Of a DNA stretch of 64,000 nucleotides, positions 1-64,000 are shown in pieces (position 1 is the stretch's first letter; the number at the start of each line of letters is the position of its first letter). A program made the translations under genes and the position numbers. Location of the stretch: NCBI RefSeq assembly GCF_046119375.1, contig NW_027362771.1:256184001-256248000 (forward strand), read 5' to 3'. Origin of the DNA: Phyllobates terribilis (Eukaryota). The notes below the pieces were generated by a model. It did no database searches. It was not told where the DNA came from and saw only the letters and a list, made by a program, of their open reading frames with translations.

Positions 1-1256
1 TTGCACCTCGAACCAGAGGTGTGGTATTCCACTCCCGGGTAAGGATGGAGTGTGGAACGGGGCTCAGTTAGCTGCATGCACCACACTCACCCCATTTCCG
101 GGGGACAGATCAACGGTACTCCCACCAGATAGATGTGCAGGTACGACAGCGTCTGTCCCTGGCTGGAGTGGGGAGGGGGGAGGAACATCCCAGTGGTGTA
201 GGAGCAGAGAGGGGAGGGACTCTGGGCATAGGTAGGAGCCCATTGGGTGCTAGTCACCTGGGCTCGGGTGTCAGAAGGAAGTATAAAAGGTGGGCACCAT
301 GATAGAACAGGGTGCAGTCCCGGTTAGTTCAGTCTGGAGGAGAAGCAGAGGAGCTCAGCCAGAGAGGGCTGACAGGGAGCTGTGGCTCAGTCCAGGCCCA
401 GCTCCAGAGTCAGGCCTGAAGTGGAGGCCTGAGGCAGAGAGAGAGAGAAGGAAGAAGAAGAAGGAACAGAAAGGAACAGGAACACAGGGAAAGGCCCAGA
501 GACGCAAGTGAAGAGGGAACCCTAAGATCCCACGAGATATCGGGTGAAGGGTTGGCAGAGCAGGGTACCGGATCCCAAACTGGTGGAGGCCAATTATCCT
601 TAGCCAGGAACCGGAGGTCGTGGTCAAGTCTTGGCGCGACCCCTCACCATATCCACCAGGAAGGCACGCCATATAGGGTCAGGGAAACCGGAGAGAGAGG
701 TTTCACCAACAAAAGGCCCGAGGAAGCCGGACATAGGTGGGTCCCTGGTGGGGACGGCCAGTAGAGAGGATGAGTAGGGAGCTCTGAACCACGCTCTGGA
801 CTTGCCTGGGAGTTGGCCGAGTCCCGTACCTGGTGGACGCAGCACGGCTTGGGTGGTCACTGCTGGCCGAAGTGACCGGAGCAACAACTGTGAGTAAAGC
901 TTTGGAAACTGCACCACACGTCTCTGTGATTCCTGGCCGCTCCAACACCACTATCATCATTCCCTGCTTCACCAGCTGCCCTGAGGCTATACCCCTCCCG
1001 TTGGGGGTTATACCATCCACGCTGCACAACCGTACCACCGGCCTCAGCGGTCTGCCCTGCAGCGGCGGTTTCATAACCGCATTCAACGGGTGGAGTAGTC
1101 GAACTCTATAACATCTTATTCTAAGTTCTGCCACTTGGTTTGACACCCTGGGCACGGACCGGGTCACCGCCACGAGGACTACTACCCCTATCAGATCCGG
1201 CTCCGGGTATTCCCCACATGCGCAACGCTACACAACATGGTCCAGGGGGTGCGTCA
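1..1256 (+). repeat. 5' LTR (partial) of the CSD-carrying element
   Basis: Matches 3785-5040 with about 17 substitutions counted by eye and no indels. Ends in CA, 4 nt before the PBS. TATAAAA at 282-288 and a variant polyA signal AGTAAA at 893-898. Confidence 0.93.
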
Positions 1257-3144
1257 ACTTTGGCGTAGTCGGCAGGATCTCGTGCCCGCAACCATCGGGT
1301 ACTGCGTGCCTGAAGAAAAATTCACATGTACCTCAAAAAGAAGTCTCCCGCCAATTCCAGAGGATTCCCGCCATCGGACGCCATCTCGGGTCGTTTCCCG
1401 CCGTTTGCCCGCCATCTGCAGCTTTTGCCCGCCATCCGCGGAGTTTCCCGCCATCAGGGGACGACTCCCGCCATCTTGGACGGTTTCCCGCCCTGGCAGA
1501 GCGGACGCCATTGTGGGCGTGCCAGAGGGTGGCAAGAGGCCACCTCCCATCGTGGGCATGGTCCCAGAGTGGCGCCAAAGGAGGAGACCGCCCCCACCAG
1601 CCGAGACTGCAACAATGGAGATGTCCATCAAAGTGGGGGGGCTGCCCCTGAAACTGACTGTCGCTAAGTTGCCCCGGGGCCACTCCCAATGGGGGCGGAT
1701 AGGGAACAAAACTGTGGGGCAGGGCGCGCTCTGGATCAGTCTGGACAGACCGCACCCGGGAATGGAGGAAGCGTCCAGCAGTACCAACACCTTGGTCCGG
1801 AGCCTGCTGCAGGCCGCACCGCCAGACAGCCTAGTGGAGATCCTGGCACAGCTCCCCAGAGATCCGGAGCGTGCACAGGCTGCGCTGGAGGACTTGGACC
1901 GGAGGATGGCCCGGGCACAGCAAGATGCGCTGGCCGAGTGGAGAAGGGAGATGGCCCAGCAGGCTGGAACCCGCCAGCAGGAGGCGCCACCCGCCATGTG
2001 GAGCATGTCTGCCCCTGAGGATGGTGCAGGAGGGACGAAGGCCGGAGACGACGCCGCGGAGGGAGCCGCAAGGATGGAAGCAGGTAATGGGGACGTCATT
2101 ACCCCGAGCCCAGTAGCCGCAAGCCTGCCCCAGCTCCCCGTCGCAGAGCCCGAAGTCCTACTCACCACGCCCGTTGCCGCACCGCCACTGCTCCCAACTA
2201 GGCCTCAAGCGGCAGGAGCCGCGGTCACGCCCCCTTTCATGCCACGCCCCTCGACCCTGAGCGCGGCAAAACAGGAAGTGCCACCGGCCTGGTCGCAAGG
2301 CCTGGTGAACCCGAGCGCCGCTGCCCCTCCAGCGCCCTCTTCCTCAACAGTGCCATTCCTAGACCCAAATAGAATTCCACCGGCCTGGTCGCAAGGCCGA
2401 GTACCCCCGGGCGCCGCTGCCCCCACAGCGCCCTCTGCCTCCACAGTGCCACCCCTGGGCGCAGATCTCTTCGCGCAACATACCAGCCCGGACGGGCTGC
2501 CCTTCGTGTGGCCACCGGAGTACGTCAATCCCCGACTCCGGAAGGAACGACCCCTGTGTGAGCCTCTGATCCCGGCTCCGGCGCCCGCCAAAATCGCTCC
2601 GCTCCCGTTAGAGGACGCCCAATTTGAATGGGATCCGACCGGTGAGAACCTCATGGGGTTCACCCAGGAGACCCGGGCGGACGCAGCCCGGCGTGAGGAG
2701 TGCTGCCATCAACAGCTGGAGGTCTTTGGGAGAGAACGGCGAGAGAGGCGGATCCGCGAGGAACAGCTGCAGGCCCGAAGCGCAGAACAAAAGCGCAGGG
2801 CCCGACAAAACCCCCGTACGGCCTACGGTCCCCGCGCCGACGGGACCGTAATAAAGTTCCAGCTAGAGCATGGCTGGGGCTTTATCCGGGACCACCGAAC
2901 CCCCGGCGACGTCTTTGTTACCCGCAGGGATGTCGAGAGCCACCCACCTGAGGGACACCGTGGACGTGATCTCTACCCGGGTGACGTGGTCACCTTTACC
3001 CGGCACAAGGGTGCCAAGGGACCGTACGCCCTTCACGTACACCGGCTAACCGAGGAGGAGCTGCAGTATGAGGAAAGCCAAGAGGACCCGGACGGGTCTG
3101 AAGACTACCCTCAGGAGGGAGCACAAAGAGGACATAGCTACTGA
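1237..3144 (+). CDS. 635-aa ORF: helical/coiled-coil segments, Pro/Ala-rich linker, C-terminal cold-shock domain and acidic tail; true start may be Met at 1615
   Basis: Uninterrupted ORF. Residues 536-601 (nt 2842-3039) read GTVIKF..HGWGFI..GDVFVT..PGDVVTF..KGPYALHV, matching CSD beta1, RNP1, RNP2 and beta4/5. Confidence 0.8.
   Translation: MVQGVRQLWRSRQDLVPATIGYCVPEEKFTCTSKRSLPPIPEDSRHRTPSRVVSRRLPAICSFCPPSAEFPAIRGRLPPSWTVSRPGRADAIVGVPEGGKRPPPIVGMVPEWRQRRRPPPPAETATMEMSIKVGGLPLKLTVAKLPRGHSQWGRIGNKTVGQGALWISLDRPHPGMEEASSSTNTLVRSLLQAAPPDSLVEILAQLPRDPERAQAALEDLDRRMARAQQDALAEWRREMAQQAGTRQQEAPPAMWSMSAPEDGAGGTKAGDDAAEGAARMEAGNGDVITPSPVAASLPQLPVAEPEVLLTTPVAAPPLLPTRPQAAGAAVTPPFMPRPSTLSAAKQEVPPAWSQGLVNPSAAAPPAPSSSTVPFLDPNRIPPAWSQGRVPPGAAAPTAPSASTVPPLGADLFAQHTSPDGLPFVWPPEYVNPRLRKERPLCEPLIPAPAPAKIAPLPLEDAQFEWDPTGENLMGFTQETRADAARREECCHQQLEVFGRERRERRIREEQLQARSAEQKRRARQNPRTAYGPRADGTVIKFQLEHGWGFIRDHRTPGDVFVTRRDVESHPPEGHRGRDLYPGDVVTFTRHKGAKGPYALHVHRLTEEELQYEESQEDPDGSEDYPQEGAQRGHSY
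1261..1278 (+). promoter_or_regulatory. Primer binding site complementary to the tRNA-Ser 3' end
   Basis: TGGCGTAGTCGGCAGGAT is the reverse complement of ...ATCCTGCCGACTACG-CCA, the 3' end of vertebrate tRNA-Ser(AGA/TGA). Confidence 0.9.
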
Positions 3145-3749
3145 AGGGAAGTAGCGTGAACGAAGGACTGTATATAGTTACCCGTTAGGGTACCCGAGCT
3201 GCTGCTATTGAACTGAGGTCCCCATTGGGACTGTTTTGAAACTGTTGTCTGCTTTGCCCTAATCCCTAACCTGGCTGGGGACTGAGAACAGCCACCCTTT
3301 GTTTTTCCAGGCCGAGGACTGTGAGCGGCCATACCCCTTGTACATAGTTGCGCTTCTTAAAGTGCCCCCTACTGGTTTTATACAAGAACTGCTTTTCTAC
3401 CACGGAATTAGTGACTGTTGCACTTTACCTGGTCACAAGTTGCACCGTGGCCAGAGATCAAGAATATATTTTGAAAATGTTTTATTTGAAAATGTCTTAT
3501 AATGGAAAGTTAAATATGCTGCTAAAATAATAATGCCAAAAGTTTTATATGGTGTTTTGCAAAAAGAGTTCCGGTGGCATTAGAAAAATGTTTATACCAG
3601 TAACGTTTAAAAGGAAAAGAGTACCTCCCATAAAGGGATGGGATAAAAGTTAATGTCTTATATATGAGTGCACTTTAAAAATTGGTATGTTTTAAATTGT
3701 CTTTGCTCTTTTCCAGCCCGAGGACGTGCTGTGATTTACCAGGGGGGAA

Positions 3750-5040
3750 TGTAGCACCCCGAGGACTCGGCTGCTGCAGGAGTATTGCACCTCGAACCAG
3801 AGGTGTGGTATTCCACTCCCGGGTAAGGATGGAGTGTGGAACGGGGCTCAGTTAGCTGCATGCACCACACTCACCCCATTTCCGGGGGACAGATCAACGG
3901 TACTCCCACCAGATAGATGTGCAGGTACGAGAGCGTCTGTCCCTGGCTGGAGTGGGGAGGGGGGAGGAACATCCCAGTGGTGTAGGAGCAGAGAGGGGAG
4001 GGACTCTGGGCATAGGTAGGAGCCCATTGGGTGCTAGTCACCTGGGCTCGGGTGTCAGAAGGGAGTATAAAAGGTGGGCACCATGATAGAACAGGGTGCA
4101 GTCCCGGTTAGTTCAGTCTGGAGGAGAAGCAGAGGAGCTCAGCCAGAGAGGGCTGACAGGGAGCTGTGGCTCAGTCCGGGCCCAGCTCCAGAGCCAGGCC
4201 TGAAGTGGAGCCCTAAGGCAGAGAGAGAGAGAAGGAAGAATAAGAAGGAACAGAAAGGAACAGGAACACAGGGAAAGGCCCAGAGACGCAAGTGAAGAGG
4301 GAACCCTAAGATCCCACGAGATATCGGGTGAAGGGTTGGCAGAGCAGGGTACCGGATCCTAAACTGGTGGAGGCCAATTATCCTTAGCCAGGAACCGGAG
4401 GTCGTGGTCAAGTCTTGGCGCGTCCCCTCACCATATCCACCAGGAAGGCACGCCATATAGGATCAGGGAAACCGGAGAGAGAGGTTTCACCAACAAAAGG
4501 CCCGAGGAAGCCGGACATAGGTGGGTCCCTGGTGGGGACGGCCAGTAGAGAGGATGAGTAGGGAGCTCTGAACCACGCTCTGGACTTGCCTGGGAGTTGG
4601 CCGAGTCCCGTACCTGGTGGACGCAGCACGGCTTGGGTGGTCACTGCTGGCCGAAGTGACCGGAGCAACAACTGTGAGTAAAGCTTTGGAAACTGCACCA
4701 CACGTCTCTGTGATTCCTGGCCGCTCCAACACCACTATCATCATTCCCTGCTTCACCAGCTGCCCTGAGGCTATACCCCTCCCGTTGGGGGTTATACCAT
4801 CCACGCTGCACAACCGTACCACCGGCCTCAGCGGTGTGCCCTGCAGCGGCGGTTTCATAACCGCATTCAACGGGTGGCGTAGTCGAACTCTATAACATCT
4901 TATTCTAAGTTCTGCCACTTGGTTTGACACCCTGGGCACGGACCGGGTCACCGCCACGAGGACTACTACCCCTATCAGATTCGGCTCCGGGTATTCCCCG
5001 CATGCGCAGCGCTACACAACATGGCCCAGGGGGCGCGTCA
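3750..5040 (+). repeat. 3' LTR (1291 bp)
   Basis: Starts TG right after the purine tract AGGGGGGAA, ends CA, followed by unrelated AT-rich flank TTTGTA. Imperfect terminal inverted repeat TG..GCACCCC. Confidence 0.93.
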
Positions 5041-6846
5041 TTTGTATAGGTGGCTTTTATATTTTGTTACTTTTACACACTTAGGATAAATGCACAAATG
5101 TATTTTTCAGGCAGATTCCGATACGGAAACCTATCCTAAGTATATTGCACATAATGTCTTTCAAACTCAAGCGAAGTAGCCGAGTTTTTCAAGCAGAAGA
5201 CTCTTCAGGAAACTCTGGAGTTTTTTTTCCTGAAGCATCATTTTTTGGTTGTTTTCAAATGGTTTTTCCAAAGACTTTGTCCACAAGTGGTTTTTCCATG
5301 GTTTTTATGACATCTTTTTACCGTCATTTTCCAGTCATTTTTTTCACAACATTGAATAATGAAGAAGCTGCTAGCGTTTTTTTAAGAAAAAATGATGGTA
5401 AAATGCTCCTAAAGATGTCTCCGGGCATCTTCCTGGCATCTTTGGAGCTTTTCCATTGGCTTGTATTGTAAACTACAGAGCATCTTCTAAGCGGAAAATG
5501 CCAGAAGAATGGACACTTATTTTACCCGCTTGCCAATTTTAGAAACCTGATGAGATTAAAAGATGTTCAAAAACCTGAACATATACACAGCAAGTTGTTT
5601 TTATATATAAAAAAAAAAAAACACATGTTCATTGTTTTGAGCGCTTTCTAATAGACTTTTCAAGCAGTTTATGCAGTGCAATCCATCTGAAAAAGATGTT
5701 GGGTGCACAGCCCATTAAAAAAAATTTCTACAAAGAGCTTATTTTTTAGAATACATAGCATTTTTTGATCGCTTTCTATACAATTTGTTTCTTAGACTTT
5801 GTTCATGTTGTTTGCAACGTACCATTTTGTTCCAACTCCGTTCCGTCTTGATTTCTATTGTGTTGATGAGAAAAATGTGCTAAATCCTGTACTATTCACC
5901 CCATCAAATGTAATGGGGCTACTGACGGAGACTCCAAACTGAGTGTACAGAGCTTCACCTGTTTTTTTTCCAACAATTCATGTGAGCAGGAAATGACTGT
6001 TTTTGAGGGAGGAAAATAGGTTGTAAATGAATGTTTCCTTTCCTACCAATTTCTCATCTGCCTCAGTACTAATCAATAGGATTCAATAATTAAAGCTTTA
6101 AGGTTGAACCTATAGCCTAACATGATCAATCATATGGGAGAGAGGTTCAGAAATGCAACAGACTGCCCTTTCTAAGGTAATATAAGATTGATGTAAGGTA
6201 TACAAATGCATACCTGCAAAAAGTCCCTGTAATGTTAGGACAGTCCTGTAAACTGGCCCACAGGAGGGTTAGATCATAGTAAAACCACAGTCTCAGAGTA
6301 TGAGCTCACAGAGATTTTTTCAGGTGGAGTCCACCTGGAACTCACGAGAAAAGTGCTCAATAAAATGTTAAAAATATAGAACATAAGCACAAAAATGTCA
6401 AAATGACTTGCTGTTCATAAGATCTTTTTAGCTTATTTTAGCTGCTTCAAACTTCGAAAGCCATGAAGCAGCTAAAAGAAGCAACTTGACCATTCTTCAG
6501 GCGTCTTCTGCTTGGAAGTCGCCAATATTTTATATATAAAATTTAAAACAAATGATGCTGGTGGCAAAAACGTTGCAAAAATGCCAATAAAGACAACAGA
6601 CAAAACGCCGCCGGTGTTTTCCTGAAGTGTCGAAAACTCAGCGGGGACACCAACATCTATAAGATGCCTTTTTTTGCACATGACTGTAAGCATACATTCT
6701 TGGGTGTCATGGGTGTATAGGTCCTGGAAGCAAAGGTTTAAATCCATATAAGAGAAAAGAGTCATTAGAAGGCAACTGTAATGAATGATAAATTAACAAT
6801 ACTGTTAATATAGGTCTATGGAGGACAAATGGGGCATTACCCTTAA

Positions 6847-7328
6847 AGGGGTTCTCTCAAATTGCATGTTCAGTAGCACACCACTCATGGCCGCTGGGTT
6901 CCTGCCTGGCCTGGGGCAGTATGCTCCTGAAGATTGACAGTTTAGAGGAGCGACAAGTTCATGGCACTAGTCCAGATTGTGCTCTCTCACAGGCTGCTAG
7001 TAGAGGAAGTTTTGCCTCTGTAGCATCGGAGAACAGTAGGGGAACTAAAGCTGTTTGGATTTAGCAATGCAGCCAGCTTCAGAGTTGCATGAGCAGGCTG
7101 TGAAGCATAGATAGAGGCTGCTTATGCAGTGTACTTCTTAACTGGATAACCAGCCAGGCTGGGATTACAAGGTGGCCGGTAACCTAGGCAATAAGCTGTA
7201 CTTTATAAAATTTAAAATCCATCGTTCTTGAGAATGTAGATGATTTTTAATAAGGGGTAAATTGCAAAGTTGCTAGTTTTTACGAGCACTTTGACATTTT
7301 ACTCATATATAAACTTGAAACAACCCTT
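6847..7328. mobile_element. Kolobok/T2-type MITE
   Basis: TTAA at 6843-6846 and 7329-7332 flank termini AGGGGTT... / ...AACCCT. Confidence 0.55.
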
Positions 7329-7932
7329 TTAAACAGCTAAACTTTTAGCCTTTTTGCTGTTTTGCCACCACTTTTTGTCCTGCAACCTTCACTCCTTCTT
7401 TGGAATCAGCAATGCTGATGTGTGAGTTGAAGTTAAAGGGTCCCAATGTAAAATGAGTAATAGGCCCCATCAGACACCAGATCCCGTGAGCAGCTGCTAC
7501 TTCTGAATCCATATAGCTACACCCCTGGTGCCATGGTTTAATCTTTTCAACTGTTCATAGGTGTTGTTTTGCCATCCCGATGCGGGAAGTAATTTTCAAG
7601 GTTTTTCAAATATAAGCAATAACTGTTTACTTTAGAGTTATCCTATTAAGTGCACACATAGCAGATCATTGTAAAAGATTTCTGAGTAGGCAATAAGAGT
7701 CAATTATATTTTTTATGGAGCAAACCAGGGGAGGAGTCCTGAGGAGATAATTTGCATATTCCCACTGCATTTTGGGGTAAGTGAAGAGTCTCCGCGAGCT
7801 CAAAGAACACTGGATTTTGGCTGTTGGAGCTGAAAAGAGGATATCGGTAAACCGCGCGCCTACTGGCGCGCGCATTTTGAAGCTTTTTTTTTAAGCTTTT
7901 TTCACTGTTTTCAGAACATTAACAATAAGAAC

Positions 7933-8896
7933 ATGGAAGAGTCCAGGAGCCATTTGGTGAGCTGCATATCCTGCTACATGTTCACAGACTTGCCAGTGGA
8001 AAAGCCAAACTTCACATGCCAGAAATGCAAGCTTGTGTCCCTGTTGAAGGAAAAGTTGCGAAATCTAGAAGAGAGGTTAACTACCTTAAAAATCATTAAG
8101 GAAGGTGAAGAGTTCTTAGACAGAGCAGAATTATCTCTTCATGATTCAGAAAGAGAAGAAAATTCGAACTGCACCTGACGAAACAGAGGAATGGAAGCAT
8201 GTGACCCACAGAAGCAGGAGGATCGAGAGGCAGTCAGCACCCATACTGCTCAGGAACCAGTACCAGGCTCTCACGCAGGAAAACAATGAAGAAATACAGC
8301 AAGATAAGACTTTGCCAGCAATGAATAACCTTGTAAGCCCTCAGAATCCTCCTGGATGGAGAAAGAAGAATGTTGTGAATAAAAAACGGAGAGTGGTGGT
8401 CATGGGGGATTCCCTGTTAAGAGGAACAGAGGCCGCTATCTGCAGACCAGACATAACCTCAAGAGAAATGTGCTGTCTTCCAGGAGCAAAAATTAAAGAT
8501 GTGTCTGACAGGATATCAAGACTCTTCAGACCTACAGATCACTACCCATTCCTGCTAATACATGTGGGGATAAATGACACCGCAAGAAAGGACCTGGAAA
8601 CCATCTGCATTGACTTTGAAGACTTAGGCAAGAAAGTGAAAGAATTGGGAGCGCAGGTAGTCTTCTCATCCATCCTCCCAGTGGATGGCCATGGAACAAT
8701 GAGGTGGAATAAGATTCTACAGGTGAACAACTGGCTACGTCGATGGTGCCGTCAACAAGGATTTGGATTTCTGGATCACGGAATGAATTACCTATACGAT
8801 GGACTACTTGCTAGAGATGGGGTGCACCTTACGAAGACTGGAAAACATGTATTTGGAAGTCGCCTTGCTACACTCATCAGAAGAGCTTTAAACTAG
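7933..8896 (+). pseudogene. CR1 ORF1p (CxxC-CxxC finger, leucine zipper, SGNH/GDSL esterase) split by one frameshift near 8150-8170
   Basis: ORF 7933-8178 has CISC...CQKC plus a heptad Leu region. Overlapping ORF 8141-8896 has GDSL, GIND and DGVH esterase blocks. Confidence 0.85.
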
Positions 8897-9018
8897 AACA
8901 ATGTGGGAAGGGAAGCAAAAGGCCAGAAAAAGCCATACAGCTGACAAATACTATTGAGATCTCTGCTACTGGAAGTGGAAAAGAAGAACAAAGACAAAAC
9001 AATTTAAATAATAAAAAT

Positions 9019-11808
9019 ATGGGAGGAAGAGAAACCAATCACAAACTAAAATGTTTTTATACAAATGCACAAAGCATGGGCAACAAACAAGGAGAATTGG
9101 AACTACTAATGCAGGAAAAGGAATATGATGTCATTGGAATCACTAAAACTTGGTGGGACGATACACATGATTGGAATAAAAGGCTAAAAGGATACAACTT
9201 ATTTGCAAGAAACAGACTTGATAAACGAGGAGGAGGTGTTGCATTGTATGTTAGAAAAACGTATATCTGCACAGAGATTGAAGCTTCAGAGACTGGGAGT
9301 TCTGTGGAAACTGTTTGGGTAAGAATACAAGGAGAGAACAACGGAAAGGACACCATTGTAGGCATTTACTACAGGCCACCTGGGCAAGCTGAAGATATGG
9401 ATGAACTCTTTATGAATCAAATGACCAAGTTCTCCAAAAAATATGACGTAGTGGTCATGGGAGATTTCAACTATCCAGACATTTGTTGGGAATCTCTCTC
9501 AAGTAAAACTAACAGGTCAAGCAAATTCTTATCCTCTCTTGCTGACAACTTTATCTTCCAAAAGGTAGGGGAGAAAACAAGGGGATCTGCTACTTTGGAT
9601 CTAATCCTTATAAACAGGGAGGAAATGGTTGAGGAGGTAAAGGTGGCTGGGACCCTAGGAGGCAGCGATCATGCTATTATAGAATTTTGGATAACTAGAG
9701 GAGGAAGACATGTGAAGACTCAAACTTCAAGGTTAGATTTTAGAAAGGCAGATTTTAAGAGACTCAGAAAGAGAATAGGAGGGATCCAATGGCTGGATGT
9801 CCTTAAGGACAAAAATGTCCAGGAAGGATGGGAAATTTTTAAAAATGAGATTCTCAAAGCACAATGGTTAACAATCCCGAAAAGTAGGAAGAATGGGAAG
9901 CATTTAAGGAAACCAGGATGGATGAACACAGAACTTAAACACATGCTAAAAAGAAAGAAAGAAATGTTTATTAAATGGAAAGAGGGAGGCATATCTAAAG
10001 AAGATTATAATGCAGTCTGCAGATCCTGCAGGGCACGTATCAGGTTAGCTAAAGCTGACAATGAATTAAGGCTTGCAAGAGATGTCAAAAGTAATAAAAA
10101 AGGATTTTGGGGGTATGTCAAAAATAAAAGAAAAGTCAAAGATGCTATAGGATTTTTACAGGATGAAAATGGAGAAATGGTAAGAGAGGATGTTGAGAAG
10201 GCCGAACTTTTTAATTCCTATTTTGCATCTGTTTTCTCTCAGAAAGAAAATGTAACATCAACTGATCTTCACTGTCCTTTTAAAGGAATAGAGGAATCCA
10301 ACTTATCTGTAAACAGAAAGATTGTGAGGGAATATTTAGCTAACATAAATGAGTTCAAGTCTCCAGGTCCAGATGAATTACACCCCAGAGTACTGAAGGA
10401 GATCGTAGAAGAAATTTTAGAACCACTCTCCATAATCTTTGAAAATTCTTGGAGAACAGGAGAAGTCCCAGAAGACTGGAGAAGAGCAAATGTTGTTCCT
10501 ATCTTCAAAAAGGGGAAGAAGGTGGACCCAGGGAACTATAGGCCAGTGAGTCTGACTTCTATACCAGAAAAGATCTTTGAACAAATTATTAAACAACATG
10601 TATGTAAGTACATGGATAAGAATGAAGTGATTAACCAGAGTCAGCATGGGTTTGTAACTAACAAGTCATGTCAGACTAACTTAATTTCCTTCTATGACAG
10701 AATCACTGACTGGGTGGATCAGGGAAATGCTGTAGATATAGTATATCTTGACTTCAGCAAAGCATTTGACAAAGTATCTCACACCATCCTTATTGAAAAA
10801 ATGACCAAGTATGCAATGGACCAGGCAACTGTTAGGTGGATTCATAACTGGCTTAGTGATTGGACTCAAAGGGTGGTGGTAAATGGCTTCACATCCAGCT
10901 GGATGAATGTCTCAAGTGGGGTACCACAGGGCTCCGTCCTGGGACCTGTATTGTTCAACATCTTTATCAATGATTTAGATGAAGGAATTGAGGGTAAACT
11001 GATTAAATTTGCTGATGACACAAAGCTAGGAGGGATAGCTAATACTAGAGAAGAGAGAGAGAGGATTCAAAAAGACCTAAATAAACTGGAGCAGTGGGCA
11101 GCAACCAACAGAATGGTTTTTAACAGGGAAAAATGCAAAGTACTACATCTGGGCAATAAAAATGAAAAAAGCATATACAGAATGGGAGGAATAGAGCTAA
11201 GCAACAGTACATGTGAAAAAGACTTAGGTATACTAATAGATCATAGACTGAACATGAGTCAACAGTGTGATGCAGCAGCAAAAAAGGCAAATACAATTCT
11301 GGGATGTATTAACAGAAGCATACAGTCTAGATCACGTGAAGTCATTATCGGTCTTTACTCCTCTTTGGTCAGACCTCATCTGGAATACTGTGTACAGTTT
11401 TGGGCACCACATTTTAAAAAAGACATAGACAAACTGGAGCAAGTTCAGAGAAGAGCGACCAGAATGGTGACTGGTCTGCAAACCATGTCCTATGAGGAAC
11501 GGTTGCAGGATTTGGGAATGTTTAGCTTGCAAAAAAGAAGACTGAGAGGAGACTTAATAGCTGTCTACAAATATGTCAAGGGCTGTCACATTGTAGAAGG
11601 ATCATCTTTATTCTCATTTGCACAAGGAAAGACTAGAAGCAATGGGATGAAACTAAATGGGAGGAGACACAGATTAGATATTAGAAAAAACTTTTTGACA
11701 GTTAGGGTGATTAATGAGTGGAACAGGCTGCCACGAGAGGTGGTGAGTTCCCCTTCAATGGACGTCTTCAAACAGAGGCTGGACAGACATCTGTCTGAGA
11801 TGATCTAG
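9019..11808 (+). CDS. CR1 ORF2p, apurinic-like endonuclease plus reverse transcriptase (929 aa)
   Basis: FYTNAQS, GIYYRPP, MGDFNYP and SDH endonuclease motifs. [23 protein letters not shown] and FADD RT motifs. Confidence 0.95.
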   Translation: MGGRETNHKLKCFYTNAQSMGNKQGELELLMQEKEYDVIGITKTWWDDTHDWNKRLKGYNLFARNRLDKRGGGVALYVRKTYICTEIEASETGSSVETVWVRIQGENNGKDTIVGIYYRPPGQAEDMDELFMNQMTKFSKKYDVVVMGDFNYPDICWESLSSKTNRSSKFLSSLADNFIFQKVGEKTRGSATLDLILINREEMVEEVKVAGTLGGSDHAIIEFWITRGGRHVKTQTSRLDFRKADFKRLRKRIGGIQWLDVLKDKNVQEGWEIFKNEILKAQWLTIPKSRKNGKHLRKPGWMNTELKHMLKRKKEMFIKWKEGGISKEDYNAVCRSCRARIRLAKADNELRLARDVKSNKKGFWGYVKNKRKVKDAIGFLQDENGEMVREDVEKAELFNSYFASVFSQKENVTSTDLHCPFKGIEESNLSVNRKIVREYLANINEFKSPGPDELHPRVLKEIVEEILEPLSIIFENSWRTGEVPEDWRRANVVPIFKKGKKVDPGNYRPVSLTSIPEKIFEQIIKQHVCKYMDKNEVINQSQHGFVTNKSCQTNLISFYDRITDWVDQGNAVDIVYLDFSKAFDKVSHTILIEKMTKYAMDQATVRWIHNWLSDWTQRVVVNGFTSSWMNVSSGVPQGSVLGPVLFNIFINDLDEGIEGKLIKFADDTKLGGIANTREERERIQKDLNKLEQWAATNRMVFNREKCKVLHLGNKNEKSIYRMGGIELSNSTCEKDLGILIDHRLNMSQQCDAAAKKANTILGCINRSIQSRSREVIIGLYSSLVRPHLEYCVQFWAPHFKKDIDKLEQVQRRATRMVTGLQTMSYEERLQDLGMFSLQKRRLRGDLIAVYKYVKGCHIVEGSSLFSFAQGKTRSNGMKLNGRRHRLDIRKNFLTVRVINEWNRLPREVVSSPSMDVFKQRLDRHLSEMI

Positions 11809-12270
11809 TGAATCCTGCTTTGAGCAGGGGGTTGGACCAGATGACCCAGGAGGTCCCTTCCAACTCTACCATTCTATGATTCTATGATTCTATGATTAAA
11901 GGATTTGTGACATCAATATTCCTGTGTATTCATTCTGACATGTATATAAACAACGAACACCCTGTCACCTATATCCATAAAGAGCACATCACCTCACCAT
12001 TGCATGGCATGTATTTATGTGTTTATAGAGGAAAAAGAAAAAGTTTATGATTCAGCTCAAATCAATGGTCAAAATCCAACCTTTTATTGAAGACTCACAA
12101 ATAGATTACAAAGCAAGCGATTTACACTAACATGTTTCAAGCACCATGATTAAGAATGCATATTGCGCTCGAAACACGTTGGTATAAATTGCTAGCACTG
12201 CAACTTATTTTTAGGCCATAATTACATTTGTATGCTCAGTTTTTATTTATTTGTTTATTTTGTTTTGCAG

Positions 12271-12353
12271 ACAGTGATTGCAACTGGTGTATCATATGCA
12301 TTCAATTTCCATGTAAAATATGAAGTTGACATTGTTGGAAAATTGCAGAAAGG
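12271..12353 (+). CDS. slc26a3: SLC26A3-like exon 8 (83 bp): TVIATGVSYAFNFHVKYEVDIVGKLQKG
   Basis: ttttgcag|...|gtatga; size and translation match SLC26A3 exon 8. Confidence 0.88.
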
Positions 12354-12541
12354 GTATGAACATTAAAATTATATTTTTGTATAAAACAGATCACACTAGT
12401 TGCTTGGCATGAATTATGTTTTAAAAAGTCATAAGTTGCATATAAGTTTCAATTTCACATCATACTTTTACCAAAAGTTTCAAAAGTAAGATTGGTGCTG
12501 CAGGAGGTGTGCACCCAACAACTTTTAGGCAGGTTTATTAA

Positions 12542-12912
12542 AGCGGTTGTCCACTACTTTATCATTGATGATCTATCGTTAGGATAGGTCATGAATGTCT
12601 GATCAGTCGGGGTCCACACACGGCACCCCCGCTGATCAGCTGTTCTCAGTGGCGGCCATCGGGCGGAAGTGCTCAATTGCAAAGCCACTCTTTCCTCTGA
12701 TAGTGGCTGGGTACTGCACATCCGCTAAATATTCAAATCAATAGGAGGCGGATGTGCAGTAACCTGCAGTGGCTACTATCAGAAGATGGAGCAGCTCCGC
12801 AATTGAGCATTTCCGGCCAGTGGCCGCCACCGCCGGCACTGAGAACAGCTGATCAGCGGGAATGCTGGGTGTCGGACCCCGACCGATCAAACATTGATGA
12901 CCTATCCTAAGG
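12542..12912. mobile_element. Palindromic Kolobok/T2-type MITE (right end truncated), same family as 31029-31335
   Basis: TTAA-AGCGGTTGTCCACTAC start and long self-complementary arms (ctgatcagctgttctcagtg / cactgagaacagctgatcag). Confidence 0.6.
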
Positions 12913-13380
12913 CCACAATGCGATTCTCATAAACTTGTACTGAGTTGTGACCTCCTGCTCGTTCCATGAAACACTGGAGCAGCCGGCAGGTCACAAATTG
13001 CCAGAGACTAACAGGAGCGGTGGTGATAACAGATGAAGGTGCCAGAAGGTGAGTATAAAACGGGGCAGGGGACTTGGATTTGAAGCACCACTCCAGCTGT
13101 AAAATTTAAAAAAAAATGTTTATGAAATAGCAAATATTTGATGTGCCATGTGCCAAGGGATTTACAGTTATACAGTTATAGATTTACAGTTATATGCTAT
13201 TAATATTTGATCAGTATTTTTGCTTTTTGGAATTTGAGGCACCACATATTTCCATAAAAACTTTCTGTTCAGCTGCCAAATTGTATTCATAAAGAATTAC
13301 TAAGGTTTATTGTCCGTAGTAAAATATAAAAAAGTTATTATAGTTCTATAGTGAAATGTCATACTTGTTTCCTTATACAG

Positions 13381-13528
13381 CTTTCAGGCTCCACAGGCAC
13401 CAAGCATTTCAGTATTTGAACAATGCATAGCTGACGGCTTTTCCATTGGAATCGTTGGATTTGCTATAGGTTTTTCAGTGGCAAAAGTCTATTCCATAAA
13501 ACATGACTATGTAATAAATGGTAATCAG
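13381..13528 (+). CDS. slc26a3: SLC26A3-like exon 9 (148 bp): FQAPQAPSISVFEQCIADGFSIGIVGFAIGFSVAKVYSIKHDYVINGNQ
   Basis: tatacag|...|gtatgt; phase continuous with exon 8; conserved ..GNQ end. Confidence 0.93.
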
Positions 13529-13825
13529 GTATGTTACATAAATCTTTTAACTATTTCAGATACAAATTTATATACGTATGCATAAATTATTAAGGTTTTC
13601 AAAAGTTCTATATGCCTTCATGTAAAATCAGAGGTGGGGATAAAGTAAGAATAGGCAATAGAATGTAATTGTGTTTGCTTATCATTCAATCCTTCACACT
13701 TTTCATTTAGAACAACAGAATCATTAGGTTCAACAAATCTAGCTAATAACATATGTAGTTGCTGTCTGAAAGCTGGTATTCAGACTACTTTATCGATCGA
13801 ACAATAAGCAAACAACACAAACATT

Positions 13826-14095
13826 TGCATGGTGGCTCAGTGGTTAGCACTACAGCTTTGAAGCGCTGGGGTCCTGGGTTCAAATCCCACCAAGGACAAC
13901 ATCTGCAAGGAGTTTGTATGTTCTCCCCGTGTTTGCGTGGGTTTCCTCCTGGTTCTCCGGTTTCCTCCCACACTCCAAAGACATACTGATAGGGAATCTA
14001 GATTGTGAGCCCCAATGGGGACAGTGCTGATGATGCCTGTAAAGTGCTGTGGAATTAATGATGATATATAAGTGAGTAAAATAAATAAATAAATT
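13826..14095 (+). mobile_element. tRNA-derived V-SINE
   Basis: tRNA-like head (GGTGGCTCAGTGGTTAGC...GGTTCAAATCC), V-domain GTATGTTCTCCCCGTGTTTGCGTGGGTTTCCTCC, (AAAT)n tail. Confidence 0.8.
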
Positions 14096-15516
14096 GCACT
14101 TTTCTCTCAAGGGAATAAAAGCGCAGTCAGGATAGTAAATTAATCAGTTTGAAAAGTCCAATGCGAATGCGTTATTTGTCTTTAAACACCAAACTGAACT
14201 GATGCATTTTGAGCCTTGATTTAAATCTATGATTGATGCTGGTAATGAGTTCCAGAGCGTGGGGGCTGTGTAACATAAGAGTCTGCCTCCAAATGTATAC
14301 TGAATCCTGGGTATGGACAGCTTTTTCATATGTACAAGGCCTGAGAAAGGTAACTCTCAGAACAATACAAGTGAGTAAAACAAGTAATTAAAAATAAATA
14401 TTTTATTAAGGGTTATAAGAATAAAAACTGATTAAAAAATTCAGAAAAGGTGTCTACATCACTAGGGACATGGCAAAATGCCCAATCTTACTAGATAAAG
14501 AGCTTAATGTTGAGGTGAGTCTGAGAAAAACATCAGCTGACGTTGGAGTGATGACTCTGCTGTTGTAGATGACAGTGATGAAAGGGAACATTTTCCTATT
14601 GAATTTTTAAATAGCTTAACCCCATCAGGCATGCCAAGTCATTGCCTTAGATTTAAGGTGGGCAGCATTATTATGTTGTTTAGAAATTTGAATACAAAAC
14701 GAGGACTCTGCAATGGTACACGATTAGTTGTAACATCATTGAATAGAAATGTTCTTGAGGTAGAGATTTTAACAGGATCAGCTGAAGGCGATAAGGCATA
14801 AAGAGAGATTTCCACAAAGATACTTTGTTGTTTATCGTGTAAAAAGACGTGTAAATAGACATGGGTAATTTGAGCTAGTTTTTATTATGTAGAGCACACT
14901 TTTCTAGCTTCCGAAACTTATTAGTTTCGGAACTTGGGCTGCTAGTATAGGTATAAATAAAGTAATAATAAAGGGACTACAGCAATGAACTTATTATAGC
15001 AGGGTATCTGTTAAACCAACCATGAAAACCTAGACCCATATAAAACAACCATGCTTGATGTATTTCCTATAGTTATATTGCAGCCAATAGTATAAACAAT
15101 AATAAATACAGATCATTACCTGGTGGTATAAATCAGTAGTGGCTGCAAGCAGATACGGCCCCGCATTTCTCCATCTTGACATGCGTTTCACCCTGCTTCT
15201 TCAGGGAGTCTTTGGAGTGTAGTAGGAAACAGGTCAAAACAGAGGAAACCCATCAAACACAGGGGGAACATACCAACTCTTTTACACACTGCTAACCACT
15301 GAGCCATCATATTATTCAATGCTGACAATTTTATGATCTGTGTATTTAAGAAAATAATGGATGAGAAAATATATGTACAATGCAGAGTGGAGTTAATTTT
15401 CTAAATATAAATCATCCTAAAAAGTGTTATGTTAACTGGTTAAAACAGGAACAAATCTTTCTTTCTTGGGCATCTTTATGAATGTGACCTGTTTAATATT
15501 TATATAAAATTTTCAG

Positions 15517-15630
15517 GAGCTGGTAGCCTTTGGACTAAGCAACATATTTGGTGGCTGTTTTAAAGGCTTTGCTGCAAGTACTTCATTGTCAAGATCTGCA
15601 GTCCAAGAAAGCACAGGAGGGAAAACGCAG
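15517..15630 (+). CDS. slc26a3: SLC26A3-like exon 10 (114 bp): [38 protein letters not shown]
   Basis: ttttcag|...|gtaaat; the [15 protein letters not shown] signature. Confidence 0.95.
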
Positions 15631-18600
15631 GTAAATATCCCTCAAATTATCTTTCCTATTACTCAAATATATAATCTAAAAGCAACTGTAGCAATAAGGT
15701 GCCCATGGCTTCAGCCCCTTTCCCTTCGGCCCTCTTCACATTTTCTTCACCCTGCTATTCTCTTTTTTCCCTTCTCCCTGTTGAGACACAGCTCATGTGC
15801 AGGTAAAGAAAAATAGTAGTGGGCCTCATTTGTCAATAAGAACTGGGCGAGGGTAGGGAAGAAACTTCTTATCTTTCAAAGTTGGGAGGCATGGGTAGAG
15901 CTGTTAAACCATATGTTCTGTAGGCCTACTCATCAACACTGCCTATTTATTGATTACTTGCAAATTATGTAAATATAAAATCAAAGGGGTTTCTCAAGTT
16001 GTCTCTTGAGCAGCTCGCATTTCGGCAGTCTCCTTCTTCCATAATATTGGGGGGTAAGCAGGCTCTCCTCTTTGAGTAACAGTTCTGGTCAGATTCCTTC
16101 TGCTACTGTTATTGTTCTGATGCCTACACTGTTATCACTATATTTGCATATAAAGATGACAGAACATAGGAACAAGCACATGGCTCAGGAAAGTGAGCTT
16201 AGGAAAGTGAGAGCTGTGATTAGGAGAACTGCTCTGGAAACTCCTGATGCTACCAGGGCTGTGAATTGTGACTATGCAGGACTGATAAGAGCAGCTCAGT
16301 CAGGAGCTGAGAGGGAGGGGGAGGTGCGCAGCTAACTGCTATATTGAAGTCAATGGGCTGGAGATAGCTGACCGGGATTACATAAGTTAATTCCTCAGCC
16401 TGGAATTAAAAATGGTGCCGTTTTTAATTTTTAATTTTAGAGTAGGAACTCAAACTTATGAGGACCCTTGACGAGAGCTTGCGTATTTTGGCCAAAATAT
16501 CGACCAATACCTCATGTAATGTATTTATTTTATACATTATTTTTCATCTTTTTATTGCACATTTTTCATCATTTGTAGGATGCAGCCAGGCCTTTTAGTG
16601 TTGGTTGGGTGAATTGGGATGTCTGTTTTGTGGGGTGCACGTATATAGTGCTGGACAGCCCGCTTGATTTAAAATTATGAGCTTCATTAGTAGGCTGTAA
16701 GCCAGACACTGTGCATCACACCTGTCTTATGCAAGACTCATCTGTGTGCATTTGTAATACTACACAGCCACTCACATATCTACCAATTTATATACGAGGT
16801 GGCTGTCGCATCAGTATTTTGCACCTATGCTTGCCCCCGCCTCTATCATCGGGGTCTGCTGCATGCTGCTTGTGCTTTGGCAATCTGACCTGGTGTTGGT
16901 AAGGCATGTTTCTTTTCTGTGATTTTTTTTCCTCATCCTGGAATGTAACATACACAAACAGACTTGATTTTTTGTTCACCTTGGCAACAAGCTATATACA
17001 ATGTAAGATAAAAGTTCTCATAGCAGGAAAATGAAACCAGATAGAAAAAGCACATAAATTGCAAACTTGCTTATTTTCATGCTATATAACTAACTTAAGC
17101 AATGTAATGACATGAGAATACATCTTTATTAGCTTAGTTTTAGATTGACAGCCGTCATGTGTCTAGTATGGTGTGGGCTCAGCTCCTGAACTCCTTATGC
17201 ATAAAAAGGCAGCTGACACTAGACATATAAGTAAGTCTAATGTTGGTAGAGGATATAGGGGACAAGGCATAGCAAAGGCAAAGTTTCCTACATTTTCCTA
17301 CATTTTGAAATGGTTGGTATTAACTTGCTGAGAGCTATAATATCAGCACAGCCATTACAAACTGTATGGAGCTGTGCCTAGCACTGGGATAGGGTGCCTG
17401 CTGGAGCTTGATGACCCATCCAATCAGCAATCAGTCTGACCTCCACCGATTTAACATTGTTGCCCTACCCAAATAAGACCATCAATATCAACACCCCAAA
17501 AAAAACTTTAAGTTATATTTACATTTTAATTTGGTTTATATAAAGTCATTTTCCAGCTAAATATTCTATAACATGTGAATCAGACAATACATCAAATTGA
17601 AGAAGGTTTTTGATGTGACCTCTACTGTGCCAAAGTCCCAGCACACGGAGAAGAGCAGGGCTCTAAAGCACAGACTGGAGTTATGGAAAAGGGAAAAGAA
17701 CAACTGAGATCCATTTCAAATGAGTTAAAGGAATGGTTTCCACTGATTTGCAGGATGGAAGACAGATCTTGAGATTGCTGGGGTGGTCTCAGTGGTCAGC
17801 ATAATAAGATACTTTTGTAGGAAAAAAAACTTTTTAATTTTGTACATATCTATAAATTTTTCATTTTGGACATAAATGAATATATAGTGAATCTAAAGAG
17901 TGAAGAATAAAAAGATAAGAGGCAGTAGAGATAACACCCAATAGCAAAACACTGGAGTTTGACTAGTTTGAGTATAAAGATGGAAATTTGATGTGCACTT
18001 CATGAAAATTTTATAAAAAATGGATGCTGTAGATTAATGTACTTATTTAGTTGTATTTTTTACCTGTCTTTTTGTAAATTCTGTTATTAAAATATTGAAA
18101 AATATAAAGTCATTCCCATGAATGTTGTGTTGAGTGAAAGCAGTATTAACCTGCAAAAGCTTCTAGTAAAATTAGCTAGTAGTGAGATTTCATAATATCA
18201 TGAATAATAAATTATATAAATAAATGTTTTGAGACACAGCTGTTAATCGCTTAAGTTAGGTTTTTCATTCGATCTCATTGTCACAGGTGTATAAAATCCA
18301 GCCCTCTAACCATGCACTTTGCCTTTGCTAACATTTGTAAAAGAATAGGCCTTGATTAAGCGCTCACTGAATTAGTGAATAGTACTATAATAGGATGTCA
18401 TTGTTATAATAAACAAAACCCAAGATAAAAACATAAAAAGCAAATACCCTGCAGTAAATAAATAAACATCAGAAGTGCATGAAAATAATATAGGATGCTT
18501 AGTTAACATAATTTTGATCAAAAAAATGAAAAAATCATCCTACCACATCACGGTGACCCTTTTCGAGACAGTCCAGAATAGGGACATCGTGACGTGGTGG

Positions 18601-19744
18601 GATGGCTTTTGCATTTTTTTTATCAAAAATATGTTAATTAAGCACCTTATATTATTTTCATTCAATATTGCTGTTCATTTATTTAATGCAGGGTATTTGC
18701 TTTTTATGTTTTTATCTTGTGTTTTGTCTGTTTAGTGGCCAGTGTGAACATGTGCTTACATGCTGCATGCACAACAACTTATATTCCAGCTCATCTGTTC
18801 AGGTGTTTTCATTTTTATGAAAAGTCAGTTGGTGAAATTTCTTCCCTCCTACATATTCAGAAATCAACTGTGAGTAGTATAAATTGAAGCATTTAGGAAC
18901 CACAGCAACTTAGCAAGGTCACTGAGTGCTGAGACACATGGGGCATAAAAGTCTCTGATGCTCTGCTGACTCAATATCTGCACAGTTCCAAACCTCCTCT
19001 GACATTAACATTGGCATAAAAAAACAGTGCATTGAAAGGTTCATGGTATGGGTTTCCATGCCCAAGTAGCTGAATCCAGGCCTTACATCACCGAGCACAA
19101 TGCCAGGTGTCAGATGAAGTGGTGTAAAACATGTGAAGCAGTGGGAATGTGTTTTGTGGAGTGATGAATCATGTATCTTTATCTTGTGGTCTGATGGATG
19201 AATCAGGGTTTGGCAAATTATACAAAAATGTTACTTGCTTCCACTGCATTTTATCAACTGTAAAGTTTGGTGGTGGAGGAATAATGCTATGGGGTTGTTT
19301 TTAAAGGGAATTTGTCACCATTGGCACATATCTGACCTCTAATATGAGCATACAGGTGATAGAAATGTGAATCTATACATACCTGTATGCCTTATATTAG
19401 AGGTCTTGTTGCTGTAAAATATCTTTTTATTCAAGTCAAGTTTCTGATACTGTGGAGCCAGGGCCTGGAAGAAATCCCCACCTCCTGTGTGAATTAGCAT
19501 GCTTCCCCCCTCCCCTGCATGTCACAGTGTCCTGTGATGTGCAGTTGCAGCAGCCAAATCCAGGCACTGTGACATGCAGGGGAGTGGAAAACATTGTAAT
19601 TCACACAGGAGGCGGGGATTTCTACTAGTCCCCAGGACTGGAACACATCAGAAACTTGTAGGAATAAAAATACATTTCACAGCAACCAGACCTCTAATAT
19701 GAAGCATACAGGTAGGAATAGATTTACATTTCTATCACATGTAT

Positions 19745-22371
19745 TATTATTATTTATTATAGCGCCATTTATTCCATGACGCTTTACATGTGAAAGGGAT
19801 ATACATAGCACAATTACAATAAATTTTGAACAATACAAGCCGGCGACTGGTACATAAGGAGCGTCGACCCTGCCTGCAAGGGCTCACAATCTACAGGGGA
19901 TGGGTGAGGATACAGTAGGTGAGGATAGAGTTGGACGTGCAGCTGTATGGTGGAGAAAGGGTTACTGTAGGTTGTAGGCTTGTCAGAAGAGGTGGGTCTT
20001 CAGGTTCCTTTTGACAGTTTCCATGGTAGGTGACAGTCTGATGTGTTGGGGTAGAGAGTTCCAGAGTAGGCGGGATGCATGGGAGATATCTTGTATATGA
20101 TTGTGGGAAGAGAAGATAAGAGGGGAATAGAGAAGGAGATCTTGTGAGGATCGGAGGTTGCGTGTAGATAAGTATCGGGAGATTAAGTCACAGATATATG
20201 GAGGAGACAGGTTATGGATGGCTTTATATGCCATGGTTAGGGTGTTAAACTGGAGTTTCTGGGGAGCCAGTGAAGGGATTGACAGAGAGGAGAGGCTGGG
20301 GAATAGCTGAGGGGGGACAGGTGGATTAGTCGGGCAGCAGAGTTTATGATAGATTGGAGGGGTGCGAGAGTGTTAGAGGGGAGGCTACAGAGCAGGAGGT
20401 TGTAGTAGTCGAGGCGTGCACTTGTAATGTAGGTGCTGGAATGCAACACACAGAGACACAAGGCGAGGACAGTCAGAGATGAATATATACAGTTTATATA
20501 TAGATATAACAGGTATTCTGAACAAGGGAATGGCAACAGGGATAATTAACGGTAATTTCAAATATTAATAAAATGCGAAGTCTCTTAAGGTAGTGCGGTA
20601 CACCCAATCATGGGAGTCACCACGTCAGTTCTTTAACTCTGTATATGGCCCTAGCGGGGGTCACCGGCTATTCCCGCTAGGCCGAAAGTCTTTTCCGGAC
20701 AAAGTCAATTAAATCATGTTTAGCTTCTCCCGCCCCAACCGTTCCCCTCCCAACCTGAGTACCTAAACCCAACTGGCCCCGGTACCGTGAGTGAACAGTA
20801 GAAGTGACGGCCCTGTTCACGTATGCAGCTCCTCTACTTTCACTGGCGTGACTTTCCTGGCACAGCCGTCTCCCAACTCCTCTCTTCCTGGCCGTTGGAG
20901 GCAGTCTCTCAAGCCGTGGATAGGGGGTCCAGACCTCGTCTGTCGGCGGGCGACGTCGGATTCCACGAACTCACTCAGCACTGCAAGCAGGTTCCGACTC
21001 TCCTCAGTAGGCACAGCACTCGGGGCACACCTGTGAGGGATCCGGAGCTCATCCACCGGTGTCTGTCCGGCTGGGGCACCTCGCAGGCCTCTGGCTTAGG
21101 CCTGCCTCGCGGAGAGTCTCAGCACGTAGGGAGCACGTCTGCTCCTCTCTGCTGCTTGGCGCCAAAAACACTTCAAGCTTGGGGCGCTGGCCTCTTATAC
21201 CCAGGAACTACTTCCTGGAAGTCACCTGACATGCACATCCTGGTTCTGCTTGACTGTGTCTGACCAGCAGATGGCAATCTCTCTCCATCTTTGAAGCATC
21301 CTGTAAGAATTCTGTTAAAGGCTCTCTTGCCTCTACTACACACTAGTGTTTTTGCAGATTCGTGGTTGAGGAATGTGCGGTTCCAGAAGATATTTTTGAG
21401 TTGGAGTCGGCAGGAAGTGGAAAGGGCTTGGATATGTGGTTTGAAGGAGAGATTAAAGTCCAGGGTTACCCTGAGGCAGCGAGCTTGTGGCACTGGGGAG
21501 AGTGGGCAGCCATTGACTTTGATGGATAGGTCAGTTGGGGGGGGTTGAGTGATATGGTGGAAAGATGATGAATTCAGTTATATCCATGTTAAGTTTTAGA
21601 AATCTGTCAGAGAAGAAGGATGAAATAGCAGACTGACATTGTGGGATTCTGGTTAGTAGGGAGGAGATATCGGGTCCAGAGAGGTAGATCTGTGTGTCAT
21701 CAGCATAGAGGTGATACTGAAAGCCTTGGGACTCTATGAGCTGTCCCAGGCCGAAGGTGTAGATGAAGAAGACCAGGGATCCTAGGACTGAACCTTGGGG
21801 GACACCGACAGATAGGGGGCGTGATGAGGTGGTGGTGTGTGAGTGGGAGACACTGAATGTCCTGTGTGTTAAATATGAGGAGATCCAAGATAGAGCCAAG
21901 TCTTTGATGCCAAGAGATGAGAGAATCTGTAGTAAGAGGGAATGTTCCACTGTGTCAAAGGCAGATGACAGGTCCACAAGGAGGAGGACAGAGTAGTGTT
22001 CGCTTGGATTTGGCACTTAGTAGGTCGTTGGTGACTTTAGTCCGGGCAGTTTCAGTGGAGTGGTGCGGTCGGAAGCCAGATTGTAAGGGGTCAAAGAGGG
22101 AGCAGGAGGACAGGTGGGAGGACAGTTCAGAATGGACGTGTTGTTTCAGTAGTTTTGAGGCATAAGGGAGAAGTGATAAGGGGCGATAGCTAGACAGAGA
22201 GGATGGGTCAAGGGATGGCTTTTTGAGGATGGGTGTGATCAAGGCATGTTTGAAGCATGAGGGGAAGACACCACTTGTTAGTGACAGGTCGAAAAGGTGG
22301 GTTAGGGTTGGGATGAAGACTGTGGTGAGGTTAGGGATGAGGTGGGACGGGATTGGGTCAAGTTTGCAGGT
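19745..22371 (-). mobile_element. 5'-truncated L2 LINE (degenerate RT), interrupted by a solo LTR
   Basis: Minus-strand fragments [50 protein letters not shown]; (ATT)n tail. Confidence 0.88.
20423..21340 (-). mobile_element. Solo LTR (918 bp) with 4-bp TSD CACT
   Basis: TGTA...TACA termini. CACT at 20419-20422 and 21341-21344. L2 sequence resumes on both sides. TATA-like TATAAGAGG on the minus strand near 21198 (strand call is tentative). Confidence 0.8.
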
Positions 22372-23797
22372 ATGCCCATATTAGAGGTCAGTTAAGTGCC
22401 AGGGAGTGACAGATTCCCTTTAAGGGTTGGCCCAGGACCCTTTAGTTTCAGTGAAGAGAAATTTTAATGCTTCAGCATACCTAGACATTTTGGACGCTTA
22501 CATGCATCCAACTTTGTGGGATCAGGCTGGAGAAGAAACTTTTCTGCTCCAGCTTGACTGTGGCCCAGTGCACGAAGCAAGGTCCATAAAGGAACGGTTG
22601 GGTGAATTTGGAATAGGAGAACTTGAGTGATCTGTACAGAGCCTTGACCTCAACTCCATATGTACAGAGCCCTGACCTCAACTCCATAGAATTTTGGGGT
22701 CAACTAGAACAGAGATTGCAGAGCAGACTCTATCCTCCAACACCAGTGTCTAACCTTGTAAATGCTGTTCTGGATGAATGGATAAAGATTCCCACGGACA
22801 CATTCCAAAACCTAATAGAAAGTTTTCCCAGAAAAGTGGAAGCAGTTTTGTCTGCAATGCAGGGGCCAACTCAATATTAATGCCTATTGATTTAGAATGA
22901 GAAGTCATAAAAGCTTCTGTATGTGTAATGTGTAAGTTTTCTGATACTTTTGTCAATATAGTATGTATACATCCTTAGATTAACTTATGCACTTTACCCT
23001 GCATGTGATAAGGATATCTACAATACAATGACAGAAATCCATTTAATTCTTGACCCTGCGAGAGTAGACTTCTGGTTGACTCCTGTCACTACCTGGCTTG
23101 CTAGATACACATGCCACGCACTTGATGTGGAACCTCCCCTGACAGTCCATAGATTATATTTATTTATATGAAGAGAAGTCACACAGTGGTGTTGAGACCT
23201 GATCTGTGCAAATACAGAACAGAAGTATTTGACATCTTCATAGCCTGACTTTACAAGCTACAATCTTGCAATGTTGTGATCCTGTTATTAGAATGATTGG
23301 AAATGATTGGTATAAATGAATAAATCAATTTATTCATCGAACGGCTTTTTTTTTTTTCTTTGCAGAATTATAGTTTTATTGAGGATTTACCTACTCAAGC
23401 TGTAGTTAATGCTCCAGAGCTTCACTTTTGCATCGTAACTGGGAACAAGAAGTTATAATCATTATCAGTCATTTTTGAGATATGGAGCTGGGTCTCCTAG
23501 TCATCTAGATTTGTACAATTGTGCACAGATTATTCCATGCTTTCTCCCTTCTCTCTTTCTCGCTACATGTCCACAATCCTACTGATAACAACCTTGGAAT
23601 AGTATACAAGGAGCCACTAATACAATGTATCAACACCAAATGCCTAAACTGGAAGCATTATAAACTCTCACTCTTAAATTCAATATAAGTAATAATGTAG
23701 AATACAAATAACTGTTATAGAACTATGCTATTTTAAATGTATGCATGTATGTGTTGATATATATACATATACAATAAACCGATGTATGTATCAACAG

Positions 23798-23875
23798 GTG
23801 GCAGGACTTTTATCAGCTATAATAGTCATGATTGTCACTTTGGCTATTGGATTCCTCCTTGAACCACTGCAAAAG
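23798..23875 (+). CDS. slc26a3: SLC26A3-like exon 11 (78 bp): VAGLLSAIIVMIVTLAIGFLLEPLQK
   Basis: tcaacag|...|gtacag; frame continuous. Confidence 0.93.
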
Positions 23876-23965
23876 GTACAGTTATATCACAGCATTCCTT
23901 GATATAAAATAATCTCTATTAGTTAATGTATATGTAATTAACCACAAAATTTGCTTCTTTTATAG

Positions 23966-24061
23966 TCCGTTCTTTCAGCCCTAGTCATCATCAATCTGAA
24001 GGGCATGCTAATGCAGTTCAATGAAATCCCTAATTTGTTCCGGAAAGATAAATATGATTGT
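23966..24061 (+). CDS. slc26a3: SLC26A3-like exon 12 (96 bp): [32 protein letters not shown]
   Basis: ttttatag|...|gtaagt; NLKGM motif. Confidence 0.93.
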
Positions 24062-26229
24062 GTAAGTAGTACTTCTTCACATGAATTAGTCTTGTCCAAA
24101 AATTATTATTTTTTTTTTTTAAAAAAGGTGGCGGATGTATGTATTCTAGCTGTGGTTTTCATGGATAAATTTGTACCATTAGAGTTTATGGAGCTGTTCA
24201 CATGTCCATATTTTTCTGTGGACCATGGCCACAAAAAAAAATCACAGAGATATGTCCGTTTTTTATCAGCATCCCAGACCAGAATGGGTAGCCATATAAG
24301 TCTATGGGTCTGAGCAAATCATGGACAGCACATAGACATTTGTGTGCCATACGTGTGTCGTCCATGATTAACCTATTCACAACCACCTGGATTTTTTCCT
24401 GCTTTCCAGTGCATCACATGATAAAATAAATGGTGTCATTCAAAAGAACTACTCGTATCACAAAAAGCAAACCCTCATACGGCTATGGGGACAGAAAAAT
24501 GAAAAACTTATGGCTCTTGTAATAAGGGGAGAAGAAAAGTAAAGAGCAAAAACGTAAAATCGCAAGATCATGAAGGGGTTAAAATTGCAATATATAGTAG
24601 AAGCTTTGTAATTTATTTTTTAAAGACTGACACTGACCAAATACTGATGAAACCCGGATGAAAAACACTGATGAAACTTGGACCGTTTATGCATATTTTA
24701 TGTTTTGTCCCCTGTTATGTACAGTGAATTTTGGAAATTAACGTAGTAGATATATCAATTACCAGATCTTTGAAGGATGTTAGAAATGTCCCACTCATAG
24801 CAAGATCAGTTATAGTAAGGAACTGCTTGCCCAGAAAAGTTAACTTTCAGACCCTTTTAATACTTGTAAGGAAAATCTATGATACTGACCAGTTGAAGAC
24901 TATTATCGCAAGTCATTATAAGAAAGAAGCCACTACAGCAAGTTTAGTTAGTTTCCCTTCTTAAAAAAAATATAGTACATCATAGCTGCATATAAAATTA
25001 TATTGGTTATTATTAATATGTCCTCATAACATAATAGTACAATGTCCAAGGACCAGAGCCAATAATTAATGAAAGCTGATAGACTATTACTTCAGAGCTC
25101 TTTAAAGAGCTGCCAAAAAAGAAAAGAGGGTTTTAAACAATGACAAGACGCAGGTTGTTTTCTTAATACGATTGCTTCTTTAGGTCCAAAGTTTTACCAT
25201 GAGTATAGTAATAAAATGGGAGTCCATAGAGTTTTCAACTCAGTAAATTGCCTTCTCCAAGTAATTTAGATAACAGTATCTAAAACATTTAAAGAAACAT
25301 AACCATTATTTGTTTTGCAAAATACTGCTCGGATTGCAATTCCAGTTTAAGTATTAAGGTAGATTATGTGTTTTCAACCATATAATATAGATTACAGCGC
25401 CATCAAATAAAAAACTGTGCTTGCATCTACAGATAGTCAGCAGGCCAAAAGTATATCTACTAAATAGGTGTCATAATGCATTTTGAATTTACAGACAAAA
25501 GACTATAATAATTTTATATAGCGCTAATATATTCCGCAAGGTTTATATATCTGGAAAAGTAATAAACAAGTAAAATGGCAAGTAATGAAAACAGTTATAC
25601 AAAGAGGACGACACTCATGTCCATAAGAGATTATAATCTAAATCTGAAGGGATCAGTTGCTTGTGTTGGTAGTGTAAAGACATGGCTGTAATGGTGTTAT
25701 AACTGATTACATTTATACCTTTGATGAAGAAATACACTTTGTTGTTCTTCTGTAATCAGCATTTGATTCCCCGACCCCTCTGTCTTACTCCAGTGTAACA
25801 GGTCAATGCTGAGACGACAAACAGAGGAGGCTGGTCTCATTCAAAGACTGGAGGCAGGCGGAGGGGCCAGGGAATCATAGACAGGGACGAGAAGACCCCG
25901 TGCACAGTCTGGCCCCTGTGCACCAAAATCTAATTACCAGAAAACTTCAAATGGTGATTAAAGAAGAACAACAAAGCAATCAATGTAATCAGTATTACAG
26001 CGCCATTTTATCAATGTCCTTACTTTTACATTACGAAATCACGCTGACAAGCTCTCTTTAAGATGATATATTCTTTGATTCATAACAGTTCTCATACATG
26101 TGTCTATTCCTGTTGAGTAATGAGATTTATAAAAATAATCACTGAGATCTACCAGTAATCTACTTTTATTAACCTGCCACTTCATACATTAGTGACCTCC
26201 TGTATATGGGTTATCATTGTTCTTTGCAG

Positions 26230-26336
26230 TTGGTATGGGTGGTGACCTTTCTTGCTGCTGTCTTACTTGGCCTTGATCTTGGCCTGGCAGCAGGCGTAGG
26301 ATTCGAGCTGCTGACAGTGGTATTTCGTGCCCAATT
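26230..26336 (+). CDS. slc26a3: SLC26A3-like exon 13 (107 bp): [36 protein letters not shown]
   Basis: ctttgcag|...|gtaagt; GLDLGL motif. Confidence 0.93.
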
Positions 26337-26834
26337 GTAAGTACAGTAATACATTACACTATAAGTCATTTGTATCTATTACCTAATACAAGAGGAAAGT
26401 AGACAAGACAGAGCAGCTCCAGGCGCTGATGCTAAATGGCAGATGGGGGATTTATAACAGCTATTAAAAAAGGGACGGATGCTATCCTCAGCACAAATGG
26501 CATAGTGGGTCATATATAAATAAGTGACAAAGAATGTATAATTGGTGGAGAAGGGTTGAACTTGATGGACCTAGGTCTTTCTTCGACCTATGTAACTATG
26601 ATTGTTTGAATGATACACGTACCATAGTTTATTTTAGTGAAAACTTTGCCTAAATCTTTACAAGCTTTGGAGCGTGATGTTGCATGGAAGGAGAATCTTG
26701 GTAGCAATAGGCTATGATAGTTTGGACTGTTCAATATTATTTTTACATATATACATGTTATATACATGTTTTAGGCTATATAAAAGTAATCTAAATACAG
26801 CAAAACTCTTTTAATTTCTTTGTGTTTTTTTCAG

Positions 26835-26904
26835 CCCAAAATGTTCTCAGGTGGTAAATATTGGAGGAACGGACATTTACAGGAACAGAAAAGACTATAA
26901 AAAT
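26835..26904 (+). CDS. slc26a3: SLC26A3-like exon 14 (70 bp): PKCSQVVNIGGTDIYRNRKDYKN
   Basis: tttttcag|...|gtaagc; start of the STAS domain. Confidence 0.92.
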
Positions 26905-27605
26905 GTAAGCTGCAAACACAATTAAAGCTGAACTAGCAGTCAGAGTTTAACAACATTTTCAATCCGTATTTTATGTCCCATTATCAGGGCCTTATAGAGA
27001 TTGTCCTACAATCACAGCTTATCTCCTATCCACAGGAAAGGAAATGAGTGTCTGATGGATCGGAGTCACACCTCAGGGATTGCCACTGATCACAACAGCA
27101 CAGCTTAGCTATCACTGACCGTCCCATTGACAATGCGTGGAAAGGCGATGTGCATGTACACACGCATCGCCCTTCTAAAATGGTACACAGGAGTCCCATT
27201 TTCCTGATAAGGGAGGATCCTAGAGGTGGAACCCCAGTGATCAGACACTTATTATGACCTATCCTGTAGATGATAAGTTGTGATTTGTGATTAGGAGACA
27301 CATCCATGTGTCATAGGTCAAGTAAGGACCGTGATGGACGGACTGGCAGCGGGTCTCTTGATCCTCATATATGCCTATGAAGCTGTCACGTCCGCTCCAG
27401 GAAACCTGAGGCCAATTTGTGCATCATGGTCCGCACACATAGATGTAGGTGAATGTGGCATAAGGCCCTTTTTGTACTGTGGGCACCTGTACAAAGAGCC
27501 CATTAGAACTGTTGGTAGCTTTTCCCATGAGTTTTGCATTTCTTTCCGACAATTGAAAATGTCAGTCTTGTGTTATCACTGAACTCTCATGCTTGTCTTT
27601 TACAG

Positions 27606-27698
27606 ATCTATCAGCATCATGGAATCAAAATTTTCAGATGCCCATCGCCAATATTTTTTGCCAATATTGATTTTTTTAAAGATAAACTTATTACAGCC
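27606..27698 (+). CDS. slc26a3: SLC26A3-like exon 15 (93 bp): [31 protein letters not shown]
   Basis: ttttacag|...|gtaagt; [13 protein letters not shown] is typical of SLC26A3. Confidence 0.95.
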
Positions 27699-27782
27699 GT
27701 AAGTCCAGAATAAATTACATTTATGGTTTCAATGTCATTGTAAGAAAACATAGTAACATTGCAACATGACTATCCATTATAG

Positions 27783-27878
27783 GCAGATTTTAACCCCCTG
27801 AGAGTGCTGCGCAAACGCAACAAAGCTCTAAGAAAAATAAAGAAGCTGATAAGTAAAGGGGAACTCCAGATCCTGCGA
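27783..27878 (+). CDS. slc26a3: SLC26A3-like exon 16 (96 bp): ADFNPLRVLRKRNKALRKIKKLISKGELQILR
   Basis: cattatag|...|gtaagt; LRKRNKALRKI is closer to SLC26A3 than to SLC26A4. Confidence 0.92.
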
Positions 27879-28249
27879 GTAAGTCTTAAGGAGCAATTCC
27901 GTATACAAATTATTTATTTAGCATCACTAACATCATTTTAGTATAAATCAAGATAAAAATTGCCTGGCTTTAATCCAGCAAGCCAACGCATTGCCAAGTG
28001 TTTGATGAAGGCCAGGCCAGGCATTTTTTTTCCTTTTCTTTTTGCACAGAAGGAACAGTCTAGGTCCTTCTGCTAATGGCTGTAGGCACATAATGCTGTA
28101 TATTTTCATTGAATAAAATAGCATTTACATTTTCCTATGGTAAAATCAAGAGGTCCATCACAAACAAACTTTTTTTTTCTTCAACACAAAATTCCCTATA
28201 ATCCGGACAATTACCCTATAAGTGTATGCTTATTTTTATGCATTTGCTG

Positions 28250-28520
28250 GAAATAATAATAATAATCGTTTTATTTACATAGCGCCAACATATTCCGCAG
28301 CGCTTTACAATTCAGACAATTTACAGACATTATGGGCACTGTCCCCACTGGGGCTCACAGTCTACAGTCCCTATCAGTATGTCTTTGGAGTGTGGGAGGA
28401 AACCCATGCAAACACGAGGAGAACATACAAACCCCTTGCAGATATTGTCCTTGGTGGGATTTGCACCCAGGACCCCAGTGCTGCAAAGCAACAGTGCTGA
28501 CCACTGAGTCACTGTGCAAA
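28250..28520 (-). mobile_element. V-SINE (same family as 13826-14095)
   Basis: Reverse complement shows the tRNA-like head, V-domain and L2-like tail. Confidence 0.8.
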
Positions 28521-28701
28521 TGACTGAAAGATCTACTTAGAAGGGTGATCAGCATACTTTAGGCATGTATTGTACATTACATTTTCAAACACAGTTATAT
28601 AAGTATAAATATCATCATATTGGGAAGAAATAAATTCAGTAGTTTTGATTACTTCACCTTTTTTGGTATTTTAGTTAATTGGATTTCACTTTGTATTGTA
28701 G

Positions 28702-28935
28702 AAAGGTGTCATTTCAACATCAGGAAACCAGTATGAGTCTGAAGAAGAACTAGACAATAACAGGATTGAAGAGCTGGACCAACCAATTAACACCTCGGAC
28801 CTTCCATTTGTTATAGACTGGAATTCTGATCTTCCAGACCATTTGAGGGTTCCCAAAATTGATATCCATAGTTTAATCATTGACTTTGGAGCAGTGTCAT
28901 TTCTTGATATGTCTGGAATGAAGGGTCTAAAATCG
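28702..28935 (+). CDS. slc26a3: SLC26A3-like exon 17 (234 bp): [45 protein letters not shown]...[23 protein letters not shown]
   Basis: attgtag|...|gtatgt; STAS IVS and the DFxAVSFLD motif. Confidence 0.95.
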
Positions 28936-29127
28936 GTATGTTATACATATTTGCTTATTACCCTGAAACTTACACTTATTATTGTTCCAATCTAGTGTTG
29001 TAGAGATGTATACTGTCCATGCAAGAACAATTAGCAAAGATGAGCAGGCATAAATACTTCTATTCATATACTAGAGGATAAAGAATACCTTATTTACATT
29101 TAAAAAAAAAAAATTTTTTCTTTTTAG

Positions 29128-29182
29128 ATAATGAAAGACTTTCTTAAGGTTGATGTGGATGTCTATATTGCTGCAATAGACA
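29128..29182 (+). CDS. slc26a3: SLC26A3-like exon 18 (55 bp): IMKDFLKVDVDVYIAAID
   Basis: tttttag|...|gtaagt; size and phase match. Confidence 0.9.
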
Positions 29183-30615
29183 GTAAGTGATATTTTTTGA
29201 ATATTTCATAATTAAGGGAAAAAAAAGGAATAGGGAAACTATGAATATGTTTGGCAGCAGTTTCAAGAAAATGGAGAGGATAGGTAGGCTTCAAACCGAT
29301 TGACTTTGTGCCACTAGTTGTGTTTTTAAATCTGGCTTTATAATTAGAGATGAACTGATCGATCCGCAAAAAGTTGAGTTTGAGTCGAATTTCCTGAAAA
29401 TTGCAGTTCCATGTAAATTTGAACACTTTGAGATTCGATTCATGATTTCCAAAAGATAAAACTTGCTTCTCCAGTATAGGAAATGGTGCCAGGCATTAGG
29501 GAGCTGGCTAATGTCGCTTTGAGCAGCCAAGCGGGCTCCCAATAATGCCCAGCAGCTATGACTTCACATCCTAGTTTTCTCATAACTTGTAAAGTGATGG
29601 TCAGTACTCAACTGGATCATCATTTAATTTATAGAGCCTGATTCAATAAGACTGTCGTTGTTCTCGTGAGACTTAATGAAGAAGCGTGTTAGAGTAGGAT
29701 GCGCCGAATACATTAAGAGGCACATGCCACTTAATGAATTTGGTACATCTTTTCAGTTAAGTGTGCCTTGCCAGAATTTTTACTCCAGTCAGGGTAAAAC
29801 AGGGACTGAAATAACATTTCTGGGATGAATTACACGACTAAAATGTGTAACTTTTATGAATTGCAAGGTCGGGCACCACTACACCCTGTCCCATCCATGC
29901 TTTGCATTTTGGCAGTGCTTGCCAGGACTGGCATTAAAATATCAAAAGTCAAATATCTAATGTATACAGCCATAACACTAGTTTGATTAGTAAAATTGAT
30001 CTGACAGACTCCCTGTAAAGGCAGAGCTATGTCTATGCGCCTGTATTTTGACAGAAGTAGGTCTCTGAGATACACAGTTGCCACTGTTTGGTAATTCAGG
30101 TTGCACCATATTAATAGGTTATTCCCCTGTAGAAACAATCATAGAACAGACAATGATTTTTTCGTGATTGATTCATACTGATTACAGCAGGTAAAAAAAG
30201 CACTGTATGTTTCCATATGAAAATTGAGGTATATAGGGGTACAATCAAAGACATGTAGATAGCTTATAGAAGCAATAGGTCGCATATTACAGCTCCGTCC
30301 AGTCAGCAGTTTTAACTGGCTGAATAGAATTTTTAAAAAACTTGACATACTAAGGACAACCCTGGGACTTATAATTAATATATTTCATCATCATATAATT
30401 TTATAATAATATAACACGCCTCGGAATGTTTTAAAGTCTTAAATTGTAAGATTAAAGCCAAACCCGTACAATGGCCCCAAACACCAAAGAACTGAGCCAA
30501 AATGGCCAGTTTTGAGCACAATTTGTTGTCTTTTTGGCTTGGAATTGTCCAATCAAAATTGACTGTTGCACATGAAAATATTTGATAAATGTTTTTACAA
30601 TATTTCTGTTTTCAG

Positions 30616-30761
30616 GTAATGTATTGGAAAAACTTGTAAAATGTGGCTTTTTTGATGATGATATTACAACCTCAATAATTTTCCTGACCATCCATGACGC
30701 AGTCTTACATGTGCTAGAAAAAAAGAGTCTTGGCAGTTTGGCTAAATTTATAGAGGTTCAG
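30616..30761 (+). CDS. slc26a3: SLC26A3-like exon 19 (146 bp): SNVLEKLVKCGFFDDDITTSIIFLTIHDAVLHVLEKKSLGSLAKFIEVQ
   Basis: ttttcag|...|gtaatt; FLTIHDAVL motif. Confidence 0.92.
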
Positions 30762-31028
30762 GTAATTACCTTTTTTATGCAGTTTCATAATGTCAGTTAT
30801 TGCAAATCTATGTGATGTAAGTTTGTAAATATACCATTTATTTGATTAGAATAACCTGAAAACTCTAAGGCTGAGTTCACAAGAGTGGTAGTATGCTGTG
30901 CATGTATTAAGGCGGTTTCATAGTGCATTTACTGGTCCTGTAATTTTTACAGGTGAGAATTTTGAGAAATAATTTTTTCAACATATTTTACCTGTAAAAT
31001 CTACGCAGACAATATCAACTCAGCTTAA

Positions 31029-31335
31029 AGAGGTTGCCCACTACTTTTACATTGATGATCTATCCTGGTCATCATTGTCTGATCAGCCGGGGTCCAACAC
31101 CTGCCACCCCTGCCAATCAGCTGATATCGGTGTCGGCCGCTGGCAGGAAGTACTCACTTGCTGAGCTGCTCCATCTACTTGTAGTGGCCACCGCAGGGTG
31201 GTCTCCTGCTGGCGGCCGCCGCCGACATTGATAACAGCTGATCGTGAGGGCGCCAGGTGTCAGACCCCGGCCGATCAGACATTGATGACCTATTCTAATG
31301 ATAGGTCATCAATGTAAAAGTAGTGGACAACCTCT
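31029..31335. mobile_element. Complete palindromic Kolobok/T2-type MITE
   Basis: TTAA at 31025-31028 and 31336-31339. TIR AGAGGTTG(C/T)CCACTACTTTTACATTGATGA. Confidence 0.8.
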
Positions 31336-32099
31336 TTAAAGAGTAATTATCACCAGCCGGGGGCTGCCCTTATTATTTTATTTTTAAAAAAGTGAGCTGT
31401 CTCTAACGGGTGATTTTTCTAAATATTATTTACTAACAAAAGTGGCCAGAAGTATCCCTAATGCCCTTCTAAAAGACCTGACTTCCTAACAAAAGTCGAA
31501 TCCGGACTTCCAGGCTTTTGGATCCAATGCCCTACTAGTTGTGAAAGCGCGAGATGTTATTGTTATATCTGTCGCTTTACACTAAACCAGCCCAGCCATA
31601 TTCTTTTCGAATTGGTTACCAATTGGTACCCACTGTAATAATGTTACCATCCGTTAACTGCTTAGCAATGGATGTGGCAGTGTTCGGTTAGTGCAAAGAG
31701 GGAGATTTAGCGATAACAAGCAGAAACTCGTATTTTCATAGCAAGGAGGTCCCCAGAGGGTTGTGGGATCCAACTCAGCATGTTGGAATCCCACAACCTG
31801 TGAGTTCAGAAATTTGGGGTTTTAGCAACACTTCTGACCACTTTTGTACATAAGGGCTCATTTAGATGTCAGTGATTTGTGTATGTATGCCAAAACCAGG
31901 AGTGGAACATACAGAGAAAAACTATAATTGAAAGATTGACACCTGTTCTGTGTTTTGGAGACCCTTCTGGTTTTGGCTTATAAACAATGATGAAAAATCA
32001 CTGACGTATGTATGAGCCCTAAGGGTTATTTAGAAAAATACCCAGTTTGAGTCTGCACACTCTTTTCTTACATCCCACACCCGGCAGGTGATGGCCCGC

Positions 32100-34560
32100 A
32101 ATTGTTAACCTGTTAAATGCCTCTGCCAATCTCTGACAGTGGAATTTATGCAAGCTGGCATGCATGCACATCCTTATTTCCGCCCATTGGCGCGCCCGTG
32201 ACAAGGTTGCGGGTCACCGATGGGTTGCCATGACAGCTGAGGGTCAACTGATGACCACCGTGCGTGTCATTATGGAGCTTCCTTGAATCCCAACCTGTGG
32301 CATCGCTGTATATAGCACATGCGATTGGACAATTGAATCTTCAAGCCCCGTAAGGGGGTAACAAGAACAGTGAAAAGTAAAAAAAAATGTTTTAAAAAAT
32401 ATATGAAAAAAAAACATAAAAAGTTCCAATAACCCCTCTTTTCCCCCATTGAAAATAAAGATATTAGTTTTTTTTTAAATACATATATGTGGTATCACCA
32501 AAAAATGAAAATGTTACGGATCTCGGAAAATGGCGAAACAACGAACTGTTTTCACCTTCATGACTAGGCCAAATTTTACAATTCTGACCAGTGTCAATTT
32601 ATGTGGTAATAACTCTAGAACACTTCAACGGATCCCAGTGATTCTGAGACTGTTCTTTAGTGATGCATTGTACTTCATGATAGTGGTAAAATTAGTTCGA
32701 CATGACTTGCGCTCTCTTGTGAAAATATCGGAAATTTGGTGAAAATTTCACAATTTTCAAACTTTTAATTCTTATGCCCTTAAACCAGAGAGGTATGTCA
32801 CACAAAATAGTTAATAAACAACATTTCCCATATGTGTACTGTACATCTGCATCGTTTTTTAAAAATATTTTTTTTGTTAGGAAGTTAAAAGTTTATCAGC
32901 AGTTTCTCATTTTTTCCAACAAAATTTATAAAACAATTTTTTTAGGGACCACATCACATTTGAGGTAACTTAGGGGGCCTATATTACAGAAAATACCCAA
33001 AAGTGACACCATTCTAAAAACTGCACCCCTCAAAGTCCTCAAAACCACATTCAAGAAGTTTATTAACACTTCAGACTATTCACATGAATTAAAGGAATGT
33101 AGAAAGAAAAAATGAACATTTTCCTTTTTTTCATAAAAATGTTACTTTAGCCCCATATTTTTATTTTCACAAGGGTAACAGGAGAAAATGGAATACACAA
33201 TTTGTTGTGCTATTTGTCCTGAGTACACCAATACCTTATCTGTGGCAGGAAACTACTGTTTGGGCACACAGCAGGGCTCGGAAGGAAAAGAACACAGTTT
33301 GACTTTTTGAATGCAAAATTAGTTAGAGTAGATAGTGGACGCCATGTCGCATTTGGCGAGTCCCTGATGTACCTAAATATTAGACGCCTCAAGGAATTTA
33401 TCTAAATTTGTAGTGAGTATCTTAAACCCAAAGGTGCTTCACAGAATTTTATAACATTGAGCAGTGAAAATGAAAAAAATAATTTTTCCCCAAAAATGTT
33501 ACTTCAGCCCCAAATTTTGAATTTTCACCAAGGTAACAGGATAAAAAGGTCCATACAATTTGTTGTGCAATTTGTCCTGAGTATGCCGATACCCATATGT
33601 GAGGAAAAACTACTGTTTGGGTGCACGGCAGGGCTTGGAAGGGAAAGAGAGCCATTTGACTTTTGAAGTGCAAAATTGTCTGGAATAGATAGCGGGTACC
33701 ATGTTGCATTTGCAGAACTGTTGATGTGCCTAAACAGTGGAAAGCCCCCACAAGTGACCCCATTTTTGAACCTACATCCCTCAAACAACTTATTAAGAGG
33801 TGTAGTGAGTACCTTGAACCCACAGGTGCCTAAATAGTAAAAACCACCAGCTCTGCAAGGGCAACAAGGAGTCCACTATCTATTCCAGACAATTTTGCAC
33901 TCCAAAAGTCAAAAACTGCTCCTTCCATTCCGAGCGCTGCTATGCACACAGACAGTAGTTTCCCCCCACGTATGGGGTATCGGCGTACTCAGGACAAATC
34001 GCACAACAAATTGTATGGACCATTTTCTCCTGTTACCCTGGTGAAAATTAAAAATTTGGGGCTGAAGGGACATTTTTGGTGAAAATGTATTTTTTCATTT
34101 TCACGGCTCAAAGTTATAAAATTCTGTGAAGCGCCTTTTGGGTTGAAGCAACTCACTACACATCTAGATAAAGTCCTTGAAGGGTCTAGTTTCCAAAAGT
34201 TTTGATCGCTCTTGATCCCGGCATCTGGAGGGTTAATGATCCAGGGGTGGTGCTGGCTGTTACTGCAGGACTTTGACTGTTAGCTGTACCAAGCTGCTGT
34301 GGTGATCATGCGAGAAGTGCTGATGTTTGAGCAACGCTCTGCACGATCATGCTGTGGTCGGTTAGTAAGATTGACTGACCGATGATAGCAATCTGAGTGT
34401 GGGCACCGCTGACATGGGTCCCCGTACCTCTTCCCGTGCCGCTCAGCTGTCAGCATTTACACGTAGTGACAGTTTTAAATCATGATGGACATAGCATGTC
34501 TTGATGCGGTAAGTGACACCTGCTGATGACGTGCTATGTCCGTCATTAGTCCTAAAGGGG
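32100..34560. mobile_element. Non-autonomous TTAA-target (piggyBac-like) element with internal tandem and inverted repeats; left boundary uncertain
   Basis: Ends ...CCTAAAGGGG-TTAA. Shares blocks with 35371-37174. Confidence 0.5.
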
Positions 34561-35042
34561 TTAAGCATATAGGTGGTTCTGTCCAAGAGTTCACATTGAT
34601 ATTGGTCTGTTTGTTTCTGAAAATGGTTACAAATGATTGAACCATGATTATCAAAAAAATGTAGATTTTGCACTGAATCGGGAATCTACTGTATGTCACC
34701 TGATCTTAGTATAGAGTGGGTATTAGTTGTGATAGACAATAGTTTATAAAGAGGACTTGAAGCCTGACTGTGAAGCCAAGTCAGCGCAGAATAAATGAGT
34801 TACCCTGTACAGGAAATATATTATCAATTTCGGTAATTTTTTCAATTTTGGTGATGGTCCTACAATGTGCAGTTATTAGGGTTGGCATGAGCTAGGAAAG
34901 TGAATTGCAATTTATTCTCTTTTCCAAAATATTAATTACATGCCATTTTAATGCATCAGGCAATGCACGAACTGACCTTTTACATTTTTCGCTGCTCATT
35001 ATTATGTCACATGATTTGTAAAATAGTATTTTTACTTACAAG

Positions 35043-35117
35043 GAGGAAGTTAAAGAGACAAAATTTGATGCAGAAGAACATTTAAAAAGACCAGCAGTAA
35101 TGAATAATGACTATACT
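35043..35117 (+). CDS. slc26a3: Probable SLC26A3-like exon 20 (75 bp): EEVKETKFDAEEHLKRPAVMNNDYT
   Basis: tttacttacaag|...|gtgagt; phase 0 and open; purine-rich island in AT-rich intron; sequence poorly conserved. Confidence 0.65.
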
Positions 35118-35370
35118 GTGAGTATATTTCTTTAAAGTATTGTTCATATATTAATTTACTGTAAGGGCGGACCAGATTGGCCTATATCCTCAGGACCATG
35201 TTTGTATGAAAACAATGTACGTAAGGAATAAATATCAATAAAAGTACACATGTGGCAGATTAACTGCAGAAATTAAGGTTGTGTCTGTGCAAGCAGATGA
35301 ATGAGACAGTCATAGAAACTTCTGAAACAAATGCGTCACATGTGAATATAGTTTAAAAAAGCACTATTAA

Positions 35371-37174
35371 CCACTTAAGGATTGAGCGACTTTGTAGGTT
35401 AATGAGCGGGCCTCATTTTTTAAAACTGACCACTGTCATTTTATGAGGTAATAACTCTGGAACGCTTCAACGGATCCCCCTGATTCTCAGACTGTTTTTC
35501 ATGACATATTGTACTTTATGATAGTGGTAAAATTTGTTTGATATGACTTGCGTTTATTTGTGAAAAAATTGGAAATTTGGTGAAAATGTAAAAAATGTCA
35601 CAATTTTCAAACTTTGAATTTTTATTCCCTTAAACCAGACAGATATGTCACACAAAATAGTTTATAAATAACATTTAACTTTTTTTCACAAAAATTTTAC
35701 TTTAAACCCAATTTTTTTTTATTTTCACAAGGGTAACAGAAGAAATTTTGCTGTACAATTTCTTCTGAGCGGGTGCGAATACAGCGATACCAGATTTATG
35801 TCGGGTTTTTATGTTTGGCTGCTGTCACACACTAAAAGACGCTTTTTTTTGCAAAAACAAATTTTTTCATCGCCATGTTTTGATAGCTATCATTTTTCCA
35901 TATTTCGGCCGACAGAGTCATGTGAGGGCTTGTTTTTTTGCGTGAAGAGTTGACGTCTTTATTGATACCATTTTTGGGCACATGACATGTTTGATCGCTT
36001 TCTATTCCGATTTTTGTTAGGCAGAATGAACAAAAACCAGCAATTGAGGAATTGTTTTTGGTTTTTTTTTATTCTGTTTCTCATGTAGTAAAATTGATAA
36101 GGCAGCTTTATTCTTCTGGTCAATATGATTACAGCGATACTTCATTTATGTCATTTTTTTATGTTTTGGCGCTTTTATAAAAACTTTTATAGAAAAAAGA
36201 ACTATTTTTGCATTGCTTTATTCTGAGAGCTATAACTTTTTTTATTTTTCTGCTGATGGAGCTGTATGGCAGCTTGTTCTTTGCAGGACAAGATGAGGTT
36301 CTCAGAGATACCATTTTTATTTACATTAGTTTTTTTGATCGTGTTTTATTCCACTTTTATCAAGCAGTATGATGAAAAAGCATAGTTTGCTAGGATTTTT
36401 TTTTTTTTACGGCGTTCACTGAAGGGGTTAACTAGTGTGGCACTTTTACTTTTATAGATCGGATTTTTCCGGATGCGCCGACGATATCAAATATGTGTAC
36501 TTTTTTTGTTTATTTAAATTTTTTTACATAAAAATGTGTATTTATTAGTGTAATATTTTATTTTTTTTTATTATTTTGTAATTTTTTTTTTTACAGATTT
36601 TTTTTACTTTTTAACTTAGTCCCTTTATGGGACTTTCACTTTTTTTACTGCAATGCATTGTACCTATACTGAGCTGTGAGCATGTTCTCAGAAGCTTTCC
36701 GTAGCTTGGTGACACGGGGGTGACGATCTAAAGCCGCGGTAGCTCCCTTTCCTCTGCCTGCCTCCTGAATGTTGCGATCACGCTCGATCGCAGCATTTAG
36801 TGGGTTAAACAGCCAGGAGCGGTGCTGGCACGGCTCCAGGCTGTTTAGTGCAGGAGCTCAGTCACTGGCAGTGCCGAGCTCCTGATCTGATCGGGCAGGA
36901 GGTGCTGATATTTCAGCACCTCCTGCGCGATCATGCTGTGATCGGTCAGTCAGATTGACTGACCGATTACAGCCCTTTGGGTGGGGGACCAACGACAAGG
37001 GTCCCCGCACCTATTCCCGTGCTGCTTAGCTGTCAGTGAGAGCTGTTGGCACTGAACTGTCACTGGATGTTTGCACGCAGTGACAGTTCAAAGTCATAAT
37101 GGGCATAGCACATCAAGGAGCGGGAACTGACACCCACTCTTGACATGCTATGTTCGTCATTGGTTGTTAAGGGT
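35371..37174. mobile_element. Non-autonomous TTAA-target (piggyBac-like) element
   Basis: TTAA at 35367-35370 and 37175-37178. Imperfect TIR CCACTTAAGG / GTTAAGGGT. No ORF. Confidence 0.6.
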
Positions 37175-38566
37175 TTAAAGTGTGTTTACATAATTTTGTA
37201 GGAAAAAAAGTTTTTTGCAGTAAATATTTTGTCCAGTCTAGCAATAGAAATGTACGTTTTTAAATCATTGTTTTCTCATTTACTATCATTTAGTGGGAAA
37301 AAAGGAGAAAACAAAGCGTACACTATACAATAAAAGTACTGTCCTACTTCTCTGTTATTTCCCTAGTAATGTAGGAATAAATTGACAGCTGGGTGTTGCA
37401 AGTTGGTGGCAGGGGATTTCCCTGCACAGTTTAACACTGTCCAATCAGGGATAGTGGTATAAGGATGTGCAGGAATAACACCCTTTTGATAAAGTCAGTG
37501 TCAACACCCAGCTGTTAATTTACTCGTAAATTTCTCAGAGGAAAAATGAGCACTCATACTAAGGCCATGTTCACACGTTGAGTATTTGGTCAGCATTTTA
37601 CCTCAGTATTCATAAGCCAAAACCAGTTGTGGGTGATAAATACAGAAGTGGTGACGTGTTTCTATTCTACTTTTCCTCTGATTGTTCCACTCCTGGTTTT
37701 GGCTTACAAATACTGAAGAAAAATACTGAACAAATACTGAATGTGTGATCGTGGTCTTAATCCCACACCTAAGAGCCAATGTGATAATGTCTTCATATGG
37801 CTATATCATAATAAAAAGGAACCTTATTAACAAAGCCAATGGAAGGGTAACCTTTAAGGGGTTATTTCCATCTGATAAACTGAAAGCATATCACTAGAAG
37901 ATACCATCACTCTGTGATCATTCACAGTTCGACCCTAAGAACTCCGACTGATCCTGAGAATGAGGACTCCAGCATTGTTTTATCCTTGCAAAGGGGTTAT
38001 AGGGGACTTTGGGATTTTTCTTCCTATGGGGCCAAGAATTTACACGCAGACAATTGATAACTACCTGCCTGTTCTTCTCTCAGACAATCTCTCCCTGCTC
38101 AGGCGGCAATTCTCCTGTTTCCTTTGACCCCACGTCAACAGAGCAGTTCATTCTTTTCCGGTATGCTCTGTCGTTGAAGCATCACTTCCAACGTCATGCC
38201 AACTGACTGCCAGCTACCCATAGTTAGACATTGGGGAGCTGGCTGTCAATCAGCATGACGTTGGCAATGACTAACCAACGACAGTGCAGAAAGGAAGAGA
38301 AGGAGCTACTCTGTTGACGTTTCATGATAGGAAGCAAGACAATCACCGGCAGGAGTGGTCCGTGACTCTGTGAGTCGTAAGAGATTGTCGCTTGGCAGAA
38401 CAAACAGGTAGCTAACAATTAACTGCTGGTAAATTCTTGGCCCCATACGAAAAGAACCCAAAAGTCCCAGATAGCCCCTTGAAGTGCTTATGTAAAAGAA
38501 TATGATAGTGCTGCCGTATCCTGCACAGTCGGTGTCAGGAAGTGCTTGATACAGGAAAAACTATAA

Positions 38567-39419
38567 GGCTGCGTGCCCACGATGCGGATTTAATGCGTTT
38601 CCGCGACGCCATTTCAGTACAACCATTAATTTTGCAGAATCGCGGCGAAATCGCCGCCATTGACTTGCATTGGACCGCATAACATCTGCATGACTACACG
38701 TACACATGCGGATATTATGCGATTCAATGCCCGGATGGTACCTGGGTCTGGAGAAGAGGAGACTCTCCTCCAGACCCGAGTACCATAGTACCTGTAGTTA
38801 AAAAATACTTAAAATAAAAAAAAAAACATATACTTACCTTCTAATGGCCCCCTGTCTGTTCCCGGCGGTGCTGCTGGCTCTTCGGCTGCTCGCGGTGTTG
38901 TAAAAGGACCTTCCATGACGTCATTTAGTCATGCGGCAGGTCACGCGACTGCTGACGTCGGCGGTCGCATGACCTGTCACATGACTAAATGACATCATGG
39001 AAGGTCCTTTTTATAGCACCGCGAGCTGCTGAAGACACCGAATGCACCGGAGAAGGAGACCGGGGGCCATCGGAAGGTGAGTATAATATTTTTTTTAATT
39101 TTCAACATTTTTATTCTTTTTTTTTACTATTGATGCTGCATTTGCAGCATCGTAACTTGGTCACACAACATAAATCCATGCCGGTTGCATGGATTTATAT
39201 AGTGTGACCAAGTTGTCAAGCACTTTTCCAAGTGATGCTAAAATCGCTTGGAAAAGCGCTTGACAACCCGCATGCGAAATCGCAAGTTCAAAACATTTCA
39301 CAAACGCTTCTACCTGGCAGAAAAAATGCATGTAAAATCCACATGCGTTTTTTCTGCCAGGGAGATGCAGAAACGCCCAGGAAAAATCCGCAGCATTTCT
39401 CCATCGTGGGCACATAGCC
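38567..39419. mobile_element. PIF/Harbinger-type non-autonomous element
   Basis: TAA TSD at 38564-38566 and 39420-39422. 18-bp TIR GGCTGCGTGCCCACGATG / CATCGTGGGCACATAGCC (16/18). Confidence 0.75.
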
Positions 39420-39802
39420 TAAAGGGGACAAAGCACTAGATCAGCGCAGCTCCATCCGCCTCAGGATTGGTCAGCTCTTAGAGGTTGAAACCCAATAGAT
39501 CACAAAGTGATGGCATATCTTAGCAATACATGATCTCTGTATCAGATAGCAATAACATTTTAGGGCTCTATTCACACCACATTTAGGGCATCTAGATGAC
39601 GTGTGCATTTTATTTTGATTCCTACAAAAAAGTGTTGCTAACTGTATGTGAATTTTACACATCTAAATGTCACACAAAATTATTATTAGTTCATCTGCCA
39701 TTGACCTTCATTGGCCAACATACGTATACTTGACATTGCCACTTGAGAGAAACTCATGCCTATGCGCTAGACATTTGACATTTTTAATGTTCTTCTTTCT
39801 AG

Positions 39803-39820
39803 ATTGGTGCGAAGCTGTGA
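39803..39820 (+). CDS. slc26a3: Probable terminal coding exon: IGAKL-stop, followed by an AT-rich 3' UTR
   Basis: Strong acceptor ttcttctttctag| and phase 0; short terminal coding exon as in mammalian SLC26A3; no sequence homology to confirm. Confidence 0.5.
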   Translation: MGAKL

Positions 39821-42789
39821 TCTCATGAAGTCATACAGCACATCACCTGAAAATGTTCTTATAGGGGGTCTCCACTTAATAATTTATGGATATAATAATT
39901 ATGAGAAGCAAACAGAGATCTTCAAATATCGCAGTCAATGATGCAGCTTTGCTTTTTTTTAATAAGAAGATTTTATTTAAAGTAAAGTATTCATCCTATT
40001 ATATCTATTTTTACATGTTACAACACGATTTCTGATTTTCCAACCTGAGCTGAAATCATAAGAATGTTTTCCAGAACTTTCTACTTCTTAAAAAGAATGC
40101 CGATGCCAAAGTGTACTGATGCAAGAAACCAGTAAAGGAAAAGAAACAAGGAGGAATGTATCTTTACAGTGCGGATTTAAATGCTTTTCAAGATGTATGG
40201 AAATGTGGGCTATAAACCCTACAAGTAATGTAATAGCTGAATTCTATTACCCATTTAGGATCTCAACATAGTCCCAAAAAGCCTGAAAGTAATATAAATA
40301 AGAGGACAGATTACAACTGTGCTTCTTATGCATATTTACTATACCAATAACTCTTAATATTTGATCAACCATGTTACAGTGTGTATACTAGCCAAAGATA
40401 GATCTGCATAGCATGAGGCTATGCAGAACATGAACATGCAATTGTACATAAAAGGAAAGGTATTATGTTAATGTACCCATAGACTAATGATTCAAAAAGC
40501 AATTAACATGTATATTATGTAAGTAAATATGATCAGAAATAAAATAACATTCATTAATATACCACACTGCCAGGGGGACCAATGATGGATAACGACTGAA
40601 AATTAACCATAGCATGATGGTGATTTATATTGTTGCCAGTATGTACTAACAGGTAGCAGAGCACAATGTTGTAGACTTGTGAAGGTTATCTCCTAAAGGC
40701 TGATACATATGGCAATGCACTATTAACAGCCCCATACTTAAATGTGGTACAAACGCTGGGCACCATCAGATCTGGTAGGTTCCATGATATTCTCAACTAG
40801 AAGCAATACTTCCAGCATACACAAGATGCCACAATTTCGTTTTCTGTCGAAACAGAACAGAATCTGACAATGAAAACTCTTAATATAACTCCGTATAAAA
40901 TCAGAGGCATGCACAGATACAGTAGGGGTCTTATGCATAAAAATAAGCTGCAATTCAGCTTTCTGCGTGATGCCTAAGGCTATGTTCACACTGGATTTTC
41001 GAGCAATCAAAAATATTCGTTTTTCAAGCACAAAACACTTCAGAAATCACTCTTTTTCTCTGGAGTATAAGGGGGGACATACAGTATCTCCTTGTGGAGA
41101 GTGCCAAGCCAGCATAGCAAGATTTATATGCCATGAAATGAATTTCTGTGAATTTAAATATGCAAATAGCCTCTTCAGAGTGGAAGAGGACTACAACTCT
41201 AATGCCACCTTGGGGACAGCTACCCTATAAGTCAATTCCGTCCTTTTCAACGGGACCTTTCATCTAATTTTTCATGTTGAACTGGACACACAATGTAATA
41301 GTGGCAGCAGAGCGGAACGAAATGTTAACACAGTGAAAGGGGTTTTTTTTATTTCGCCTCTCTCAGTTTTTTGCAATGACTTAATTTTTGTTCAGTCCAA
41401 ATGGGTGTCATCAGGTAGTTTTCACAGGGGGGCATATATTTCTCGCTGTATGATGCTGGCCAATCATAAGCAGTAAGCCACACAATGGAGAAGAAATAAC
41501 ACCCCCCCTCCTCCCCACAATAGCATAGAGCAGGTTTCTAGTTTCTAAGGCTACATTCCCACAATGCGTGTTTCGTGAGTTTCAGATGTTGCAGATTTTT
41601 GAAAAAAATGCAAGTAACCTATTTTGCTTAATTGGCGCAGAAAAATTGCAACAACGAAACCTCAAAAAAAGCTAATCGTGGGAACATAGCCTAAGTAGGT
41701 GAGATATACATTGTCAGAAAGCCTGATCTCCTGGTCTAACCTACTACATTATTATAAAGAGCTGGGAGTAGAACACAGATGACTAACACCTTTAAGATAA
41801 GGTCCCAGCAGTCATTGTGGGGGAGGGGCAGCACAACTGAGTTTAGCCATGTCACATTACAAACGCTTATATAAGATCTTCTTTCATAGCACAATCATCG
41901 CTGCTGAACTCCCCCTCCTCCCACACTACCTGTACACAGATTATCTGATCATTAGGTGTCAGTATTAGACTTTTGTCTGCTGTACTCACAGCAATTTGTA
42001 CTCACTCTACTACAGTGTGAGCAGAGCAGGCTACTCCTGTATGAGACATATAATGACAGCCTGCTTTGCTCATATAAAGCACCTATCTGAAAGGTGTTTG
42101 TCATCTGTTCTCTACTCCCAGCACTTTCTAATCATGGAGAAGGTTAGACCAGGAGATCAGGTTGTCTGACATATATACTTTTCACACACTAAGAAACTTG
42201 CTCTAAGCTATGGTGGAAGCATGTTCTTCTTTCTCCAGTGTGTTGCTGCCTGCAGCCACTATTACACTGAGTGTCCAGTTAGTATGAAAAATTTGGTGAG
42301 ATGTCCTGTTTAACAAGATTTGTTACATGGCTTAGAATGAAGTGGATATTTGCATATCTTTTTTTTCTGAAGTTTTGTACATCTAAAGCATCTTTTCTTC
42401 TGCCAGCGTATTTTTTTAGGGTTTCCTGGCGTTTTTTTTACTGGCATTCTCTGGATTTTTTTAAATCCATTAAATAATAAAGAAAACACAGGCATTTTTT
42501 GAGCAAAATCCCAGTTAAAATGTTCTGGATGTTCTGTTGTAAAGTAAGTAAAGTAAAGTGTCTTCCTTGTTGAAAATGCCAGAAAAATGTATATTTTACT
42601 TCTTTTAAAAACTTAGGATCTTTGGAAGCCTGAAGTATCTGAAAGAAGTTCAAAAGCCTGAACATACGAATCAGAAGTCATTTTCCCATACAATAAAGGA
42701 AACAATTATTTGATCCCTTGCTGTTTTTGTAAGTTTGCCCAAAGACATGGGCAGTCTATAATTTTAAGGGTAGGTTAATGTTAACATTG

Positions 42790-43310
42790 AGAGATAAAAT
42801 ATCCATTTATACAGAAGAGCATTTGTGAGGTCAGACCGATGTTTGATGAAAAGGCCTGGTTCACAATCTCTGTTCTAATTCATTCTAAAGATGTTCTGTG
42901 AAGTTGAGTTCAGCTAGCCTGTCGATTTCTTTCACACAAAACCCAACCATGCCTTTAACGACCTTGCTTTGTGCACTGGGGCATAGTCATGCTGGAAGAG
43001 AAAAGGACCTTCCCCAAACTGCTCCTGCAAAGTTGGACACATACAATTGTTCAAAAAGTCTTGGTCTGCTGAAGCATTAAGAATTCCCATCATTGGAACT
43101 AGGGAGCATAGGCGAAGCCCTGAAAAACAGCCCTTCAGCATTATACTTCTTCCATCAAAAGTAACAGTTGGCATAATGCAGTTAGCCAAATTACGTACCC
43201 CCTGCATTCACCAAATCCAGACTCATCCATCAAACTGCCAGATAGAAAAGCGTGATTCATCAGTCCACACAAAACACATCAAATTAGGGGTAGACACCAG
43301 GAAAGTGCAA
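42790..43310 (-). mobile_element. Tc1 transposase remnant
   Basis: Minus-strand fragment ...LNASADQDFLNNCMCPTLQEQFGEGPFLFQHDYAPVHKARS. Confidence 0.65.
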
Positions 43311-43344
43311 TCAATTGACCCAGAGTACAAGTACTCTAATTATT

Positions 43345-43660
43345 ATTATTTAATATTATAGCTATATTTATTTCGTGGCGCTTTACATGTGAAAAGGGGT
43401 CACCGACTGGTGCAAGAGGAGAGAGGACCCTGCCCACGAAGGGACACAAACAATCTAAAAGGGATGGGTGAGGATACAGTAGGTCAGGGTACAGATGGTC
43501 GTGCAGCGGTATGCTGGAGCGAGGGTTACTGCAGATAGTATGTTTGTCAGAAGAAGTGGGTCTTCAGCTTCCTTTTCAAGGTTTCCACAGTAGGTGAGAG
43601 TCTGCTGTGTTGGGGTACAGAGTTACACAGTAGGGAGGATGCACAGGACAAATCTGCTGA
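43345..43660 (-). mobile_element. L2 3'-end fragment
   Basis: (ATT)n tail and sequence similar to 19745-20100. Confidence 0.7.
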
Positions 43661-44270
43661 GAGTCTAAATGAAGGGAAGCTTCCAGGAGCTCACAACTGA
43701 GCAGATTAACCCCTGAACTGATTAATATGAAGGCGAAAGGATTCTAATGAGTGCAGGAGTGGGAGGAATCAGATGCTGCGGTCTTCTGGCTTCTCTCTCT
43801 CATAGTAAACCCTTGCCACCTTGCAAGCTTGCAAGCTTCAACACGATGTTCACAAGGTAGACAGCAGCAATGGTCGGTCTCCTAGACAACGAGCTAATGA
43901 TAGAGGCCACCATCTCCTTAGCTTGCTGTTGGTACTTTTCTGTGGGAAGAAGCTTGTCTCCAACCAGCCTGGAACATTTCCAGCGAATTATGGCACGTCA
44001 TGGTATTAGCAGTGCACCCGGTACCAGAAGTAAAGCCATCCACAATTTCCTTCTCAGGAATTTTATTTGGTAGACTGAGTGGCTGCCCAAACATTAGTTT
44101 CTCACAAAGGAGCTGAAGACACTGAGTGGCAGTAGGTGCAAGTTTCTCCAGCATGTTAGATATCAGAGGGAGAACAGAGAGAGCAGCACGGTGGCTCAGT
44201 GGTTAGCACTGCAGCCTTGCAGCGCTGGGGTCCTGTGCTCAAATCCCATGAAGGACAACATCTGCAAGTA

Positions 44271-45960
44271 TAACCCCTGGCAAAAATTATGGAATCACTG
44301 GGCTCGGAGGATGTTTATTCATTTGTTTAATGTTGAAAAAAAGCAGATCACAGACATGGCACAAAACTAAAGTCATTTCAAATGGCAACTTTAGGGCTTT
44401 AAGAAACACTAAAAGAAATCAAGATAAAAAATGTGGTACTCAGTAAGGGTAATTTTTTCAGACCAAGCAGAGGGAAAAAATTATGGAATCACTCAATTCT
44501 GAGGAAAAAATTATGGAATCATGAAAAACAAACACACAAAAGAACACTCCAATACATCAGTAGTATTTTGTCGCACCACCTCTGGCTTTAATAACAGCTT
44601 GCAGTCTCTGAGGCATGGACTTAATGAGTGACAAACAGTACTCTTCATCAATCTGGCTCCAACTTTCTCTGATTGCTGTTGCCAGATCAGCTTTGCAGGT
44701 TGGAGCCTTGTCATGGTCCATTTTCTTCAACTTCCACCAAAGATTTTCAATTGGATTGAGATCCGGACTATTTGCAGGCCATGACATTGACCTTATGTGT
44801 CTTCTTTCAAGGAATGTTTTCACAGATTTTGCTCTATGGCAGGATGCATTATCATCTTGAAAAATGATGTCATCATCCCCAAACATCCTTTCAATTGATG
44901 GGATGAGAAAACTGTCCAAAATATCAATGTAAACTTGGGCATTTATTGAAGATGTAATGACAGCCATCTCCCCAGTGCCTTTACCTGACATGCAGCCCCA
45001 TATCATCAATGACTGTGGAAATTTGCATGTTCTCTTCATGCAGTCATCTTTATAAATCTCATTGGAACGGCACCAAACAAAAGTTCCAGCATCATCACCT
45101 TGCCCAATGCAGATTCGCGATTCATCACTGAATATGACTTTCATCCAGTCATCCACAGTCCACAATTGCTTTTCCTTAGCCCATTGTAACCTTGTTTTTT
45201 TCTGTTTAGGTGTTAATGATGGCTTATGTTTAGCTTTTCTGTATGTAAATCCCATTTCCTTTAGGCGGTTTCTTACAGTTCGGTCACAGACATTGACTCC
45301 AGGTTCCTCACATTCGTTCCTCATTTGTTTTGTTGTGCATTTCCTGTTTTGGAGACATATTGCTTTAAGTTTCCGGTCTTGACGCTTTGATGTCTTCCTT
45401 GGTCTACCAGTATGTTTGCCTTTAACAACCTTCCCATGTTGTTTGTATTTGGTTCAGATTTTAGACACAGCTGACTGTGAACAATCAACATCTTTTGCAA
45501 CATTGCGTGATGATTTACCTTCTTTTAAGGGTTTGATAATCCTCTCCTTTGTTTCAATTGACATCTCTCGTGTTGGAGCGATGATTCATGTCAGTCCACT
45601 TGGTGCAACAGCTCTCCAAGGTATGATCATTCCTTTTTAGATGCAGACTAACGAGCAGATCTAATTTGATGCAGGTGTTAGTTTTGGAAATGAAAATTTA
45701 CAGGGTAATTCCATAATTTTTTCCTCAGAATTGAGTGATTCCATAATTTATTCCCTCTGCTTGGTCTGAAAAAAATGACCCTTACTGAGTACCACATTTT
45801 TAATCTTGATTTCTTTTAGTGTTTCTTAAAGCCCTAAAGTTGCCATTTGAAATGACTTTAGTTTTGTGCCATGTCTGTGATCTGCTTTTTTTCAACAACA
45901 TTAAACAGCTGAATGAACATCCTCTGAGCCCGGTGATTCCATAATTTTTGCCAGGGGTTG
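44271..45960 (-). mobile_element. Full-length Tc1 DD34E transposon with ~250-bp IR/DR TIRs
   Basis: TA TSD. TIR (C/T)AACCCCTGGCAAAAATTATGGAATCAC. Confidence 0.92.
44557..45564 (-). pseudogene. Tc1 transposase (DD34E) with an in-frame TGA at 45454-45456
   Basis: IFSDESR, FQDDNA-34 aa-IENL. The upstream HTH region is in frame with ORF 44557-45324 apart from one stop. Confidence 0.88.
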
Positions 45961-46639
45961 TAGTTTGTATGTTCTCCCCGTGTTTGTGGGGGTTTTCCCC
46001 GGGTTCTCTGGTTTCCTCCTCAGTAAAAAAGCAACAATACAGTGTCCGGGAACCTTCACACAGACTTTTCTTAGCCAAGGCTGCTTCTCGGCAGTGTTGG
46101 ACAGGCCCACCAGAGATCCAGAGAATCCTCCGGTGGGACCTGGCTTCTCTTTCAGGAGAGTTCATAGCGCAAACCTAGCAGCTGCTATGGGGCTCTTGAG
46201 CAGGGGAGAAAAGTGGGCCCTCAGAATCAAATCCTCTGTTGGACCCAATGTTCTTCAGTCTAACACTGCTTCTCTGTGAGAGTTTTATTTCACCTCAGCC
46301 ATATTCTTTAGGTCGGTGAAAGGACTGGCAGAGAGAAACCGTATCTACTCTGGCTGTCATTTCTCCCAAGAAATCCTCTAATGCAGCATGTTCCATAAGC
46401 AATGGCAGCCCGTCCAACATCATCTCACACTTCTCGTGGTGCTTAGTCACACACAAGCATCTTTCTTAACGTCTTGAATTTCATGACTACAGAGTTGGGA
46501 AATAGCCTGATCTGCAATGCGTTTTGAGAAATAACGTGCATAAGCAAAGCCACGGTTTAGGCTACTGAAGGCCATCATTAAGCGAAACTCATACAGCTTT
46601 CCCACACACTGAAAGAGGTTTTCAAGACTTCCAAGACAG

Positions 46640-48340
46640 CCAAGACTTCCCTGTCCTCACCAAGAGGATGACTTTCCATGTTCTCCTCCTCCTCCTCATT
46701 ATCACTCAATCCGCATTGAGATGAGATGAGGCTGGGCTTGTAGCATCATCCTGTATAGTTCCTTGCTCGCCTGCAATGCCTCCTCTTTAATTGTGAGCAG
46801 CAAGAGTTTCAGTAGACAGAGAATCGGGATGGTGATGCAAATTATGGCATAATTGCCGCTCACCATCTTGGTGGAGTCCTCAAAGTTTTGGAGGACAGCA
46901 CAGATGTCAGACATTCATGCCCACTCATCAGCTCTTATGTGCGGAGACTGACCTGAATTCCAAAGGGGGGGGGTTGAAGCTGGCCTCTGCTGCTCACAAA
47001 TCCTTCCAAACATCTGCAAAGTTGATTTCCAATGTGTGGTGACATTGCACACCAGTCAGTGAGCTGGAAACTGCAAACGCTGCTGAAGCACTGCCAGGTG
47101 GTGGAAGCTGTAGCTGACTTTCTGAAATGGGCACACATGCGGCATACTTTCACAAGAAGCTCTGGCAGATCTGGGTAGGTTTTGAGAAACCGCTGAACCA
47201 CTAAGTTGAGCACATTTAGTGCTTGCTCATCACTGATGTGTACCCCTGTATGGAGAACAATATCAGCACCAAAGAATTAAAAGATGAAATGTAGCCTGCT
47301 TTATATACCATGGTAGTAAGAAAAACAATTTCGATTATATCATGCGTACCCCTGTGACAACAATATCTGCACCAAAGAATTAATTTCACTAGAGTAGAAC
47401 TAGTATAATGGGGACCGACAACTCTTCCCTACAGCCAACCCAGCAGATGGAGACCCAACCAGGAGTGTTCACATTTCAAAAAATTAGGGCCTGACACCAC
47501 CATTTCCGTGGTCAACAGATTGGAGATGGTGGAGTTCAATCTCATAGCTTTGTCATGTGTAGGAGGAAACAATCTTTCATGTGACCACAACTATGGGACC
47601 GAGGGCTGGCTGCTGTGCTGAGAGAGGGCACAGTAAGGTATACCGAATAGCTGACAGAGTCTCACTCAGTCTAACTGGAGCGGGTATACAACCGGAGGTT
47701 CTGCGGTGGGAGACCTGCGTGACAATACTTGGCACGGTAACAGAGGAAGAAGAAGCAGCAGATGAGGTTGATGGAGTGGCTGATGGTTGTTGGGCTCCGC
47801 ATTTTATCGCAGTGAAATTGCCAGAGTAACGCATGTTGATTGCACATGTGAAGGTTCATGGATGTAGTAGTCAAATTATTGCACTTTTTCCCTCTATTGT
47901 GTTTTCTCTTGCAAAGTTGCCAGATAACGTGAATTGGCTCATCCTTTGCGGTGTCAAAAAAGGCCCAGGATAGGCAACCCTTACTGCCCCTGCGAGCTGC
48001 AGACCCATGACCGCTGCTGGCCACAGTTGTGGCTAAGGATGGAGTGCTCCTCGTGCTTGCATCAATCCCGTGTCTGCGCCATAGGACGAAACGTAGCCTC
48101 CTCATCTTCCTCCTCCACCTCCTCAGATGAGCTACTCATCTGCATGATTCTGGGTTCACAACAAGTGGGATCTACAACCTCATCATCATCCAATGTGTTA
48201 TCCCATTCCTCGACCTCAGAGTCACTCTCCTCCTCTTCTTGCCCTGACAGCGAGTACAGTCTGCATTATGCTCAGATATCTGAGTCTCATCAGGATTACT
48301 CCCCCCCACACACCCCGGGGGTTAACATCTGGTGAGAAGA
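46640..48340 (-). pseudogene. Decayed hAT transposase fragments (BED finger at ~47870-48000; core at ~46700-47220)
   Basis: LSWAFF...C..CKRK...TTTSMNLHM..QH (BED-like) and LNLVVQRFLK..L..VCRMCAHF. Confidence 0.75.
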
Positions 48341-48410
48341 ATCAGGAAGGTGCGCGGACCCTACTTTTTTTTCTTTCCCTGTATGGAGAACAATATTGGC
48401 ACCAAAGCAT

Positions 48411-50370
48411 TAATTTCACTAGCGTATAACTATTGTAATGGAGATCGAAACCTCTTCCACTACAGCCAACACAGGAGATGGAGACGTAACCAGGAGTGTT
48501 CACATTTCGCTAAATTAGGGCCTAACACCACCGAAGTGGAACCAATTTCACCAGAGTAGAAGTAGTATAATGGAGACCAAAACGTCTTCCACTACAGCCA
48601 ACCCAGCAGATAGAGACCCAATCAGGAGTATTCACATTTCTCTAAATTAGAGCCTAACACCACCAAAGTGGCATCAATTTCACCAGAGTAGAAGTAGTAT
48701 AATGGAGACCAAAACCTCTTCCACTACAGCCAACCTAGCAGATGGAGACCCAATCAGGAGTGTTCACATTTCTCTAAATTAGAGCCTAACACCACCAAAG
48801 TGGCATCAATTTCACCAGAGTAGAAGTAGTATAATGGAGACCAAAACTTCTTCCACTACAGCCAACCTAGCAGATGGAGACCCAATCAGGAGTGTTCACA
48901 TTTCTCTAAATTAGAGCCTAACACCACCAAAGTGGCATCAATTTCACCAGAGTAGAAGTAGTATAATGGAGACCAAAACATCTTCCATTACAGCCAACCC
49001 AGCAGATGGAGACCCGATCAGGAGTGTTCACATTTCCCTAAATTAGGGCCTAACACCACCAAAGTGGAATCAATTTCACCAGAGTAGAAGTAGTATAATG
49101 GAGACCAAAACCTCTTCCACTACAGCCAACCTAGCAGATGGAGACCCAATCAGGAGTGTTCACATTTCTCTAAATTAGAGCCTAACACCACCAAAGTGGC
49201 ATCAATTTCACCAGAGTAGAAGTAGTATAATGGAGACCAAAACCTCTTCCACTACAGCCAACCTAGCAGATGGAAACCCAATCAGGAGTGTTCACATTTC
49301 TCTAAATTAGAGCCTAACACCACCAAAGTGGCATCAATTTCACCAGAGTAGAAGTATTATAATGGAGACCAAAACCTCTTCCATTACAGCCAACCCAGCA
49401 GATGGAGACCCGATCAGGAGTGTTCACATTTCCCTAAATTAGGGCCTAACACCACCAAAGTGGAATCAATTTCACCAGAGTAGAAGTAGTATAATGGAGA
49501 CCAAAACCTCTTCCACTACAAACAACCCAGCAGATGAAGACCCAATCAGGATTCTCCATATTTCCAAAAATTAGTGGCAGAAACCAGTGAAGTAGCATCA
49601 ATTTCACTACAGTAGAAATATTATAATTAGGACCAACACATCTTCCACTACAGCCAACCCAGCAGATGGAGACCCAGTCAGGATTCTCCACATTTCCAAA
49701 AATTTGTGTCAGACACCAGCGAAGTGGCATCAATTTCACTACAGTAAAAATAGTATAATTAGGACCGACACCTCTTCCACTACAGCCAACCCAGGAGATG
49801 GAGACCTAACTAGGAGTGTTCACATTTCCCTAAATTAGGGCCTTACACCACTGAAGTGGCATCAATTTCACTAGAGTAGAAGCAGTATAATAGAGACCAA
49901 AACCTCTTCCACTACAGCCAACCCAGCAGATGGAGACCCAATCAGGATTCTCCACAGTTCCAAAAATTAGTGGCAGATACTAGCGAAGTGGCATCAATTT
50001 CACTACAGTAAAAATAGTATAATTAGGACCGACACCTCTTCCACTACAGCCAACCCAGGAGATGGAGACCTAACCAGGAGTGTTCACATTTCCCTAAATT
50101 AGGGCCTTACACCACTGAAGTGGCATCAATTTCACTAGAGTAGAAGCAGTATAATAGAGACCAAAACCTCTTCCACTACAGCCAACTCAGCAGATGGAGA
50201 CCCAATCAGGATTCTCCACAGTTCCAAAAATTAGTGGCAGATACTAGCGAAGTGGCATCAATTTCACTACAGTAGAAATAGTATAATTAGGACCGACACC
50301 TTTTCCACTACAGTCAACTCAGGAGATGGAGGCACAATCAGGAGTGTACACATTTCCAAAAATTTGTGTT
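48411..50370. repeat. 132-bp tandem satellite, about 15 units
   Basis: CAATTTCAC(C/T)A recurs at 48543, 48675, 48807 ... 50259 with exact 132-bp spacing. Confidence 0.95.
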
Positions 50371-50474
50371 AACACCTGCAGCAGCAGCAGCAGCAGCAAG
50401 AGCAGGCACAGAAGTCATATCACAGACTGCAATTCCACGAGATCAATGCAGCACACTAAAAACTACAACATCGC

Positions 50475-53400
50475 CTAGTCTGTATAGTCTGCATTTGGGG
50501 TGGAAAAGTCCTTGGAGATCCATGACTTGTTCATCTTGATGAAAGTTAGGTGGTTTACACTTTCAGCGGACAGCTGGCTGCGCTTATCCGTCAGGACACT
50601 ACCAGCAGCGCTGAAGACGCGTTTTGAGAAAACGCTGGCTGCCGGGCATGATAAAACCTCCAAGGCGTGACAGGTGAGCTCAGGTCATTAATCCATTTTT
50701 GAAGACCAAAATGTAAAAGGGTCCAAATCCTCCCTGATGGTATTTATATTGAGCTCTAGATACTTCTGCACCATCCTCTCCAGTCGTTCACCACGTGTCA
50801 GACTTGTACTCTGTTGTGCAGGTGCACGAGCTGTTGTAAAAAATGTGTGAAAGCGCTCACAGAAATTGCTTCTGCCACTTACGCTGCTGCTACTGCTAAT
50901 GTTTTGGCGTTGATGAATTGACGTGCCGGAGGTTGAAAGTCTACAGTTGTTATGCACACTGTGTGCCTCACTGCTAACTTGGGGAAAACCTCTCTTAAGG
51001 TTGCTTAAAAGCTTGTTTCGATACTCCAGCATTAGCAGGTCCCTTTCCAGGGTGGGAAGCATCTGGCAAAATTTACTCTTACAATGTGGCAACCCAGTGG
51101 TCAACATTATTTCGAATCATAACTATACCGGGATCATGTTGTAGAGAATGCATCAAGGAGTCACTCATATGTTGGGCACATCCAGGAGGTCCAAGGCCAT
51201 GCTGTATTGATGGCTGGTTAACACTGATGCTTGTTTCCTCCGTCCCCTCCCGCCAACCACAAACAACAGAGAGGGAATGATTATCCTCTTCATCTTCTGA
51301 CTGTTGCTCGCCCATCACCTCTTCCTCCTCCATTTGTTCCTCGGCTCTTGCACAGTTTGTCTGGTATCACCAACCCCCCCTGGATCGCAGTAATCCACCC
51401 TCACTTGGCATCCGCCTGTGTGACGACAGTCTGGAACTTTGAGACATTGTTATCCCTTCCGAATCCTCCTCTTCTTCTGGAACCACCACTTCCTGCCGCA
51501 GGCTATTCAAAGTCTGCTCCAGCATGTAGATGACCGGAACAGTGATGCTGATGACGGCATCGTCAGCGCCAGCCATTTTAGTAGCCATTTCAAAACTGTG
51601 CAGAAGGGTGCGGAGGTCCTTAATCTGTGCCCACTCCGTAAAAGTGATATGCCACACATCCGTATTGCGTTGGCCCAGGCTATACGACGTGACATACTGC
51701 ATCAGGGCTCGTTGCTGCTGCCACAGTCGCTGCAACATGTGCAGAGTGGAATTCCACCTTGTCAGCACATTGCATATCGATTTATTAACTGGCATTGACA
51801 AAGATCTATGTATCGATTCAAGTCAATGACCTGAGGGGTGCGAATGGCAGAAGTGAGCACACAGCTTCCGTGCTTTCTGAAGCATCTCATCCAGGCCAGG
51901 ATAGTGGCGGAGAAATCGCTGTACCACCAGGTTGAGGACGTGAGCCATGCAAGGCACGTGTGTGAGCTTGCCTCAGAGTAGGGCCGCCACCAGGTTCGCA
52001 CCGTTATCGCAAACGGCCTTCCCTGGTTCCAGGTTCAGCAGAGAAAGCCATTGCTCAAACTCGGACTGGAGAGCTGTCCACAACTCTTCAGCTGTATGAC
52101 TGCGATCTCCAAGGTATATTAATTTTAACACCGCCTGATTGCGGTGACCCATGGCTGGGCAGTACGGAGGTGGTGTGGATTTGTTCTGCATTGTTGGATC
52201 GCATGTCTCATTAAGGCTAAGGCCCCACTCTCAGTATTTGGTCAGTATTCGGTCAGTAATTTTTCTCAGGAGTGGGAGCCAAAACCAAGAGTGGGTGATA
52301 AATGCAGAATTGTTGCATTATTTCTATTATACCTTTTCTCTGATTGTTCCTCACCTGGTTTTGGCTCCCACTCCTGGGAAAAAATACTGACCGAATACTG
52401 ACCAAATACTGATAATGGGGCCATGGCCTAAGGCAGAGGTTGAGTGCCAGGTGGAGGCCCTAGAGGAGGTGAAGGAGGCAGAAGCAGTGGAGGAAGTGTG
52501 AAATACAGAGGTTTCTTCTGCAAGACCCTTCCCCGTCTGCCCCCACAGCCACCAGAGTAACCCAGTTACCAGTCAGCGAGATGTTAGACCCTTGGTCATG
52601 CTTAACTCGTCCAGGTGTCTGTGGTGAAATACACCCTGGCAGACATAGATTTAGTCAAGGTATGGGTGATGTTGTCTGCGACATGTTGGTGTAGCGCAGG
52701 CACAGCTTTCTTAGAGAAGTAATGGCGACTGAGCAACTGGTACTGGGGGACTGTGTCGGCCATCAGCTTTCGGAAACCGTCTATATATCAGGCAAAAAGG
52801 CAGCATTTCCGTGGCCAACATATTGGAGATGGTGGTTCAACCTCTTAGCTTTCTCATGTGTAGGATGAAACAATCTTTTATTTGACCACAACTGCGAGAC
52901 CGAGGGCTGGTTGCAGTGTTGAGAGAGGGCGGAGTAAGGTGAACCGGACAAACTGCTGGACCGTGAGTGAGGTGCAGGCGGAGATGTTACGGTGGATGTG
53001 GTTGATGGGGCAGCTGATGGTTGTTGAGGCCAGCTGGTCCGCATTTTATCTCAGTGAGATTGCCAGAGTAACACATGTTGATTGCGCATGTGAAGGTTCA
53101 TGCATGTATTAGTCAAATTACTGCACTTTTTCCCTCTACTGAGTTTTTTCTTGAAAAGTTTGCAGGTCACGTGAGTTGGCTCATCCTTTGCGGTGTCAAA
53201 AAAGGTCCAGGCTAGGCAACCCTTGCTGCCCCATAGTTGTGGCTAAGGATGCAGTGCTCCTCATGCTTGCATCACTCCGTGTCTGCGCTGTAGGGCGAAA
53301 TGTAACCTCCTCGTCTTCCTCCCCCACCTCTTCAGATGAGCTGTTCGGCTCTGTGACTCTGGGTTCACACCAAGTAGGATCTTCAACCTCGTCATCATCC

Positions 53401-53855
53401 AATGTATTATCCCATTCCTCGCCCTGAGAGTGACCTTTCTCCTCTTGTTGCCCTGACAGCACAGTGCAGTCCGCTCAGGTATCAGTCTCATCAGGATCAC
53501 CCCCCCCCCCGCCGGTGGTTAACGTCTGGTGACGAGGGTCAGGAATCTGCTCGGACTGTACTGTGTGTGATGTTGAGGTGGAGGAAGGAGAGGAGAGGCC
53601 ACTTGAAGCAGCCCTTGCCATCCACTAGAGCACCTGCTCTTTCTGGTCCGAATCAACAAGGCGTATCTCTGTGCGGCTGCCAAAGAAAGGGAGTGGAGTA
53701 GTCCATACAGTAACAGAAGCTGTCAGTTGTCTTTGGATAGGATGTGACGGTGTTGGTTCACTAGTGCTTTCACTAACATTACCACCTACCCCACGTATAC
53801 GTTGAACATCAAGCCTATTCCCCCTTCCGCCATGACCTCTCTTTTTCCCACTCAT
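50475..53855 (-). pseudogene. Decayed hAT (ZBED/Ac-like) transposase
   Basis: BED finger (~53100-53250), FTTDTWTS, VCDNGANL, PCLAHVLNLVVQ, RWNSTLHML and C-terminal dimerisation motif SCPAASVFSKRVFSAAG..LTDKRSQL; many stops and frameshifts. Confidence 0.85.
52219..52428. mobile_element. Harbinger-type palindromic MITE inside the hAT relic (same family as ~37562-37758)
   Basis: TAA-GGCC start, GGCC-TAA end, arms CAGTATTTGGTCAGTATT / AATACTGACCAAATACTG. Confidence 0.65.
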
Positions 53856-53964
53856 GTTGCGCTCAGATAGTGTGGTAGGAGCACGCTATTAACAAAAAAA
53901 AATGTGATTTTTTACTCTGCACCAGTTCTGCACACAGCTGAATTTCAGCGGCACTATTTATTAT

Positions 53965-56880
53965 TTTTCTTATTTATTTATATAGTTCCAGTGATTCCAT
54001 GGAGCTGTACATACTTAGGTGTTACATGCCAAATACAGAGATCACTTACTGTAAACAAAACTAACAATGATAGACTGGTACAGAGGGAAGAGGACCCTGC
54101 CCTTGCGGGCTTACATTCTACAGGAATGGGGAGGAGATAGTAGGTTGGGGGGGTTGCAGTAGCTCTGGTGTTGTTGAGGTGGCAGCAAGCAAGGTCATGG
54201 CAGGCTGTAAGCTTGTTTGAAAAGATGGGTTTTCAGGTTCCATCTGAAGGATCCAAATGTGGCGGATAATCGGACGTGTTGAGGCACAGAATTCCATAGA
54301 ATGGGGGATATTCGGGAGAAATCGTGGAGGCGATTGTGTGAGGAACGAATAAGTGTGGAGGAGAGAAGGAGGTCGTGGGAGGACCAGCTATTACATAAAG
54401 GAATATATCGGGAGATTAGTTCAGAGTTGTACAGAGGAAAAAGGTTATGGATGGCTTTGTAGGTCAGTGTTAGTAGTTTGAACTGGATACGCTGGGCAAT
54501 TGGGAGCCAGTGAAGGGATTTGCAAAGGTGGGTAGCAAAAGAGTAGCGAGGCGAGAGATGAACTAGTCGTGTAGTAGAGTTGAGGATGGACTGGAGGGGT
54601 GCGAGAGTGTTAGCAGGTAGGCCACAGAGGAGGATGTTGCAGTAGTCAAGGCGGGTGATGATGAGGGCATACACAAGAAGTTTAGTAGATTGAGGGTTGA
54701 GGAAAGGACGGATTCTGGAAATATTTTTGAGCTGCAGGCGACAGGAGGTGGCAAGAGCTTGGATGTGGGGTTTGAAGGACAGGGCAGAGTCAATAGTTAC
54801 TCCAAGGCAGCGGATTGCGGGTACAGGGGAAAGTGTGATTTCATTTATTGTGATAGAAAGATCAGGTGGGGAAGGTATGCGAGATGGGGGAAAAATGATG
54901 AGTTCAGTTTCGTCCACATTGAGCTTAAGGAAGCGAGAGGAGAAGAAGGAGGATATGGCTGATAGACATGCCGGAATTCTGGATAGCAGAGAGGTGACAT
55001 CAGGGCCAGAGAGGCAGATCTGGGTGTCATCAGCGTACAGGTGGTACTGGAAGCCATGGGATTTTATGCGCTGTCCCAGGCCAAGGGTATAGATTGAGAA
55101 GAGTAGGGGTCCTAGGATGGAGCCTTGAGGGACTCCAACAGAGAGGGGGCAGGATGAGGAGGTAGTGTGGGAGAGGGAGACGCTTAATGTACAGTTAGAA
55201 AAGTATGAGGAGATCCAAGATAGGGCAAGGTTTTTGACGCCAAAGGAAGAGAGGATCTGTAGTAGGAGGCAGTGGTCAACTCTGTTGAAGGCAGAGGAAA
55301 GGTCAAGGAGAAGGAGTACAGAGAATTGTCTGTTAGCTTTGGCTGTGAGTAAGTCATTAGTAATTTTGGTAAGGGCAGATTCGGTGGAATGGTGGGGGCG
55401 GAAGCCAGATTGTCAGTTGTCGAAGAGAGAGTTAGATGAGAAGTGAGAGGAAAGTTCAGCGTGAACATGTTGCTCAAGGAGTTTGGAGGCAAATGGGAGC
55501 AGCGATATGGGGCGGTAGCTGGACAAGGCAGTTGGGTCGAGGGATGGCTTTTTGAGGATGGTCGTAATTGTGGCATGTTTGAAGGCAGCGGGGAAGGTAC
55601 CAGAAGTTAGTGATAGGTTGAAGAGATGGGTTAGGGATGGGATGTGTGTGGGGGTGAGGTTGGAGAGAAGGTAGGATGGGATGGGGTCGAGTGCACAGGT
55701 GGTGAGGTGTGATTTGGAAAGGAGACGAGTAAGGTCTCCTTCAGTGATGTTGGAAAGGGAGATTATTGGGGAAGGGCAATGGTGTGGAAGACAAAGGGGT
55801 TGTGGTGGTTGGACAGTAAAGACTTGCCTTGTTTGGTCAATCTTGTTTTTGAAGTGTGTGGCAAACTCCTCAGCAGAGTATCACGAAGGTGTGGGAAAGA
55901 CTTAGTGCAACACAGAGGGAAGAGGGAAAGGGAGCCCAGACACTTGGGAAAGGGGGGAGTGGAGACATCCTAGACTGGTCTAGTGTCACCCTGTCTCAAC
56001 TACCGTCCCTATATTGGCTCTTCACCAATCGCCACACACGTGTCTTGCCCTGACTTTCCCTGGCGTATGGATAAGGCTAGGGATTAAAGGAGATGAGCAC
56101 TAGTCGATCTCCACTAAACTCTATAGACAACAAGGGTAGACAAACAGGGGGAATTGCTTAGCTTTAGACGACTCCAAACAAATGCGGACACGGCCTCAAG
56201 CTCCAGAGAGGACGAAGTACTGCTCTTGCTAAAGCCTCACAAGTAGTAATGAATATCGCCGGCACCTCCCTCTCAGACATACCAGATATTTATACACCCA
56301 GGCCAGGGAGCTAATTAGCCAGCGGGAGGTAGCCTCTGGGTCCTAGAGACAGCCAACCCCTAAGAAGATGTCTGTAATGCCAAACGTAGAGATCTCCTGC
56401 AACGAACTGCAGGGAGACTGTCTTTCACCTTTGACACACCTGTGACACAGAGATTACGGAGGTCAGAGGGGGTAGTGGAGGGCAGAGGAGAGAGTTAAAA
56501 GTGTTGAATAATTGTTTCGGGTTGGAAAATATGAGGGATGTGAAGTAGGCCTGTTTAACAGAGGTGTGGGCTGACTTGAATGCGAGTGTTGCTTGTTTGA
56601 ATGCAGTGAAGTCATCTTGCGAGTGTGTTTTCTTTCAACGCCGCTCTGCAACCCTGGACACTTGCCAAAGCTGTTCAGTGAGGTTGTTGTGCCAGGGTTG
56701 CCTATTGACTCGTCGCACTCTGCCATGCACAAGAGGGGCGACCGAGTCAATAGCTGATGCGAGAGTGGCATTGTAGAAAGCAGTGGCGCTGTCTGTGTAG
56801 TGGAGTGAAGATATGGATGTCAGTGGTAGTGAGGAGAGGGTTGCATTGACAATCCAACACAATGGGCAGCACTTTGAACA
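53965..56880 (-). mobile_element. 5'-truncated L2 LINE interrupted by a solo LTR
   Basis: ORF 54195-54917 is the L2 ORF2 C-terminus (RLDYCN, LHWLP, WNS). RT blocks [10 protein letters not shown] and YADDTQIY lie upstream; (AAT)n tail. Confidence 0.9.
55879..56447 (-). mobile_element. Solo LTR (569 bp) of a Ty3/Gypsy family with 5-bp TSD CAGAG
   Basis: TGTCACA start on the minus strand. CAGAG at 55874-55878 and 56448-56452. Homologous to 61075-63243. Confidence 0.88.
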
Positions 56881-56884
56881 CATT

Positions 56885-57183
56885 TTATAAGTGGTAATAA
56901 ACTTGTAAAAAACTCATGAAAAAATAAAGTTACGTTAAAACCAAGCACACCATTGTTTTTCTTATGAAATTCTCAATAAGTATGATGTGTCACATGACCC
57001 TCTTCCCATTGAAAAAAATAAAGTTGGATCCAAAATGGCCGACTTCAAAATGGCCACCATGGTCACCACCCATCTGGAAAAGTTTTCCCCCTCCCATATA
57101 CTAATGTGCCACAAACAGGAAGCTGATATCACCAACCATTCCCATTTAATTTAGGTGTATCCATATAAATGGCCCACCCTGTA
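56885..57183. mobile_element. Tc1/mariner terminal fragment
   Basis: Ends ...GGTGTATCCATATAAATGGCCCACCCTG-TA, a mariner-type TIR with TA. Confidence 0.45.
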
Positions 57184-58524
57184 TTTCAAACTGAGATGTC
57201 CCCTGCAGTATCACATTAGTAACAGAAGAAAGTATTTGTTATTGTGGATGACACCTCTATAACATAGGAGATGTGCTCCAAACTATTTCAAACTGAGATG
57301 TCCCCTGCTGTATAAAGTTAGTAACAGAAGAAAGTATTTTTTTTACTGTGGATGAGGCCTGTATAACATAGAATATATGCTCCAAGATATTTGAAACTCA
57401 GATCTAGCCTGCTGTATCTTGTTAGTCTCAGAAAAAATAGATTTTTTTACTCTGCATAAGCTCTGCATACAACTGAATTTCACCGCCACAAAATGACAAG
57501 GTGACATATGACGTACTGTATCATGTTTGTCACAGAAAAAAATATTTTTTTTACTCTTGGTAGCAAGAGATAAAAAATAGTTTGTTTACTCAGTCTACAC
57601 ACTAGGTGGCTTATAGCAGACTAACACGTTTGTCAAAGAAAACGATATTTTTTGTACTCTGGTTAGCAACATAAAAAATTGATTTTTTTTCACTGTGCAT
57701 ACAGCTGAATTTCACCCCCAAAAAATTACAAGGTGGTCTACTATAGCTTGCGCTAGCACTCTGGAGCTCTGCATACAGCTGAATTTCAATCTCACAAAAT
57801 GAGAAGGTAGGCTAATAGGGCTAGCTTGCTTGCTGTATCACATTATCAAGTGAAAATTTTTTTTTTTTTAAGGGATACTCGTGCATGGAGCACAATAGAA
57901 GCAGTGCACAACAGAGTTCTATGACATGGGCCCAGCTGTCTTTGTCTGGACCTCAGTAACAGCACAAGAAAAAAAATCTGCTGGATGGTTATCTAAACTA
58001 TCTGACTTACAAGCAACCACCTATCTATCTAGCTAAAATCTCTCAGTATACAGTAGCAGGGTCCAGCAGCTGCATCTGTGACCAGTTACATGCATAAAAT
58101 GAGGCACACAGAACATGTCTGCTCTTTATATAGCGAGGACATGTGATTTCAGCAGCCAATGGCACAAGCTCTTGTTTCTGGACAGTGTGGATGCTTCCTG
58201 CGCTCTGAGTGGCTAGCCACGATTTGCACACATAAAGTTAGAAAAAAAAAATAGATGCTGATAAAGTTAAAAGCAATGCTGGAGGAGGGATCCTCCACAT
58301 CCTTCTCTATCATGCTCCCTCGGTGTCTGACGTCTCAGCGCAGTGGGCGCGATGACATCACTATATCATGCCAGCTGTGCTGAGATGTTCAGCGTTTCAG
58401 ACTAAATGTTGCAGAGACTAGAACAGCGTGGAAACAAAGAGAGGCGAGAATTTATTAATTTTTTTAATCACTGAATACACTGTGGCAGCCATTATAGTGT
58501 TTGGCTGGCCTGGGGGGGTGAGGG

Positions 58525-61035
<2,511 letters not shown>

Positions 61036-61209
61036 CAAACAGGGCAATATGATGCGCATTCTACTGTGTGTAAGTGTCACAGGTGTGTCAGAGGGTTGCA
61101 GGAGATCTCTACGTTTGGCATTGCAGACAGCCTCTTGGATAAGAGGCTGTCTTTAGGACCGAGCGGCTACCTTACTCTTGCTAATTAGCTCTCTGACTGG
61201 GTGTATATA

Positions 61210-62835
61210 CAGTACAGATCAAAAGTTTAGACACACCTTCTCATTTAAAGATTTTTTTGTATTTTCTTGGCTATGAAAATTGTACATTCACACTGAAGCC
61301 TTCAAAACTATGAATTAACAAATGTGGAATTATATACTTAACAAAAAGTGTGAAACAACTGAAAATATGTCTTATATTCTAGGTTCTTCAAAGTAGCCAC
61401 CTTTTGCTTTGATGACTGCTTTGCACACTCTTGGCATTCTCTTGATGAGCTTCAAGAGGTAGTCACCGGAAATGGTCTTCACTTCACAGGTGTGCCCTGT
61501 CAGGTTTAATAAGTGGGATTTCTTGCCTTATAAATGGGGTTGGGACCATCAGTTGTGTTGTGCAGAAGTCTGGTGGATACACAGATAGTCCTACTTAATA
61601 GACTGTTCGAATTTGTATTATGGCAAGAAAAAAGCAGCTAAGTAAAGAAAAACGAGTGGCCATCATTACTTTAAGAAATGAAGGTCAGTCAGTCCGAAAA
61701 ACTGGGCAAACTTTGAAAGTGTCCCCAAGTGCAGTTGCAAAAACCATCAAGCGCTACAAAGAAACTGGCTCATATGAGGACCACCCCAGGAAAGGAAGAC
61801 GAAGAGCCACCTCTGCTTCTGAGGATAAGTTTTTCCAAGTCACCAGCCTCAGAAATCGCAGGTTTACAGCAGCTCAGATTAAAGACCAGGTCAATGCCAC
61901 ACAGAGTTCTAGCAGCAGACACATCTCTACAACAACTGTTAAGAGGAGACTTTGTGCAGCAGGCCTTCATGGTAAAATAGCTGCTAGGAAACCACTGCTT
62001 AGGACAGGCAACAAGCAGAAGAGACTTGTTTGGGCTAAAGAACACAAGGAATGGACATTAGACCAGTGCAAATCTGTGCTTTGGCCTGATGAGTCCAAAT
62101 TTGAGATCTTTGGTTCCAACCACCGTGTCTTTGTGCGACGCAGAAAAGATGAATGGATGGACTCTACATGCCTGGTTCCCACCGTGAAGCAAGAAGGAGG
62201 AGGTGTGATGGTGTGGGGGTGCTTTGCTGGTGACACTGTTGGGGATTTATTCAAAATTGAAGGCATACTGAACAAGCATGGCTACCACAGCATCTTGCAG
62301 CGGCATGCTATTCCATCCAGTTTGCGTTTAGTTGGACTATCATTTATTTTTCAACAGGACAATGACCCCAAACACAGCTCCAGGCTGTGTAAGGGCTATT
62401 TGACCAGGAAGGAGAGTGATGGGGTGCTACGCCAGATGACCTGGCCTCCACAGTCACCAGACCTGAACCCAGTCGAGATGGTTTGGGGTGAGCTGGACCG
62501 CAGAGTGAAGGCAAAAGGGCCAACAAGTGCTAAGCATCTCTGGGAACTCCTTCAAGATTGTTGGAAGACCATTTCCGGTGACTACCTCTTGAAGCTCATC
62601 AAGAGAATGCCAAGAGTGTGCAAAGCAGTCATTAAAGCAAAAGGTGGCTACTTTGAAGAACCTAGAATATAAGACATATTTTCAGTTGTTTCACACTTTT
62701 TTGTTAAGTATATAATTCCATATGTGTTAATTGATAGTTTTGATGCCTTCAGTGTGAATGTACAATTTTCAAAGTCATGAAAATACAGAAAAATCTTTAA
62801 ATGAGAAGGTGTATCCAAACTTTTGGTCTGTACTG
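61210..62835 (+). mobile_element. DD38E (Intruder-type) Tc1-superfamily transposon with ~210-bp TIRs
   Basis: TA TSD at 61208-61209 and 62836-62837. TIR CAGTACAGA(T/C)CAAAAGTTT. Confidence 0.93.
61620..62672 (+). CDS. Full-length 350-aa transposase with a DD38E triad
   Basis: Paired-like HTH with a GRPR-like linker (here GRRR), WPDESKF, then FQQD followed by 38 residues and E (DLNPVE). Confidence 0.9.
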   Translation: MARKKQLSKEKRVAIITLRNEGQSVRKTGQTLKVSPSAVAKTIKRYKETGSYEDHPRKGRRRATSASEDKFFQVTSLRNRRFTAAQIKDQVNATQSSSSRHISTTTVKRRLCAAGLHGKIAARKPLLRTGNKQKRLVWAKEHKEWTLDQCKSVLWPDESKFEIFGSNHRVFVRRRKDEWMDSTCLVPTVKQEGGGVMVWGCFAGDTVGDLFKIEGILNKHGYHSILQRHAIPSSLRLVGLSFIFQQDNDPKHSSRLCKGYLTRKESDGVLRQMTWPPQSPDLNPVEMVWGELDRRVKAKGPTSAKHLWELLQDCWKTISGDYLLKLIKRMPRVCKAVIKAKGGYFEEPRI

Positions 62836-63364
62836 TATACCTGGTGTATCTGAGAGGGAGTCACCGGCTATATCCGTTTCTACTTGTGAAGCTTAGCAGG
62901 AGCAGTACTTCGTTCTCTCTGGAGCTTGAGGCCAGGTGCTTATTTGGAGTTCATCTAAAGCTAAACCATTTCTCCTGTTTTGTCCACCCTTGTTGTCTAT
63001 AGAGTTTAGTGGAGGTTGACTAGTGCTCATCTCCTTCCATCCCTAGCCGTAGCCTTATGTAGGGAGAGTAGGGCGTGGCACACGCGGCTATATTGCTGAG
63101 GAGGCAATATAGGGACATTAGGGGAGACAGGGTGACGCTAGACCAGACTTGGAGGTCTCCACTCCCCCCTTTCCCTAGTGTCTGGGCTCCCTTTCCCTTT
63201 TCCCTCTGTGTTGCACTAAGTCTTTCCCACACCTGGCGTGACATTATAGGTGGCCGAGCACGTTTTGAAAAGGAAAAGAAAAAAAAAAGAGAACTGACAT
63301 TTTGTTTTGTTTTTTTCTCTGTGTGTTTTTGGGCATGCACCTTTTTTTTCCTTTCTCCCTTGGG

Positions 63365-63976
63365 TATGGGTTCAGTTGCAGAGCTTGCAGAGAGGCTGCA
63401 CAGGCTGTCTCTGGAGGTGAATGACCTCCATGGTGAGGTACAGCAGCAGCATCAGCGGTTACAGGTCGCCAATATGGGGGTCTCTGCAGGTAGGCTGTCC
63501 AGCCTGAACCCAAGGTTGCCCTTCTGGACAAGTTTTCAGGAGGTAGGGACAAGTTTTTTATATTTAAGGAGGCATGCAAATTGTATTTTAAACGTCATCC
63601 CTACTCAACAGTAATAAGGAGCAAGGGGTTGGTATTGTGATCTTTCTATTACAGGGTGATCCTCAGTCATGGGCGTTTTCGGTACAGCAGGACTCGGTTT
63701 GTCTCCAATCTGTGGAGGTTTTTTTTCGGAGCTCTGGCCCTCATCTATGATGACCCTGACCGAGTCGCCTTGGGTGAGTCTAGGCTACGTCATCAGCAGG
63801 GGATTCGGTCACTGGAAACATACAGTTCGGAATTCCGTAGATGGGCAACAGGTTTCAAATGGAATGACTCAGCCCTGCGCCTTCAGCAGGGGATTCGGTC
63901 AGTGGAAACATACAGTTCGGAATTCCGTAGATGGGCAACGGATTCCAAATGGAATGACTCAGCTCTTAAAAGTTAA
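63365..63976 (+). pseudogene. Degenerate Ty3/Gypsy gag (PEG10/RTL1-like capsid region)
   Basis: MGSVAELAERL coiled-coil start; conserved gag blocks are spread across frames. Confidence 0.75.
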
Positions 63977-64000
63977 TTTTGAAGAGCTTACTGAAAGGTT

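Follow-up and report, generated by a model that had tools for sequence, protein, structure and literature searches.

The stretch of Phyllobates terribilis DNA analyzed here (GCF_046119375.1, NW_027362771.1, positions 256,184,001-256,248,000, forward strand; 64,000 nucleotides, hereafter the window) opens with an LTR element at 1..5040. The element belongs to a pol-less family, hereafter the satellite, which shares its LTR end, PBS, leader and PPT with a pol-bearing Ty3/Gypsy family, its likely helper (hereafter the helper). The features of the element are as follows.

1..1256 (+): 5' LTR, TG...CA, full length 1,291, of which 35 bases precede the window; target duplication TTTG
282..287 (+): TATAAA box, candidate LTR promoter
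890..898 (+): GTGAGTAAA, including AGTAAA; exact motif in 16 of the 36 sampled satellite copies
975..1256 (+): terminal ~280 bases of the LTR, the probable U5, matching the end of the helper LTR at 70-85%
1237..3144 (+): single ORF, 635 codons from a putative ATG start 24 bases 5' of the PBS
1261..1278 (+): PBS, 18/18 to tRNA-Ser(AGA)+CCA, inside the ORF, where it reads WRSRQD
1279..1495 (+): leader, containing CCCGCCAT repeats and related by homology to that of the helper; candidate packaging signal
1789..1980 (+): residues 185-248, coiled-coil-like in pattern and predicted to be helical; dN/dS about 0.3
1987..2451 (+): residues 251-405, rich in Pro and Ala, of variable length, with disorder predicted
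2674..2808 (+): residues 480-524, long charged helix at dN/dS 0.08-0.13, most of it modelled with pLDDT 80-92
2839..3042 (+): residues 535-602, cold-shock domain (CSD) with the motifs GWGFI and DVFVTRR
3145..3740 (+): AT-rich non-coding stretch, indels without frame constraint
3741..3749 (+): PPT AGGGGGGAA, identical to that of the helper, adjoining TG at 3750
3750..5040 (+): 3' LTR, with TTTG directly after it

The complete element measures 5,075 bp (1,291 + 2,493 + 1,291) and is flanked by TTTG on both sides. The LTRs differ by 17 mismatches and no gaps (1,239/1,256 aligned bases identical, 98.65%), and the PBS is perfectly complementary to the 3'-terminal 15 bases, plus CCA, of an actual tRNA-Ser(AGA) gene from the same genome. 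The first tRNA search pattern recovered primer-site copies at the six loci inspected. A motif scan of the ORF finds no CCHC, YxDD or D[ST]G motif, and PF00313 is the sole Pfam family in the element, with no protease, RT, RNase H or integrase. The preliminary description of this DNA, made from the letters alone, had given the LTR identity as ~98.6%, the PBS as an 18/18 match to tRNA-Ser, the PPT as abutting TG and the internal region as free of a gag CCHC and of pol, all of which holds. With TG...CA LTRs, a target-site duplication, a PBS and a PPT present, and gag plus PR-RT-RH-IN absent, the element is a non-autonomous LTR retrotransposon. Neither AATAAA nor ATTAAA is found in its LTR, and AGTAAA at 890..898 may be a variant poly(A) signal, by retroviral LTR precedent. 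The leader lacks special folding (z 0.93), the U5/PBS/leader RNA folding no better than shuffles, and no Rfam family is matched in the window.

The reading frame is free of stops over 1144-3144. Because the codons for residues ~1-100 are made up of the LTR end, PBS and leader, the ATG at 1237, inside the 5' LTR, is only a putative start; an in-frame ATG 5' of the PBS is present in 24 of the 36 sampled satellites, and a public gene model of a relative (P0002) begins at the equivalent of residue 226. The Pro/Ala-rich stretch carries a 90-base duplication (2281-2370 and 2377-2466). Residues 535-602 belong to the CSD family PF00313 by a score of 31.9 bits (cut-off 27) and by a five-stranded OB fold in the predicted model, where the CSD matches CspA (TM 0.90 by target length, rmsd 1.4 A) and YBX1/2 too. 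The profile and structure comparisons that the preliminary description had proposed, allowing that no CSD profile might match, therefore confirm the domain; the uninterrupted length of 635 codons stands as well, and what falls is the claim that the ORF ends in the CSD, since a helix and an acidic 29-residue tail lie C-terminal of it. A protein atlas search with the ORF protein gave no usable match.

The domain shares its fold with the Y-box proteins (YBX1/YBX2, frog FRGY2) and with CspA. Eight YBX1/YBX2 chains top the family-profile ranking (E 2e-12 to 4e-12), ahead of CspA (1.5e-10), and Y-box proteins likewise have an Ala/Pro-rich stretch N-terminal of the CSD. At ~33% identity to them, the satellite CSD has the Trp and His of the YBX1 face replaced and an Arg-Arg pair added, and the protein differs further by the long helix directly upstream of the CSD and by the absence of the Y-box tail repeats. 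Derivation of the CSD from YBX is graded as no more than likely because single-sequence and fold searches rank bacterial Csp at the top. W547, F549 and F560 of the RNP1/RNP2 aromatic face are kept in 39-40 of 40 copies. The beta-1 Trp and RNP2 His of YBX1, which stack on RNA, correspond to Lys540 and Thr562, so that RNA binding by the satellite protein may be weaker than that of YBX1, or different.

Genome-wide, exact PPT/LTR junctions number 24,467 for the satellite and 39,809 for the helper (controls, 0), and the helper thus outnumbers the satellite 1.6 to 1; this count, suggested in the preliminary description, makes the window element a family member and not a lone deletion. A narrow pattern of CSD codons matches 1,051 sites and fits few subfamilies, hence it provides no copy count. 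At ~24,000 copies of 5 kb, the satellite family amounts to roughly 120 Mb, or ~1% of the assembly, solo LTRs excluded. The first 100 exact PBS sites on one contig (C1), a non-random sample from one chromosome end, comprise 36 satellites, 60 sites starting with gag/pol and 4 others; the 60 consist of 55 helper-family copies, 1 distant Gypsy and 4 helper/satellite chimeras, and gag and pol frames are unbroken at 9 of them. The LTR ends are at least 99% alike in 27/32 sampled satellites versus 25/50 helpers, the satellites being younger, and both families have expanded recently. The CSD is missing from four of the 36 satellites, with different breakpoints, so that no CSD-less subfamily is seen in this sample. 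Some copies whose LTR pairs are near-identical lack the CSD or are chimeric, so the CSD may be dispensable in cis.

The two helper copies scanned encode a PNMA-like Gag with a CCHC knuckle, followed by PR-RT-RH-IN, and no CSD. Integrase comes after RNase H, so the helper lacks the gene order of the Gmr1-like clade, in which integrase precedes RT. Beyond the LTR end, PBS, leader and PPT, the two families have in common 4-bp target duplications (26/27 scorable satellites, 38/41 scorable helper-class copies) with a similar base preference. Past the leader, only traces of ~50-130 bases near the 3' end match, and the satellite is therefore not a single deletion derivative of the helper, an origin that had been considered at the outset. 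The longer, pol-carrying elements with the same LTR end and PBS for which a search had been recommended thus exist, and the satellite family is amplified as such, alongside an autonomous partner sharing its cis signals. The tRNA-Ser-primed partner postulated in the preliminary description is accordingly supported, mobilization by it being what the shared sequences would imply, and the relation of satellite to helper can be held with great confidence. In a tree of the U5/PBS segment, the satellites are not one clade, with at least six changes forced (p-AU 2.4e-6), and two copies, L174 and L166, each with target duplications of its own, contain helper-like leaders (94-96%) within satellite LTRs. 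U5/leader modules have been repeatedly exchanged between satellite and helper; the mosaics could have come from DNA-level conversion instead of co-packaging.

The position of the ORF after the PBS is Gag-like, as is the order of helical and then RNA-binding parts, and with the precedents of Bik-1/2, ENS-1, 1a11 and TR-GAG, the protein might be an extremely diverged Gag, in which the CSD replaces the zinc knuckle, that builds its own particle and borrows only Pol. A capsid fold could be missed in a predicted model with pLDDT <50 over 440/635 residues, but what is ordered in that model amounts to three helices ranging from short to long, a further long helix and the CSD, with no capsid among the fold matches listed, a Pfam gag family is found in 0/31 members, and the profile-profile probability of a match to the helper Gag is 0.22%, which also speaks against the ORF being the helper gag, as had initially been allowed for. 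A diverged Gag is, on this evidence, highly improbable. The initial suggestion that the CSD protein replaces nucleocapsid is weakened because the helper Gag has a CCHC knuckle of its own.

Among 40 copies picked for unbroken frames, whose pairs are non-independent, dN/dS between copies >8% apart is 0.09-0.10 for the CSD and 0.08-0.13 for the long helix, not near 1 as the preliminary description had admitted might be the case; the first 100 residues are weakly constrained (0.6-0.8). Shared variants in the CSD comprise 18 nonsynonymous and 82 synonymous changes (dN/dS 0.07), and singletons 25 and 12 (0.71). By a block method, shared length variants keep the frame in 18/18 cases in the ORF, 5/18 in the 3' stretch and 12/46 in the LTR; counting indels in pairwise nucleotide comparisons with the window copy (28/32 copies) is too noisy for distant copies. 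Purifying selection has acted on the protein along transposing lineages, in support of the early proposal that the satellite keeps a predicted RNA-binding protein of its own, and the protein is, in all probability, functional and selected at the level of the element. The frog itself might need the protein, through co-option or addiction, given that relatives persist across poison frogs and Bufo, that the CSD is joined to host genes in some models, and that such a need has been proposed for the zebrafish Bik-1 Gag (PMC12067270). The CSD singletons, which are mostly post-insertion, are nevertheless near neutral, so the host does not preserve ordinary insertions, and selection tracks the transposing lineages; a host requirement is the reading to which we assign the lowest probability.

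The reading we favor, as reasonably probable, is that the satellite is copied by the Ty3/Gypsy helper and that its CSD protein binds mainly the RNA that encodes it, aiding the survival of this RNA and its entry into helper particles; for the protein's role as such, as a chaperone or packaging aid for its own RNA, the chances are put at even or slightly better. Transcription, presumably germ-line, would start in the 5' LTR; translation would run through the PBS, and the protein would prefer its own RNA in cis. Judging from the shared ends, target duplications and mosaics, helper enzymes would reverse-transcribe and integrate the satellite, and co-packaging with helper RNA would be the source of the mosaics. 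The protein could contribute at any of several candidate steps: it may stabilize the RNA or store it in a Y-box-like particle, unfold the PBS and leader so that the tRNA can anneal, or pass the satellite RNA to Gag. Host YB-1 is described as stabilizing retroviral RNA and supporting MLV, MMTV and HIV production (PMC6040738).

Two readings place the action of the protein in trans. It might blunt germ-line silencing, by interfering with piRNA loading or host Y-box masking, and let satellite and helper RNAs be expressed, for which the Y-box-like CSD, the recent expansion of both families and the high level of Gypsy RNA reported in poison-frog ova (PMC6278860) could be cited. If thousands of copies made a diffusible suppressor, broken copies would benefit from it as well, yet purifying selection on inherited variants is strong and no CSD-less subfamily appears among the 36 sampled, which makes counter-defence unlikely. 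Alternatively, the protein might bind helper RNA at its leader, or the particle during assembly, and tilt packaging toward the shorter satellite RNA, a form of interference with an analogy in the PICI phage satellites (PMC6431247); the common leader and the younger LTR ends of the sampled satellites would fit, but the more numerous helpers, many of them young, and the poor account that a trans effect gives of selection in cis render interference slightly less probable again.

A second pol-less family in the same genome, with a different LTR, has independently kept a CSD (dN/dS 0.13); no helper sharing its LTR end is present at 30/30 sites. The annotated proteins of poison frogs and Bufo include relatives, and no Xenopus, ranid, salamander or fish homologue is among the matches listed, reading frames of transposable elements often being unannotated. 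Such elements are probably the source of CSD exons joined to unrelated genes and of frog gene models that bear the name 'Y-box-binding protein 2-A-like'. Four contig sets, guessed to be RNA or of unknown type and possibly DNA, cover the element, with no clean splice joint seen. As a tentative generalization, which we rate below an even chance, frogs carry a class of protein-coding satellites (in P. terribilis, two or more families that differ in their LTRs) that dropped gag/pol and captured a Y-box CSD in a gene read through the PBS, the protein serving as a cis-acting adaptor that loads its own RNA into Ty3/Gypsy helper particles and the U5/leader being repeatedly refreshed by recombination with the helper; these would be a retrotransposon counterpart of phage satellites and about 1% of the 10.6-Gb genome.

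The expectation for non-autonomous LTR elements is that all genes, or all but gag, are lost. Here the one gene retained, across tens of thousands of copies and two separate families, encodes a host-type predicted RNA-binding domain that evolves at a dN/dS close to 0.1. Retention of the CSD points to an unrecognized step at which a retrotransposon parasite can gain an edge and, with respect to the gigantism of poison-frog genomes, ~1% of the assembly lies in elements missed by Pol-based counts.

LINE-1 ORF1p, an RNA chaperone with cis preference, combines a helical or coiled segment with a domain that binds single-stranded nucleic acid. The satellite protein, by analogy, joins a helical/coiled part to a predicted nucleic-acid-binding domain; no homology is found, ORF1p having an RRM instead of a CSD and belonging to another class of element. 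LARDs and TRIMs are usually described as non-coding, a LARD having an internal region without conserved coding capacity and a TRIM being a short element whose terminal repeats span a few hundred bases. The satellite differs from LARDs by a frame of 600-700 codons under selection and from TRIMs by LTRs of 1.2-1.3 kb and, in the window, a length of 5,075 bp. PMC6431247 describes LARDs and TRIMs as retaining cis signals alone and being mobilized in trans.

Also comparable are the pol-less LTR elements reduced to gag, zebrafish Bik-1/Bik-2 (BHIKHARI), chicken ENS-1/ERNI, Xenopus 1a11/xretpos and plant TR-GAG (PMC12067270, PMC4585706, PMC8704663), which as there described are similarly young and multicopy; each has a pair of LTRs around a single long conserved ORF, lacks pol and is presumed to depend on a partner. 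These reach tens to hundreds of copies, compared with ~24,000 for the satellite, for which a likely helper is identified; their ORF is Gag or Gag-like (Bik, ERNI, 1a11, TR-GAG), whereas that of the satellite has a CSD and no detectable Gag homology, in a predicted model of low confidence over 440/635 residues. A satellite with a CSD protein as its only gene was not found described in the literature searched, so that the impression of an undescribed architecture stands for the combination; it does not for CSD capture, as PF00313 is reported from 46 bird endogenous retroviruses, through several independent captures of suggested adaptive value (PMC12287698). Both are LTR retroelements with a captured PF00313, but the bird elements, as presented in that source, are classed as retroviruses on the basis of RT and carry the CSD as an additional domain, while the satellite lacks RT, has a partner with a Ty3/Gypsy-type pol and encodes the CSD protein as its sole gene, under measured purifying selection. 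The satellite is a natural system for the suggestion, left open in that report, that CSD capture by retroelements is adaptive (PMC12287698).

The element at the left end of the window is a complete 5,075-bp insertion, since its 5' LTR starts 35 bases to the left of the window edge and TTTG stands on both flanks. The preliminary description had claimed two near-identical LTRs, an 18-nt tRNA-Ser primer-binding site (PBS), a polypurine tract (PPT) abutting the LTR, an intact 635-codon ORF with a cold-shock domain (CSD) and the absence of gag and pol, and all these features are borne out. The LTRs are identical at 1,239 of 1,256 bases in a pairwise comparison, the PBS (1261-1278) complements, without a mismatch, a tRNA-Ser(AGA) gene from the same genome plus CCA, the PPT (3741-3749) adjoins the 3' LTR, and the single open frame (1144-3144) yields a 635-residue product in which a Pfam scan finds the CSD (residues 535-602) as the sole family and a motif search finds no gag or pol motif. 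Right of the element, several 24-32-base inverted pairs (5187-5606 and 6395-6570) suggest that the insertion site holds the decayed remains of an inverted-repeat element. The window also contains:

8120-11808, plus strand: CR1-like LINE, with an ORF1 resembling an esterase and an endonuclease-RT frame of 997 codons, from a reading of the translation

44557-45453 (minus), 61602-62672 (plus), 21531-22016 (minus), 54195-55880 (minus) and 51367-51822 (minus): judging by the translations, what we take to be two Tc1-like transposase frames, L2-like RT fragments and a hAT-like fragment

The window spans positions 256,184,001-256,248,000 of G000:C11 in a 10.57-Gb assembly, in which a 601-base internal query gave 7,201 first-look candidates, of which 40 were scored and 18 fetched. 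Sixteen of these 18 loci have two whole LTRs (99.0-99.7% alike), interiors of 2.3-2.7 kb and target duplications of 4 bp (15 loci) or 5 bp (one); the other two are a copy with a cut 3' LTR and a three-LTR tandem. Genome-wide, there are 69,769 exact PBS sites, 24,467 exact PPT/LTR junctions of the window family and 39,809 of a second, helper type (controls 0 for each), counts that overlook mutated junctions and include tandem arrays more than once. Such arrays (LTR-interior-LTR-interior-LTR) occur at L045-L046 (G000:C9:202.77 Mb), where a single target duplication encloses three LTRs, and at several sets of neighbouring sites with a spacing of 3.1-3.8 kb. Older relatives of the window family (L216-L221) have CSD frames of 438-539 codons and, where found, LTR pairs 86-97% alike.

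A non-random sample from one chromosome end, namely the 100 exact PBS sites that come first on contig C1, comprises 36 satellites of the window type, 60 sites starting with gag/pol (including four helper/satellite chimeras and one distant Gypsy) and four others. The helper is a Ty3/Gypsy family of ~8 kb with ~1-kb LTRs; the two copies scanned encode a PNMA-like Gag with a CCHC knuckle, followed by PR-RT-RH-IN, and both frames are unbroken at 9 of the 60 sites. There is no CSD match in the helper-family copies of this sample. Satellite and helper have in common the last ~280 LTR bases (70-85%), the PBS, ~200 leader bases and the PPT, with no alignment over the rest of the LTR. Duplications of 4 bp, with similar base preference, flank 26 of 27 scorable satellites and 38 of 41 scorable helper-class copies, as expected if a single integrase served both. 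The tRNA-Ser-primed autonomous partner postulated earlier is well supported, as is the reading of the window element as a protein-coding satellite of this family.

A tree built on the 320-base segment that surrounds the PBS (99 loci and the window, without L162) mixes satellites with helpers, and its well-supported branches force at least six changes. Once ten rows that are long-branched, chimeric or unclassed are taken out, the data reject a single clade of satellites (p-AU 2.4e-6); recombination within this segment puts the tree model under strain. The leader of L174 is 94% like that of a helper copy versus 73% like that of the nearest satellite, that of L166 is 96% helper, both loci have their own target duplications, and the U5 regions of L098 and L133 are 96% and 95% helper-like. 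In five short chimeras (L095, L120, L157, L166 and L174), a leader or gag start of helper type is combined with 3' parts of satellite type. The textbook origin of such mosaics is template switching within shared particles; DNA-level conversion could also account for them. At L183, L184 and L227, the primer site is lengthened by further tRNA-Ser sequence, which at L183 reaches the anticodon loop, as though the reverse transcriptase had continued into the primer. Clusters of tRNA-Ser-like matches lie at G000:C13:48.4-49.0 Mb, within a 1.78-kb tandem repeat, and at C3:7.0-9.3 Mb, where three loci are confirmed as tRNA-Ser(AGA).

Within the protein, the structure model is confident only for the helices of residues 185-248, the long charged helix of 480-524, the CSD and the short helix that follows; pLDDT is below 50 for 440 of the 635 residues. 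The fold matches are cold-shock domains. YBX1/YBX2 head the matches of the family profile, but single-sequence and fold searches put bacterial Csp on top, so that a host Y-box gene is only a likely source of the domain. W547, F549, F560, R563 and R564 are nearly invariant among copies; K540 and T562 occupy the positions of the beta-1 Trp and RNP2 His that stack on RNA in YBX1. The ORF does not correspond to the Gag of the helper (profile match probability 0.22%). Residues 1-100, counted from an ATG at 1237, are encoded by the LTR end, PBS and leader. In the 45 bases that precede the PBS, 24 of 36 satellites and none of 60 helper-class copies have an in-frame ATG, and the frame is kept across the leader in 32 of 34 scorable satellites, compared with helper PBS-to-gag distances spread 15/15/10 over the three frames; translation through the PBS from a putative start is therefore likely in most copies.

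The CSD is present in 32 of the 36 sampled satellites, the four without it having different breakpoints, and in 21 the frame runs uninterrupted from the PBS to the end of the CSD. For 40 unbroken copies (the window, these 21 and 18 of 29 close matches; pairs >8% apart), dN/dS is 0.09-0.10 in the CSD, 0.08-0.13 in residues 471-530, 0.21-0.24 in 406-470, about 0.3 in 186-250, 0.58 in the Pro-rich part and 0.60-0.82 in the leader. Within the CSD, variants common to at least two copies give 0.07 and singletons 0.71, which indicates that selection works on transposing lineages, not on each insertion. Of the length variants that recur among 45 copies, all 18 in the ORF preserve the frame, against 5 of 18 in the 3' stretch and 12 of 46 in the LTR; an open frame upheld merely to escape RNA decay would fit these indels but not the amino-acid constraint.

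We propose that the 5' LTR gives rise to satellite RNA, that tRNA-Ser serves as its primer and that helper enzymes copy and integrate it, with the CSD protein favouring the RNA that encoded it; the CSD would supply the means, by binding, stabilising and unfolding RNA. Preference for its own RNA best explains strong selection on inherited variants despite thousands of intact copies that could supply protein in trans. Host YB-1 reportedly stabilises retroviral RNA and aids particle production (PMC6040738). Less probably, the protein might instead act in counter-defence, interfere with the helper, be a hidden Gag or have been co-opted by the host; we consider the whole reading, a satellite copied by the helper with a CSD protein aiding its own RNA, somewhat more likely than not.

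A distant CSD, used as query, led to a second young pol-less family, with a different LTR and the same PBS in the same frame:

L209-L213, L215, L222-L226, L235-L264 (e.g. L210:2849-7517): second family, LTR ~1.03 kb, interior 2.6 kb

Its frames start inside the LTR, the PBS reads WRSRQD, and the ORF (up to 819 codons) matches the window protein only in the CSD (36%). There are 567 exact LTR/PBS junctions, no gag or pol at 30 sampled sites, and a CSD dN/dS of 0.13, from the 8 of 30 copies with an uninterrupted frame over 600 codons. Annotated proteins of Ranitomeya, Anomaloglossus and Bufo bufo are related. Among publicly deposited proteins, the nearest match bears the label Phyllobates terribilis, so the host is probably a poison frog. 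In public frog gene models (P0025, P0034, P0017, P0030, P0028, P0029 and P0032), this CSD is fused to unrelated genes (R3HCC1, astacin UVS.2-like, serine protease, other transposon genes), by exon capture or annotation artefact; L185/L214, the single best match to the P0017 CSD, has no LTR pair that could be found.

Among the papers listed by full-text searches of openly accessible literature, none describes a pol-less, gag-less CSD element; bird-ERV table S6 and frog repeat libraries could bear on novelty. In four frog TE surveys (PMC6278860, bioRxiv 10.1101/2023.11.06.565769, PMC12822217 and PMC4131045), the word 'cold' was matched in one reference only, and PMC13583293 is unrelated. Among known systems, Bik-1/2 and ENS-1 are gag-only (PMC12067270), 1a11 and xretpos are pol-less (PMC4585706), TR-GAG is covered in PMC8704663, LARDs, accessory ORFs and PICIs are treated in PMC6431247, and 46 bird ERVs carry a CSD through several captures (PMC12287698). 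There is a precedent for every ingredient; their occurrence together, at this scale and under selection, appears not to have been described before, and the satellite represents a new variant of non-autonomous LTR elements.
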